The notes beneath the pieces were generated by a model. That model was given only the letters and a program-made list of their open reading frames with translations. It was not told where the DNA came from and made no database searches. The position numbers and the translations under genes were made by a program. DNA of 57,961 nucleotides, counting the filler, from Globobulimina sp. (lineage: Eukaryota): NCBI GenBank assembly GCA_003354225.1. It is 8 parts of 8 records of this genome, joined end to end, with 100 filler letters (N's around TTAATTAATTAA, not from the genome) between each part and the next. Parts side by side here need not be neighbours in the genome. Positions count along the whole stretch, not along the records: positions 50,832 to 57,961 come from PIVH01000193.1; 7 more parts are not named here. One strand, written 5' to 3'. Numbering within the stretch: the stretch's first letter is position 1; each line of letters opens with the position of its first letter. Of this stretch, positions 1 through 57,961 are shown piece after piece.

Positions 1-243
1 GATGGTAAATTTTTCATTGATCTAAAAAAAGTTCTCTTTCTTATTTCTAAATTTTCGTACAATAAGATTCAACAAATATACAACAGCGGAAAAAATGCTA
101 CCTAAAATGATGTTTCCGGGGAATAAGGCAATCGCAAAACCGAGATACATCCCTGCTACTACAGAAAAGGCGATAGAGAGATACCACGACCATTTTGGAA
201 TATTCTTGCCGAAATAAAAATGATGTGCCGAGATAAAGGTTAA

Positions 244-3200
244 GACGATGAAGGTGATGCTAAATCGGACGCGGCTGGCAACAAAGTGATTGATCCCAGT
301 AAATTGCCCAAAGATTTCGTGCAGATACAATTTGATTTTGAGTTGAAAGGCGCCTCTTTGGCTTTGTTGGATATCTTGGAAGATAAACATAAGTCGCCCA
401 TGAATATTATGGGCATTACTTTTGACGGCATATCCATGAACGTACACGTCCGGCCGATGGGCAGTTTGTTGCTTAAAATGGCGTTGCAGAGCATGGAATT
501 AGTGGATTATTACAAATCTGAGAATATGATCACACGATCGATGATTCAAAGGACGGATGTATTGGAACTACAGAAACGAAATCAAAGCAAAGCTATAAAC
601 ATGCAACAATTAGCACCGTTATTAAACCTCGAATTTGAGTTAAATCCTTTAAATAAGATCGCCGATAGTCGCATATTTCTGCGCTCACAGCCGATTACCG
701 TCGACTTGCATATCCCCGTATTCTTGCGATTGGGTCCCTTTTTTGTGCAGGAGAGGCAAGTGGATATGCATGCTTTTGAGAGAGCTGCTTTATTGCAATT
801 AGAAGCCTTACAAAACGCGTCGAGAGCAGCCTTGGACGACGCGGTGGCGTTTCATAAAACCATCGCCATTGATGCTACTTTTTATGGTCCCACCATTATG
901 CTACGAGAGGATCCCTCCAATGATAAGGGCACCAAATTAGTGGTGGATTTGGGTAAATTCAGCATTAAATCCGCCATAAAGCCCAAAAAACATCAGAAGA
1001 ATGTCGATGTGGATGGGAAACACGACGACGACGAACACGACGAAGACGCTGCTACACTCGAATTGGCTGCGAAGTTAAAAGCGTTAAAAGAACAGGCGGC
1101 GCAATCTGGCGGCAGTATGGTAGTGAACGATGATGCATTAAACACATATTATGATTGCTTTAACATTCGCGTGGAAGATATAAAAATCTATTTAGATGTC
1201 GACATTCCCCGCAATCATTTGCTAACTCCGCTCAATATGGACAGCCAGATCTATTCTTCCATCTTCCCGTCCGACCCAAAACTGCCCACAGTGGTGTTGA
1301 AAGCGGGCGTACCCAAAGTCTCCACCAAATTGGCCTCGTCTGACATCCGCAAAATGTACTTTATGATGGAAAACTTGATTGTGGACTCGTACCATGAGCT
1401 GACTGCGCAGGAGGAATTTTTCAAGAAGCGCGCCATTGAGATGAAGCAGCAAAATGTAATGGAGCATAAACAGGACGCGGAGGAAGAGGCTATTGGCGGC
1501 ATTGGCAGTGCTGCGCAGAAATTGGCGCGACAGTCTGCGAAGGACAAAGGGAAAGAATTACAGCAAGAGGCAGAGGAGGAATATTTCGATGAGAAGACCA
1601 AGTTGGAGTTGTTGCAGAAAGTGAATATATTGTTATCTGTGCAAGTGGCGGATATACAATTTTCCTTAGTCAACGATGATAATTATGGCCGAACGGGCCA
1701 ATCCATACCGATTATTGTGTCCAATATAGGCGGGACTTATTTGTATCTACAGCAACGTAAATGGGACATGACTATGGAGGCCGGTTTGGCCAAGGTATTG
1801 GTTGAAGATCATGTGTGCGATGCTTCGCAATTAGAGGAACGGCCGTATTTGATGCGAACCGGCCATGTCAAGCCACAGTTGTCAATGCACAAAACGGCGT
1901 TTAGATTGGAAGGATTACAGCAACAGCAACAAGAGAAAAAGACGGAGTTTTTCAAATTAAATTTGAATGTGATTGATGCGAAATCGCCAAAGTATGAGAA
2001 GTTGGATATGATCGTGAACCTCGCTGCTGGCGATGTGATTTTTTATTTGCGACCAGAGACTATCTACGGTTTAACGGAGGTTTTGATTAAAAATATATTG
2101 CCTTCGGTGGAGAGTACGGGTAAAGGCGGTCGCAGACAGAGTATATCCGCACAGAGCGGGATTGATTTAGTGGGTGAGGCTGCGGATAAAATGCGTCGAG
2201 AACGGGAGCGAAAGGAAAAAATGAAAGTGAAGAAGGAACAGGAAGCTGCAGATGCGTTGGCATTGATTGCTGAGGGCAGTCAGAAACGGACAGACACCGT
2301 CAAGATGAAAATTGATATCGCTTTCAGTTCGTTGCAGTTATATATCTGTGCCAAACAGTTTAATATTTGTAAGAGCTCCATTGAAGGATTTAACTTAGAT
2401 TTAACAATGTATCGCTACTCTATGGATATGACGGTGACATTGGGCAATATATTATTGACGGATGAGACTTATATTGCCGATTTGAGCTTGTTTCCAGATT
2501 ATCCATATAAAGCTATTATGGGTCATACTGCGACGCAAAATGCAGAAATGAAAGGAGTGCCAGTACCCAAATTATCGCAGCAACAGTCCTTAGTCGCTTT
2601 GCGGTTAGAAAAGGTAGATTCGATTCGTCAGCAAAAGAGAGATCCGTTGGTGAGGTTTGTATTGAATATGTACAATGCGGTGGAAATTGAGTATCCCGGT
2701 TATGCCATGAATATGGACATTGGTTTGAAGGGTATGCGGTTTACCTTTTTAAATCGTTTTGTGGATGAGATGCTGAAATGGTTAATGAATTCTGCACTGT
2801 TGAAAATACCGCAACTGATTACGGACCAATTGGAGAAGTCAGAGTTGATGGCGGGACACGAGGAGTTGCGCGAGGACAGGAGAGCTGATTTGGGCGCCAT
2901 TGTCGAAGATGCAGAGGTTGGTAACTTCAAAGAGCAGCTACAAGAGAGGAAGGAAGAAAAGGAAGCGGCGGTCTTACCTCAAATGCGCATTGTTGTGGAA
3001 AATATGGAATTAGTAATACCGAAATCATCCGTGGATCACGGGGATTACATTAAAGGTAACTTGGGCCGATTGATTGTGTGGAATGATGTGTTGGATAAAG
3101 AGGATAATACAAAGATGATCGTACAAGTGGATGATGCGACTATTGCGACCAGATTTGGTTCAGACAAACGACGACAAACTGTCCCGTTGTTTACGCAGCC

Positions 3201-6200
3201 TTCGATCAAAGTAGTGTTAGCCAATGAATTTACAGATATTAGTATTGAATTTGCGCAGATCTCTATGCAATTAGCCAAGAAGCAGTATGAGTTTTTAATG
3301 GAGTTATTATCTGGCAATTTGGCGGAAGAAGCACAAGTATCGACCCGTGTGTACCCGCAACGGCAAATTGCTATGGAAGATGTGATCAGTGAGGAACAAA
3401 AAGAACGAGCCAAAGAAGCTGCGCTGGCTGCGGGTAAGGAACAGTTAAAGAAAGAAATGAAGATTAGTTTGAAGATTAATCAGTTTTCAGCGCATTTACT
3501 CAAACAATATGGCTTTGAATTTGATCCGCTTACACTTGAAGGGAAGGACTCATTGGTTGGCTTTAACATCGATGGATTGGCATTAAACGTAGTAATCGGT
3601 CAACAGATATCGGTTCAACTGACTATGGATGGCATGAGTTTGAAAGATGTGAGTTACGATACAATACAAAATGGGGTACAGGAGGTGTATAGAGATATAA
3701 TATGTTTTAACAGTAATTTTAAAGTAGAGGATGAATCCATGACTGATGCGACTACGCCAAGGAAATCATTGCAAGCTGTGTCGGAAACTCACAGTTTATT
3801 TCCATTTCATGTGATGGTCGATGTAGATCAAGCCAGCAATGAAACGTCAGTCCAGCTGCAAATGATTGGATTACAGTTCACTTTTGGTAGTGTATTGTGG
3901 ACCTTGTTAGAGTTTGCAAACATAAATCCGTCAAAAAAAGAGAAACTACCACCCGTACCGGACGAATTAAATAATTTCCAATTATCGTTGTTAAAAGGTG
4001 TGCTATATTATTATTATTGTATTTTCTTTTACTTTCATCCGTTGCCAACATAGGTGGTCATGTGTCGCAAGTGGCTATGCGAGATAACAAAGGCAGACCC
4101 ATGTTTGCACAGAGACAAGTATTTGAAGATGAGGCAGAGGACAAGAAAGCTATGGATGAGGAGGATGATGGCAAAGAAGAGGCGAAAGACGAGGCAGAGG
4201 CTGCTATCCCAATGACGTTAACCGTAGACGTACAGATACGTGATACCATGGTGAAGTTAATAAGATATCCGAAATTAGACAGTTCGCCCGCATTGGTGTT
4301 ACAATTGGATATCATAACTGGCGTTAAAATGGATTCGGCCACGCCGTTATTTGTCAATGCAAGAATAGCACACGTCCAGGCGTACCAAGCCATCATTTCC
4401 GTTGAAGATAAGCAATTATGCATCACTGTAAAAGACGGTGTGCCCAAAATCATTGAACCGTTTGATATAAATGCCACGATCCAACAATATAAATCTGCCT
4501 TTGATGGTTTAGCTGACCGGAAATCGGACGCCAAGGGCATGAAAGGCAGTGTTGTGATGGCACCCATGGTGATGCGGTTTGGTTACTCAGATTTTGATAT
4601 TTTAAAGAGTTCATTATCTGCAGTCGCACCGCCGGTGTTAGAACAGGCTGCGGACGAAGCGGAGGATGAGAAAAAGAGAGATTTGGCTGGCATTGATGAG
4701 AGCAAATTTGATCAAGGCGCAGATACTGGATCAGAGTCAAGTTTTTCCTCGGAAGAAGAGCTCAAAATATCCAAGAAAGAGCTGAGAATGAAGAAACAAA
4801 TGGAGCTGCAAAAGAAGAAAGACGAAGAGTTGCCCGATAAGGGAGAGATTGAATTTGCAGTCAACATTGGTACGATCAGTGTGGTTTTAGTGAATGACAA
4901 GAAACAACGCAGCGAGATTCCGTTGGCGCAGTTTGTGATTAATAATGTCGGAGCAGAGATATATTCGTATCGACAGGGTCTGACTATCGGTGCACAGTTT
5001 GGACTGTATGGCAATTACTGGAATAACGAGATTGCAGAATGGGAGCCTATGATCGAGAAATGGTCGGCCAAAGCGAACATTATCATGAATGCAGATTGTA
5101 CCTATATACAATTTCTGCCTGATCGGGTATTCAATGTATCATTTACGTATTTTATGGTTCAGTCTGCTATGGCTGCCGCCGAAGTAATTGTGGGTGGCAC
5201 TGATAGTAAGCCAGAGGAACGCAAAGAAGATTTGAGATTGAAACCGCGTTTATCCCCTCGTATATCTTCAGAACATCTGGCCAATATTGCCAAGAATGTG
5301 AAGTCGCATTGTTTGAATAATGAGACTGAATTTGGTTTAAGTGTGCGATGTTGGCAAAGTGATGAATTATTCGATGACGATAAGCAAACCATAGCCGTTA
5401 TGTTGGCGCAGTTAAAGAAATCCGTCACAAATGTGATAAAAGTTGGGCCAATGGATAGTTGCGATTTTGATACGTATCCCATTGAGATTGAGCGAGCATT
5501 TCAAAGCAAAGTTGGCATTGAGATCAGTTTAAATGATGCTGACTATGAACCGTTTATTATATTAAACACCAATCAAATCAGAGAGAGAACCTATTATTTA
5601 AAAAATAAAACAGATGAAGCAAATTCGTTGATATTGCAAGGGACGCATCAATTGGTTGGTGGTGCAAAGGAGATATGCATACATTCTCCCATTCAATTTG
5701 TAAATAAAACCGAGTTAAATTTATCATTGTTTGGTAGACAGATTGATTTAGAAAGGAATGGCAGTGCCTATTGTCCAGCTCTACGGTTTATTAAAGAGCC
5801 GACATTCGATATTGTACCAGTCACCAATGAGAATGACGAGAAACAGCAATTTAACACTGTGCGAGAATTACCATTATCGCCGTACACCGATGACGCATCG
5901 TACCCAATCCATACCAGACGCACTGACGGCATTATATATTCTATGATGTTGCATACCAAAAAGATTCATGCTGGGGAACGGTTATTGTTTTCCATTGACT
6001 CCACGGTTCGAGTGGAGAACTTATTGGTGTCTGATTTGTATATTACCTTTATTCAAAATGACAAACGCGATCAAGTGATGATCAAACCCGGCGAAAGTAA
6101 GAATGCGTACAGTGCGTATAAGTCCAAATTAGGCAGTTTAGAAATGAAACATAAAGGCTTAGTGTGTCGGGATGCCAATGCCAAGCAATCCATCGAAGCC

Positions 6201-7208
6201 ATGGTGAAAAGAAGCATGAATCGATGGAGTAAGTCTATGAGTAATGTACTGGAAGAAAAGCAATCAGCACAGCAACAGGTTGGCGATAAAGACCGACAGC
6301 GATTTGATTTTATTGACCCAAAATTGCACACTCGATTGTCTGTCATTGGCGAATTAACTCAAACCGACGTGAGTGGCGCTGTCACATTAACCTTTTATGT
6401 GCCATATTGGATCTATGATTTAACGCATTTACAGCTGATTCCATCGGAAGATAAGACGCGAAAGAATGCAGTTGCTGGGCGAGGGAAAGAGAAACAGGTT
6501 TATAAGGATAAGAAGAGCGAAGAGATAGAACCAATGATGTTTAACTTCCATAGCTCCTCTTCCAGCAAAACAAAGATATCGGTCTGCGCTGAAGGTGCAT
6601 TTAGCCGTTCCTTCCCACCCGATGCAGTTGGCTCGACCGGGCGCATCAATGAGTTATATGGCACCCATCCCACCAGAAGTGACAAATTAAAATATGAATA
6701 TGAGGTCGGTGTGGATATCAATGTGGTATTAGGCCCCTTTCGAGGCTTAGTCAAAAGTATTAAGTTGGTGCCACGTATCATACTCAAAAACGAGCTGAAA
6801 TGTCCATTATTAGTGCGGCAAATTAAATCGCACTCCATTCCTGAAAAATATTGTCAAATATGCCGCATCGAACGTGGTGCGACCAAGCCATTTTGGTGGG
6901 TCATTCCAAAGGGCGATAAGGATTATAAACGTCGATATATTCAGTTCAAGAAAGAGATGGAATCCTGGCAATGGTCCTCCTTTATCCCAGTGGACGAGAC
7001 CTCCGATTGGACCATGACTATACGGCATAGAAACGCCAATATCGACCCCCAATTAATGAAAGTAAATATAACCTCGACCGGCGCTGCAATGTATGTGACC
7101 TTTAAAAAGGCAGACTATCAATACCCACCGTATCGGATTGAGAATAGGACCTTGGCCACACGCTTCAGATTCTGCCAACAGCAAATTAACTTATGGTTCT
7201 CACAGTGA
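244..7208 (+). CDS. VPS13: VPS13-family bridge-like lipid transfer protein, partial at both ends; intron 3998-4053
   Basis: ORFs 286-4053 and 4017-7208 join in frame across a 56-nt GT..AG intron (AAAG|gtgtgc...catag|GTGGT). VPS13-type motifs: HKTIAIDATFYGPTIML..LVVDLGKF, YWNNEIAEWEPMIEKW, FYVPYWIYD, PRIILKN, WQWSS, PPYRIENRT (VAB/SHR-BD repeats). The frame opens only after TAA at 241-243. The C-terminal domains are missing at the contig end. Confidence 0.9.
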
Positions 7209-7215
7209 GAAAGGG

Positions 7216-7315
7216 NNNNNNNNNNNNNNNNNNNNNNNNNNNNNNNNNNNNNNNNNNNNTTAATTAATTAANNNNNNNNNNNNNNNNNNNNNNNNNNNNN
7301 NNNNNNNNNNNNNNN
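7216..7315. other. Artificial contig linker (N44-TTAATTAATTAA-N44)
   Basis: The same 100-nt spacer with stops in all six frames recurs at 14484-14583, 21745-21844, 29002-29101, 36253-36352, 43499-43598 and 50732-50831. Contig lengths descend: 7215, 7168, 7161, 7157, 7151, 7146, 7133, 7130. Confidence 0.99.
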
Positions 7316-7599
7316 GTCAACAATCAAATGGAAAATGTAAGAAGGATAAAAATAAAAAGGAATCTATTAATTTGTCATCATATGCATCTAAAAATGATAA
7401 GAATAAATACAATTATTTTATGGAATTAGGGATTGTGTCATTTGTATTAGTTATAATATACAATTTAATATCATGTTGCTATGTGAATAGATCACATCAA
7501 GTGAATGGAAAAGAATATCAACACATACTTATTACAACGGATATGTCGGATGTATCAGATTCTGAAAACATTAATTCTGTCATTGACCACATTATATAA
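7316..7599 (+). CDS. 3' end of an unknown single-pass membrane protein (5' truncated)
   Basis: The frame is open from the contig start, with one hydrophobic helix (LGIVSFVLVIIYNLI) and a short acidic tail. Confidence 0.4.
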
Positions 7600-7807
7600 T
7601 TAATGATTACATTTAATTTTTTTGAATTTTTTCTTCTCAATGTTTTTCTAATGATTTATTAATACTTCTTATAGTTATATTTAATTAATTTTATATTTAC
7701 TTTTTTCAAAAACATTGTATAAATTACATCAAAAACATATGTTGTTTAGAAATTCATATGCAAAAGAATAGTGATATTTATATTAAATAAAACTAAAAAC
7801 ATGAACT

Positions 7808-10800
7808 TTATACAAGTTTTAATGACGACTGCTTTGTCAGGTTTATCAATATAAAGCAAGTCAACATAACGCAGACAGCGCATAAAATGTCAATAATCAA
7901 AATGTGAACTATATCAAAAATTATTTTTGGTGCAAATATATCCCAAACTAATAAATGTCGGCGATGCATGAAACAATTACACATTGAACATAATACAAAC
8001 ATTGTTGAAAATGTAATTGAAATATAAACATATTTGCAAATATTATATTTTATTGAATCGACAATATATTTCAAATCCATTGCATTATCATAAAAATATA
8101 ATCGAGTCATAATTAATATGGCAATAATTAAGAATGAGAATAAATGTCCAGTTATCTGGTGCAAAATTGTTAATATTAATGCTCGAATAAAAATATAATT
8201 AAACGCTCCAATATATGCAGCTTTCACTGAAATTTGCGAAAACATACATCGATGGCCACTCACAAAAAATAAATATTGATGTAATAACCAACCAATCCAT
8301 ATTTCATAATTATTAATAACAATTAAATGTTGATTGATAATCATTGATGATTTCGTTAAAAAATATAAAAAAATTAAAATATAAATTATAATAAAATGAC
8401 TGTTTGCGCCTAATATTAAACACAATGAGGGATTAATAATTATTAACAATTCAATCAATAAAATCATAATATACCCAATAACTCCTTTTATTTTATAAGT
8501 GAATGCTTTTGATGATATCCTTCTGATTTGAATGTACCATAAAATACATTGTATCACAAATAGTGACCATATAAATGTTGGAAATAACCATAAAAATAAA
8601 TAAATATTATTAGTATTTTGTGCGCTTAAATATTCTCCATCTCCTATAATAATCCAGTAAATCAATAATAATATTTCTGAAATAAACGATAAAATGCATT
8701 GGGTCAAATTAAGCACATTCATCAATTTCAGTGTATAATATAAATAAAACAAAACCAATGGAACAATAAATGTTGGCATTATCACCGTAAAATATGACCA
8801 CATTTCAATCATCCAATATTTTCTATCAATACTTTTCGAAGATAACCAAGCGTCTTTATTCAAAAATATATTCAAAATATATCTTTTTAAAACAATACAT
8901 ATTACACATTACATACAGTCCGGTTCCATATCTTTTAAGTCTGAAATTCCCATCCATCGAATACACAAAATAATAGGAATTATATATACCATGGAATGTC
9001 TGTATACATTTTAAACATAAATGTTCAATATTTTAATAATATTTACGATTAAACAAAAACAAACCTAACTCTTTTGATTGACAATTGATTAATGTCGTTA
9101 TGCTGACGAAAGCTGCTCACAACAATCATTACAAAAGTCACAATAATTAAGAATAGCACTAACTGTGGTTCATATTTTATATATGTGTCGGTAAATAATC
9201 CCTGGAAATACATAAACACCAATACGCATAATACAATTGAATCAAATCTATTCATCGTATTAATCCAATCAACATTACAGCTCATATATTGAACACATAA
9301 TGTCAACACAAAATTGCAACCAATACTTTGCAACAATATTTGGAAAGAGATAAATATATCACTTAACGCATAATCGTTATAACAAAAATATTTAATATAA
9401 CAAAAACTCAATACAAATATTGTAATATCAAAAGGTGCATTGCTTTTACTCCATATAATTAAAGTAATATCACATTCTTTAACAGAATGACTGGAATTCA
9501 TATCAATACTCATTGAAATTAAACCAATCACACCAAATAAACCAATAATAACTGCAATTGACATCATATGTAAATTAAACTTTGTCCATTTCCTTAGGCA
9601 TAAACTATATGCATCAGTCAAAAATATTTGAAATTTGTTGACCACAGTTTGGATATTATTTATTTCTATATCTTTAGTTTGCAGTTCATTCAAATCATGA
9701 ATGGCATCCATTAATTGTTGATATAAATCATTTAATTCTTTATCTGAGAAAGTATCCGAATTTGCATTATGATTATATGCATATAAATATTGATAAACTT
9801 GAAATGCGTTCAATGACATTGCTTTTAGCAAATCTTTCCATGAATTTAATAACGCATTCATATCAACTTTGTTTTGTTTGTGCAATGTTTCCAAATAAAA
9901 CTCAGGAATAATAGCACCAATATTTTCAAATGGAATTGGAACGCCCATTAATAAGCATATGGTTGGAACAATATTAATTTGTGTTACTTGGCGATACGTA
10001 TTCTGATCAGTTGTGAATGGATAATATGGATATAAATACTTTGTGGAATACATAAACAACGCAGCATTTGTTTCGTCCGTTGTAGCCCCGCCATGGTCAC
10101 CGGTTGATGTCATACCGTGATCACCAAATATCAATAATAAAATATCTTCATTTTTATTCTTATCTTTATACTGTTGAATCCATAGCGTTACATTGTTGAT
10201 AATCTCATTCATTTCATGCAACTTTTCTTGCATTTTTGGGTGGTTCATATAATATCTATGTCCAACATGGTCCACCCCTAAAAAATGAGAAATTAATACA
10301 TTCCATTTTGTCAATTTATTGCTATCATATAAGGATTCATACAAATGTTTTTTGCATCCATTATCAACGGTGTATAAATCATAAACATCAAATGAAGGAT
10401 AGGGATAATTTTCAGCTTGGAAATATAAGTTATAATCGAATAAATTATTCCATGTATCATCGCCCATAAAGGATATATTGTAATTGCCATTAATTTTTAA
10501 TTGATACAATACATTATCAATTACAATCTGTGAGGAGGTAAAACTATTCCGTACGTCTAAAAATGTGGGCAAAGTGCCAGTTGTAAAGCCTTTAATTCTT
10601 TGTGCTGTCACAGTTGGTGGATCTGATATAAATTTAAATAATTTGCTATGACGGAATGATGCGTTGTTTAACAATAAATTATTTATTGATGATAAATGAT
10701 GCGAATAGTAAGTTACTTTTGCGTTTTTATCAAATAATGGCGATACAAAATCAAATTTTAATGCATCGATAATTAATATAATAATTTTATCATATTTTTG

Positions 10801-11058
10801 TTCCGTCCAACATTTTCTTTTATGTTCCTTTGCACTGTTGTCAATATCTAAAGATTTGAAGATTTGGTTATAATTAATTTTAATGCTGTAAGGGTTACTA
10901 TCATTTTCTCGATTCATTTGTAACGGATATGTATCGCATTCAGAATTGATTAATAGTTCCGTTTTAGATAAAAAAAATCCTGAAATAAATAAAAATGACA
11001 TTGTTAAATGAACGACAAACATTCCAAATAGAAACCATAAGGTACCACAAAGGACCAT
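7808..11058 (-). CDS. PIGO: GPI ethanolamine phosphate transferase 3 (PIG-O/Gpi13), spliced
   Basis: Motifs IIDALKFDF, SDPPTVTAQRIKGFTTGTLPTFLD, FMGDDTW, HFLGVDHVGH, GDHGMTSTGDHGG and C-terminal HRRHLLVWDIFAPK, plus many TM helices. ORFs 9049-11076 and 7808-8875 are joined through intron(s) or a small exon at about 8876-9070 (boundaries not resolved). Confidence 0.92.
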
Positions 11059-11262
11059 TATCACCAAAGAAAACAATTAAAGTACGTACGGGAAATAATA
11101 GGACCTAAATACGCAAGTTTTTCGATATTAGGGCTCTCCTCCGATAAGTACTGATTCTAGAAACCCTTACAACATTAGTCTGCACTATTTTGTCCGCACC
11201 AATCAGATCTCATTATGAAGTGCAGTCGTTTGACTCATGAGCAGTTTGTATCAACACTTGAC

Positions 11263-11979
11263 TTATTGTCCGTTTGTTTTCAATTGAAAGACTTCAACAG
11301 ATTCAACACCGAAATTACCGGTTGTTAAATAGTGATCATATGGATATGTCTCATAATTGGATTGCAGTTTCCTGTTTTGCCATCATGAAGGATATAAAAA
11401 GCACAATTACCGCCAAATATGCAATAATAATTGTGCTTTTTATATAAGGCTGCACCACGACCTTTTAAACGATTGAATATTGCCGCTGGAAAGTTTTTGT
11501 TTGATCGAGCAGAGAAAATAAATGCGTCATCGTCTTGTTGTGAATACGATTTATTATTTCTCCATCCTAAACATGTATAGCCGCCAAATACATTCCCTTC
11601 AGTTGATTCTATAAAACATAATATATTTGCTTCATTGTGGCATTTTTGTTTAAACACTTTCTCTCCGATTCCATCTTTCTTTGATGAATATATCAACGCA
11701 TACTCAAAAGCACCAATATTTTTAAATTTATTATTTTCTTCAAATAATGATACTAAGATATCACATTCATTCTGTGTTAGTATCGATGAATCAAACACGT
11801 ACTGCATAATAGAACAGCAAAATTGTAGATTGTATCAGTTTTGGAATCTGATAATACGACACATGTTGTTGTGCAAATGGTAATAAATCCTTCTGACATT
11901 CGCGGATATAGCCAAATACAGTGTCTTTATACAATTGTCGAATGGCCTTTATTTTCTCAAAGGAGACATTATTAGACAT
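11263..11979 (-). pseudogene. TLDc-domain protein with two reading-frame breaks
   Basis: TLDc motifs LIYSSKKDG, FKQKCHN, GNVFGGYT, AFIFS. The conserved end NFGVESVEVFQL is in a different frame (break near 11360). The N-terminal ORF 11791-11979 is out of frame with 11325-11807, unless a 31-nt intron is used. Confidence 0.65.
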
Positions 11980-12093
11980 AATGTGTTTTACAAAATTATG
12001 AACGTTTGAAGTAAACGACTAATAATCGACTGTTCATCAAGATATCTGACTTTATCAAATAACAAAACAATTGATTTAATTTTACAACTCCGT

Positions 12094-13495
12094 TTATGTA
12101 AGTAAACGCGAACGGGACGTATATATAAAACTATCCAGTGATTGCCGATTGTAATAGGTATAATTTGTATTCTTCCAGGAGTTATCTGCGCTGTCCCTAG
12201 ATTTAGATTCCGTAGCAAATGACCATCTTAATTCCGCCGCAAACGGACTAAGTGAGCCACGCAATTTCCTCTCATTATATTTAATATCCACTTGTTTCAT
12301 TATTTGAGTGTTTATCCAATATGTGCAGACACAGCAACATCTGTTATAAATGAATTTGTTTGATGGCATCAATAAACAATTACAAAATGCTTCTATCCAC
12401 ACAAAAACGTACAAAACAATATCCATAAACAATTTATATTCATTTTTGGTGCCGTTGCTGAAGTATACGATCTCATCCCATATCAATATAAATCTCAAAC
12501 AATATATCAAAACGCAGGCAAACATAGCAATGCCTACAAGTTTATACATAAACATTTTCTTTATAGCAGTCTCCAATTTATCCTTTGTAAATCTGTTTAG
12601 TGTGTGTCCATGAAAGGTCTGCTTGGCAGAGACAGTGCTCATTGATAAAGAAAATAAGCCACTTAATAGACTGCCTCGAGATCCACTTGTTTCTTTGCGG
12701 AATGTATGAAAAATATACATACCACATAGCTGTTCGATATCTATAGGAATGAACACAGAAAACTTATGTTCTCTGATCCAGCCTGCTACCAATAACTCAA
12801 TCTGTGCACGTCAAAGAAATATAATATAATATTATTAATAGTATTAATATTATATATGAGACCTGATTGTTTTTTAAGGAATCTGTATATTGGTCTTCTT
12901 TTCTTTTATCTGTCACAATGTCATCGATATAATGGTCCAGAAGTAATCCCAATTTGCGAATTGGTTTAAGATATAATTTGTAAGTGAGATAGGCAAATAA
13001 TAATACAATGAAGACACATAATGCAACAACAATATATTTGCTCGTAGGGTTTGGAAAATCAACTCGCCTGCAAACGTACAATGTCATTAATGTTATATAA
13101 AAAATTGCCAATGCAACATTTAATGCAGTGTTGGGAATATAATATCGATCGTATCGCATCGTAGATGCCATTTGTAAACTTAATGCAGAAATGATTAAGA
13201 AACTCCATGAAATATAATCAGATGAAAGATTGAAGGTAATTTCGGAAGGCAATGCCGTATCGGAATATACATTGACTACGTTTAATGACAGTGATGATAA
13301 ATAAAATAAAGCCACGGCTACGTGAATTGCAAAATAACATGTTTGCTTTTTAGAATATCGTTGTGTCCTCAATAATTCTAATGGCCGACGTTTACATGTT
13401 GCATAGATAGACAGTAGCAATATGATAATACAAGGAATAAATAATGAAACAATCAATGGAAGCATCTGTAAGCCTGTTGGATCTGCCGACGACAT
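12094..13495 (-). CDS. Seven-transmembrane (GPCR-like) protein; intron 12802-12862
   Basis: ORF 12797-13495 (5 TM) joins ORF 12094-12792 (2 TM, Cys-rich tail RCCCVC) via a phase-0 61-nt intron CAG|gtctca...gcacag|ATT. Confidence 0.65.
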
Positions 13496-13913
13496 TGTTT
13501 AAATGTTAAAGTGTTTACCGATGCCAGTGCTAGTAAAAAGGTAACCCCCGTATACCATTATCACGGTTCACGTTTGTATATCTGAAATTCTGAATATCGA
13601 TTATGGCAAAGATAGTGGAAAAAAATTGCAATTGTTCAAATTACGGTATAGATACAGCTTTAACTTTGCGATCATATGTAAATATTATATTTAATAGATA
13701 AACGGATGAGATCGTGGGAATCCTGAAGTAAATGAATCCATTGTTTTGTAATCAATGATCAATCTGATTCAACAGTTCAATTTAAAAGATATAATTGTCT
13801 TTGCTATACCATTTATGGGCTACAAAGTGAAAGCTTGTCAATGACTGAATGGTAAAATCAGACAAAAGCCATATTGAAAGTGATCATTAAAAAAATACAA
13901 TTTAGATATAAAG

Positions 13914-14483
13914 TCAGTAATAACTATTCGTTTTAGCAGTGCTAGTACCGATTTGACATTGATTTACCTTACCCGCAAATCTTAAACTACATAGCGATTC
14001 ATTTAACTTTTCCTTTTCTGGACATAGATTAACAAACATCAATGTTTTACAATCTCCTCCAAAATAATTCATCAATAAATAAGTTAATTTGCTATTTCTA
14101 TATGGAATATGTGTTCGATGCTTTTTATTTTTCGACGACAGAGCAGCAATAACATCACCTAAACACGACAAAGATTTATTAATATTTTGGGTTTCTTTTA
14201 ATTGCATTCCAATCACATTCGATTTCTTTAATCTCTCAGATCCGGCCAAATCAATCAAATTTAAGACACCAAATGTTGATTGTTTGGTAATTTTATTATG
14301 TCCATTTAAAAATAGTTGAAACACGCTGTGGCTTCGCGATGATTGGTTATTACACTCTGTTCTACCAACACTACGATTTGATGATGCCAATGATAATAAT
14401 TTGTATACATCAAAAGGTGTTAAAACTTCAATTTCACGCAAACCCCGAACATAAACCTCCTCTTTTTTACTATTTCTATTTCG
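13914..14483 (-). CDS. Kinesin-14 (C-terminal motor, KIFC1/Kar3-like), 5' truncated
   Basis: Switch I SSRSHSVF, switch II LIDLAGSER, INKSLSCLGDVI, HIPYRNSKLTYLL, GGDCKTLMFVN, SLRFAGKVN immediately before the stop. Confidence 0.93.
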   Translation of the reverse strand, partial: RNRNSKKEEVYVRGLREIEVLTPFDVYKLLSLASSNRSVGRTECNNQSSRSHSVFQLFLNGHNKITKQSTFGVLNLIDLAGSERLKKSNVIGMQLKETQNINKSLSCLGDVIAALSSKNKKHRTHIPYRNSKLTYLLMNYFGGDCKTLMFVNLCPEKEKLNESLCSLRFAGKVNQCQIGTSTAKTNSYY

Positions 14484-14583
14484 NNNNNNNNNNNNNNNNN
14501 NNNNNNNNNNNNNNNNNNNNNNNNNNNTTAATTAATTAANNNNNNNNNNNNNNNNNNNNNNNNNNNNNNNNNNNNNNNNNNNN

Positions 14584-16005
14584 CTGGCCAGATTCCTTTT
14601 TTTTAACATTTTCCTTTGCAGTTTGCATCATATAACTAACAATTTGCCAATGATCCATTTTTTTAAATGTTTTCTCCTTTTTCTCACAATGTTTGGCAGC
14701 TAAACTTTTCATTAATTTCATTGCTTCCGTTTCATCGAAAACACAAATATTCATTTCACTGTGATCATGAATGAAAGAGATATCCACAAAATTTGCTGAG
14801 CCAATTGTAAACCATTCGCCATCAACAATACTCAGCTTACTATGAACATAAACATCTTCATAACACACTGTCTTATCCACTTTATTCCATTTATACATCC
14901 CACAAAAACAGAAATTGCGACATTGTTTCATTGAGCTCAATGTCGAAAACAATTTATGATATCTCGGTTCTTTTGGACTTTCACTATCATTCATTGTCGC
15001 TTCCTTACATTGTTCAATATATTCCAATGACTCTCTTTTTGCTCTCACAATGGGATACATCATCATTATGGGCACAATAAATATCACTTTAAACCGCTCA
15101 ATATTCTGCAATTTCCATTTCATAATTTGCAATAAATGCACATCGCCGGGATGTTGGGACTCGATATAAATACATTTTTTTGCATTTAAAAAAGCTTTGT
15201 AATATTGATAATGTACACCACTTTCGCCCATTTCATGTATTCCGGGATACAATTTCGGGTAAAATGTGGTGCAAACTTGTGCAGAAACACTTTGTTGTTT
15301 CTCTTCTTTCATTTCGCTGTGTTTATAGTCATCGATATGTGTAACAAATGGTTGACAGGTTTGCATAGCAATGCATTTGTTAAATATATTGTTATTATTC
15401 CAGCGCAATTTGAAATTATTGGCCACGTCAACACAAACCGGACCATGTATTTCGATGACTGTGTCGTGGCGAGACTGTGCATACACGATTTTATTTAAAG
15501 TCATGCCACCAACAAAAGCATAAATATTGCGCAAATTGTCGTGTTTCTCAGCATCGATTATAAAATATTTAGCGTGATGGCAGTGTGCTGGTTCAGGCGA
15601 CTCGTCCCATTTGAATTGAATTGAGTTTTTTTGGTTTAATTTGTGTTGTTTGATGAAGTTGTCATCCTTTTCAGTGCCCATTATCACTCCATTCGATTGC
15701 CAGCGTTTATCGATGTTGCGCCAAAACAAAACACGAATAATTAAAGATGGCGTTTTTTGCTTTAATGTTTGAAAGAAGGACCACCAATGTTTGCCATTTG
15801 GGAATTGAAAAGACCAGGAACCGAATGAAATCGCACACCATATGCTATGTTGTGCAGACTTTGCCCTTTTTTGTAAAGCAGTGTAGAAATCTTTACCTTC
15901 CATAAATGTTCGAACTGTATTATTGTTACGTTTGGGGTATGAAATAATAGAATGAATATCTAATTTCTCTTCAAATGGTGGCTTGCATGTTGCTGGTTCT
16001 GCCAT
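14584..16005 (-). CDS. Phospholipase D superfamily protein with two HKD motifs, 3' truncated
   Basis: HAKYFIID and VHSKLSIVD..IGSANF, plus IYIESQH. No intron apparent. Confidence 0.88.
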
Positions 16006-16054
16006 TGTTGGTAACTAGTTTATTTTGAACACATTTTCACTGACATTACAGACA

Positions 16055-16579
16055 ATGGGTGCGTGTGCATCGTGTTTTTGCATGAGTTGTATGATGGATT
16101 CGTATTTACATTTAAATATTCGTTCCATTTCAGATACTAACTTTCAAAAAGGTGATATAAATATATCGGGAAGTCGTGATATTTCAGTCAGAGTCTACTA
16201 TCAAGGCTCTTGCCAAGACAGTAAAGTATTAACTGGTGAGGTTAAATCTATTGCAATAAATGAACCGTTAATTATTGAAAATGGCACACCATCAGAAAAG
16301 GATGAATTAAAAGTAGAGATATATGATGTAGACCAATGCAGTCATGACGATTTATTGGGCATTGCAATGGTACCAATACCGATTAAATATGGTGACAATA
16401 TTGGCGAACACCAATATGAGGTGAAAGCGCCTGGTGATAATACTCAAACTGTTGCTAAAATAAGAATTGATCAGATACATTTTATTAAACAAAGAGTTGT
16501 TAGGTACAAAGGTCCATGCAAATGCTTTTGTTGTTGCTTGGAAGTGGGTCAAGACAATGATGAAGAGCGCTTGATATAA
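16055..16579 (+). CDS. Small C2-domain protein, probably lipidated
   Basis: C2 signature LKVEIYDVDQCSHDDLLG. ATG at 16055 gives MGACASCFC (myristoylation/palmitoylation-like). Cys cluster CKCFCCC near the C-terminus. Confidence 0.75.
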   Translation: MGACASCFCMSCMMDSYLHLNIRSISDTNFQKGDINISGSRDISVRVYYQGSCQDSKVLTGEVKSIAINEPLIIENGTPSEKDELKVEIYDVDQCSHDDLLGIAMVPIPIKYGDNIGEHQYEVKAPGDNTQTVAKIRIDQIHFIKQRVVRYKGPCKCFCCCLEVGQDNDEERLI

Positions 16580-16675
16580 TTTTAATTAATTATAATGTAT
16601 AATTATACTATTACCGAATGTGTTTTTAACCGGAATTACCGAATGTGACTTACGTCCTGATTGAATTTTGTACTA

Positions 16676-18261
16676 CTACTTGACTTTTCTGAAGTTTTTA
16701 TTTTTCCACTCTTCAATCTCCTTTTTCAATGCTTCATTTCTTACTAAATTTGTCAATTTGACATTTTCCTGTGTCAATGGATCCATATTATATTTCTTTA
16801 CATATTTCCGAATACATTCACGTTCATAACATTGAGCAGCCACAGAACTACTCACAACAACAGGATCGCACATCAATTCATAAGAAATAGGATCAAGATA
16901 TTTTTGTGGAATATCAACATCATTACAGTTAAACATATCCAATGCTCCATTCTCAACATTACAATTACAATCTTCCATCATTAACTCTGCAAAAACATTC
17001 AATATCATTTGGTGTTGGTTATAATCATTTATTCCAATCATATTCAATGTGATATCATTGATCGATTCCAATTGAAACCCTTTAATCTTCCCAATAAATA
17101 AATGTTTCCTTGCATTCAAATATTGCATATTGTTAAATCTGCCATTTTTAACCCTATTGAACCAATATATTATCTCATACCAATTCCAATCATTCACGTT
17201 CTTTCTCTCAACTTTTATATCCTTAATCTCAACATTGACAGTCCCACATTCTGCTTCATGTACTTTCCAATGTTGAGTCTGACATTTTGGGCCGCAGTAC
17301 ATTGCATATTTACACGCACTGCATCGATATTTATCATTTTTTGGTAATGTTTTATGACAATTGAAACATTCATCATCTGTATCATTCAATTTCTGTCTCT
17401 TCGATGGTGGTTTAGAATTAGATGAAGGATGTAACCCATAATCAACATAACCACCCAACGCTCGCAATTTTCGTTTTTTCCAATCACAGCTTGGCAATGT
17501 TGACAATATTGACGTATTTCCATCATCCCCATCCATTGATGCATTTTGTTTATTTTTTTTAGATTTTTTCTTTTTTTTTCTTGCAGACGAGACTGAACTG
17601 GAATTCTTTGAGGTTAATACAGGTTTTCTTACCTTTGTAATAAACTGAGTCAATATGTGTTGATTGGTTGGCAATAATTTATTTGTCAAATGTTTTTGAA
17701 TATGTTTGAATGCATCTTGTGCTGTTTCATATTTATCTAATTCCTTTTTCCAGATTGTATTCATCATTGTAAGGTACTTCTTCATTTTGCGAGAAACGAT
17801 ATTTGCAGTTTTTAATTGGACGTATTGTAAAGGTTTAGAAACACCGGACAATATCCATAAATAAGCGCCGATTCTGTAAATCTTGGGTAAGCCGATACTT
17901 GTTTTGGCTATTTTATACATGGATGTTTGGCTGGTATGGCATTGTTGCGTGTTGCAAAATAATTTACTTAACAAAGATAATTCTCAGAGACGAGCTTTTC
18001 CATCATGAGATATGATACATTGGAGTGATTTGAAATGTATGCATTTGCATCATCTGGTGATTTTATTCTGCTCCATTTTACGTTTTTTGGTGGTGATAGG
18101 GGCTGAGGCGGTGGTAATGCTGCTGGTTGTGGTGACTGTGATGGCTGAGATGTTTTATTAATGACAATCGGTGGCATTGATGTCTTTTTTAATGTCGGAG
18201 TTGGCACATTCACTGTAATGGTACAAGGATGTGTTGTGGATATTAATGTGCGACGTGACAT
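16676..18261 (-). CDS. MYND zinc finger + SAM-like + U-box protein (putative E3 ligase), with one frame break near 17970
   Basis: MYND CFNC..RCSACKYAMYCGPKCQTQHWKVHEAEC; SAM-like WNWYEIIYWF..IKGFQL..LNMIGI; U-box IPQKYLDPISYELMCDPV..YERECI..DPLT..LVRNEALKKEIEEW. The Pro-rich N-terminal ORF (ATG 18261) overlaps the main ORF out of frame. Confidence 0.8.
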
Positions 18262-18375
18262 GGTTGACAAAGTGTTTTGCGGATATATAAGTGCTAGGTC
18301 TTATTTTAGTGTACTTAGTAATAACATTTCAGAAAAGATAGTCACAGTGTTTTTTGCTTAAAACTTTTGGTGATA

Positions 18376-19752
18376 ATGTCAACATTAAATACACTGATTG
18401 GTGTTTTTTTTGGCATATTTGCAGAATTTTTTGGCTCCTCAGGAAACATACAAATAAAATATTCGCACAAATTGGAAGAAGAAAAAGCAACATCATCAAG
18501 GATACCATTATTTAAACGCACACGATTTCGTATAGCCTGCGCATTGTATGCATTCAATGGAGTTTGCAATTTAATATCATGCATATTTGCCTCATTAAAC
18601 GTGTTAGCTCCAACTGCCTCATTTACAATTGTTTTAAATGCAGCTTTAGCACATTTCTATTTCGGTGAGAAACTAACAAAATTAGGATACTTTGCATCTT
18701 TTATGATTATGATTGGATCCACAATCTCTGTCATTTATGGACACAACGAAAGTAAAACCTCATTTGCTTTAAGCGAATTAACGTCATTGGTGATGAGAGG
18801 TGCCTCCATTTTTTTTGCTTTGGCCGATTGGTTCATAATATCGTGCTGCATATTAATTGGAAAAGCATTATCAAAACAATTCGAATTGGAACAAAGAATT
18901 ACATTTCAAAATAACGGATCTGCAGATTCGAATCGGGATTTTGACGAACTATCTCAGTCAACTGTCGATAACGATGACTTAATGGAACGTATCAGATCGA
19001 CCGCTAATAAATTTTGCAAAGGGGGTAACAGTCAATACGCAATACATGCATTTTGCTATGCGTTTGCGACTGGTTCTATAGCTTCGTGGGTCCAGTTCTT
19101 TGGCAAAGCAGTTGGAGTTTTAATAGTTGTTAAGTGTATATAAGCCACTGCAGTCTGCATCACTCAAAGTCGTGACATGGTCCATCTGATCTAAGCTCAT
19201 TTTTCGAAGCAAAAAAAACTCCACTGTCCACAGTCCACACTTAACCTCTGATCTTTGTTAAATGTTTCTATATAGGAGTCATTTGGCGGAGATGATCAGT
19301 TTAATAAATTGGGCTCGTGGTTGTATATGATTTTCGCCATCTGGTTCATATATTGGATGATGATGTTACTCTCAGAAATGATGAGATTATTCGATGCAAT
19401 TTTAATTGTGCCCTTATATGAAACATTTATTATTTTTAACATGGTGTTATTGGATGTGGTATATTTTGGAAGAGATGATGGCAAGAATCAAAGTGGGACT
19501 TCTAAAATGTGGTTTTGGTTTGGTATTTTAATTTACATTCTGGGAATGTTTGTATTGACTGTTGCACAAAAAGATAACCATAGTGATCATGATAGTAATG
19601 AGGACCATGAATTATATGAGAATGATGATGGGAAGTTTTTATTCGAGGATGATATGGGAAATGAGGAACGACCATTAATTACAAAAAAACATACCATTGA
19701 TTATAAGAGTACATCCAAAAATAAGCAATATGAATTATATGATACTGTCTAG
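18376..19752 (+). CDS. NIPA-family (DMT superfamily) magnesium transporter; intron 19129-19275
   Basis: FASLNVLAPTASFTIVLNAALAHFYFGEKL and FDAILIVPLY motifs, multi-TM. Phase-0 intron GTT|gttaagt...tatag|GAG joins the two ORFs. Confidence 0.8.
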
Positions 19753-20005
19753 CTGTGTTATTTGTGTGTTTCGTTGATTAAACATTTCTTATTTATTCTA
19801 TTATGTACTCCGCTGTGAATCTTTTATTTTCTTTTTTTTATGTTCATCGTCCAACAAAAAGAACAGAACAAATTAGCGATCAAATCACAATCGCAAATTC
19901 GCAATAATTATTTGTGATATTTCGGGCTTTTGTAAAAAAACTAAAAACTTTGCAACTATTTTTATTTCTTGATTCTCTTTTTTTTGAAGGGTATATTCGG
20001 TGAAA

Positions 20006-21516
20006 ATGGATGTTGATTCTGATAATACCAACAATAAAGAAAATACAAACAATTCAAACAATGCAAGTGCTGCAAATGAATCTAAACAAAATATAGATTT
20101 ACGATATGATGTTGAATTAACTCGTGCAATCAAAGAAAATCACGGTGTATGCATTGAAGATGCGAGACTTTGTCCATTCAAAGGAGGAGAGGCATATTTC
20201 GTGACTATTGGATCAAATCAAGTTTTGTCTCTCTATTTGTGTTGCAATCGGCGATGGAAAAAATATATCTAAATAGGTGATGGTGTATGACTTGGAAGTA
20301 CGCGGTAATTTTATATCGACGCTATTAAATTATCGAAATTGGCATTTACAGACAATGCGGACAAAGAATATTGTGTGGAAAGAGCATTTAGAAAAGGAAT
20401 TCCCTGCCGAGTTAGAACAAAAATCATTTAATACCGTCTGTTGGATGAGGAGATACAGAGATTTTTGGATTGCGGCCGCTGACAACGAGCAAACAATACA
20501 TTTATTGTCATTGGCAAATGCAAAATGCATAAAAATAATTAAAACCAGACAAAATATTGCTTATTTAATTGCGCATCCAACATATCCAAATATTTTATGT
20601 GCCATTGATACCGATGATGTGTTGTCGTTTATTAATACAACCAATGAAGAAACAATATATGTTTTACCTGATAAAATATGCAAAATTGTATGTGTTATCC
20701 ATCATTTTTCCATACCATTCAACTCCGAAAAACTGAAAACAGCGATTTAGTTCATGCGGAAATAAATTTTGTGCAGTTTTACCCAATGGGAATATACGAG
20801 AATATGCCCAAAAAGTAGAGATCGTCGATGATGATATAAAAAATATGGACGATGAGTCTGATGAAGATGTAGATGTTGATCTTAATTCAAATAAAAATAG
20901 CAAAAAGAAAAAAAAAGCAGTAAGTGATAGAAGATTTGTTGTGGATAAGTTGAATATTTATAAAGTAGAGAAGAAAGGAGAGGATGTGTCGGAGATACAA
21001 TATTGCGGTGAGAATGTAGTAATTGTTGGCAATGAAGATGGTGAGTTTAAGATGATCAATATGGGGAATACGCAGTTATTGCATCAATGGAAAGTGAGTG
21101 GTAAGATTGAGGCCGGCCGTGTTTGTAATTTTGATGTAAATAAAAATAATGATTGTGTTGTTTATGGAAATGCGGAACATCAGGTTCAAATTTATGATTT
21201 AAAGAATAAAAAATATTTAAGAAGAATTGATACGGGAAGAGGCCGAAAATTGCCGTTTTCGTTTGCTGCATTTTGCAAAAATCACCCACAGTTAAGTTGC
21301 ACTTCGTTTTTAGGGATAATTGATATTATTTAATATGTTTAAAAAAGGAGTGTAATGATGGTTTGTGAAGGTATTGTAATGAAATTTGATCCATTGGAAT
21401 TGGTAAAAGATTATTTCCCATCAACTGCTGATTTTGCAGTGCAAAGGAAAAATGGAGTTAAATGTTTTAATACCGTCAGAACTGTTCAATATGAAGCGGA
21501 TAAAATGAAGAATTAA
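20006..21516 (+). CDS. WD40-repeat protein, EED/ESC/FIE- or LRWD1-like; introns 20222-20276, 20688-20742, 21291-21347
   Basis: Three short GT-AG introns join the ORFs in frame. IKENHG..FVTIGSNQVMVYD..SFNTVCW..AHPTYPNIL resembles the EED/ESC N-terminal blades (from memory of the family, not searched). Confidence 0.65.
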
Positions 21517-21879
21517 CTAACATTTCGGAAATCTTTTTTTTTTTGTTATTTTTTTCACAAAACCATTTATTTAATACTGGCGCAAGAAACTTCGAAGTTC
21601 AATGGAAGTTATCACCACTACTTCGAAAGGGTTTACCTATTTTGGATTCTGAATAATTGCAGAAATTTGAATAACTGCAGAAATCTGAAACTTGTATTAG
21701 GTATTTTTGCTTTATCGTAAGAATCTGTTTTTAAAGAGAAAAAANNNNNNNNNNNNNNNNNNNNNNNNNNNNNNNNNNNNNNNNNNNNTTAATTAATTAA
21801 NNNNNNNNNNNNNNNNNNNNNNNNNNNNNNNNNNNNNNNNNNNNTAATTCTCTGCCATCCGACGAAAATGTCAAATCTG

Positions 21880-22275
21880 TTATTTTGCACTTTTTGTCTG
21901 CCGAAATGGTGGCAATGGTTTTAAATTTCTGAGTGTTGATTGAACATTTTTCTTGAAATTGATTTGTGATGAAATGGGGTGGATAGCAATCGATATTCTG
22001 AGGCCACTGAATTTGAAGGAGGTTCCATTGAAAATAGAAACCCCGTTCACTGAGCCTACAAAATATCGAACAATTCTTGCAATAATGGATATCTCTGAAT
22101 ATCCGACAATGTTTGTATTAAATATTATGTATTCGATAAATAATTCATAATCAGACATGTCGCCATGCTTCATTTCCTCGGTTTGTTTGGCATAGTATGC
22201 TCTCTGTTGCTGCTTTATTGCAGATAACCACTCACTATAATTTAGTGCAGTGTAGCTTCTGTGTGCCATTTGCAA
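21880..22275 (-). CDS. Hypothetical protein, possibly truncated by the contig edge
   Basis: 131-aa ORF with no recognised motif. Confidence 0.25.
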   Translation of the reverse strand: MQMAHRSYTALNYSEWLSAIKQQQRAYYAKQTEEMKHGDMSDYELFIEYIIFNTNIVGYSEISIIARIVRYFVGSVNGVSIFNGTSFKFSGLRISIAIHPISSQINFKKNVQSTLRNLKPLPPFRQTKSAK

Positions 22276-22442
22276 AGATTGAAGTCACACTAAATCCTAG
22301 CAGTAAGACTAAATGCGGCGTCGCACTTTTTCCTAATAATGACACACAAGCACAGCAAATAAACCAAATATCATTAGTACAAAGTTACAATAGCATACTG
22401 TCAATAACCACAAAGATACAAATTTGATAAAATTAGCACATT

Positions 22443-23525
22443 CTATTGGACAAAATCCATAATAAGGTCGCTGTGTAAAAGAAATTGATCCAAATCTTCA
22501 GTGAACCGATTGTCGATATCTGATTCATCATATTGGTCGATATCTGTATCATTATAATAATACAAATAATAATATAATTCTTCTAATAATGTCAAAAAAC
22601 ACGCGATTGTAATCAATATTGTTCCAATAATTTCAAATCTATTTGGAATATCATTAAATATGAATGTTTGATATAAAAAAGAAAAAACAATCGTTATATA
22701 TTCTAACCATGTCACTTTAGTCGCATTTGCATATTGATAACCAATGGTAATCAATGATAATGCAATAAAAGCAAATATTCCAACCACAATCAAAATAATT
22801 AGTGATCCGATATCAAACGACCAACCAAATACATCTGAAATATCTGCATTATAATCAGCAATAAATTCATTATGTAAAACAAATTGATTTACTATCATCA
22901 CCGTTGGCATTGTGGCAAAAATAGCTGATCCGGACGATACGAGTTCTAATTGCAACCAATGCGATTCTATCGCTGTTCTCACCAAAATAACAGAAATACT
23001 GTATAATAATATTGCTATCAGCAACGAAATGAGTCCATCACTATTTAATGGCTCCACTTTAGCCTCGTCTCTAGATATTAAAAATGTTGGTTGTGCAATG
23101 AATACAACTCCAATTCCACCTAATATACAAATTATTGGTGTTACTTTTGGCAATTTTTCCTTCAAAAAAAGCCGTGCAAATACAGCAATGACTATCGGTG
23201 ATTGCAAATAGATACATTCCATATCACCAATAGGTAGCCGGATGATAGCATAATAATATATTGCGCTAAACATTGCAAAGGTAACACCCCTTACCCACAC
23301 ATTTAAAATGTATGGTTTATCTCCATACCAATTATTGCAATTGTTTGGTTTTTTATAACTCCACCAAACCACACCAATCATAAATTGTGTGCAGAAACGA
23401 AAGAATAATATTTGTGATTCTTTTAATGTCGATAGTTTAATGATGGCAGAAACTGTAACAAATATCAATTGCGACACTGCGATTGCAAGACTTCCCAACA
23501 ATGTATTTCGAAATGTAGAGGACAT
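22443..23525 (-). CDS. EamA/DMT (SLC35G-like) transporter
   Basis: About 10 TM helices; QILFFRF, AIIRLPIGD, SPIVIAVFARLFLKEK, GVVFIAQPTFL, GYQYANATKV. Likely start is MSSTFRN at 23525. Confidence 0.88.
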   Translation of the reverse strand: MSSTFRNTLLGSLAIAVSQLIFVTVSAIIKLSTLKESQILFFRFCTQFMIGVVWWSYKKPNNCNNWYGDKPYILNVWVRGVTFAMFSAIYYYAIIRLPIGDMECIYLQSPIVIAVFARLFLKEKLPKVTPIICILGGIGVVFIAQPTFLISRDEAKVEPLNSDGLISLLIAILLYSISVILVRTAIESHWLQLELVSSGSAIFATMPTVMIVNQFVLHNEFIADYNADISDVFGWSFDIGSLIILIVVGIFAFIALSLITIGYQYANATKVTWLEYITIVFSFLYQTFIFNDIPNRFEIIGTILITIACFLTLLEELYYYLYYYNDTDIDQYDESDIDNRFTEDLDQFLLHSDLIMDFVQ

Positions 23526-23638
23526 GAGGGATTTCGAAATGCTTTGATTACAGAAGTGCCATTTATTACAACTCCTAGTCTGACTTCTGAGTTTTTTTTT
23601 GTTAAATGCAACAATACAACTGAAATACCGCACAATCA

Positions 23639-25200
23639 ATGTTTGTTGCTGATAAGAAATATGACACTCCATCTGCAAGAAAATCAAACAAAAAAGCAAA
23701 CGTAAACACCAAATCAAACAAATTATTTCCAGCAATCCTTCGCGCATTGTCTATAGGTTAAGCGTATTACATTTAATTTTGCACTCATTCATTATCTACA
23801 ATAACAACAAACACATAAAAGGTGTAATTCTCGGCAATTTATTATTTTTAATTTCTTATATGTTTGGCTTACCATCAATCATACACTCAACAAATGATCT
23901 ATTCCACACAAACACACCTCCGCATACACTGTACATTACCCGCGATCCAATTAAAGATGTCCCTGACTTCAATATACCTGCACGCTCATTAGTAGACCAT
24001 GGCACACTCACAACTCTCCAAAGCAGATTCATCCGGCGCCCACCAACCAAAAATTGTTCGTTACCACCAGGTTTCCCTGGCAGTCCCCCTGGATGGAAAC
24101 GATTATTTCGTGTATGTAACAATTTGGACACATTTAGTATTCCGTGCAGTCCAGAAAAAGCCTGCATTGATTGCATCCCTCCATGGGGCGGTCAGTCAGC
24201 ACTTCGTGAGATGACAACAGAATTTATCAAACGGGAATATGACACCAGACTGCGTCGAAGGAATGAATTGCTACATATAATTACTAATAAGTTACAAATA
24301 AAACATGACGAATCATCCATAACTTTGATGACATTGAATGCCGGATATTCGTATTTGTTCCTAAACTGGCTCTGCGGTCTGCATTTGTTAGGCATTGCTG
24401 ACGATATACGGCTGACTACGATTGTCATCGCTACTGATGAAAAAACAGAACTTTTAGCTCGAAATGTTGGCTTCCAGGTGGTGAGAGGTGATTGGTTGAC
24501 AATTGCCATCGAGGAAGAAGCGGCTCGTGCATTTGCGTTGGGAGCGCATAGATGGACTGTTTGTTTGCAGATTGTGTATTCATTTGACTTAATTGAAATG
24601 GGATATAATGTTTTGCAGCAAGATGTTGATGTAGTTTGGTTGCGAGATGTTCGCAAATATTTTGAAAATACGTATAATGACATTGAAATGGCTTGTGATG
24701 GCAGATTGGACTATGTTGGGCCTGGAAATACTGGCTTTATTCATGTGCGGAGCAATTGTAAGACGAGGGTGTATCTGGAGACTTTAGTGTATTATATTGG
24801 TTTGGTGATTGCTGGAAGGAGTGATCAAAGGCATTGGAATATGTTTTTGACGAGTTATGATTTCCGGCAACTGCTGTTTGAAATGTTGCCACCTGACATT
24901 TTTGTTGGAGGGGATCAATGGGGCAATGGCAGAAAGAAAGGGGATCGATTAAGTGATCATATTTGGTTTCTGCATGCTTCGTGGACCTCTGATCATACGG
25001 AGAAAGTGACAAAATTTAGGCAATTGGATGCTTGGTTTTTCAATAGCAGCTGCCCCTTTTATCAGGATAATATGACGCCGGCTCATAAGGAGCCTCCGTA
25101 TTACACCCCATCTGGTGATCGGCATTGGAATTGGCCAGATCAGAATGCAAAGGTTTGGTGGAAAACCAAATACCAAAAGCATTTTTATGAGAAACGTTGA
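23639..25200 (+). CDS. Nucleotide-diphospho-sugar transferase (GT77-like) type II membrane glycosyltransferase; intron 23757-23821
   Basis: N-terminal TM anchor restored by a phase-1 intron; LFLNWLC, GYNVLQQDVDVVW (DxD), NTGFIHVRSN, SDQ, LHASWT. Confidence 0.85.
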
Positions 25201-25252
25201 TTTTTTTTCAAAAACTAAAGAAAACTTTTAGTGTAACAGATGAAATCTGAAA

Positions 25253-28200
25253 ATGTCAACTCTATGTTTTGTAATGTTGCTAATATTCAACTGTCATCAG
25301 ATTACGGTGCCTCAGAATGTATCATTCAGATCGTATTCACCATCATTACCAACGCAATTAGCTAATCACACTTCAGTAACATTCAATAACACAATCCATT
25401 TCATTGGCGGCGTTATCAACCATACCACACCAAACAAAAAGGTTTACACTTTATCATTCACAGCAAATCAACCAATTACCTCTAACAACAATGCATTTAT
25501 CGAACATGATATATTCCCGAACATATCTTTCGATATTTATCCAGGAATATCGTGCGGAACACAATGCTCTGTTCAAATTAACGAATTATTGTATATCGTA
25601 CAAGCCACAGACAGTCAAGGATTAGTTTTATTAATATATGATATGATTGCTACCAATTACCGAAACCTATCAACATATAATTACGTAGCAGATTGGCACA
25701 GCAGTTGGGCAGACACCCCACCAAATATTGGCTTAGGAGACACCTGTGTGGTTGCTGATGATGTTGGAGAATATTTATTTGTCATATCCTCCAAAAACCT
25801 TAGTCCAAACTTCTTAACTTATTCCATTCCTAATGATGAATGGGACAATTTTTGGGTTTCCTTTTTAAATGGTTGGATTGTTGGAAGAGGATGCTTTTTT
25901 TTTGATGCTTATTTGTACGCTTTAGGTGGCATAGAAACTGACGAATGGGACGGATCATATGGTACTGTGCTTAAATATATTGAAAAGGTAGATATGTTTG
26001 AGTATATTAATGAGATTAAAACATTAAAAACATGTAACTGGAATGCCGGCACTTCCTGTGCTGGTTCAGTCTTTGTACGCGGTGAATTAGCATTTGCGAG
26101 AAGCCATTTTAAGATTATACAGATCACAGAAAATTATTTTGCTATTTTTGGAGGAACCGCAGACAAAAACAATGATAAATATATGGAAATATTTAATGCC
26201 AATTCAGAGGAAATGTTGACCGCAGCAAATGGACCAATTGAAGTTAATTTCGATTTAAGTCACTTTGATGCAGTGTATTGGAATGATTACCTGCTGGTTT
26301 ATGGTGGCATTGACAGTGATGATAATGTGAAAGATGAAATATATTACATTGATACGAATACACTGCTCAGCAGCACTGAGAAAGTATTTGATTTTAGCTG
26401 TATCACCAGATATAATGTTGCGTCAACAAATAGGTCCATTGATGAGTATTTACTCAAATCAGGCGGAGTTGTCGCGGAAATTTTGGAGGAGGGTATGAGT
26501 GATTTTAAAATAAGTATTAATTCAGTGGCTTTGAGGGGTTTTTGGGTTTCTATGTCCAGATCAAATTTAAATGGTGGCTCCATTCAATATACCACTGTGG
26601 AAATTGAATTTGGTATCGAAAGCGTCGAAGAATTTTATTTTGAAGCAAATATGGAACAGATATCAGCTTTAAGGAATATTAATATGATGCATAATCGAAC
26701 AGTAATTTGGATGAGATGGGATGCTGAGATTGGACAAAGTGGCTACGCTGTTGATGTCCCATATTGGTATGTTTCTGGCATTATACATATTATGATTGTT
26801 ATCTTTGAATATATATAAATAGGAGGATGGGTTACGGCGATAAATATGATCGGTTCAATATGAGAGATTTTGAAACTCCGACCGATCCAAACAATGTCGG
26901 TTATCCACTGGTACGTATATTGTATACTTTTATATGTTTTAACACGCGGTTTATAATAATTTTATTATTGAATGTGTGCTAAATAGGACGCAGTTTTTAT
27001 GGCAGATGTGGTTTCTATGGAAGTATACAACGCATCATTCCAATTCTACACAGATTCATGCTCCATTGAATTGGAAATATTACAGATTGATATTAATATG
27101 CATTCATTCAATGTTGGTGATTACTTGGCATTTAATTGGAGTTTGCATGAAGCCACTTCCTTGAATGTACCAATAATAATTACCTGTGATCAAATGGTTG
27201 ATTTTGAATATAAAATGTACGTATTAGAGGATGCATGTTTATTATGTAAAGATAAGATCGATGATGAATGTTTGCAATGTGAGCAAGGAGTGGAGATTGC
27301 TGATTTAAAAACATATGATATTCGCAACAATGTATATGAAATATATGTCTCTTCCGAATTTGAGAACTTATACATTGCAAATAATCCAACCGTTTTATCC
27401 CGCAATATAATGGAAGTCGAGATATTTATGGACGTCGAAACCGGCTCATTATTTCCCAATGTTGACTTATTTATCACTGTAGTAATAGGCAATGTATCTG
27501 TGCCATCCCAGGCCAATGGCAGTATCACCATTACATTTGATCAAGATTTAGGTTTCGAAAATAATAACCAAGCCCTGCTATTCATTGATTTTTATAACGA
27601 ATCTTGTATTATCTTTTACAACGATGATATGTATGAGTCAATGGAGTGTTTGTTACCTATTCTTATTCCTGAAACAATGCACTTTAAACCAATAAAACAA
27701 AATAACTACGCAATCGCCATCGAATCAGATAACATAAATTTGATTGGAGATACATCCTTTTCCTTCAACAGGAAAGTGCAAACAATTGATATTTCATTCA
27801 GTAGTTCGTTGTATTTAGGACAAGTCATTCAAGTATTTTATACCATTTTGGATGATGAAATATATCAAAGCCTTTCTACCATCAATGTGGTGTCCAGCGG
27901 ATTTAAAATTGATTCAATCATTCGCATAGATCATGGTGCCAACTTAACCAATAATCCATGCGAAATAGAGACATTTGATGCGATCGCTGTGTGTGAATCT
28001 GGCATCGAATTACAAGCTGGCAATATCCAAGTGGTTGGGAGCAATATTAATTTATTATTGCAATCTGATGATACATATTTAGCATACAATACAAGCAATA
28101 TTTTGATTGATGAGTGTCCAGTGGGACTGGGCCTATCTGAAAATTCAAATCAATGTAGTGGTTGCGAAGAACATCAAGTGGGCATATTGAGGAATTCACA

Positions 28201-29001
28201 GTGTATGCTTTGTTCTGATATAACCGGTGTTGAATGCTTAGGTTCCTCGAATATCAAAGTTCAATTTAACCACTGGATTGCAGTCAATAACGGCATTTAT
28301 GATGAACAATATTTCCATGGATACAATAATGACGAAACAAATATGATTTCTGCTTTTTGTGCTTCTGGCATCTGCTGCCAACAAATTAATGGATGTATAT
28401 GGAATTTCACTCAATTGCAAAATACTGCTTTGTGTGCACCAAATCGCGATCCTACAGTCCCACTTTGCGGCGCCTGCTTGCCTGGATACAGTGAGGTGTT
28501 CGGGTCGAGTGCCTGCAAAGAATGTGATTCAAATCATTACGAATTGTTATTATATCCACTGTTGATATCATTATTGGTTATATTCGGCTTTATTTATTTT
28601 GAGAGCGATATCGCTCCAAAGCTGAATCAAACGCAAAAACAGGAAATCAATTATAAAAAATATTTAGCATTGGACGATTTAGCAGCTTTACAAATCTGTT
28701 TATTCCGAAGTTTGACTTACTTTTTCCAGGCGATAACATTTATTACTTTGCAAACCGGATTCTTCTTCTATTTGACTCCAGTTATGCGAATATTGGCATT
28801 TGACTTCGTATTTGAAAGTAATGACAGTGGAGCCGGCATTTGTTTTGTCAAAAATATGAAGTCCATCGAGGAAGAACTATGGGTGCTATTTTTTCCTGTT
28901 TGCATGTTTTTGTCTCTTGGAATATTCGCAATATTCAATTTTATTGTAAAACGAAAGTGTGACTTACAAAGTAACGAAACATATATGAAAATGAGCGAAA
29001 A
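25253..29001 (+). CDS. Large surface protein: signal peptide, Kelch repeats, beta-rich stalk, Cys-rich region and multi-TM segment; spliced, 3' truncated
   Basis: Kelch GG motifs (IHFIGG, LYALGG, AIFGG, LVYGG); Cys-rich CPVG..C..C and CAPNRDPTVPLCGACLPGYSEV..CKEC; TM helices follow. Two short introns at about 26768-26822 and 26912-26986. Confidence 0.7.
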
Positions 29002-29104
29002 NNNNNNNNNNNNNNNNNNNNNNNNNNNNNNNNNNNNNNNNNNNNTTAATTAATTAANNNNNNNNNNNNNNNNNNNNNNNNNNNNNNNNNNNNNNNNNNN
29101 NACT

Positions 29105-29177
29105 TTATTGCAAAAATACCTAATAAAATAGAAACGTTTTCTATTTTATTGCATAAATACCAAATAAAATAGAAACG
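29105..29177. repeat. Imperfect 33-nt direct repeat overlapping a palindrome
   Basis: tttattgcaaaaatacctaataaaatagaaacg / tttattgcataaataccaaataaaatagaaacg. The junction forms the inverted repeat aataaaatagaaa..tttctattttatt. Confidence 0.7.
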
Positions 29178-29459
29178 AAAAACACACACACGATTGGCTA
29201 AAACCTTAAAAAACTTAAAACAAATTGAATAATATACTATTACAGTAAAAAAACATGCTTCAGTCCTGTTTCCAAATCAAGGAATTCGATTCACAGTGAA
29301 ATTTCAAAAAATACAGTTTGTCAGTGTTTGAGATAAGTTGATGCTAAAAAAAAGAAAAAACTTTTCGAACTGAAAATTCAGTTGGTACTACTAATCGGAT
29401 AATCCTAATAATCATTAGTGGGAATAATAGTAAAGTGTTGAGCAGAAATAACAATAAAA

Positions 29460-29762
29460 ATGTCATCAACAACAGATCGGTATAATATTATGGCTCAATT
29501 AGAGCATTTGCAATCAAAATACGTAGGAACAGGACATGCTGATATTACCAAACATGAATGGTTACAAAACCAACATAGAGACTCTTATGCATCGTACATT
29601 GGACACCAATCAATGTTGCATTATTTTGCAATTGCTGAAAATGAATCAATTGGCAGAATGAAATACAAGTTTTTACAACGAATGGTTGCGCCATGTGGTG
29701 TGGACGGAGCTGATTCAAAAAAGAATGATCCGCAACAGCAACAACCACCGCAAAAGCAATAA
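29460..29762 (+). CDS. SF3B5: Splicing factor 3B subunit 5 (SF3b10)
   Basis: DRYNIMAQLEHLQSKYVGTGHADITKHEWLQNQHRDSYASYIGH...AIAENESIGR..M..PCG is the characteristic SF3B5 sequence. Confidence 0.97.
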   Translation: MSSTTDRYNIMAQLEHLQSKYVGTGHADITKHEWLQNQHRDSYASYIGHQSMLHYFAIAENESIGRMKYKFLQRMVAPCGVDGADSKKNDPQQQQPPQKQ

Positions 29763-30150
29763 TTTATAATTATTCATTCCATTGTTTCACGTAAGGACTC
29801 CTTGCTCTGTTTGTTTGTTTGTATCCTTGCACTATTTACCAATAATAATCAACAAGCTACTAAATACTTCAGAGTCTTAGTAAAACGTAGCGTTGGTGGG
29901 TCGTCGCACCGAACAAAGGCACTTTTATTACTGCACTTCATAATGCGGTCTGATTGGTGCACACCAAATAGTGCGGACAAATATTGCGGACCAAATAGTG
30001 CATTGAAAATTTATCATTTTATATGTGTTTCAAACAAGAATTAATTGTATTCACTAAGCCAACCAATAAATAAACGTACACTTCAAAGTAGGATAGTATT
30101 AGCATTAATAATATATATACAAAAAAAAACAATTTTATTATGCATTAATA

Positions 30151-33100
30151 TCATGGACCTCTTCCCCCGCTGCTCATACTATCTATTCTTGTCATTCTTG
30201 TCATTTCAACTCCGATGCTACTGTCAGCAATATCGAGTTTTGGTGGTGAATTAGTGGTATAATTTGTAATCGATGGTGCTGTTATCATATTTTTATCTGT
30301 GGTTTGTGCGGTGTCTGTATTTGATCTGACTGATCCAGAGAGACGAGCCCTATCTAATGAAGCAGTTTGCCTTTGCCTCACTGTATTCGTATTCGTATTC
30401 GATCTGACTGACCCAGAACGATGCGATGTATCTCTTAACGAACCAGTTCTTGATGGTACTTTACCATATCCTAAACCCGCAATATTTGACCTATATGTCA
30501 AACATAACGCTAATAAACAAATTAAATGGGTTACAACATCAAAAAATCTCCAATAAATATTCAAATCTGCATCGAAATATGCAAAATAGATCGTTAATCC
30601 AGACTGAATGATAAAAAATAATGACAATGCACCGATAATAAACACCAATTTATATTCAGCAAATCTCGCATTTTTCAATGCTTCTTGGTCCCGCATTATC
30701 TGACTGCCACCAACCATTTTATTTGAGCGATGAACTAAACACAAAACCTTTAAACCATAAAATAAAAATAAAATTGACGATATTGTCATTAATAAACACC
30801 ATATTATTTCGCCAACAGACACTACAGAATTACTAATATTATTTGAAGGAAGTAATAATAAAAATATTAGGACAAAAAATATTACACAAATAACCACATT
30901 CAAAACTTTTAAAAATAATTTAAATCGTGCTATCGTTGTCGTTTTTGACTTCATTGAATGAGCAATATTTATCCATGAAAATAAAACTATGGTAAACACC
31001 ATATAATAAAATGCCAATGGCAATAATATCAATACAGTTAACACTGCGATATGAAATGATTCATTTTTAATACGACCGCCATTATTAATTGGTTGATTAC
31101 TAAAAATATATAACTCCAAACACGTAAAACATTGTATTAATGACAAGAATGCAATAACGGATACGATCTGAACTGCAGTCTCAACAAATAACGCTTTTAA
31201 AGGGAAACCTCGAAATATTTTGAGTCGTAATATATGGAATAATGCCCATAAAATGATACATAAAAATAACATCGCAAATACTGCATTAAAAACAAAAAAT
31301 AATTCATCATCAAAATATGATAATGCTGCACTGTTACACTCATCATTCAAATCACGAATGGTTGCAAATGTGGTCAAATGGCTGCATGTACACCATATTT
31401 CCCCTCCGTTTTGTCGATAAAACGTGGTGGTACACCCACTTGAATCCCATTGCTGAGTGACTTCATTGTACCATACACAAACTACAGTGTCATTTGGCGA
31501 CATACCCTCAAATACCATGGTGATCTCTGCTGATGACGCATTTGTTGAATCTAAAATGGTGACTGATATTTCTTCGCCATCCAATGTTCCAACGTTTGAT
31601 AGACATTCATCTGTGCCATAATATGAGATATTGGATGTCGAATTTACTGATATTCCAAATAAAATCACATCTGAGTTTGAATTATTTGTGTTTAACATAA
31701 TTTCAATCTCATTTATAACAGTGCTCAATGTGTCGTTGTCATGTCTTATTGTAAATAATTCAAAGTTCGCAAATGTTATATTCACGGTTTCCGTGGGTAT
31801 GGTGGTGGATATTGCAGTCAGTCCGGATAAATATAGCACTCTCTCCATAAATAATAGCATCGTTTTGATAGAAATATCCGATGATAAAATAACCGCTTTA
31901 TCCATACTTGAATACTTTGATAGAAAGTCAACCAAATCATTGATTAACCCATATAATAAACGAAAATTGTCAGCATCTGTTACCATGGCAGATAATGTCG
32001 ATGTTATATCGATCTCTTGATACAAAACTAAAGCTTGATTGGTAATGATTGATATTTGAGATACAGACAAATCATTCAATGACTGTATCCCTCTTAAAGT
32101 GCCACATGCGTCCAATGATTGCGTCAATAAATCATACATCGCAGCAAAATAATCCATCTCTTCCGTTTCCAATAATTTTTTAATAAATGCATAGTTGACA
32201 TTGAGCCATGACCATAATATCTGCGATAACTGGACCACAAACATATGATTTTCATCACAGAAATCAAAATATGATGAATTATAATGTTCTATTAACACAT
32301 CCATTACTTGTTTAACATGGTTATATGCACAATTATCAGCTTGCATATTTGGTAAATAGTTCAATAAACTTATGGAGGTTTGGAAAATATAACGATTAAT
32401 TTCTGAATTTGTTTTCATTCCGGAGGCAATGAAGTTATTTATAACGGACTGAAATGAAAAACAATTTGTAGCATCATTGGTATCTAATATCTGAGTACAA
32501 CAACTAATCGAATCTGAAGCAGTCGCGCCCTCAAAATCGGTGACATGAGACCAGACAGAAAAATTACAATCAATTGGAAATATCACTTGATTTAAATAAG
32601 GCTCAGTCAATGAATATGAATGTAAATATATTCTATCACCATTTTTTAGTTCTAAATCAAAATCATAAATCAAAGGTACATAATCACCATCGGATTGCAC
32701 TCGAAGGTCAAGAAAATATCGCAATGAATCGATGAAATAATTAAATTGTTTATTGCAAATTGGATTTGTTTGCAAACTATTTTCAATGATTAATGGTGGC
32801 GATTTAACATAGATTAATATGGATGCGGCTGCACTTTGAATATCAGCATTATTGGAATAAATAAATAACTTAAATTCATAAAAAAAACCCGGTTTCAAAG
32901 TGTTTGATTCTAATATTAAATAAATTGAATTTTCGGCATTTACGCGATATTTATTGATGTCCTCTGTTGTTACTTTATTCGTAATCTCTGTCCATTGATA
33001 ATTTAATTTGTTTAATATATTTTCTTCTAAATCTGCGCCGTGAATATATTGTATGTCACCAAGTAATCTCAACCGGTCATCCACATTGATTGAGGTCGCC

Positions 33101-36100
33101 GTCGCTGATATGGACACTATCACAGATGGGGCATTGTTGGCGTTGTTTTGTGTGATATTTAATTCAATTTCTATCATAGATACACAAATATCACGTGATA
33201 GCACCTTTGCATCGCGTACAGTTAATATAAATTGATAAGGATATATTTCATTGGCAATGAATGTGTCGTTTTCATTGAAGAATATGTCAATGATTGGTGA
33301 TGATAATGCAGGTAATATAATATCATCACATTCTGTGTGTAACACATTACATTCCCAGCCATATAGTAATACATTGTCATCGGGGTCGTGTGTCCATTGA
33401 TTACCAATTAATTGTAAACTTAAGGCAGTAGTACGTGAATTAAACAGTGGAATTTGTATTGTATTGACTGTATAATAATAGATCGGCCAACAAATAATAG
33501 GTATGATTTTCAGGTATGTTCGTACATGACATATTTTAATATATTTGCCTCGTACATGATATTCAGAAACAGAAACATACACAAAACATCGCAAAAACTA
33601 TTTATATATATTTCTGTTTCTGTACATAAATTCGCTATGTTTCTGTTTCTGAATATCATGTACAAATCGTACCTATTTATTATTTAATTCATGTGCTACG
33701 TACCTTAATACATCAATTTGTGATATTTGTAAAGCAATATTTCTGTTTCCTCCACTAATTTGACATTCAATGTCAGAATATTTATACATTAATGATAATG
33801 TGTCAGATATAAAACAGTCATAATTACCACTACATTCAATCTCTAATTTAAATACATAATTTACACCTTTTTGTAACAATGTGCTGACATCCAACATTAA
33901 ATAATTATTATTTTGTCCTGCTACAAATGACAACAAGTCATTATATTTGCTGTTATCCAAACTTTCACCAACAACGACATCAAATGCTAGCATACTCCAT
34001 GAATATGTCAAAGACAATGATAACAAAGTGTTATTTGTCATATTTAAACACGAATCGATGAAAGATACAATGCCTTCAATTTGGATTTTATCCGAATATG
34101 CATCGAATATTCTCGGTCCATGCACAAATAATTTAGGAATCGCTTTGGATGATTTAGTAATAGCACCACTTGCATAATAACCTGTGGCTCCATACCATGA
34201 TGTCACAAATATATTATATGAAATATTTGAGCCTGGTTCAATATAATTACTATCAACTTCTACCATATATGTATCGTTAAATACATATGTTACAATATCA
34301 TTGATCATAATTTCCCATTTAATTTCTTCCGCTGTTCTTCCTCCTAAATTTGAGACACTTGCATCTAATAACAATGAATCACAGATTCCAATCTCATTTA
34401 ATTGTGGATTGATGAGTGATATTAATGGCACCGGCGGATTTAATGCAGCTTCGACATTAAATGATTGTTTTTCATTTAACGCAATAAAAAGTATATTATT
34501 GTCACTCCACTCAAATGTGGCACTGTTGATGGTCATTGTATCGTTGATTTGGATGGTAGAGGATGCGGATAATATGATTTTAATACTTTTGAACAATGAA
34601 CTCCATAAACACACAGAATCACGTAATAATATATTGGTGGAAGGGTCGAATATTTGTGTACAAAGTGATGGTGTCAATGGATGTATCGCAGCAACCTTGA
34701 GATCAATATAGATTTCAAAATATGAATCACTGAAAATGCTTCTGATCACAGCATCAAATATCTGTTGTATATAAATGAAATATTAACATGTTAACAACAA
34801 CTCAGTCGGATCTGTACAAATAACATTCAAAAAAGAAGTTTTTTCGGTGATTAAAAATGATCAAAGATATCATACTTGATGTTGTTGGGTCAGATGTTGT
34901 TGGAGTTGATGTTGTTGGATTAGAGGTTGTTGGATTTGCTGTTGTTGGGTCCGATGTCGTTGGATTTGCTGTTGTTGGAGTTGACGTTGTCGGATTTGAC
35001 GTTGTCGGATTTGCGGTTGTTGGGTCCGATGTTATTGGCGCTGCGGTCCAATGTATTTTAATAAATAATGAAGCAGCCAATAAATGAACATTCCTATCAT
35101 TATTTGTAAACTTGATGACAAAATGAGGGTCGACCACTTGTGATAAACTGATATGTAAAGCAGTAAAATTGTATGTTTGTATAGGTGAATAACATGAAAC
35201 ATCACTACCACACGGATTACCCCACCAATAATCGGTACTATCGAATGAACTGCTCGTCCACGTCCATAATATTGAGCCATTCACTGAATCAGAATCAATC
35301 ATTAATTGTAAAGATGAAGCAACTCCGCCACTATAACCCCATAAATATTGATACTGAAATTGAATAACATCAATATTCCTCAACGGATTTAATAAACAGT
35401 ACTGTGATACAGCATAACTAATTTGAGCAGGATTCCCAGATCGCAGTGAGGGCACCGCAGTGTTAGTGGTCTCCACATTAGCTCCGCCTAAATAGCTCCA
35501 ATCATTACCCTCAATTATATCCGTGGTCGGTATAATTGTGCCACTGTCACCCACTCCGATATCAACACAGTGCCTCGTGTTTGGTGAGGGAGTGCTTGGA
35601 TATTCTGTAATATTCACCCAATTGACTTTAATCAACAATGAAGACGCTAATAAATGAACGTTTCTATCGTTGTTCCAAAATCTTATGGAAAAATGTGGCG
35701 CTGTAAACTGAGATATGTTAATATCTAAATTTCGAAATATTTGAGATTGAACAGGCGAATAACAACCAAGGCCACCACTGCAGGAATCCCATGAATAAGA
35801 AGCATCGTCGAATGCGTTACTGGTCCAACTCCAAATAGTTTGGTCGTGTTTCGCTGTGTGAGTTGATTCAAGAATCAATTGCAAAAATGGTGCAATTCCA
35901 GTGGTATAACCCCAGGAATATTGAAAATCAAATTTAATTGTTTTAATGCTTGCGAATGGATTTAAAAAACAATGTGTAGAAATGGCGTGGGTTACATTAT
36001 CCGGAGGATCACCGGATCGTATTATTTCAAGCGGAGTACCACTGCGCGATGCACCATTCTCATAATCCCAATCTGCGCCAGAACTTACATTTGTAGTTGG

Positions 36101-36241
36101 GATTATTGTCGTATTTTCACTTTCTGCAACATTGGTACATGATTGATAATAACTATAAGTTGGAGGGACTGTCGGTGGGTCAGTGGGTGGTGGCGCATAA
36201 CCCAAAATAAAATATGTACACAAAAGGAGAAGCGTTGCCAT
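30151..36241 (-). CDS. Adhesion-GPCR/polycystin-like receptor: signal peptide, two tandem novel domains, mucin stalk, REJ-like region, GAIN/GPS and 7TM; spliced
   Basis: Signal peptide MATLLLLCTYFILG; REJ-like ICDSLLLDAS..GGR, DPD..YGWEC, LKPGFFYEFKL; GPS CVWYNE..WDSSGC..CTCSHLTTFA; seven hydrophobic helices. Three ORFs are separated by introns near 34762-34875 and 33419-33703 (the first is not cleanly resolved). Confidence 0.82.
33496..33677. mobile_element. MITE-like foldback element inside an intron of the adhesion receptor gene
   Basis: Perfect 28-bp inverted repeat 33552-33579 / 33636-33663, plus an outer 14-bp inverted repeat with one mismatch (33496-33509 / 33664-33677). The intron is much longer than most others in the window. 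Confidence 0.55.
34877..35036 (-). repeat. 15-nt coding tandem repeat encoding PTT(S/A)(N/D/T), a mucin-like stalk
   Basis: ITSDPTTANPTTSNPTTSTPTTANPTTSDPTT... in ORF 34802-36241. Confidence 0.9.
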
Positions 36242-36352
36242 GTGTCTATTGGNNNNNNNNNNNNNNNNNNNNNNNNNNNNNNNNNNNNNNNNNNNNTTAA
36301 TTAATTAANNNNNNNNNNNNNNNNNNNNNNNNNNNNNNNNNNNNNNNNNNNN

Positions 36353-36471
36353 TTGATATTGCTTTCAGTAATCATCACGGTATTGAATATGAGATATTGA
36401 GTCAGTAAATACTTCCTTTTAAAGTTTACGTTTTTTCCAGATTTCAGAAAAACCTCAAGCTTCCTCAAAAT
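36353..36471 (+). repeat. 119-nt exact direct repeat, copy 1 (contig start)
   Basis: ttgatattgctttcagtaatc...cttcctcaaaat, identical to 43380-43498. Confidence 0.97.
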
Positions 36472-36532
36472 CAATAACCGCTCAGTCAAGAAACAAACAA
36501 ACTGCTCAGTCAAGCCACGCGTTCAAGTCACG

Positions 36533-39500
36533 ATGAGTGATTCCGATGATGAGAAAGATTATGTGGAAGGAATACATGTTCCATCCGACAAATATCATTT
36601 CCCACCAAATACCGTTTTTGATAATCACATCAAAAGTGGACCCATCAGAACAGCAGCAAATCGTGGCAAATTATCGAGTGAGACAATTGCAGCAATTGCT
36701 GCGTTATTAAAAACAAATATGATCCTTCCTTATGGAAACAGGAAAGGATTCAACGACGACCTCCAATGTATCAATGATGCATACCACAAAGCCTTAGCTT
36801 TTGAGGCGTCACATCCTGACACGCCACGACCAGATCACACCGACATCCAACAATTACTCGCCATTGAAACATGGTTCGAAAATGGATTAACAGGGAGAAA
36901 ACAGAAAAATTGGGAAACGCGCAATGGTTTACACAATGCCGAAGACACTGTGAATGCGTGGATATTCCCAAACCCTCCACAAGAACCTCGAGTTCGTGCA
37001 CGAGATGAAAACAGCTCGGATTCGGGGATTGAGTCTGACAAAGAAGAGGCTGTCGCATCAAACGATGAGGATGAGAATGAGGAGAAAGCGGAAGGAAAAG
37101 AGGATTATTTCAGTATACAATCAGAAACGATTGAAATTGAAATTGAAAGCGATTCGAATGAGGAGATTGAGAATGATGAGAATCAGAACAATCAGAATAT
37201 TCGAGAAAATTTCAAAGATTCGAAATTTGTAAAAAGTGCATTGGCATCGAAGTATGAGAAGGATTGGACGCAACGCTTGAAAGCTACCATCGATTACAGA
37301 TCGGGAATGGTAACAAATATTGCAAAGCATCGCAAATTAAAAAGGATAACCTATGACGCTGTCCGTGGCGAAGCAAATGCATACAATCATCGAATGTGTC
37401 AATATCTCATAAATTTTCGCGTCTATCATCATTTACCGCCATCATATAAGAAATTTGGCCGTTTATTAGGTTTAGAAGATAAAAAATTAAAATCTACGGT
37501 GATTGACACATATGTTAAGCAATTCACATTTTTACAAAACAAGAAATTTATAAATAAGGCAGGAAAACGGATTAAATCCTATGATTTTATTCCCAATGAA
37601 TTATATCACTGTAAAAAAGGAAAAATAAAAGAAAAAAGCAAACAAAAAGCATCCAAGAAACGAGGTTATTCGGATTGGGATGAATTAGCATCTCTTGGTC
37701 CAAAACCTAAGAAACGAAAGACATCGGTCTTAGTTTTGAAGGATGATGATACCACCTCCGATATTGAGGAAATACCCGCACATAAAAAACATACACCACC
37801 ACAACCGAGTTATATTAAAGAGATTATCGCAAATCAGAATGAATTGGCGATGAGTGTGGCTGTCCTAACATCGAAAGCGGAGCAAAAATCGAACGCTTCC
37901 CCGCAAAAACAGTCCGTAAACGAAATGCTAAACTCAAATAAGCGGGGTATTCATCGTTGGAGTCGTGAATATTACGTAAATAAAACAACGCATGGCTTCG
38001 AATTAATCGCCGACAAAACAACAGAATATCAACGCGATTCGAGCCATGAAGACTTATATCAGAGGATGGTGAATAGGAAGAGAAAAAATAAGGATTTGGT
38101 GGGTGATTTACAAGGTAAGTTGGGTCTGATCCCTTTTATCATGTGAGTCCGGTGAATAATACGCTTATTCACAACTTTTTTGTGTGACTTTGGGTGCTTC
38201 TTTGTGCGGCACATAGAATGTATACAAAAATAGTTTGTTTGGAGTGAAACGTTTTTGTGTGATTTTCTGTGTTTGTTTCACCCTATTTTTCCAAATCCGG
38301 CCCCCCTTTTTCCTTTTCTTTCAGTGTTCCGACAATGATATATATGGTCAGATTGCTTCGAAGGTGAACGGTATTCCTAACTTAACTTTCGAGCACGAGA
38401 CCAATGCTAAAAAATACTGGTCAATACATATAATATGCACCATAGATACCATGTATTTTAGCACGATGACCGAATTAAAATGGTCATTTTTTCTCATACC
38501 AATGCCAATAAATTAACCTTGTTTGTATACTCTCAGAGGATGATTCGGAGGACAGTGACGATTCTGATTCGTATAAAAAGAAAAAGAAACACAAAACATC
38601 GAAATTGGACAAGAAATATCGGTCTCATACAGAGTTTATATTGTTTCTTTGGCGAATGCGTCCGAAAAAGTTCACGGATATTATGTTAGATATCATCCGT
38701 TACGCTCAAAGGACCCAAAATTTAACGAGAGCAGATATCAATACATCGATTAATAATATTTTCAAAGAAAAATCAAATATATTTGCTTTAATAACCGAGG
38801 TAAAGAGACTTTTAAATCTATGGTCCCTTTATTTGACTAACTATCAATCAGTAATCACTGTAAAATTGCAAGCTGTGTATACAAAGAAAACAATTTCTTG
38901 TAAACCATCGCGCGAAATCGAGTGTTATTTGAGGATGTTATCGGTGGCAATAAATGATTGGACTCAATTTGAAATAATCACAAAAACGTTAGTCGACGAT
39001 CCAGAGATTGATGAACATTTATTTTATGTATTTCTAAACAAATCATTCAGAAAATCATATGACAAAAAGACATCGATCATTATTGATGTCCAAGACACCC
39101 ATTTACGCCAACAATTGAATTTGGAGAAAAGGGACTCGTCAAAATGTGATGAATTATGGTTGCAACGTGTTTTTAACGACTATGATCATGTCAAATTTTT
39201 AAAAACACAGAAACATTTAAATACGACGCCATCAAATACCGCATCATCAAACAAGGAAAGCATCATAAAGGAATTTGGGACAATTCCAAAACGACCAACA
39301 TTCAAAAGAAATGGTCTAAGTCCCAAAGAGAGACAAGACCGAGCCAAACGTTTCAGAAATTGGATAGAAACAACACGGCCGGCTTTAAAACAGGAATTTC
39401 AATCGAAATTGAATGGTGGTTACTGTGCAGCTCATCATATGGATAATGAATTTTGTCGAGTAAAAAATGGGAGAGAATGTAGAGCAGGAAATAAAACAAG

Positions 39501-39567
39501 AAAACATGAATGTATTTGTGGTTCATTTAGCCATACAATCTCTCAGTGCAAATCTATTTTTGCCTGA
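36533..39567 (+). CDS. Gag-like protein, predicted spliced (exons 36533-38114 and 38537-39567; 870 aa)
   Basis: Donor CAAG|gtaagt at 38115 and acceptor ctcag|AG at 38536 join the 537-aa and 320-aa ORFs in frame (…DLQ-E-DDSEDSDDSDSYKKKKKH…). The C-terminal Cys/His motif C-x9-C-x7-C-x8-H-x-C-x-C-x4-H-x4-C resembles YR-retroelement gag fingers. Confidence 0.7.
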
Positions 39568-39804
39568 TTTTGTTACAAACTGACACTCTCAAACTCATAA
39601 TCGGTAAAAACTGTCCACTCTGATAAAACGGGTGGACACTTTTTGCACTAAAATGACTCATAATCGACAAAAATATTTTAATCATATCCTCATCTCGCTA
39701 GCTCTACACCACTTTTCCCCAATTTTTCGTTTTTCAAATAATCACTCTGTTTTTCAGAAACAATCTTGTTTTCATATTCTGAATTTTTAAACTTGTTTAC
39801 ATAG

Positions 39805-41514
39805 AAAATGTTATCCCAATATTACAAGAAATTGATTCAGAATGTGCTAATTTGCTCCAAGAATTAGTCTTATTATGGCAAAATCCGCCGAAAGTCAAAC
39901 AACATTTTAATATAAACTTATTCCGTAAATATTTAAGCAATCACCCAAATGGAGAAATCGAGGTAAATTTGATTAAAGATGGATATCCTTTACATTTAAA
40001 AAAGAGAGATCCATCAAAATTATGCAAGAGCGTGTCAAATATGCTTGTTAATAAGAATGGTAAAAGAAGCGAAAAAGGCATATATAACTACAACACATAA
40101 ACATTTACATTATAATCTAAACTTATTATGTGTTCCCAAAAGGAACAATGAAACACATTTAATGACAGAGATTCGAGTAGCAAGACATGGTTCTTTCGCT
40201 ACCAAAAGATCGATATCCATAAATGATTTAATTGACAAAGATAAATGTAAAATGCCTACGCTTCCAAACCTTCGTAAATACATTGAATTACTTCTTAAAT
40301 ATAATTATGTCTCCCTTCGTGACCTAAAAGATGCTTTCAGACAATTGAATTTAGCGTCATCTGACGCTGATTACATACAATATTGCATCTTCGGTCTCAG
40401 TTTCAGAGATCTTCGCCAAGCATATGGTTTAGCCTCAGCAGCAGCAAACTGTCAACATTTTGCACAAATACTTATTTGGATCCTTGAAAATAAATTCTTG
40501 AATAAACATCAAAAGGACAGAATTCTTGTCCATATCGATGATTTTATTTTAGCTGCAGACAGTGAAAAAGAGGCAATTGCCCTCGCTAATAAATTTGATA
40601 CAATGTGTCATCAATTAAATATCGCTGTATCTCATGCCAAGGATGAAAATGGAATCTGTATTGGTGTGGTACATGGAACAGGTTTTAATTTAAAAACAAA
40701 ACATGTTTACATACCGGTACATAAATATAATGAATTAAAGAATGGTTTAAGTTTAATGATAAAATATCGATATGCTACAGGACGTGCACTGGAATCTATA
40801 TGCGGGAAAATGATGCATTGGTCCCAACTAAGGAAACCAGCAAAGGTTTTGTGTTATCGTTTATTGAGATTAATACATAAAAAGATTCGATCAAATCCAA
40901 AACTAAAAAATAAAATATTTTGGATACCTGATTTGATTGTAATGGATCTCAAATTTTGGTTACAGTACGCATCTTATATGCGGAAAGTGACAATGCATTC
41001 AGTGGTCCACCAGCCTTCTATAACAATTACAGGAGCAACAGATGCGAGTAATATTGGTGGTGGCTTTGTAGTGGGTTCATATTATGGTGCGTATGAATTC
41101 ATTGATGGGCCCAATTTATTTGGTATAAATCATAGACAAATGTCTATAAATTACCAGGAAGCGCATGCAATAATTACTTTGTTATATAACTATCGACACA
41201 TACTATCCGGTCGACAATTATTGCTTTATATTGACAACACATCAGTTCTTTTCAGTATCTATAAACATTGGGCTGGCAGTGAAAATCTAATGGAATATAT
41301 TCAAGAAATTGTTCTTTTAATGTGCATATATTCAATTGGTCTCCGCGTCGAATTTATACCATCATCTTTTAATGATTTAGCGGATTCACTATCTCGTTTT
41401 GATTGGAAACGTTTTTATAATACAATTGATGCATATAATTTGAAAATGAATGATTCACAAACACAAATTGAATATTATCCAACATTACGTTTGCTACGTA
41501 AATATGATTTGTAA
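39805..41514 (+). CDS. Reverse transcriptase + RNase H (pol); +1 frame break within 40000-40100
   Basis: RT motifs SLRDLKDAFRQL, AYGLASAA, VHIDDFIL; RNase H motifs TDASNIGGG, SINYQEAHAI, IDNTSV, NDLADSLSR. The N-terminal part (YLSNHPN..LIKDGYPL) lies in another frame upstream. Confidence 0.9.
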
Positions 41515-41733
41515 TAACTTGTACTAATCTGAGTATTCATTTCAATCAGTTGCGACTATTGACAATATGTTTATGTTTCTGATTTTATATTACAATGACT
41601 TAAGCCCAAGTTCCCATGATACCAACGACTGAAAATGAACTGACTTACAAAACACTTACTTTTATTTCAAAAACCTTTCCTCGAGAAACACAAACTACCG
41701 CTAACAACTAATATTTTTGTTGTACATATTTAG

Positions 41734-43008
41734 AATTTACATCAAGAACAATATGGGCGAGACCGTTTGCAAAACAAGATGTTAAAACAACAAAACGGAT
41801 CATCAGAGATTTGTTTCGATCACGGAGGATAACCACCAAAGAGAATTATATTTCAGTACTTAAAGATTGGTGGGGTTATTGTATAGAAAATGGCAGCAAT
41901 CCATTTACACCGAATATAAATCCGACAGTCGCAATTTATTGGCAATATGATAGAGCAGATCGTCTCGGTTCATGTAATTCTCATTCAACGTGGTCATCAG
42001 CTCTATCTTGGTGGGTAAAATCATGTGGTAAGACACCAATTTATTATAAGGATCTCTTTTATAGAGATGTCCATGATACGATGGTGAAATTATATAAAAT
42101 TAAAAGGAAACCACGCCTACCTCTAAAAATCCAATGGATTGTGAGATATTTGAAATATATTAATGTGACACCAAAAACATGGTCAAATTGCAAATTAGAT
42201 GATTTAACATTGGCTTTTTTATTATTAATGGCCTTTTTTACAATGAGCCGTCCAGCGGAGATCCTATTTACTGACAGTACGGAAAATCCGGACTGGGAAA
42301 TTATTTCAACGGGTCTCCGTTGGGGCGATATCACATTACATAATATTAACAAAGTATATAATCGGAGATATATGAAAATATATATTCATTGGTATAAAAA
42401 CCAAGAATTTCGGAATGAGCCGAAATTGATTTATATGGCACCTCCAGTTTGCCACAAGAAAAATTGTCATTGCCATATGTTAGATTTTTATGCGATTTAT
42501 TTAATTTTATTGGAGAGGAGAACAGAGATTGTAAATAAATTGCGTTTACTCTCAAGTCCGTATTCAAAAAAATCCAAAGCAAAGAAAACCCAGAAACGAT
42601 TGAAAAATTTGAATATAGACAAAGAGTGTTATATCTTTGTGGGCTCAAATGGAGCCATTTGGCGACCATCAAAGCTTTCATCCATTATGAAACATTTAAG
42701 TCTTAGCCATTCAATCCCCACAATCGTATCCTGCCTATAGCATTCGCATAGGATCGACATCGCTATGTCATTTACAAGAAATTGATTTACTTAAAGTGAT
42801 TCGATTTGTTGTCTGGTCAATCAAAGATTTACCACATGTTTCCACCAGATATATCAACATCACATTACAACAATTACGCATTATACCGTTTGAAATGTTA
42901 CATGGTCGTAACAGACCAGGTCATAATAATATTGATAAAAGTAATGGCCATTTGAAAACATATAATATTTGGGAAGGAAATTTATGTGAAGAATTATTTA
43001 CCAGTTAA
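41734..43008 (+). CDS. Tyrosine recombinase; +1 frame break within 42700-42740
   Basis: N-terminal TTKENY..WWGYC..NPF; catalytic R (FFTMSRPAEI) and K (WYKNQ). In the next frame: YSIRIGSTS (HxxR box), VVWS and RYI (nucleophile Tyr). Confidence 0.88.
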
Positions 43009-43082
43009 ATAGAATTGATTTTAAATAATTTGAGAAACACTTTAAATAACTTTTAAATGACTTTATAGCAATGACTACTAAC

Positions 43083-43106
43083 AAATTTCAATCTTGATTG
43101 AAATTT
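43083..43106. other. Perfect 11-bp inverted repeat in the element's non-coding region
   Basis: aaatttcaatc-tt-gattgaaattt. Confidence 0.8.
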
Positions 43107-43379
43107 ATCTTGACTGGTTACAGAATGCAAATATCAAAATATTCCACTCTTCCAGGGCACACAGGGAGTAGATCTTTACAGAAACAGTTTATTTATATAT
43201 AAAGAAAACGTTTCTGAACTGATCAAACCGGAGAATAAAGAACCTGACACTTTGTATCCGGTTATTCACCCGTATGATGTCAGATTGTCTGTTGTGAGAT
43301 GAGTGGTCTTATAATTAGTTGAGTCCAATTCTCAACCATTTCTCAGATTTATTTTTACGAAGCACACATTTTAATATCC

Positions 43380-43498
43380 TTGATATTGCTTTCAGTAATC
43401 ATCACGGTATTGAATATGAGATATTGAGTCAGTAAATACTTCCTTTTAAAGTTTACGTTTTTTCCAGATTTCAGAAAAACCTCAAGCTTCCTCAAAAT
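43380..43498 (+). repeat. 119-nt exact direct repeat, copy 2 (contig end)
   Basis: Identical to 36353-36471. Confidence 0.97.
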
Positions 43499-43608
43499 NN
43501 NNNNNNNNNNNNNNNNNNNNNNNNNNNNNNNNNNNNNNNNNNTTAATTAATTAANNNNNNNNNNNNNNNNNNNNNNNNNNNNNNNNNNNNNNNNNNNNGA
43601 ATGGATAA

Positions 43609-44071
43609 ATAATAAATATAAAAAAATTATAATTTCAAGAAATCCAAAGGATGCATGTGTTTCATACTATTATCATCAAAAGAATTTAAATAAAAAATTA
43701 GTAAAGTCCAGATTCAATGGTGGTTTTAATTTATTTTTTATGCTTTGGATATGCGGATTAGTGCGAAATGATAATTACTTTAAATGGCATAGAGAATGGT
43801 ACAATGTATATAGTAATAAAAAAAATAAATTATCATCGAAAATTCATTGGATGTACTATGAAGATCTAAATTTAAGAAATGAAATGAAATTAAAAAAATT
43901 ATACAATTTATTGGTGTAGATATAAATATGGCGGACAATGTGATTATTGATAGGATTATCAAGCAAACAAGTTTTGAGAAAATGAAAAAACATTATGATG
44001 CACAAAAGGAATTGTCGGAGATTGGAAAAATCATTTCAATGACACTCAGAGTACGATTATTGACCATTTAA
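43609..44071 (+). pseudogene. Sulfotransferase fragment, frameshifted (absent from the ORF track)
   Basis: Manual translation gives KIIISRNPKDACVSYYYH (3'-PB motif) and WMYYEDL. After a frame break at gaaatgaaatgaaatt (about 43876-43891) it continues EIKKIIQFIG..QTSFEKMK. Confidence 0.75.
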
Positions 44072-44314
44072 TCACCACCAATTTTCATCATACTCCGTCT
44101 TTTAAATATTACAATGATTTGCGGAATAAAAAGAAGAAATATATAAGATCTAAATTGTAACAATTGGCAATTTCTGCAAATAAAATTATAAAATATAACA
44201 ATTTCCGCCTTTTTTTTGGTGTGTGTTTATCTCAATAATCTGCTGTCTGTGATCCATATTGTTGTGCTAAATAAGTAAAATTGCCACAAACTTAAAGCTT
44301 GTTTTTCTTTTATA

Positions 44315-44944
44315 ATGACAACAGGAATCATTTTTTATTTATTAAGCATTAGCATCGCACGCGTTTATGGTGCATTAAGCGATGATTATCCACAATGGCC
44401 ATCACCGTCAAATTGGGAGGGGACATTTTCAATTCCTGCATTAAAAGCATCTGGAATCATGCAATTTTGTTATGATGCAGAAAATGAATTGTTTACAAAA
44501 AATTTTACTTACAATATGTATCAAGGGAAAGCAACTCAATTTTCATTGGGTTTAATATTTATAGATGCAACAGAATATGTACTCTGTTATGGGCCTTCTG
44601 ATTGTACTGCACATGACCTGTCACCTGGGGAATGTTCTAAATATCCATTGACGCAGTTCCCTTTTGGGTATGATCAATTTAAAGATTATACCAATGTTGG
44701 TATTGTATCGGTTTATAACGACGCTGTCAATGAAATGAAGCAGGTTTCTCATTATGTTGGTGATATTATTGGTTATCCAACCGGAAGATTTGCAACAGCT
44801 CAATATTTTGATGACACAAATTCAAGTGATCCAATTGGTAACATCTATATCGATGAACTTAATTGGTATACAGAAATTAGATGGTTTGATCAAATCAAAG
44901 CAGGAGTTGACACTGACTGTTTTAAATTACTTCCTTCATGTTAA
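44315..44944 (+). CDS. Secreted 209-aa protein, possibly ependymin-related (LolA-like fold)
   Basis: Signal peptide; P-x2-P..W, FCYDAEN, CSKYPL and terminal F..P..C pattern recall ependymin-related proteins (inference). Confidence 0.5.
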   Translation: MTTGIIFYLLSISIARVYGALSDDYPQWPSPSNWEGTFSIPALKASGIMQFCYDAENELFTKNFTYNMYQGKATQFSLGLIFIDATEYVLCYGPSDCTAHDLSPGECSKYPLTQFPFGYDQFKDYTNVGIVSVYNDAVNEMKQVSHYVGDIIGYPTGRFATAQYFDDTNSSDPIGNIYIDELNWYTEIRWFDQIKAGVDTDCFKLLPSC

Positions 44945-45152
44945 CAAATGAAATGTGACTTTTTAATTTATATACTACATAAAATAATGCTACATCTGAC
45001 ACTGTCAATAAGTGAATAATCGAATATTATGAGTCAAACAGTGTAGAGATTAAAGCACATCAAATTATGGGTGCGACGACATAACAACGTATATTATTGT
45101 AATAAATCCACACAAAAAAAAATGGAGCAATTTATTTATAATGATTAACATT

Positions 45153-45761
45153 TTAGAAATATTGGTCTTTTTCAACTTTAGACACAAACCAATTGTCCTC
45201 ACTATTTCTGTTTGAATACGCAGTGACTTCCTGTTGTTTGTGTCCCCAATCCGGATAAAAATGTGAATGCGAATGTAACGAATGGTTTGTATTGGAATGA
45301 ATTAAATTGATCACATCCCCTCTTAACCAACAATCCGATTTATTATTTTTAAATTCTATTTTCCAGTTATCATTGCTGTCAGGGTTCCAATAACATGTCA
45401 CTTCCTGTTGTGAGGTCACAGCACTTTTTCTTCCTTTATGCGAATGCAAATAACATCCAGTTTGATAATGTTGCAATCGAATTGTATCGCCATTTTTTAC
45501 TGTTTGCTGGAATAATTGCAATGAATTTTTATTCTCATGATATGATTTCACAATCCACCAATCATCGTTATTATGACTGCTATAACATGTGATCTGTTGT
45601 TGCTTGGATCCGACGGGAAATGCGATATGATGCGAATGTAAGCGATACTGCGTATTTTTATGCTCAATTACTACACGACTTCCATATGTAATTTGTTTAT
45701 ATGTTTGGAGGTCTACAACGGCATCGTTCGTCTTTGTATCACAGTCTGCTTTCTGCGCCAT
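45153..45761 (-). CDS. Stand-alone MIR-domain (beta-trefoil) protein, SDF2/PMT-like
   Basis: Three repeats of LHSH....QQ(Q/E)(I/V)T.Y....D.W; ITYGS at the start. No signal peptide seen. Confidence 0.88.
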   Translation of the reverse strand: MAQKADCDTKTNDAVVDLQTYKQITYGSRVVIEHKNTQYRLHSHHIAFPVGSKQQQITCYSSHNNDDWWIVKSYHENKNSLQLFQQTVKNGDTIRLQHYQTGCYLHSHKGRKSAVTSQQEVTCYWNPDSNDNWKIEFKNNKSDCWLRGDVINLIHSNTNHSLHSHSHFYPDWGHKQQEVTAYSNRNSEDNWFVSKVEKDQYF

Positions 45762-45806
45762 CTTAATTTCAACAAACAAAACTGAAATTAAAATTTTTTA
45801 GTCGAA

Positions 45807-47029
45807 ATGGATGCAAAAAGTCTAACAAATGTTTCTGGAGAAGCTAAGTTAAACGATACAAGAAATACAATCGATTGCGATGTTATTAATGAACTGTATG
45901 ACCGAATTATGGATGATCTAAACACTCAGAAAAAAATATTACATCAACGAGTAAATGATTGGAAACAAGATACAAATATTAATATTGATGAACAGTTGAA
46001 TATGAATGAAATATTACAAAATAAATTTGCATCACAACACGATATTTCCCTCACAATTTATGATATGATTAAAAGTCAAATCTTACAAACATTCAATCAC
46101 AAAAACACGAAAAATAAAATTGGAAACAATAACGTTTTTCAAACAATACATGAATCCATTACAAGTATCGAGCAATATGGATTGGACTGTAATTATAATT
46201 TTAACTCAATTTTATCCCAATTTAATTCAACAAATATCATATTTTCATGTTATACCGTCAAATTATTATATTATTCACACAACAAATACGAAAGTTTTGT
46301 GAATAATAATATTGAGACTGGCACATTGATGTTATACCACAATAAAGCAGCAAATGTGCAATATTTAGTGTTTAGTATTTATAACAAAATACTATCATTT
46401 CAGCCAATTGTTATTGACAATGATTATTCTGATCAGAAACAAGAGGAACAGTTTGCAAATTGGATTGCCTCCGATTGGTGTTTCCAAGGACAACATTTTC
46501 CATTTTGTGCTATTTTCGAAAATAATCAAGACGTTATCTCATTTATTCAATGTTTTAAATGTGACCATGAAAATACACCGGAATGTAAACAGTTCATTGA
46601 GAGAAATGATGAAAAGAATACATTCCAAGTCAAAGAATTGTTAAGTTATTTTTTTTTAATTTTGCGTATAGAATTATTTAGTAAATAAAGTGCAGAAATG
46701 TAAGAAAAGTGCTTCGGTGGGATTTGGAAGAAAAAAAATGGATTAAATTATGTAATAAATGCACGATTAAAATTGATAAAGATGCAGGAGATAGTAATAA
46801 AATGATGATATGTATCAAAGAGAAGCAATCAATTATTATCAAACATGTTATTCCGAATAAAAAAACAGCAAATTTTAAAACGAGTGAAGCGAACTTGCAT
46901 TACAGCTGTCAATGGAATGCCGAATGTGATTTAATTCAAAAAAAATCGGCTTTTGCAGTTATTGTGTATTTTAAAACAAAGACTTTGTTCGATTGTTTTG
47001 TAAAGTTGTTTCGAAAAATATCCATATGA
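45807..47029 (+). CDS. Hypothetical protein with coiled coil and possible PH-like (RanBD/EVH1-like) domains; intron 46640-46695
   Basis: Phase-2 intron TT|gttaagt...gcag|A joins the ORFs. KVLRWDLEEKKWIKL resembles the start of RanBD-type PH folds (weak). Confidence 0.5.
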
Positions 47030-47123
47030 AATGTTCAACTTTATTCAACTTTGAAAATGAAAATGAAAATGAAGTGCAAGGATACAATTAATGTGAAAAA
47101 CTTCAACAAACGGTGCGAGGATG

Positions 47124-47810
47124 TTACTTATGTTTATGTCTATGGCGAGAGCGCGATCTCGACCTTGATCTGGATCTGGATCTGGAGTTAGAATTCGATC
47201 TCGATCTAGATTTGGATGTAGATTTTTCTTTGATTTGTAGGTCTTTATCGATTTCTAGCAATGGAGATTTGCGCATTTTAATTTGCTTATTTTCCTCCAA
47301 TATGTGTCTTTTGGTTAAATGTGGCAATGATGTTTGGAATACAAAGTCATTGCAAATAAATTGATCGATTAAGTCATCGACATGAGTTATGATGTATGTT
47401 CCATCCAATTTCCTTTGTATAATTTTCCTATAATCGGCGTACAATGGCTCTAAATATCGATAAATATCCAATGAATTGGCAGTTAATCGTAAATAAAAAG
47501 CAGCTAAAATGCGTATGTATTTATGATCGGACTGCTTTATGAATTCTAAGATAATATTTTTTGATGGTTGGATTTGTAGCATTTTCAAAATTAAACAAAT
47601 AAAAGGTGACGGTTTCCTTAATCCACCATAAGTACCACAAACATATTTCAATTCCATTGCTTTATCCACCAATAATTCTGCGGTTAATGCAAAACAATGT
47701 TGCTTCCAATATAAACATTCATAAATTTTATTTCTTGTTATTTTCTCAACAATGTATTGTGGGTTTGTTCCATGCACCGATTGGTAATTCTTTCGGGTTG
47801 AATTTGCCAT
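47124..47810 (-). CDS. PRPF38A: Pre-mRNA splicing factor PRP38A
   Basis: MAN.T....SVHGTNPQYIVEKITRNKIYECLYWKQHCFALTAE, KPSPFICLILKMLQIQP, YLEPLYADYRKI, and an RS-rich tail. Confidence 0.96.
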   Translation of the reverse strand: MANSTRKNYQSVHGTNPQYIVEKITRNKIYECLYWKQHCFALTAELLVDKAMELKYVCGTYGGLRKPSPFICLILKMLQIQPSKNIILEFIKQSDHKYIRILAAFYLRLTANSLDIYRYLEPLYADYRKIIQRKLDGTYIITHVDDLIDQFICNDFVFQTSLPHLTKRHILEENKQIKMRKSPLLEIDKDLQIKEKSTSKSRSRSNSNSRSRSRSRSRSRSRHRHKHK

Positions 47811-47880
47811 GATTTAAATTAAAAAAAAACACTTTCTCACTTACTCTACTCTTCTTTTCATCAGCTCGGAAAATCAAATA

Positions 47881-48294
47881 ATGTGGTCGTTTATTGAAAA
47901 TATTGCAAAATTAAGTTTGTTGACTGGCTTATTATTTGGTATTTTATTATGTGGTGAAACTGAAACAGTGGGAGAAGAATATTGTGATTGTACGTTGTCA
48001 GTATGGATGGAACGGCAACAATGTAAAGGTGTATTACCAATGCATGTTCATTTTAACTTCAGTGAAGAATGTGTCTCATTTCGTGATATGTTTTCATTTC
48101 AATTCAATCAGTCATCGAATAATGGATCACTGCGCTTTGTACTTTATGAAGAAAATCGATGTATACCGACACAGGAGATGTATGCTCATTTTTTCAATCT
48201 TAGCATTTGTCATCATGTTGCAATTAAAAATGGATCCATTGACGCATCGATGTCAGTATCATGTTCCACTGTGAATATTTCGTCTTGGTATTAA
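47881..48294 (+). CDS. Small secreted Cys-containing hypothetical protein
   Basis: ATG-initiated 137-aa ORF with a signal-peptide-like N-terminus. Confidence 0.45.
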   Translation: MWSFIENIAKLSLLTGLLFGILLCGETETVGEEYCDCTLSVWMERQQCKGVLPMHVHFNFSEECVSFRDMFSFQFNQSSNNGSLRFVLYEENRCIPTQEMYAHFFNLSICHHVAIKNGSIDASMSVSCSTVNISSWY

Positions 48295-48559
48295 TTGATT
48301 TATTAAACAATATGTGTCAGCAAAAATGATGACTTTGGATAATGATTTTTTTTATTTTTTTCTCACATTTGTTTGTGATATTTTTTATTTAATCGTATAT
48401 TTTTTATCAGGCCAACATTAACTCTGAGCTCATACCATATTGCTGCTGCCACTGCCACTGCAATAGTGTTAATGTCAGGCTGTCAGAGTTTTTCGAAGTG
48501 GTAGTAACAGCATGAAATCATGGTTAATAACATAATAAGGCAATTAAGCTATTTTAACA

Positions 48560-48916
48560 ATGAGTACTGATGAATCAACAGCAACGATAATTTTTACAAT
48601 TTTAGACTTGATAATTATCATTATTTCCATCATTGTTATACCTTGTTTTTTTCTTATTATGCTCGCTCTGAGCAGCAGTGGAATGGCATCAAACCACTCG
48701 TCTCCATTGAAACCTATCTATTATATTTGCACAATATCATGTGGTCTCATTGTAATTCCATTAATTATATCTATCGTATTTATGTGGTTGATAAATGCTG
48801 GAAGTTATGAAACAAGCAACGACAAAATATTTTGGATTTCCGCAATTTTACCATTTAGCTGGGCAGTCTGTCTTTTATTCATTGCGAGTTTTTATTATTG
48901 CCGTTATTATGCTTGA
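48560..48916 (+). CDS. Small three-TM hypothetical membrane protein
   Basis: ATG-initiated 118-aa ORF with three hydrophobic helices. Confidence 0.5.
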   Translation: MSTDESTATIIFTILDLIIIIISIIVIPCFFLIMLALSSSGMASNHSSPLKPIYYICTISCGLIVIPLIISIVFMWLINAGSYETSNDKIFWISAILPFSWAVCLLFIASFYYCRYYA

Positions 48917-49107
48917 AATGTCTTCGCTTCACGGATCTTTGCGCAATTTAAATGATCTAAAATCAAACGGACTGGCTGCGCATAACCCTGATATCACAAA
49001 AAATAGCCAACGCTCTATATATACACGAACTAAATTATACATCATATTAAATTAATGTTTTAAAAACGCAGACCTTTCACTCTAAAAACTCTAACACAGT
49101 AGCTAGG

Positions 49108-50731
49108 ATGACATCGTTTACTTTGGTCGATTTGTTGTATATTGTGATTATTGCGATTCCCGCGGCCAACAATGGCATGATAGTTCACACACAATATGGT
49201 GATATCGAAGGGGAAGTGAACAATATTGGTGTGGCCCAATTTAAGAAAATACCATATGCGAAGGCACCAATAGATGATTTACGGTGGGCTCCACCACGAG
49301 AAGCAGAGACATGGTCAGATACTTTAGATGCGAAAGAACAGGACGTATGTTATGTATTTGTAATATACGGTACAAATAATGTAATAAAAAAATATATAAT
49401 AAGGTACCTTCATGTTTACAAGGCTGTGTCCCAAAGGATTGTCCCTTTGAATCTGAAGATTGTTTATATTTAAATATATGGACGCCTGTAGATGCCCATT
49501 ATGGCTCCAATTATGCCGTAATTGTGTGGATCCATGGCGGCAACTTCCATGCCGGAGAAGGCGATGACGAATTGAATGATCCTTCCAATTTTATCAAAAA
49601 TATTGGTGAGTTAATCTTTGTTAACATTCATTACCGGGTTGGTATAATGGGCTTTTTTTATGATAATACATTTGGAACTGGCTTGCGTGGCAACTATGGC
49701 TTTCTCGATCAGTCATTAGCAATAAAATGGGTCTATCAAAATATTGACAGGTTTGGCGGCGATAAGGATAACATTGTAATTGCCGGTGATTCGTCGGGCG
49801 CTGTGGCAGTGTCACTGCATTTATTATTTGCTGCTCAATATATCAAAGCCGGCATCATGCATTCACCGCATGTCATGACTCCATTGCGAGACCCAAAGAC
49901 ATGGTATGATGTCCCTCAACAATTCAGCAAACTCATCAATTGCAGTCATGCGGAGACGGACTCTGACCATTTATTAGATTGTTGGCGCTCTGTCGATGGC
50001 TATGAAATTTTAGCGGTGCAATTGTCTGAATCCGCGTGGCCAAATGGCGCATTGTCAACGAATTGGGCATCAAATGTGCCATGGACTCCTACCGTACACA
50101 CCGCGTTGTTGCCAAATCAACCAATTCATGAATGGCGGAAAGCCGATGTCGAGACGCCGCCATTTATCATTGGCAACACCAAAGATGAAGCTTTTTATGC
50201 CGTGGATCCTCGATTCGAAGCGTACTATGATTATGCAACATTATTTTGGCAGACCAGCGCTATGTGGATGGACCAAGAAATCGCGGCGCAGGTTTTGGGG
50301 TTTTATGGCGTTTCAGAGGAGAGCACGTATTCCGGAAGGAGTTATTTATACGATTATGGTGAGATAGTTACAACAAACCAAAGACATTTATTATTATAAT
50401 TTTGATGTTGTGGACCAAGAATTGTTCACAAATGTATTATGGGCCTCGGCTGACAATTTTGGAGCGTGTTTTGATAAAACGTGCCATTTCACAGATATTC
50501 CATATTTATTTACACCGCCAATATTTACAGAGAATAACTTATTTGACGCTGACACACTTAGCATTGGATTGGAAATGCAAAGGTTGTGGGCAAATTATGC
50601 TAAACAATTAAATCCGAATGGCAATGGCTACCATGTTTGGCCGCGGTACAGCAATAAACGAAATGTGCGGTTTAATTTTTTAAGTATTGCTGGCGTCGAT
50701 GAGTTTGTGGCAAAGTCAACAGTGCTTCGTC
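49108..50731 (+). CDS. Type-B carboxylesterase; intron about 49345-49403; internal deletion/frameshift near 50370; 3' truncated
   Basis: FKKIPYAKAPIDDLRWAPP, SEDCLYLNIW (after splicing), WIHGGNF, GNYGFLDQ, FGGD..AGDSSG (Ser), NTKDE (Glu), CHFTDIPYLF (His). Confidence 0.88.
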
Positions 50732-50831
50732 NNNNNNNNNNNNNNNNNNNNNNNNNNNNNNNNNNNNNNNNNNNNTTAATTAATTAANNNNNNNNNNNNN
50801 NNNNNNNNNNNNNNNNNNNNNNNNNNNNNNN

Positions 50832-51614
50832 GTTGAAGAATTTGCTCATTTTGCATACATTTCGGATATTGAGTTGACACAAAAGATTAACATAAATGAT
50901 AAAAAAGCATTGCAGGATTTATTAAGCAAACACAGTATGATTTTATTCAACCAACAACTGACCAAAGCAACGCAATTATCAGATTTGGCAAAAGTGTTCT
51001 CGCCACGATTACAGCTATTTGGAGACACATTGAATGAGATACAAAAGTATATCGTTGAGAATAGATCGAAAGAGCTGTTAGGCTCTGACTTGTGGCACAG
51101 CGATTTGTCATATCACCCAATACCTTCATATTGCACATTGTTGTATGCCATGGAAGTACCAAACGAATCAAATCAAGGCAACACACAATTTATAAATATG
51201 GAAAAACGTTATGACGCATTACCCGATACATTGAAAGCTTATTATTCGACATTGAAAGGTGTGCATAGAAAATATGAATCGAAAAAGAGCGAAACAATAC
51301 GCAATGATAAGGATACGACACATCCTCTGATCAGAGTACATCCCATCAAAGGCAGTAAAGTAATATTCGCAAATCCAGCATATACTCATAAAGTAATTGA
51401 TGGTGAAACTGGAAATGATTTGGAACAAAGTGGTGAAATATTAGAGGAGATATTTGATCATTGCCTGTCATCAAAGTTTGTGTTTGAACATGAATGGAAT
51501 GCGGGAGATTTATTGATTTGGGATAATATCTCATTGCTACACAAAGCCACCACACTTGCGATGGACCCCAAATTCAAAAGGGTTATGTTGCGGTGCTGCA
51601 CTCTTTGCAATTAA
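50832..51614 (+). CDS. TauD/TfdA family Fe(II)/2-oxoglutarate dioxygenase, 5' truncated
   Basis: WHSDLSY (HxD), GNTQF, HPLIRVHP, W..GDLLIWDN..LLHKA, R.M.R. The frame is open from the contig start. Confidence 0.9.
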   Translation, partial: VEEFAHFAYISDIELTQKININDKKALQDLLSKHSMILFNQQLTKATQLSDLAKVFSPRLQLFGDTLNEIQKYIVENRSKELLGSDLWHSDLSYHPIPSYCTLLYAMEVPNESNQGNTQFINMEKRYDALPDTLKAYYSTLKGVHRKYESKKSETIRNDKDTTHPLIRVHPIKGSKVIFANPAYTHKVIDGETGNDLEQSGEILEEIFDHCLSSKFVFEHEWNAGDLLIWDNISLLHKATTLAMDPKFKRVMLRCCTLCN

Positions 51615-54600
51615 TAGTATTCATTACACGAACATTTGCCATTTTCAAATACATGAACCCGATTTGGATCAGACACAATAAATTTCCTTTGCTCCAAAGC
51701 AGACACAAACTTAATAAAATTATGGCAATCTTGACATATTCTTAAATTTTTGTTTATTACAATTTGATAATCTTTGCTCGTTTTCAATAAACCAAATGAT
51801 AATGCAATTTTTTCCGAATGCCTCAACAAAACGGATTCATTGCTTTCATTGCTTTTTAACTTTCGAGTTATTAATGTTTCATCCAATTCATATCCATATC
51901 CATGCCTCAATTTATTTAATAATTCATACAATTTGTTGTCAATCTCATTCGCATTATACTCGTTATTGCCTTTATAGGCAACGCCAGCCACAAACTTATG
52001 CATTTTGCCATCAATATATATTTCAGACATTGCCTCGGGTTTTGTCCAGCCATTCGCCATTCTCTTATTCCAAATCTCTTCACTTTTCTCATATTCATTA
52101 TAATATCCATAAATATTGCACATCAAAACAGAAGCAGCGGACATCGCACTTTCATTAAAATCTCCAAATTTCACATTCATTTTCTCATAGATGGCACGCG
52201 CCATTTCCTTATTTTTATGCTTATGGCAGCCACTTATTAATGAGACCCACGCAGTGAGCTCTGATGAGGTGCTCTCATTTGTCAATATCAAAGCTTGTGC
52301 TTCTGCCAATTCACCGGCTCTCGCCAAGCAATCAATTAATGTCGATATTACTTTTGGGGAATATTTGATTTCTGCATTTTCTATCTCACTCCAAACACAT
52401 TTGGCTGCCATCACATCGCCGGAATGGCTGCACGCTCCAATCAGATGCATATACGTCTTGATATCGGCGGAGATATCTCTTCTTTTTTGCAAATCGACAA
52501 ATATTTGCATGGCTGAACTCGTGTCTCCATTCCTTGCGAATGCGTGAATCAATGCATTATAAATGCCAATATTCTTTTTATTTTCATTTGAAATGTTATC
52601 AAATATTTCCATACATTTATTTACTTCGCCACATTTGCCGTACATTTTGATTAAATTTATTTGAATGCCAATATCATTCATTATGTCCTTCTCAACTTTT
52701 ATTTTATTATAAATCTCATTTCCAACATGCAAAATAGTGCCATTTGTACACGCTTTCAACGCCGTTACATAACAACCAATCTCTGGCGATAATAATGCAT
52801 TGATTTCCGAAATATGCTCAAATAATTCGATACATTTTGAATATAAATTGCAACACCAAAACGCCTCCATCATGGCACTGATGGTAATGATATTTTTCTT
52901 TTTATTTGCTATATCTTCAAATATTTTCACTGCTTCGTTAATGTCTTGACAATGGCCGTAAAATAAAATCAGTGTGGTTTGCAACTTAATATTTGTGGAT
53001 GGCGACAACTTAATGTTGTTTGCTATTATTTGCTTTCCTTTTTCATATTGTTTTGAGTGAATACAAGCAGTGATTGCCAATAAATGGCAAATATCATCAA
53101 ACAGATCAGTGTCCATACTGTCATATAACAGCAACGCCTTTTCATTCTCGTCATTATCAATATAACTCGACAGCAGTGCATTGAAGCAAATTATATCTCG
53201 TTTGTCAGCCGCAATGCCATAGAATATATGTTCTGCACTCTTTATATCTTTGCAATTCCCGTACATTGTAATCAAACCATTCTTAATTTGCAATTGATTG
53301 TCGTTTAAACCTTGCGATATTAGCATGGAGTGAATGTCTTTCCCTTTTTCCAAATTGCACATAGCTGCACACGCTTTGATGGCTAATGTGTATAAGATGT
53401 CATCCTTGTAATTACTGGTAATATGATCATCAAATAGCAGCAATGCTTTATGTGCTAAGCTATTGTTTGTAAAAGCTTTCATCATCGAACAAACAGAGAC
53501 TGTGTCTTTCTTATAATTTGCAATCGACTCAAATACTTTTATTGCATTATTAATATCGCCACAATCGCCGTAAAAATTAATCAATGTATTTAGGATTTGG
53601 ATACAATGCAAATTATGTTTATTTAAATTGTGTTCATGGATATGTTTCCCAACTGAATAGTTTCTATTCTTTGTGCATATTTTCACTGCTAACAAATGGG
53701 GGACATTCTCATTACACAACTGATGTTTGAATGAATCATAAAGTTGCAATGCTTTATCATCAAACGAATTGTTGATATATATTTTCATCATACAGCCAAC
53801 AGAATAAATTGCATTCTCATTGCCTATATTTGCAAATATCTTATTTGCTGATGAAAGATCCGAAAAATATCCATAAAAATCAATCAATGCGTTGTGTATT
53901 GCAATGCAATTTGGATTATTTTTAATGAAAACCTCAATATTTTTATGTATTTCTTTTCCTTTTATGAGGTCTCCAGAGAGCATACAAGATTTTATTGCAA
54001 ATAAATGAGACACTTCGTCCTTTTCAGCAGTGATGGAGTCATAATAAAACAATGCGATTTCATATTGTCTGAGATGGACAAATCCTTTTATCATCGCATT
54101 AATACTTTGAATATTTTCGTGTTTCAATCCATCAAATAATAATTTCGCAGCAGAAACATCATTGCATTTAAAATAAAATTCAATCAAAGCATTTGCCGCT
54201 TTATTTGTTTTCTTATCGTTGAGATTTTTAATATTTTCTCTAATTTTATTTCCTTTTTCTAAATCACTTCGAAACCCACACGCTTTGATGGCTAATGTAT
54301 GAATAATATCATTTACTTTGATCTTATTATTTAACAATGAAACATCATATAATTCCAATGCATTCTCATATTTCTTGCCATTTATCAGACATTTCATCAA
54401 CGCATTGATTGTCGCAGTATTCTTTGCACCATTTTCTATATTTTCATACACCAATTCTGCTCCATTGGTATCGCCAAAATGGCCATAAAAATCAATCAAC
54501 GCATTGTTCAGCTGGATGGAGTCAATATTTTCGTTCTTATATTTTTCATGAATTTTCTTTCCAAGCAACAAATTATTTGTTTTTATGCACATTTTTATTC

Positions 54601-55467
54601 CCAACATATCAGTCACTGTGTTCTGTAGCGTATTGCATTTGAGATATAATTGCAACGCATTTAAGTGCTGATTGCATTGAATGAGTACTTTCATCATTGC
54701 GCTTAAACTGATTTCATCCTTTTTGGCAATGCCATTAAATACATTGGTCGCTTTTTGGTGATCCTTATAATTTCCATACGCATTAATCAGTGCATTTTGA
54801 ATGATAATATTCTCATTTTGTCCCACAAAGAAATCTTTATCAATTAAACAATGAATATATTCCAATGCATTCGCTTCTTTATTATTGCAACATTTCGATA
54901 TTAGTTTATTGATCAAATATCCTTTCATTTGTAACTGATTGCAATGGGTCTCACTTTCTGTCCATTTCAGCATTTCCACGCATTTATTTATATCCATTTT
55001 ATTGGATTCAATGCAACATTCCAGCCACAAACTGCATACATTGCAAATATTATCCTTTGAGTTTGAATGTTTGTCGATTGATTCTTGAATATCTGTCCAA
55101 ACCAATTGGATTTTGTCACTATAATTGCAATGTAACATTAGTTTCAAGAATGATATTAAAAATGATGGATTTAGCGAATTGTTGAGTTGATGGTAAATAT
55201 CAAAACCGTGCTTCATAACATTATTACGTGAGAATGAGTGTTTCTTTTGGTGCAATCTTTTAATTAATTGAGTTGGGTCGGCATTGGTTGTACAGAAATG
55301 TATGATTGATACTCTGCGGAATAATATACGATCTGTTCAGTTGCATATAAAATTAAAATGTAAAAACAATTGAATTTTCTGGAATATGATGACTGATGAC
55401 AGTACATACTGTGTTGGATCTTGTGTGCTGATGTTTGTCGTATAATTAGTGACTGCTTGCAAGACAT
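51611..55467 (-). CDS. PLS-class PPR protein with E1/E2 and DYW-type cytidine deaminase domain; intron 55333-55409
   Basis: About 8 recurring PPR triplets (NALIDFYG / AMMK / LAIKAC..GK.IH), then GACSHSG, LIDCLARAGEL, WVSLISGC, VLMCNIY, followed by HSEKIA, KNLRICQDCH and HVFENGKCSCNEYY. Exon 1 (55410-55467) splices in frame. Confidence 0.94.
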
Positions 55468-55530
55468 TTCAGGATTTTATCTTTTTTACTCACTTAGTAA
55501 AGTTAATTTTATTAATATTTTTTTCTCGCA

Positions 55531-57298
55531 ATGGACGCGTTTATCCACAAATTAATCACGTTTGGAGGTTCTAAACCTCGTCAAGTAGCCAGAACAGTGT
55601 TTGTATTGCTATTATTTGGTTACGCAACGGGTCGTTTCTCTCGATCTGTATTCCGCCACGGCCTGAAAAGAACCTTATTCTATCTTGGCTTTCTTGCCTG
55701 GAAATCATATAAAGGCAAAACTGGATATCAAAAACAAATGACTGAGATCAAAACTGCATTCCAAGGCAGTTTATACCACCCCGCGGTCAAAAAGACGCCA
55801 ATTAACAAACAGCTCCCAACCAAATCAACCCCCACTTCCGAAATCATAGCGAAATTAAAAAAATGGAGTGCCTACGAAACAGAACTATGGAATGGAAAAA
55901 AGAGAATCTCCTCCGGTGCAGTCTACCATGGCGGCACACAATTGACCTCATTACAAAACGAGGCCTATTCATTATTTTCCATCGCGAATCCCTTACATCC
56001 CGATGTATTCCCATTTACTCGCAAATTGGAATCGGAAGTTATAAGTATGACAATCTCTTATTTTTCGGGCAATCCATACAAACAAAGAGGTTTATTGACT
56101 TGTGGTGGCACGGAGAGCATTTGTATGGCGATTCGAGCGTACAAAAATTGGGCGCGTAGAGTCAAAGGCATATACCATCCGGAATTGGTTGTGCCGCAAT
56201 CCGCACATTCTGCGTTCGGTAAAGCGTGCGAAATGTTTGAGATCAAAGTGATTGCAGTACAGCCAAACCAGACTACATTTGAAGTGGAAGTGGCTGATGT
56301 ACGAAAATGCATCACTTCCAACACAATTGCTTTAGTGGGCAGTGCGCCGCAATATGCACAAGGTGTATTGGACCCGATTGTGAGTTTAAGTAAATTAGCA
56401 TTGGAGTTTGGTATTGGATTGCATGTCGATTGTTGTTTAGGGTCGTTTTTAATGCCTACTATACAGCGAATGGGGTTAAGTTATATTATGGTATAGAAAT
56501 TTCTTGATTTGTATTGTGTTTTTGTGTGTTTTTGCAGTTATGATGTTGCTCCGTTTGATTTTCGTGTGCCGGGAGTGACGACAATCAGTGCAGATACGCA
56601 TAAATTTGGATATGCGCAAAAAGGGACTTCAGTGGTTATGTTTCGAGATAATGAGTTGCGAAGGGATGCGTATTTTGTGCATTCTGAGTCGTCCATTGGT
56701 ATTTATTGTACTCCTACCATTTCAGGTCTGTGCCATGATGGCATTGTTTTTTTTTAGTTAGTGAGGTAAAAAACTTTAGTTGAAATGATTAACTTCAAAA
56801 GGCTCTCGGAGTGGAGGGGTAATAGCAGCGGCATGGTCTGCTATGATGAGTTTAGGAGAGGAAGGATACAGAAAAGAAGCAGAGTTGATAATGGATGCAG
56901 TGAAAGTAATTCGTGATGGAATTGCGGACATTGAGGGTATCAAAGTGGCGGGGAATCCAGTCATGGCTGCGGTTGGTTTTGTATCTGTTTGTGATTTAAA
57001 TGTATATCATATATCATCTGCAATGAGTAAAAGAGGATGGACATTAAATAACTGTCAGGATCCGCCATGTACACATATTTGTGTGACGCGAGCAAATTGC
57101 ATTCAAGCAAAGAAACGCTTTGTTTCAGATTTAAGTGATTCTGTGCTGGACGTGCGTGAAAATCCGGAGGAGTATAAACAATGTGATGGTGCATTGTATG
57201 GTGTTATGGTTTCTTTACCAGATTCTGGTGCAAAAGGGGACATAATGTATGAATATTTGGATGTTATGTTAGGGTTAGTTGACGAACAAGAATCATAA
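55531..57298 (+). CDS. SGPL1: Sphingosine-1-phosphate lyase (PLP-dependent); introns 56475-56537 and about 56726-56801
   Basis: SGAVYHG, NPLHPDVFP, GGTESI, AHSAFGKA, LHVDCCLG, FDFRVPGVTTISADTHKFGY (PLP lysine), GSRSG. Confidence 0.94.
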
Positions 57299-57403
57299 TG
57301 GAAATGAATAACTTAATAACTTAATTAATTCTATAAATTACAACTTCGCTAAAAACTAACCAACAAAAAAAACAGTTAGCGTGTCAAATACATGGCACTG
57401 ACA

Positions 57404-57961
57404 TCATTTCACGATATTTAATAACCACTGTAATACTTGACCATATGCAATAATTTTATTTTTTAATTTAGTAACGCCATGACCTTCATCATCAAATCTC
57501 AATAAAACGGTATTCAAGTTTTTATTTTTTAATTTTTCATAAATTTGAATCGATTCCGAAAGAGGGACTCTCTCATCATTGTCGCCTTGAATTATAAACA
57601 ATGGACATTTTATATCATCAATTTTGTGGATTGGACTGATTTTGATCAATGTCTCCATATCATGGCTCAAACTGCCATATTCCGCCTCTCTTAAAGGTCG
57701 TCTCCAATCTGCAGTATTTTGTAAAAACGTAACAAAATTCGAAATACCCACAATATCGACAGCACAAATAAATATATCCATATACTGTGCAATGGAGGAC
57801 AACACCATAAATCCACCATAACTTCCACCATAAACAATCAATCGCTTCGCATCAACATTGACATCATTTTGTTTCAAATGTTTGGTTAACTCTGAAATAT
57901 CTTTGACGGAATCTAACCGTTTTTCAACATTATCCAAGTCCATGAAAGTACGGCCATAGCC
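57404..57961 (-). CDS. S9 family serine peptidase (prolyl oligopeptidase/acylaminoacyl peptidase-like), 5' truncated by the window
   Basis: GGSYGG (Ser), QGDNDERVP (Asp), DEGHG (His). Confidence 0.93.
   Translation of the reverse strand, partial: GYGRTFMDLDNVEKRLDSVKDISELTKHLKQNDVNVDAKRLIVYGGSYGGFMVLSSIAQYMDIFICAVDIVGISNFVTFLQNTADWRRPLREAEYGSLSHDMETLIKISPIHKIDDIKCPLFIIQGDNDERVPLSESIQIYEKLKNKNLNTVLLRFDDEGHGVTKLKNKIIAYGQVLQWLLNIVK

Follow-up and report, generated by a model that had tools for sequence, protein, structure and literature searches.

A retroelement of Globobulimina sp. appears to be assembled from exons that share one splicing phase. We read it, with a probability of about two in three, as a defective Ngaro-like tyrosine recombinase (YR) retroelement whose genes are exons and whose pol and YR are reached through alternative phase-1 acceptors, likely from the donor at position 38115. 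The window, i.e., the whole stretch of 57,961 nucleotides that was analyzed (assembly GCA_003354225.1), consists of eight contigs sorted by size and separated by N44-TTAATTAATTAA-N44 linkers; the element, whose gene set comprises ORF1, a zinc-knuckle gag, RT/RNase H, and a tyrosine-recombinase-like ORF, fills one of these contigs completely (36353-43498), with linkers on either side. A first-pass annotation had proposed that every frame downstream of ORF1 is entered by same-phase splicing. Its coordinates for stops, YAGs, and GTs all check, and the observation is confirmed as real and unusual, with direct demonstration for just one of the four junctions it listed; the interpretation given to it holds up in part.

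Ends and condition of the element

The first 119 nt of the contig are repeated as its last 119 nt, a 100% direct repeat with a spacing of 7027:

36353..36471, plus strand: left contig end, equal to 43380-43498; here the 5' repeat and leader of the element begin
43009..43498, plus strand: 3' noncoding region, continuing into the repeated 119 nt (43380-43498)

These identical ends are an assembly path, either collapsed or circular, and a joint between contigs that "goes back 7024" is explained solely by the duplicated 119 nt. Likeness to the related locus L001 begins at 43374 (equivalent to 36347), directly 3' of the 3' region. Taken together, the closure over 119 nt and the likeness from this position fit a Ngaro B1-A2 junction, and they fit a tandem or circular form equally well.

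The studied copy is slightly damaged, being defective in both pol and YR; these two frame breaks had escaped the first-pass annotation. Since L001 is defective too, a working element is shown by neither. Relatives were sought in genome contigs and viral contigs, where none was found, and among the 109 and 150 relatives listed, none carries a TE family name (two carry "hypothetical protein" only). Rfam returned nothing above chance, with a single lncRNA match at an E value of 0.5.

ORF1 and gag are exons of one gene

A single Gag-like gene comprises both ORF1 and gag as exons, joined at 38114^38537, with ORF1 encoding the N-terminal portion of its protein. The parts involved are the following:

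36533..38114, plus strand: ORF1 exon, from the ATG at 36533 to the donor; 527 codons plus 1 base
38115..38536, plus strand: intron 1 (ORF1-gag), 422 nt, GTAAGT..CTCAG, phase 1
38115..38258, plus strand: conserved 5' blocks of intron 1 (GGGTCTG, CATCATGTGAGTCC, GACTTTGGGTG)
38537..39567, plus strand: gag exon, closed by a stop at 39565-39567; zinc-knuckle-like motif CxCx4Hx4C, C-terminal

The joint 38112->38535, annotated as "skips 422, GT..AG (cut +2)," equals 38114^38537, that is, the precise removal of intron 1. The joined form without the intron is found in one X2 contig and one X3 contig from the same sample (library type of the runs not recorded); the first is 865 nt long and aligned whole, with 255 nt on the shorter side of the joint, and the second has 28 nt on its shorter side. 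X1 contigs (run type not recorded) are unspliced, one of them (36353-38149) spanning the donor and another (38421-39557) the acceptor; X1 joints marked "between: not known" are diverged copies at 80% likeness and were excluded. Intron 1 thus has GT..AG bounds, exact removal, a noncoding interior, and conserved sites, as a spliceosomal intron should; L004 and L015 retain both its donor and its acceptor.

The gag frame follows a stop at 38509-38511 and runs through ctcAG|AG into the exon from 38537, where the first in-frame ATG lies 40 codons past the AG. Compared with L001, intron 1 is 74.8% identical, with indels of 1, 2, 3, and 5 nt, and the gag exon is 84.1% identical, with zero indels; in ORF1 the indels are multiples of 3, except for one of 2 nt that breaks L001's ORF1 frame, and in L001's gag a TAA immediately precedes the junction codon. 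A more distant relative, L004, has introns of 56, 52, 64, 222, and 61 nt in this gene, all GT..CAG and all phase 1. Their removal leaves a single open ORF1-gag frame of 726 codons, on which the ORF1 tail and the gag of the studied copy align back to back. The uniform phase of these five introns fits the earlier claim that any pairing of an upstream donor with a downstream acceptor stays in frame.

At the protein level, ORF1 and gag match no Pfam family, and the ESM Atlas gave no usable result for ORF1. The ORF1 relatives P0110 to P0112 are 47 to 70% identical to it; P0111 and P0112 terminate in ..IQGK.. and read through the 38115..38258 stretch in another frame. The conserved blocks in this stretch are common to the studied copy, L001, and L004 (whose pol is 58% identical in protein) and are absent from L015. 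Another strong donor-like site, in phase 2 and with a score of 8/9, lies among them at 38143. A hammerhead ribozyme and a tRNA primer-binding site were considered for the conserved intronic block and dropped, as no matching motif was seen by eye.

The putative pol and YR exons

Downstream of gag, two further frames open shortly before an AG, and a conserved noncoding element precedes the first of them:

39590..39675, plus strand: conserved noncoding element between gag and pol; a hairpin (GTCCAC..GTGGAC) followed by T5, with the direct repeat ACTCATAATCG on either side
39783..39804, plus strand: pol acceptor region; frame opening, stretch 65% pyrimidine, acatAG (AG at 39803-39804, phase 1)
39805..41514, plus strand: pol exon; N-terminal region, RT (..VHIDDF..), RNase H; stop at 41512-41514
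41498..41503, plus strand: candidate pol-end donor GTAAAT, in CTAC|GTAAAT (41497|41498), phase 1, seven codons upstream of the pol stop
41712..41733, plus strand: YR acceptor region, where the frame opens ahead of a T-rich tract and tttAG (AG at 41732-41733, phase 1)
41734..43008, plus strand: tyrosine-recombinase-like exon, with a frame change near 42700 in the studied copy

The N-terminal frame of pol follows a stop at 39780-39782 and passes acatAG|AA into the exon from 39805. Opened at 39783, it closes at 40100, and the RT is read in another frame from 40000 because 26 nt of L001 (at about 40046) are missing here, which places the frame change at about 40046-40050; in relatives, the N-terminal region and the rest of pol read as one frame. 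The segment 40000-41514 matches RVT_1 (PF00078) at 30.4 bits, against a cutoff of 29.6 (31.7 bits for L004 pol). For RNase H (PF17917, RT_RNaseH), the scores of 17.4 bits here and 20.3 bits in L004 are both under the cutoff of 24.8, and the motifs TDAS, QEAH, YIDN, and ADSLSR were recognized by eye in this region. No methyltransferase domain separates RNase H from YR, as pol ends just past RNase H and is followed by a 219-nt spacer.

The YR frame follows a stop at 41709-41711 and enters its exon at 41734 through tttAG|AA. CGCTAAC lies about 30 nt upstream of this acceptor, and CCGCTAACA in the acceptor region is common to the studied copy and L004. Unlike the copy here, with its break near 42700, the relatives have YR in one continuous frame. 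Pfam gave no match for the YRs of four intact relatives and only a weak DUF3435 match for the YR piece of the studied copy; a profile of four YRs found an integrase in the PDB (3nkh; E = 0.018) over the catalytic region. Tyrosine recombinases make up nearly all of the top Foldseek matches (Cre, lambda Int, XerA, and XerH), the best being Cre 1pvp_B (E = 6.4e-3; TM, 0.27 to 0.33) for a weak query model with a mean pLDDT of 54.9 and values below 35 in its C-terminal third. In the HxxR of YR, the second Arg is Lys in L005 and L008.

Conservation of the acceptors

In all three acceptors the AG supplies the last base of one codon and the first of the next; codon reading at 38536, 39804, and 41733 agrees with the phase 1 originally assigned to each. 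Phase-1 AGs occur at 266 of 4865 codon boundaries (5.5%), and each frame in the studied copy has 7 to 8 codon boundaries from its opening to the AG. The pattern within this copy, taken by itself, could therefore be chance. Indeed, the element might simply be decayed, its ATG-less frames and neighboring AGs coinciding by chance: the copy has two frame breaks, and three phase-1 AGs near frame openings in a single copy are only mildly unlikely. We give this explanation almost no credence, however, given the conservation across lineages, the spliced contigs, and the single open frame of L004 after intron removal.

Conservation among relatives places the acceptor pattern well beyond chance. At the opening of the pol frame, 14/14 loci that reach the pol head (11 lineages at <80% pol identity) have a phase-1 AG, which lies 9 to 10 codons upstream of a conserved I/L-D in 8 of the 11 lineages; in L010, L013/L016, and L014 this AG was positioned by eye, lacking a firm anchor in the alignment. 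Likewise, all 10 loci reaching the YR head (8 lineages) open the YR frame with a phase-1 AG, here 34 to 35 codons upstream of an invariant T-K. The sequence ahead of the AG is mostly pyrimidine-rich, its last 20 nt being 35 to 80% pyrimidine. The residue ahead of the AG varies (I, T, L, S, or P) and its codon always ends in A, so that the nucleotide is constrained and the protein is not.

Comparison with L001, at about 80% nucleotide identity, points in the same direction: the gag, pol, and YR exons are 82 to 86% identical without any indel bar the 26-nt lesion, versus 71 to 79% for the three spacers (ORF1-gag, gag-pol, and pol-YR), which have indels of 1 to 90 nt, some not multiples of 3. The GT and AG at all four sites are kept in L001. 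The earlier expectation that splice sites are retained while intron interiors drift thus holds for the three acceptors and for the donor at the end of ORF1, which keep their phase even in distant relatives, with non-3n indels inside, and fails for the donor at the end of pol. Within the gag-pol spacer, the element at 39590..39675, which has no Rfam family, is nearly identical in L001, and its flanks differ by indels of 90 and 43 nt. All three spacers are closed by stop codons in every frame, which excludes frameshifting and readthrough from one ORF into the next.

Start codons give a more varied picture. In the studied copy the first in-frame ATG lies 79 codons (pol) and 116 codons (YR) past the AG, as the proposed lack of early start codons would have it; an in-frame ATG is absent within 79 codons in 6 of the 10 pol heads listed and within 23 codons in 8 of 10 YR heads. 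This does not extend to all lineages, since an in-frame ATG stands one codon past the AG in pol of L005, L006, and L015 and in YR of L004 and L011, and in L011 the YR frame additionally has an opening ATG that overlaps the stop of pol. Independent initiation is thus possible in those lineages. The leading M of several database pol proteins was rejected as proof of ATG starts, the matching codon in L004 being TTG.

These own start codons would suit a reading in which only the ORF1-gag intron is real and pol and YR are expressed unspliced, from internal transcripts or by non-AUG or downstream initiation, with the AGs serving otherwise. ORF1-gag is the sole junction seen among the joints listed, no fused proteins were found, and internal promoters could reside in the conserved noncoding blocks of intron 1 and of the gag-pol spacer. 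We nevertheless consider this rather unlikely, because the AG and its phase are kept across the 11 pol and 8 YR lineages against the 5.5% background, coding conservation begins exactly at the AG, and the first ATGs of the studied lineage lie deep within conserved sequence. Alternatively, the AGs of gag, pol, and YR might be spliced-leader trans-splice acceptors that divide a polycistronic transcript into mRNAs, in line with a conserved AG after a mostly pyrimidine-rich stretch at each ORF and with the ATG two bases past the AG in some lineages. This is very improbable: the joint seen at the gag acceptor links it in cis to the donor of ORF1, an ATG past the AG is missing in most lineages, one phase at all sites is not expected with a noncoding leader, and the relatives range from AT-rich to GC-rich, which suggests diverse hosts.

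Donors and proposed expression

Of the two phase-1 donors first described, both are present and in phase, yet only one is conserved. CAAG|GTAAGT (38114|38115) is the only 9/9 donor within the element, and CAAG|GT is kept at the end of ORF1 in the studied copy, L001, L004, and L015. The pol-end donor at 41498 is weak (score <7 of 9); it is retained only in the studied copy, L001, and L005/L006 (as C|GTGAAG in the latter two) and is missing or in another phase in L002, L004, L007, L008, and L009. The junctions 38114^39805, 38114^41734, and 41497^41734, put forward along with the ORF1-gag junction, are not among the 15 of 34 joints listed; X2/X3 contigs over pol or YR, among those listed, amount to two 37-nt stray matches, and absent cover carries no weight.

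For pol and YR, which in the studied lineage would have no start codon of their own, splicing probably starts at a phase-1 donor upstream, of which 38115, the only strong one, is the best candidate. Use of the alternative phase-1 acceptors at 39804 and 41733 would then yield in-frame ORF1-pol and ORF1-YR products, one 5' splice site serving several 3' splice sites. ORF1-YR or pol-YR fusion proteins were sought at 600 to 2000 aa and none was found, which is weak evidence; the longest protein among 51 matches at E<=1e-30 has 638 aa.

A different donor is conceivable. Pol and YR could be spliced from, e.g., a mini-exon that stops one base past the start codon of ORF1, ATG A|GTGATT (36536|36537), so that their products would lack the bulk of ORF1 and begin M-K-... 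This donor is in phase 1 and reads ATG A|GTGAGT in L001, all four ORF1 proteins begin MS[DE], and ATGs one codon past the AG in some lineages are easier to explain if the upstream exon adds almost nothing. Still, it scores <7 of 9 in the studied copy and no joint from 36536 is among the 15 of 34 joints listed, while DNA at this site from two close relatives only makes its conservation uninformative; we regard it as unlikely.

Returning to splicing from 38115, the persistence of introns in a retroelement implies that the RNA copied would have to be the unspliced one, which might serve as genome in the style of complex retroviruses. The conserved blocks directly 3' of the donor could mark this unspliced RNA. 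It is tempting to extend the scheme to a whole YR clade, AT-rich to GC-rich, made of phase-1 exons, with a constitutively spliced Gag, a Pol and a recombinase each produced in frame with the N-terminal Gag exon through 3'-site choice, and a template signal in intron 1, although we hold this broader reading only tentatively, at slightly less than even odds. If true, the exon scheme would stand in for the frameshifting or overlapping ORFs on which other retroelements rely, and a signal lying immediately within intron 1 would tag the unspliced RNA as template, like a retroviral packaging signal.

Relation to known elements

Retroelements are expected to lose introns. Goodwin and Poulter (2004) reportedly described Ngaro; no literature report of native splicing in YR retroelements was found, within a scope that excludes that paper and supplementary files. 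Measured against the Ngaro definitions in passages of two papers (PMC8547959, PMC6681497), the element resembles this group of the DIRS order in its order of Gag-like ORF, RT/RNase H, and YR, in the absence of a methyltransferase domain, and in an assembly loop compatible with split direct repeats (A1 .. B1 A2 B2). Those passages present Ngaros as ORF1, ORF2, and ORF3 and leave introns and splicing unmentioned (PMC8547959, PMC6681497). Unlike the Ngaros described there, the element has a Gag split by an intron and start-less pol and YR behind conserved acceptors.

A parallel in expression is the subgenomic splicing of retroviruses and LTR elements (env of simple retroviruses, CERV of Cer1), where a downstream ORF is reached via an upstream donor and the unspliced RNA is the genome, as we infer here. 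The Pol mRNA of foamy viruses is spliced. Their Pol is expressed apart from Gag (PMC8402755). Unlike retroviruses and LTR elements, with their integrase and LTRs, the element has a YR-like recombinase, its Gag itself requires splicing, and all its introns are in phase 1. Penelope-like elements are regarded as a retroelement class exceptional in carrying spliceosomal introns (PMC4209133); they differ in RT clade and endonuclease, and that description implies no multi-acceptor scheme for separate ORFs.

A YR clade with retained same-phase introns, on which Gag and probably also Pol and the recombinase depend, would be a third major retroelement class to express its genes through splicing. Such a scheme implies a means of distinguishing spliced from unspliced RNA at reverse transcription, for which the intronic blocks are a candidate. 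ORF-based TE annotation would call pol and YR frames of this kind pseudogenes that lack a start and would break Gag into two parts.

Reading frames and splice sites of the window copy

The element under study carries ORF1, a zinc-knuckle gag, pol (RT/RNase H), and a tyrosine-recombinase-like gene (YR), and the first-pass annotation had proposed that the last three frames are all reached by same-phase splicing from upstream donors. All of its coordinates proved correct, and the three phase-1 acceptors and two phase-1 donors were recovered from the sequence; the acceptors are phase 1 because each AG combines the last base of one codon with the first base of the next.

Frames and splice sites of the window copy
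Gag frame: stop at 38509-38511, open thereafter; acceptor AG at 38535-38536, phase 1
Pol N-terminal frame: stop at 39780-39782, open thereafter; acceptor AG at 39803-39804, phase 1
YR frame: stop at 41709-41711, open thereafter; acceptor AG at 41732-41733, phase 1
ORF1-end donor: between 38114 and 38115, CAAG/GTAAGT, phase 1
Pol-end donor: between 41497 and 41498, CTAC/GTAAAT, phase 1

As had been noted for pol and YR, early start codons are missing; the first in-frame ATG lies 40 (gag), 79 (pol), and 116 (YR) codons past the AG. Each of the three spacers holds stops in all three frames, which rules out frameshifting or readthrough as a link between the ORFs.

The pol frame opened at 39783 closes at 40100, and RT goes on in another frame from 40000; 26 nt are missing at about 40046 relative to L001, the closest of the relatives found on metagenome contigs; and the YR frame shifts near 42700. 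Given that the relatives read pol and YR each in a single frame, the window copy is defective. L001 is also defective, in ORF1. The breaks in pol and YR had been missed in the first pass.

A form joining ORF1 to gag

Contigs from three sequencing runs of one sample (X1, X2, and X3, holding 0.94, 0.07, and 0.06 of the sampled words, respectively; kind of run unrecorded, with no RNA listing) were placed on the element at 80% likeness. One 865-nt contig of X2 and one contig of X3 skip 422 nt bounded by GT..AG (“cut +2”), the shorter side of the joint measuring 255 nt and 28 nt, respectively; this is junction 38114^38537 exactly as predicted, in runs of unrecorded kind. The joint is absent from X1, in which one contig (36353-38149) crosses the donor unspliced with one differing letter and a second (38421-39557) crosses the acceptor unspliced. 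The joined form is a slightly different copy: its ORF1 side departs from the element by 26 differing letters and 11 gap letters, its gag side by 4 differing letters. Irrespective of whether these two runs represent RNA or DNA, a form without precisely the 422-nt GT..AG interval exists. Of the four junctions proposed in the first pass, this one was seen, but none onto the pol or YR acceptor appeared among the 15 joints listed of 34.

The ORF1-gag region of another relative, L004, is richer in introns.

L004 354-409, 653-704, 1098-1161, 1261-1482, and 2020-2080: introns of ORF1-gag, all phase 1

Removing these five GT..CAG intervals (56, 52, 64, 222, and 61 nt) merges several interrupted frames into one open 726-codon frame that ends at the gag stop, and all five junctions fall after a codon's first base. 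Four introns start with GTATGT or GTACGT and the fifth with GTTAAG. To judge from this frame, ordinary introns occur in the element's family. The window ORF1 tail aligns up to residue 362 of the L004 frame and the window gag starts aligning at residue 364, so that the two abut where the 222-nt intron was removed; ORF1 and gag are therefore one Gag-like gene. Uniform phase 1 means that any donor-acceptor pairing stays in frame, as had been claimed, and the L004 introns fit this rule. Branch motifs resembling ACTAAC or CTAAAC are found in three of the five. The three short introns of L004 ORF1 are all missing from the window ORF1, and introns have therefore been gained or lost between lineages.

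Conservation of the splice sites in relatives

A scan of metagenome contigs with the pol alignment gave 17 loci, the lineages (about 12) being defined by pol identity below 80%; scans of genome contigs and viral contigs found no relatives. L001 aligns over the whole element with about 80% nucleotide identity. Its exons are 84.1% (gag), 86.5% (pol), and 86.1% (YR) identical to those of the window copy, with the 26-nt lesion as the sole indel, whereas the spacers are 74.8%, 78.8%, and 71.1% identical and contain indels of 1-90 nt, mostly not multiples of 3. Splice-site dinucleotides are kept at all four sites, so that the expectation of conserved sites amid drifting intron interiors was upheld against L001. 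In the latter, a TAA immediately precedes the gag junction codon, and the gag frame therefore cannot be read into from upstream.

The acceptor AG is kept in every locus compared. At the pol head, a phase-1 AG marks the start of the conserved region in 14/14 loci (11 lineages), in most cases preceded by a pyrimidine-rich stretch; at the YR head, it lies 34-35 codons ahead of an invariant T-K in 10/10 loci (8 lineages; distances counted on printed sequences); and at the gag head it is found in 4/4 loci (3 lineages), all of which also keep the ORF1-end donor CAAG/GT. The pol AG codon is located 9-10 codons ahead of a conserved I/L-D in 8 of 11 lineages and 6 codons ahead in L014; the AGs of L010 and L013/L016 were placed by eye. 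The background of phase-1 AG at codon boundaries inside pol is 5.5% (266/4865). The residue preceding the AG may be I, T, L, S, or P, yet its codon always ends in A, which places the constraint on the RNA and not on the protein. Among database pol proteins that reach beyond the AG position and whose alignment begins no later than query residue 7, 18 of 21 show a residue pair [L/S/T][E/D/G/A], which is compatible with the same AG; this is weaker evidence, since their codons are unseen.

Proposed expression scheme

The feature is real and extends beyond the window copy: one junction was shown directly, and strong conservation argues for the two others. Removal of intron 1 (38115-38536) joins ORF1 to gag. 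The AGs before pol and YR would, with good support, likewise act as 3' splice sites, in frame with an upstream exon supplying the start codon. With less support, their donor may be 38115, which is favored because no other site of the element matches the donor consensus at 9/9; the one further strong donor-like site, 38143, is phase 2. Alternatively, the donor may lie one base past the ORF1 start codon (between 36536 and 36537), a position that is also phase 1. The RNA that is copied would be the unspliced one.

Conserved non-coding blocks
Window 38115-38258, L001 2091-2233, L004 1261-1400: conserved 5' blocks of intron 1
Window 39590-39675 (86 nt): non-coding element of the gag-pol spacer, comprising a hairpin (GTCCAC..GTGGAC) and T5, with the repeat ACTCATAATCG on either side

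The blocks right after the donor (GGGTCTG, CATCATGTGAGTCC, and GACTTTGGGTG) are common to the window and L004, although pol is only 58% identical, and two database proteins related to ORF1 (P0111 and P0112) read them in another frame. Being kept across lineages and read in differing frames, they point to a nucleotide-level signal in unspliced RNA only. Also within 38115-38258 are the ORF1 stop and, at 38143, a second donor-like site (GTGAGT). The gag-pol spacer element is nearly unchanged in L001; a 211-nt X3 contig whose flanks differ matches part of it, and X1 depth is raised over its bin. A search of Rfam yielded no family for the intron blocks or the spacer element.

Observations against the scheme

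The pol-end donor at 41498 is doubtful. It is a weak site, scoring below 7 of 9, and only the window copy, L001, and L005/L006 retain it. Elsewhere, the pol tail has GTAAGT in phase 2 (L002), only a phase-0 GT (L004), no GT (L007 and L008), or no phase-1 GT that we could see (L009). The pol-YR fusion proposed in the first pass is therefore at most a lineage-specific extra. A database search found no protein of 600-2000 aa joining ORF1 or pol to YR, and the longest of 51 matches at E<=1e-30 in a separate search has 638 aa; this absence is weak evidence because the databases are mostly genomic.

The lack of early start codons in pol and YR holds in the window copy but not throughout the relatives, since an in-frame ATG follows one codon past the AG in pol of L005/L006/L015 and in YR of L004 and L011. 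In L011, the first codon of the YR frame is moreover an ATG that shares bases with the pol stop (ATGA). Independent initiation is thus possible in such lineages. In GC-rich L011 (2200-2290) and L009 (1693-1765), the YR frame is open for 23-28 codons ahead of a CACACAG acceptor, and two expression modes may coexist there.

Identity of the genes and known systems

RT matched Pfam RVT_1 with 30.4 bits in the window copy (cut-off, 29.6) and 31.7 bits in L004, and RNase H reached 17.4 and 20.3 bits, under the cut-off of 24.8. No Pfam family was found for the recombinase, even with four intact relatives. A profile of these four against PDB sequences gave a single match, to the catalytic region of integrase 3nkh (E=0.018). 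The AlphaFold model of the L002 recombinase is poor (mean pLDDT, 54.9; C-terminal third, <35); its Foldseek matches are nearly all tyrosine recombinases (Cre, lambda Int, XerA, XerH, and Tn1549 Int), with a best E of 6.4e-3 and TM of 0.27-0.33. The gene is a probable, although not proven, YR. The element has no methyltransferase domain, and its gene order is therefore Ngaro-like as defined in excerpts of PMC8547959 and PMC6681497.

Retroviruses routinely reach downstream ORFs by splicing, and some LTR retrotransposons are known to do so. Our full-text literature search, which did not extend to the original Ngaro description and supplements, found no report of native splicing in YR retroelements. 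In excerpts of PMC8547959, PMC7192593, PMC12477816, PMC6681497, PMC4157794, PMC12130899, and PMC5718144, the only introns mentioned in a DIRS context are artificial ones, used as reporters in DIRS-1 (PMC7192593). Passages elsewhere describe foamy viruses as expressing Pol apart from Gag (PMC8402755) and note intron retention in Penelope-like elements (PMC4209133).

Element ends and other contigs of the window

Eight contigs, ordered by size from 7215 down to 7130 nt and separated by N44-TTAATTAATTAA-N44 linkers, make up the window, so that genes adjacent in it are not genomic neighbors.

Linkers: 7216-7315, 14484-14583, 21745-21844, 29002-29101, 36253-36352, 43499-43598, and 50732-50831

The element occupies exactly one contig (36353-43498, 7146 nt), whose ends are identical over 119 nt; in the assembly it therefore closes into a loop whose unit is 7027 nt, the outcome expected of a circle, a tandem pair, or a multi-copy element bounded by terminal direct repeats. 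Similarity to L001 begins at 43374 (equivalent to 36347), immediately after the 3' non-coding region, which places the element's 5' end there.

Genes on the remaining contigs are AT-rich and of ordinary eukaryotic type; their GT..AG introns are short (about 50-130 nt; e.g., 3990-4053, 56494-56537, and 19134-19276) and have T-rich ends, and against these the element's 422-nt intron is long. At 34802-35000 (minus strand), on the adjoining contig, a 500-codon frame terminates in a Thr/Pro-rich repeat run (..TSDPTTANPTTSNPTTSTPTT.. twice). An intronless 1241-codon frame at 51611-55336 (minus strand) has many PPR-like repeats and terminates in a deaminase-like tail (..CQDCH..CSCNEYY), putatively of the DYW type.

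Follow-up and report, generated by a model that had tools for sequence, protein, structure and literature searches.

The stretch of DNA analysed here (the window; 57,961 nucleotides from Globobulimina sp., GCA_003354225.1, joined from parts of eight records) has a GC content of about 33% and carries genes for VPS13, a PIG-O-like protein, PLD, U-box/MYND and PRP38, together with other eukaryotic housekeeping genes. In the part taken from PIVH01000193.1, an open frame of 1214 amino acids (51611-55255, minus strand) encodes a PPR protein that ends in a DYW cytidine-deaminase domain, and the gene as a whole comprises the following features:

55410..55467, minus strand: exon 1, opening with ATG (19 codons plus one base) and encoding the start of a basic N-terminal leader from which acidic residues are absent
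55333..55409, minus strand: intron of 77 nt, GT..AG, whose removal restores the frame and across which a contig of the public run X3 joins
51611..55332, minus strand: exon 2, including the stop codon, encoding the remainder of the leader, the PPR array, E1/E2 and the DYW domain
52571..54810, minus strand: PLS array, made up of an S motif (at about residues 150-180) and seven P1-L1-S1 triplets (residues 181-895), with residues 590-895 aligning to the triplets of 9kfx
52037..52570, minus strand: P2-L2-S2 motifs and E1/E2-like helices (about residues 896-1073), placed by alignment to 9kfx, with helix pairs of pLDDT above 90 in the model
51614..52036, minus strand: DYW cytidine-deaminase domain (about residues 1074-1214) with H1146, E1148, C1174, C1177, H1178, H1201, C1208 and C1210, and the end EYY

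Gene structure and genomic setting

The upstream ATG (55467) could be linked to the PPR frame by any of 16 frame-restoring GT..AG pairs, and the pair matched by a run contig is the one with its GT at 55409 and its AG ending at 55333. This contig (record 22 of the public run X3, 1632 bases) covers 53711-55332 and then continues with 10 letters that are the reverse complement of 55410-55419, the bases with which exon 1 ends. The splice evidence thus consists of 10 letters of one contig, which shows 28 differences from the window and comes from a run of unrecorded kind. Given the junction letters, these differences and the unrecorded kind of run, the simplest reading is that the contig would be a spliced transcript of an allele or close copy of the gene, with an intron-less DNA copy also possible. 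Both the 77-nt intron and the upstream coding exon proposed in the first-pass annotation are borne out, as the junction of the two exons is present in the X3 contig and the end of exon 1 continues this contig past 55332. Parts of the gene outside the cover of the run contigs, the intron included, were given no weight as evidence. Other joints in run contigs at the locus, whose shorter side spans 21-30 letters and whose ends are non-canonical, were read as repeat or paralog artefacts. In a contig of run X2, 114 bases of the region 55118-55233 are skipped and replaced by 3 other letters, which removes 37 codons close to the N-terminus and keeps the frame; this may reflect a variant copy or an assembly artefact.

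The gene is tightly packed between two neighbours on the opposite strand. Its 3' end shares 4 bases with a convergent frame of the TauD dioxygenase family (50874-51614, plus strand), and 63 bases separate its ATG from that of a divergent PLP-enzyme gene at 55531. The latter (55531-57298, plus strand) had been called an intron-containing S1P lyase; the introns were recognised by eye (at least two, short and of GT..AG type, near 56491-56537 and 56728-56801), while the enzyme identity has behind it only sub-threshold Pfam matches of the exons to Aminotran_5 (E 6.6e-4) and Pyridoxal_deC (E 0.004). By its gene content the contig is eukaryotic and nuclear, in agreement with the earlier proposal that the PPR gene is nuclear-encoded: the gene itself has an intron, and VPS13, PIG-O-like, PRP38, U-box/MYND and short-intron PLP-enzyme genes are found in the window. 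The short introns and close gene spacing also resemble the figures given for Reticulomyxa (introns averaging 87 bp and a median distance of 426 bp between genes; PMC13746701), a likeness that is compatible with such a host but weak.

Scanning the window for Rfam families and tRNAs gave no hits. Paired runs of 44 Ns recur about every 7.25 kb between 7216 and 50831 (14 runs, 616 N in total), a regular spacing that looks like masking rather than assembly gaps; the pair near 50732-50831 breaks a carboxylesterase-like frame. An open frame at 40045-41514 (plus strand) weakly resembles a reverse transcriptase, its RVT_1 match (E 1.2e-6) falling short of the Pfam cut-off, and may be a retroelement remnant, and the VPS13-like gene (286-7208, plus strand) is split over two long frames with a GC content of 41-43%, above that of the rest of the window.

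PPR array, deaminase domain and leader

The 1214-residue frame matches the Pfam PPR family with an E-value of 1.3e-34 and contains about 28 PPR motifs, arranged as seven P1-L1-S1 triplets followed by P2-L2-S2, E1/E2-like helices and the DYW domain. Self-search and alignment place the starts of the triplets, each of 99-107 amino acids, at residues 181, 280, 382, 483, 585, 688 and 789 and the start of P2 at residue 896; degenerate repeats lie N-terminal to the S motif that precedes the first triplet. A phmmer search of the PDB gave one uninterrupted alignment of residues 590-1214 with 9kfx_A, a synthetic (P1-L1-S1)3-P2-L2-S2-E1-E2-DYW protein (E 2.4e-77), and the array also aligns to PLS9-PPR (5iww). 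The protein therefore has the alternating P, L and S motifs of DYW-type PLS-class PPR proteins, and the complete PLS-E-DYW architecture recognised at first pass is supported by the 9kfx_A alignment and the triplet array. For the E1-E2-like motifs the picture is mixed: Pfam E_motif gave no match to the window protein even at E<=1, although it matches three relatives (P0146, P0147 and P0149) weakly, and the E1/E2 assignment is made from the continuous alignment to the E1-E2 region of 9kfx and from the matching helices in the structural model.

The deaminase domain is recognised over its full length by the Pfam DYW_deaminase profile (PF14432, residues 1121-1214, profile positions 1-93 of 93, E 2.8e-28), and in a sequence search of the PDB it matches OTP86 (7o4e, E 2e-26) and DYW1 (7w86, E 2.6e-23). 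The deaminase signature reported earlier as intact is indeed so: HSEK, CQDCH and CSC are all present, and every column of the HxE motif, the CxxC(H) motif and the second zinc site (H...CxC) is kept. In an alignment of 171 E-DYW parts, the near-full-coverage subset of 191 phmmer hits, 46 columns show conservation of 80% or more, and at 39 of these the protein carries the majority residue. Among the 39 are nine that are invariant or 99% conserved (H1146, E1148, C1174, C1177, H1178, D1196, H1201, C1208 and C1210), and the seven departures are L1007I, G1075A, H1095K, L1150I, I1192F, R1195S and D1212E. An AlphaFold model of residues 985-1214, computed from a 25-row alignment, has a mean pLDDT of 91.9, and its best fold matches in the PDB are 9kfx_A (E 5e-15, TMq 0.76), the DYW domain of OTP86 (TMt 0.79-0.86) and DYW1 (TMt 0.84).

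Two hallmarks of the plant-type domain are altered, in that the glycine of the PG box is replaced by alanine and the final W of the terminal tripeptide by Y. The protein thus ends in EYY, and the DYW-type label does not hold for the tripeptide itself. According to the available text of PMC13386178, DYW domains from outside plants vary in both the PG box and the terminal tripeptide. The available text of PMC13324415 names RNA-contacting and interface residues in a consensus PPR-DYW protein and states that the D and W of the tripeptide stabilise the domain, alanine swaps cutting editing substantially. By sequence, the E and Y found here are conservative substitutions for these two residues. When the residues named in that text were mapped by hand through the 9kfx alignment, the window protein proved to keep R(13,S2), N(9,E2) and K(last,E2) as well as the serine of HSE and the leucine of KNLR, but to have H in place of R(12,E1) and W opposite R(24,E2).

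Splicing yields a product of 1259 amino acids in which acidic residues first occur at position 38 and residues 1-37 carry a net charge of +6. An Arg/Ser-rich presequence with no acidic residue among its first 37 amino acids had been predicted, and our data agree as to the lack of acidic residues and the basic character of the leader. Upstream of the table-11 start, the protein is similar to the corresponding segment of full-length homologs whose Met lies further upstream.

Relatives and origin of the gene

The closest relatives detected by word-index search were P0002 (which shares the x-E-Y-Y end and has an identity of 57% overall, rising to 67% in E-DYW) and the fragment P0003 (51% identical), along with further proteins that are 42-49% identical in E-DYW. 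Relatives closer than Rotaria span 42-71% identity in E-DYW; Rotaria magnacalcarata is the closest named relative at 33%, and named land plants lie at 27-33%. An exhaustive search with residues 985-1214 returned 2188 cluster representatives at E<=0.001 and 33 at E<=1e-30, and the closest representatives share the SEI-type PG box and the Y-ending tail. The cluster atlas places a rotifer cluster first for the DYW protein, with Streptophyta clusters next.

The DYW phylogeny suggested at first pass was run on the 171 E-DYW rows (quick maximum likelihood, LG+G4, SH-aLRT support only, midpoint root for drawing), a set that holds no named Naegleria, Acrasis, Physarum or rhizarian sequences. The window protein and P0002 form a pair (support 100) within a 15-row clade (support 95) in which 14 rows end in Y and none in W, P0190 being without the usual tail. 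This clade is enclosed by a 30-row clade (support 98) that also takes in three named rows from the bdelloid rotifer Rotaria, and all 25 named plant rows fall outside it, so that the window protein groups near Rotaria and apart from named plants.

Since the architecture is of plant type and the named sequence relatives are mostly plants, we considered whether the contig might be plant or algal contamination, or the gene a recent transfer from a plant. Both the gene and its surroundings make this extremely improbable. Over the best BLASTP alignment with the full-length query, named plants are 23-26% identical (24-29% with the weakest rows, P0024 and P0025), a level that rises only to the 27-33% given above in E-DYW, and the SH-aLRT support of 98 for the 30-row clade separates the gene from all named plant rows. 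The gene also possesses an intron and lies among compact neighbours in DNA of low GC content. The window PRP38 is 73%, 68% and 57% identical to three full-length relatives and 86% identical to a 145-aa fragment, but at most 61% identical to the named plants and animals among the matches listed, and is no closer to plants than to animals, which argues that the contig does not derive from a plant. The contamination check proposed for this locus thus points away from a land plant on the evidence of both PRP38 and E-DYW.

Proposed role and known systems

Taken together, we consider it probable that this nuclear two-exon PLS-E1-E2-DYW gene of an AT-rich protist encodes a mitochondrial, site-specific C-to-U editing factor. 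By analogy with the DYW-type PPR proteins of plants and Naegleria, the basic composition of the N-terminal leader suggests that it would import the protein into the mitochondrion, where a specific organellar transcript would be bound as a single strand by the PPR motifs and read by the 5th and last residues of those of P and S type. The zinc-dependent DYW deaminase would then act on the cytidine that lies four nucleotides downstream of the last base bound by the PPR motifs, changing it to uridine. In the PPR code, the pair formed by the 5th and last residues of a motif specifies an RNA base. The reading of these residues recommended in the first-pass annotation was made by eye over 17 P and S motifs, and 10 carry canonical pairs (ND six times; NN three times, in S1-1, P1-2 and S1-2; SN and TN once each), the non-canonical pairs being NA, GE, CD, SE (twice) and IN. 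Under the code, these pairs predict a target rich in U, A or pyrimidines. Selection on the protein was approached through the differences between the window and the run contigs: of 34 listed differences 21 leave the protein unchanged, whereas random changes would be synonymous in 19% of cases, a count that covers the listed differences and leaves about 100 further window/run differences outside the classification.

A protein of this build might still bind RNA after its editing activity was lost, and serve instead in transcript stabilisation, cleavage or splicing, or in aiding another deaminase. The EYY end, the change of the PG-box glycine to A and R1195S would fit such a loss. In Naegleria and Acrasis, moreover, DYW genes are far more numerous than confirmed editing sites according to the available text of PMC4202320, so other roles are possible there, and a DYW-linked ribonuclease activity is named in the title of PMC10318007. 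We nonetheless regard a non-editing role as unlikely, because the catalytic columns and those of both zinc sites are all kept, the same deviations are common to the 15-row clade, as expected of a working variant, and the differences between copies are mostly synonymous. It is also conceivable that the product's site of action is not the mitochondrion but a plastid, a kleptoplast or the cytosol, given that basic leaders are not unique to mitochondria. However, no plastid sign is at hand, which leaves the earlier idea of kleptoplast editing without support, and the non-plant DYW proteins studied to date accompany mitochondrial editing in the available texts of PMC11946409 and PMC4202320, so that we judge action elsewhere in the cell to be quite improbable. 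Mitochondrial site-specific editing is therefore the reading we retain.

Although speculative, it is tempting to think that the gene belongs to a foraminiferan or other retarian, and that it represents a lineage-specific DYW subfamily, with a Y-Y ending and an SEI-type PG box, that carries out an as yet unreported mitochondrial C-to-U editing in Retaria; we put this forward only tentatively and consider it rather doubtful. Our literature search found no report of a foraminiferal DYW protein, and the supplement of PMC13386178, which lists rhizarian species, may contain one. The available text of this 2026 survey counts 31 DYW domains in Rhizaria and others in Discoba, Alveolata, Haptista, Fungi and Metazoa, and that of PMC11946409 describes DYW-type PPR proteins together with C-to-U editing in paradinid rhizarians. 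With DYW proteins of Rhizaria and other protists thus already in print, the gain is incremental. Non-plant DYW factors are nevertheless patchy, and each new lineage bears on their spread by gene transfer; the window gene predicts mitochondrial C-to-U editing in its host, and the clade that it defines, at least 15 sequence clusters whose tail ends non-canonically in Y, could show what variation the deaminase tolerates.

Compared with the PLS-E1-E2-DYW factors of land plants (9kfx; OTP86, 7o4e/7o4f; DYW1, 7w86), the window protein has the same order of motifs and length of triplet, and shares the HxE motif, the CxDCH motif, the second zinc site and the fold. It differs in its low E-DYW identity, its EYY end, the replacement of R1195 by S and the lack of a Pfam E_motif match, and its PG box reads SEI where the aligned plant-type structures (9kfx, OTP86 and DYW1) have SWIE. 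DYW-type PPR proteins are documented outside plants in Naegleria and Acrasis (available text of PMC4202320) and in Physarum (available text of PMC4758236). The non-plant proteins as described in the published sources, from Naegleria, Acrasis, Physarum, bdelloid rotifers, paradinids and fungi, resemble the window gene in being nuclear and in having PLS arrays and intact deaminase motifs, and like the window protein they vary in the PG box and terminal tripeptide. Those of Rotaria share the 30-row branch with the window clade, yet at only 33% identity in E-DYW. The window gene is thus a further non-plant example of a DYW family already known from several protist and animal lineages.
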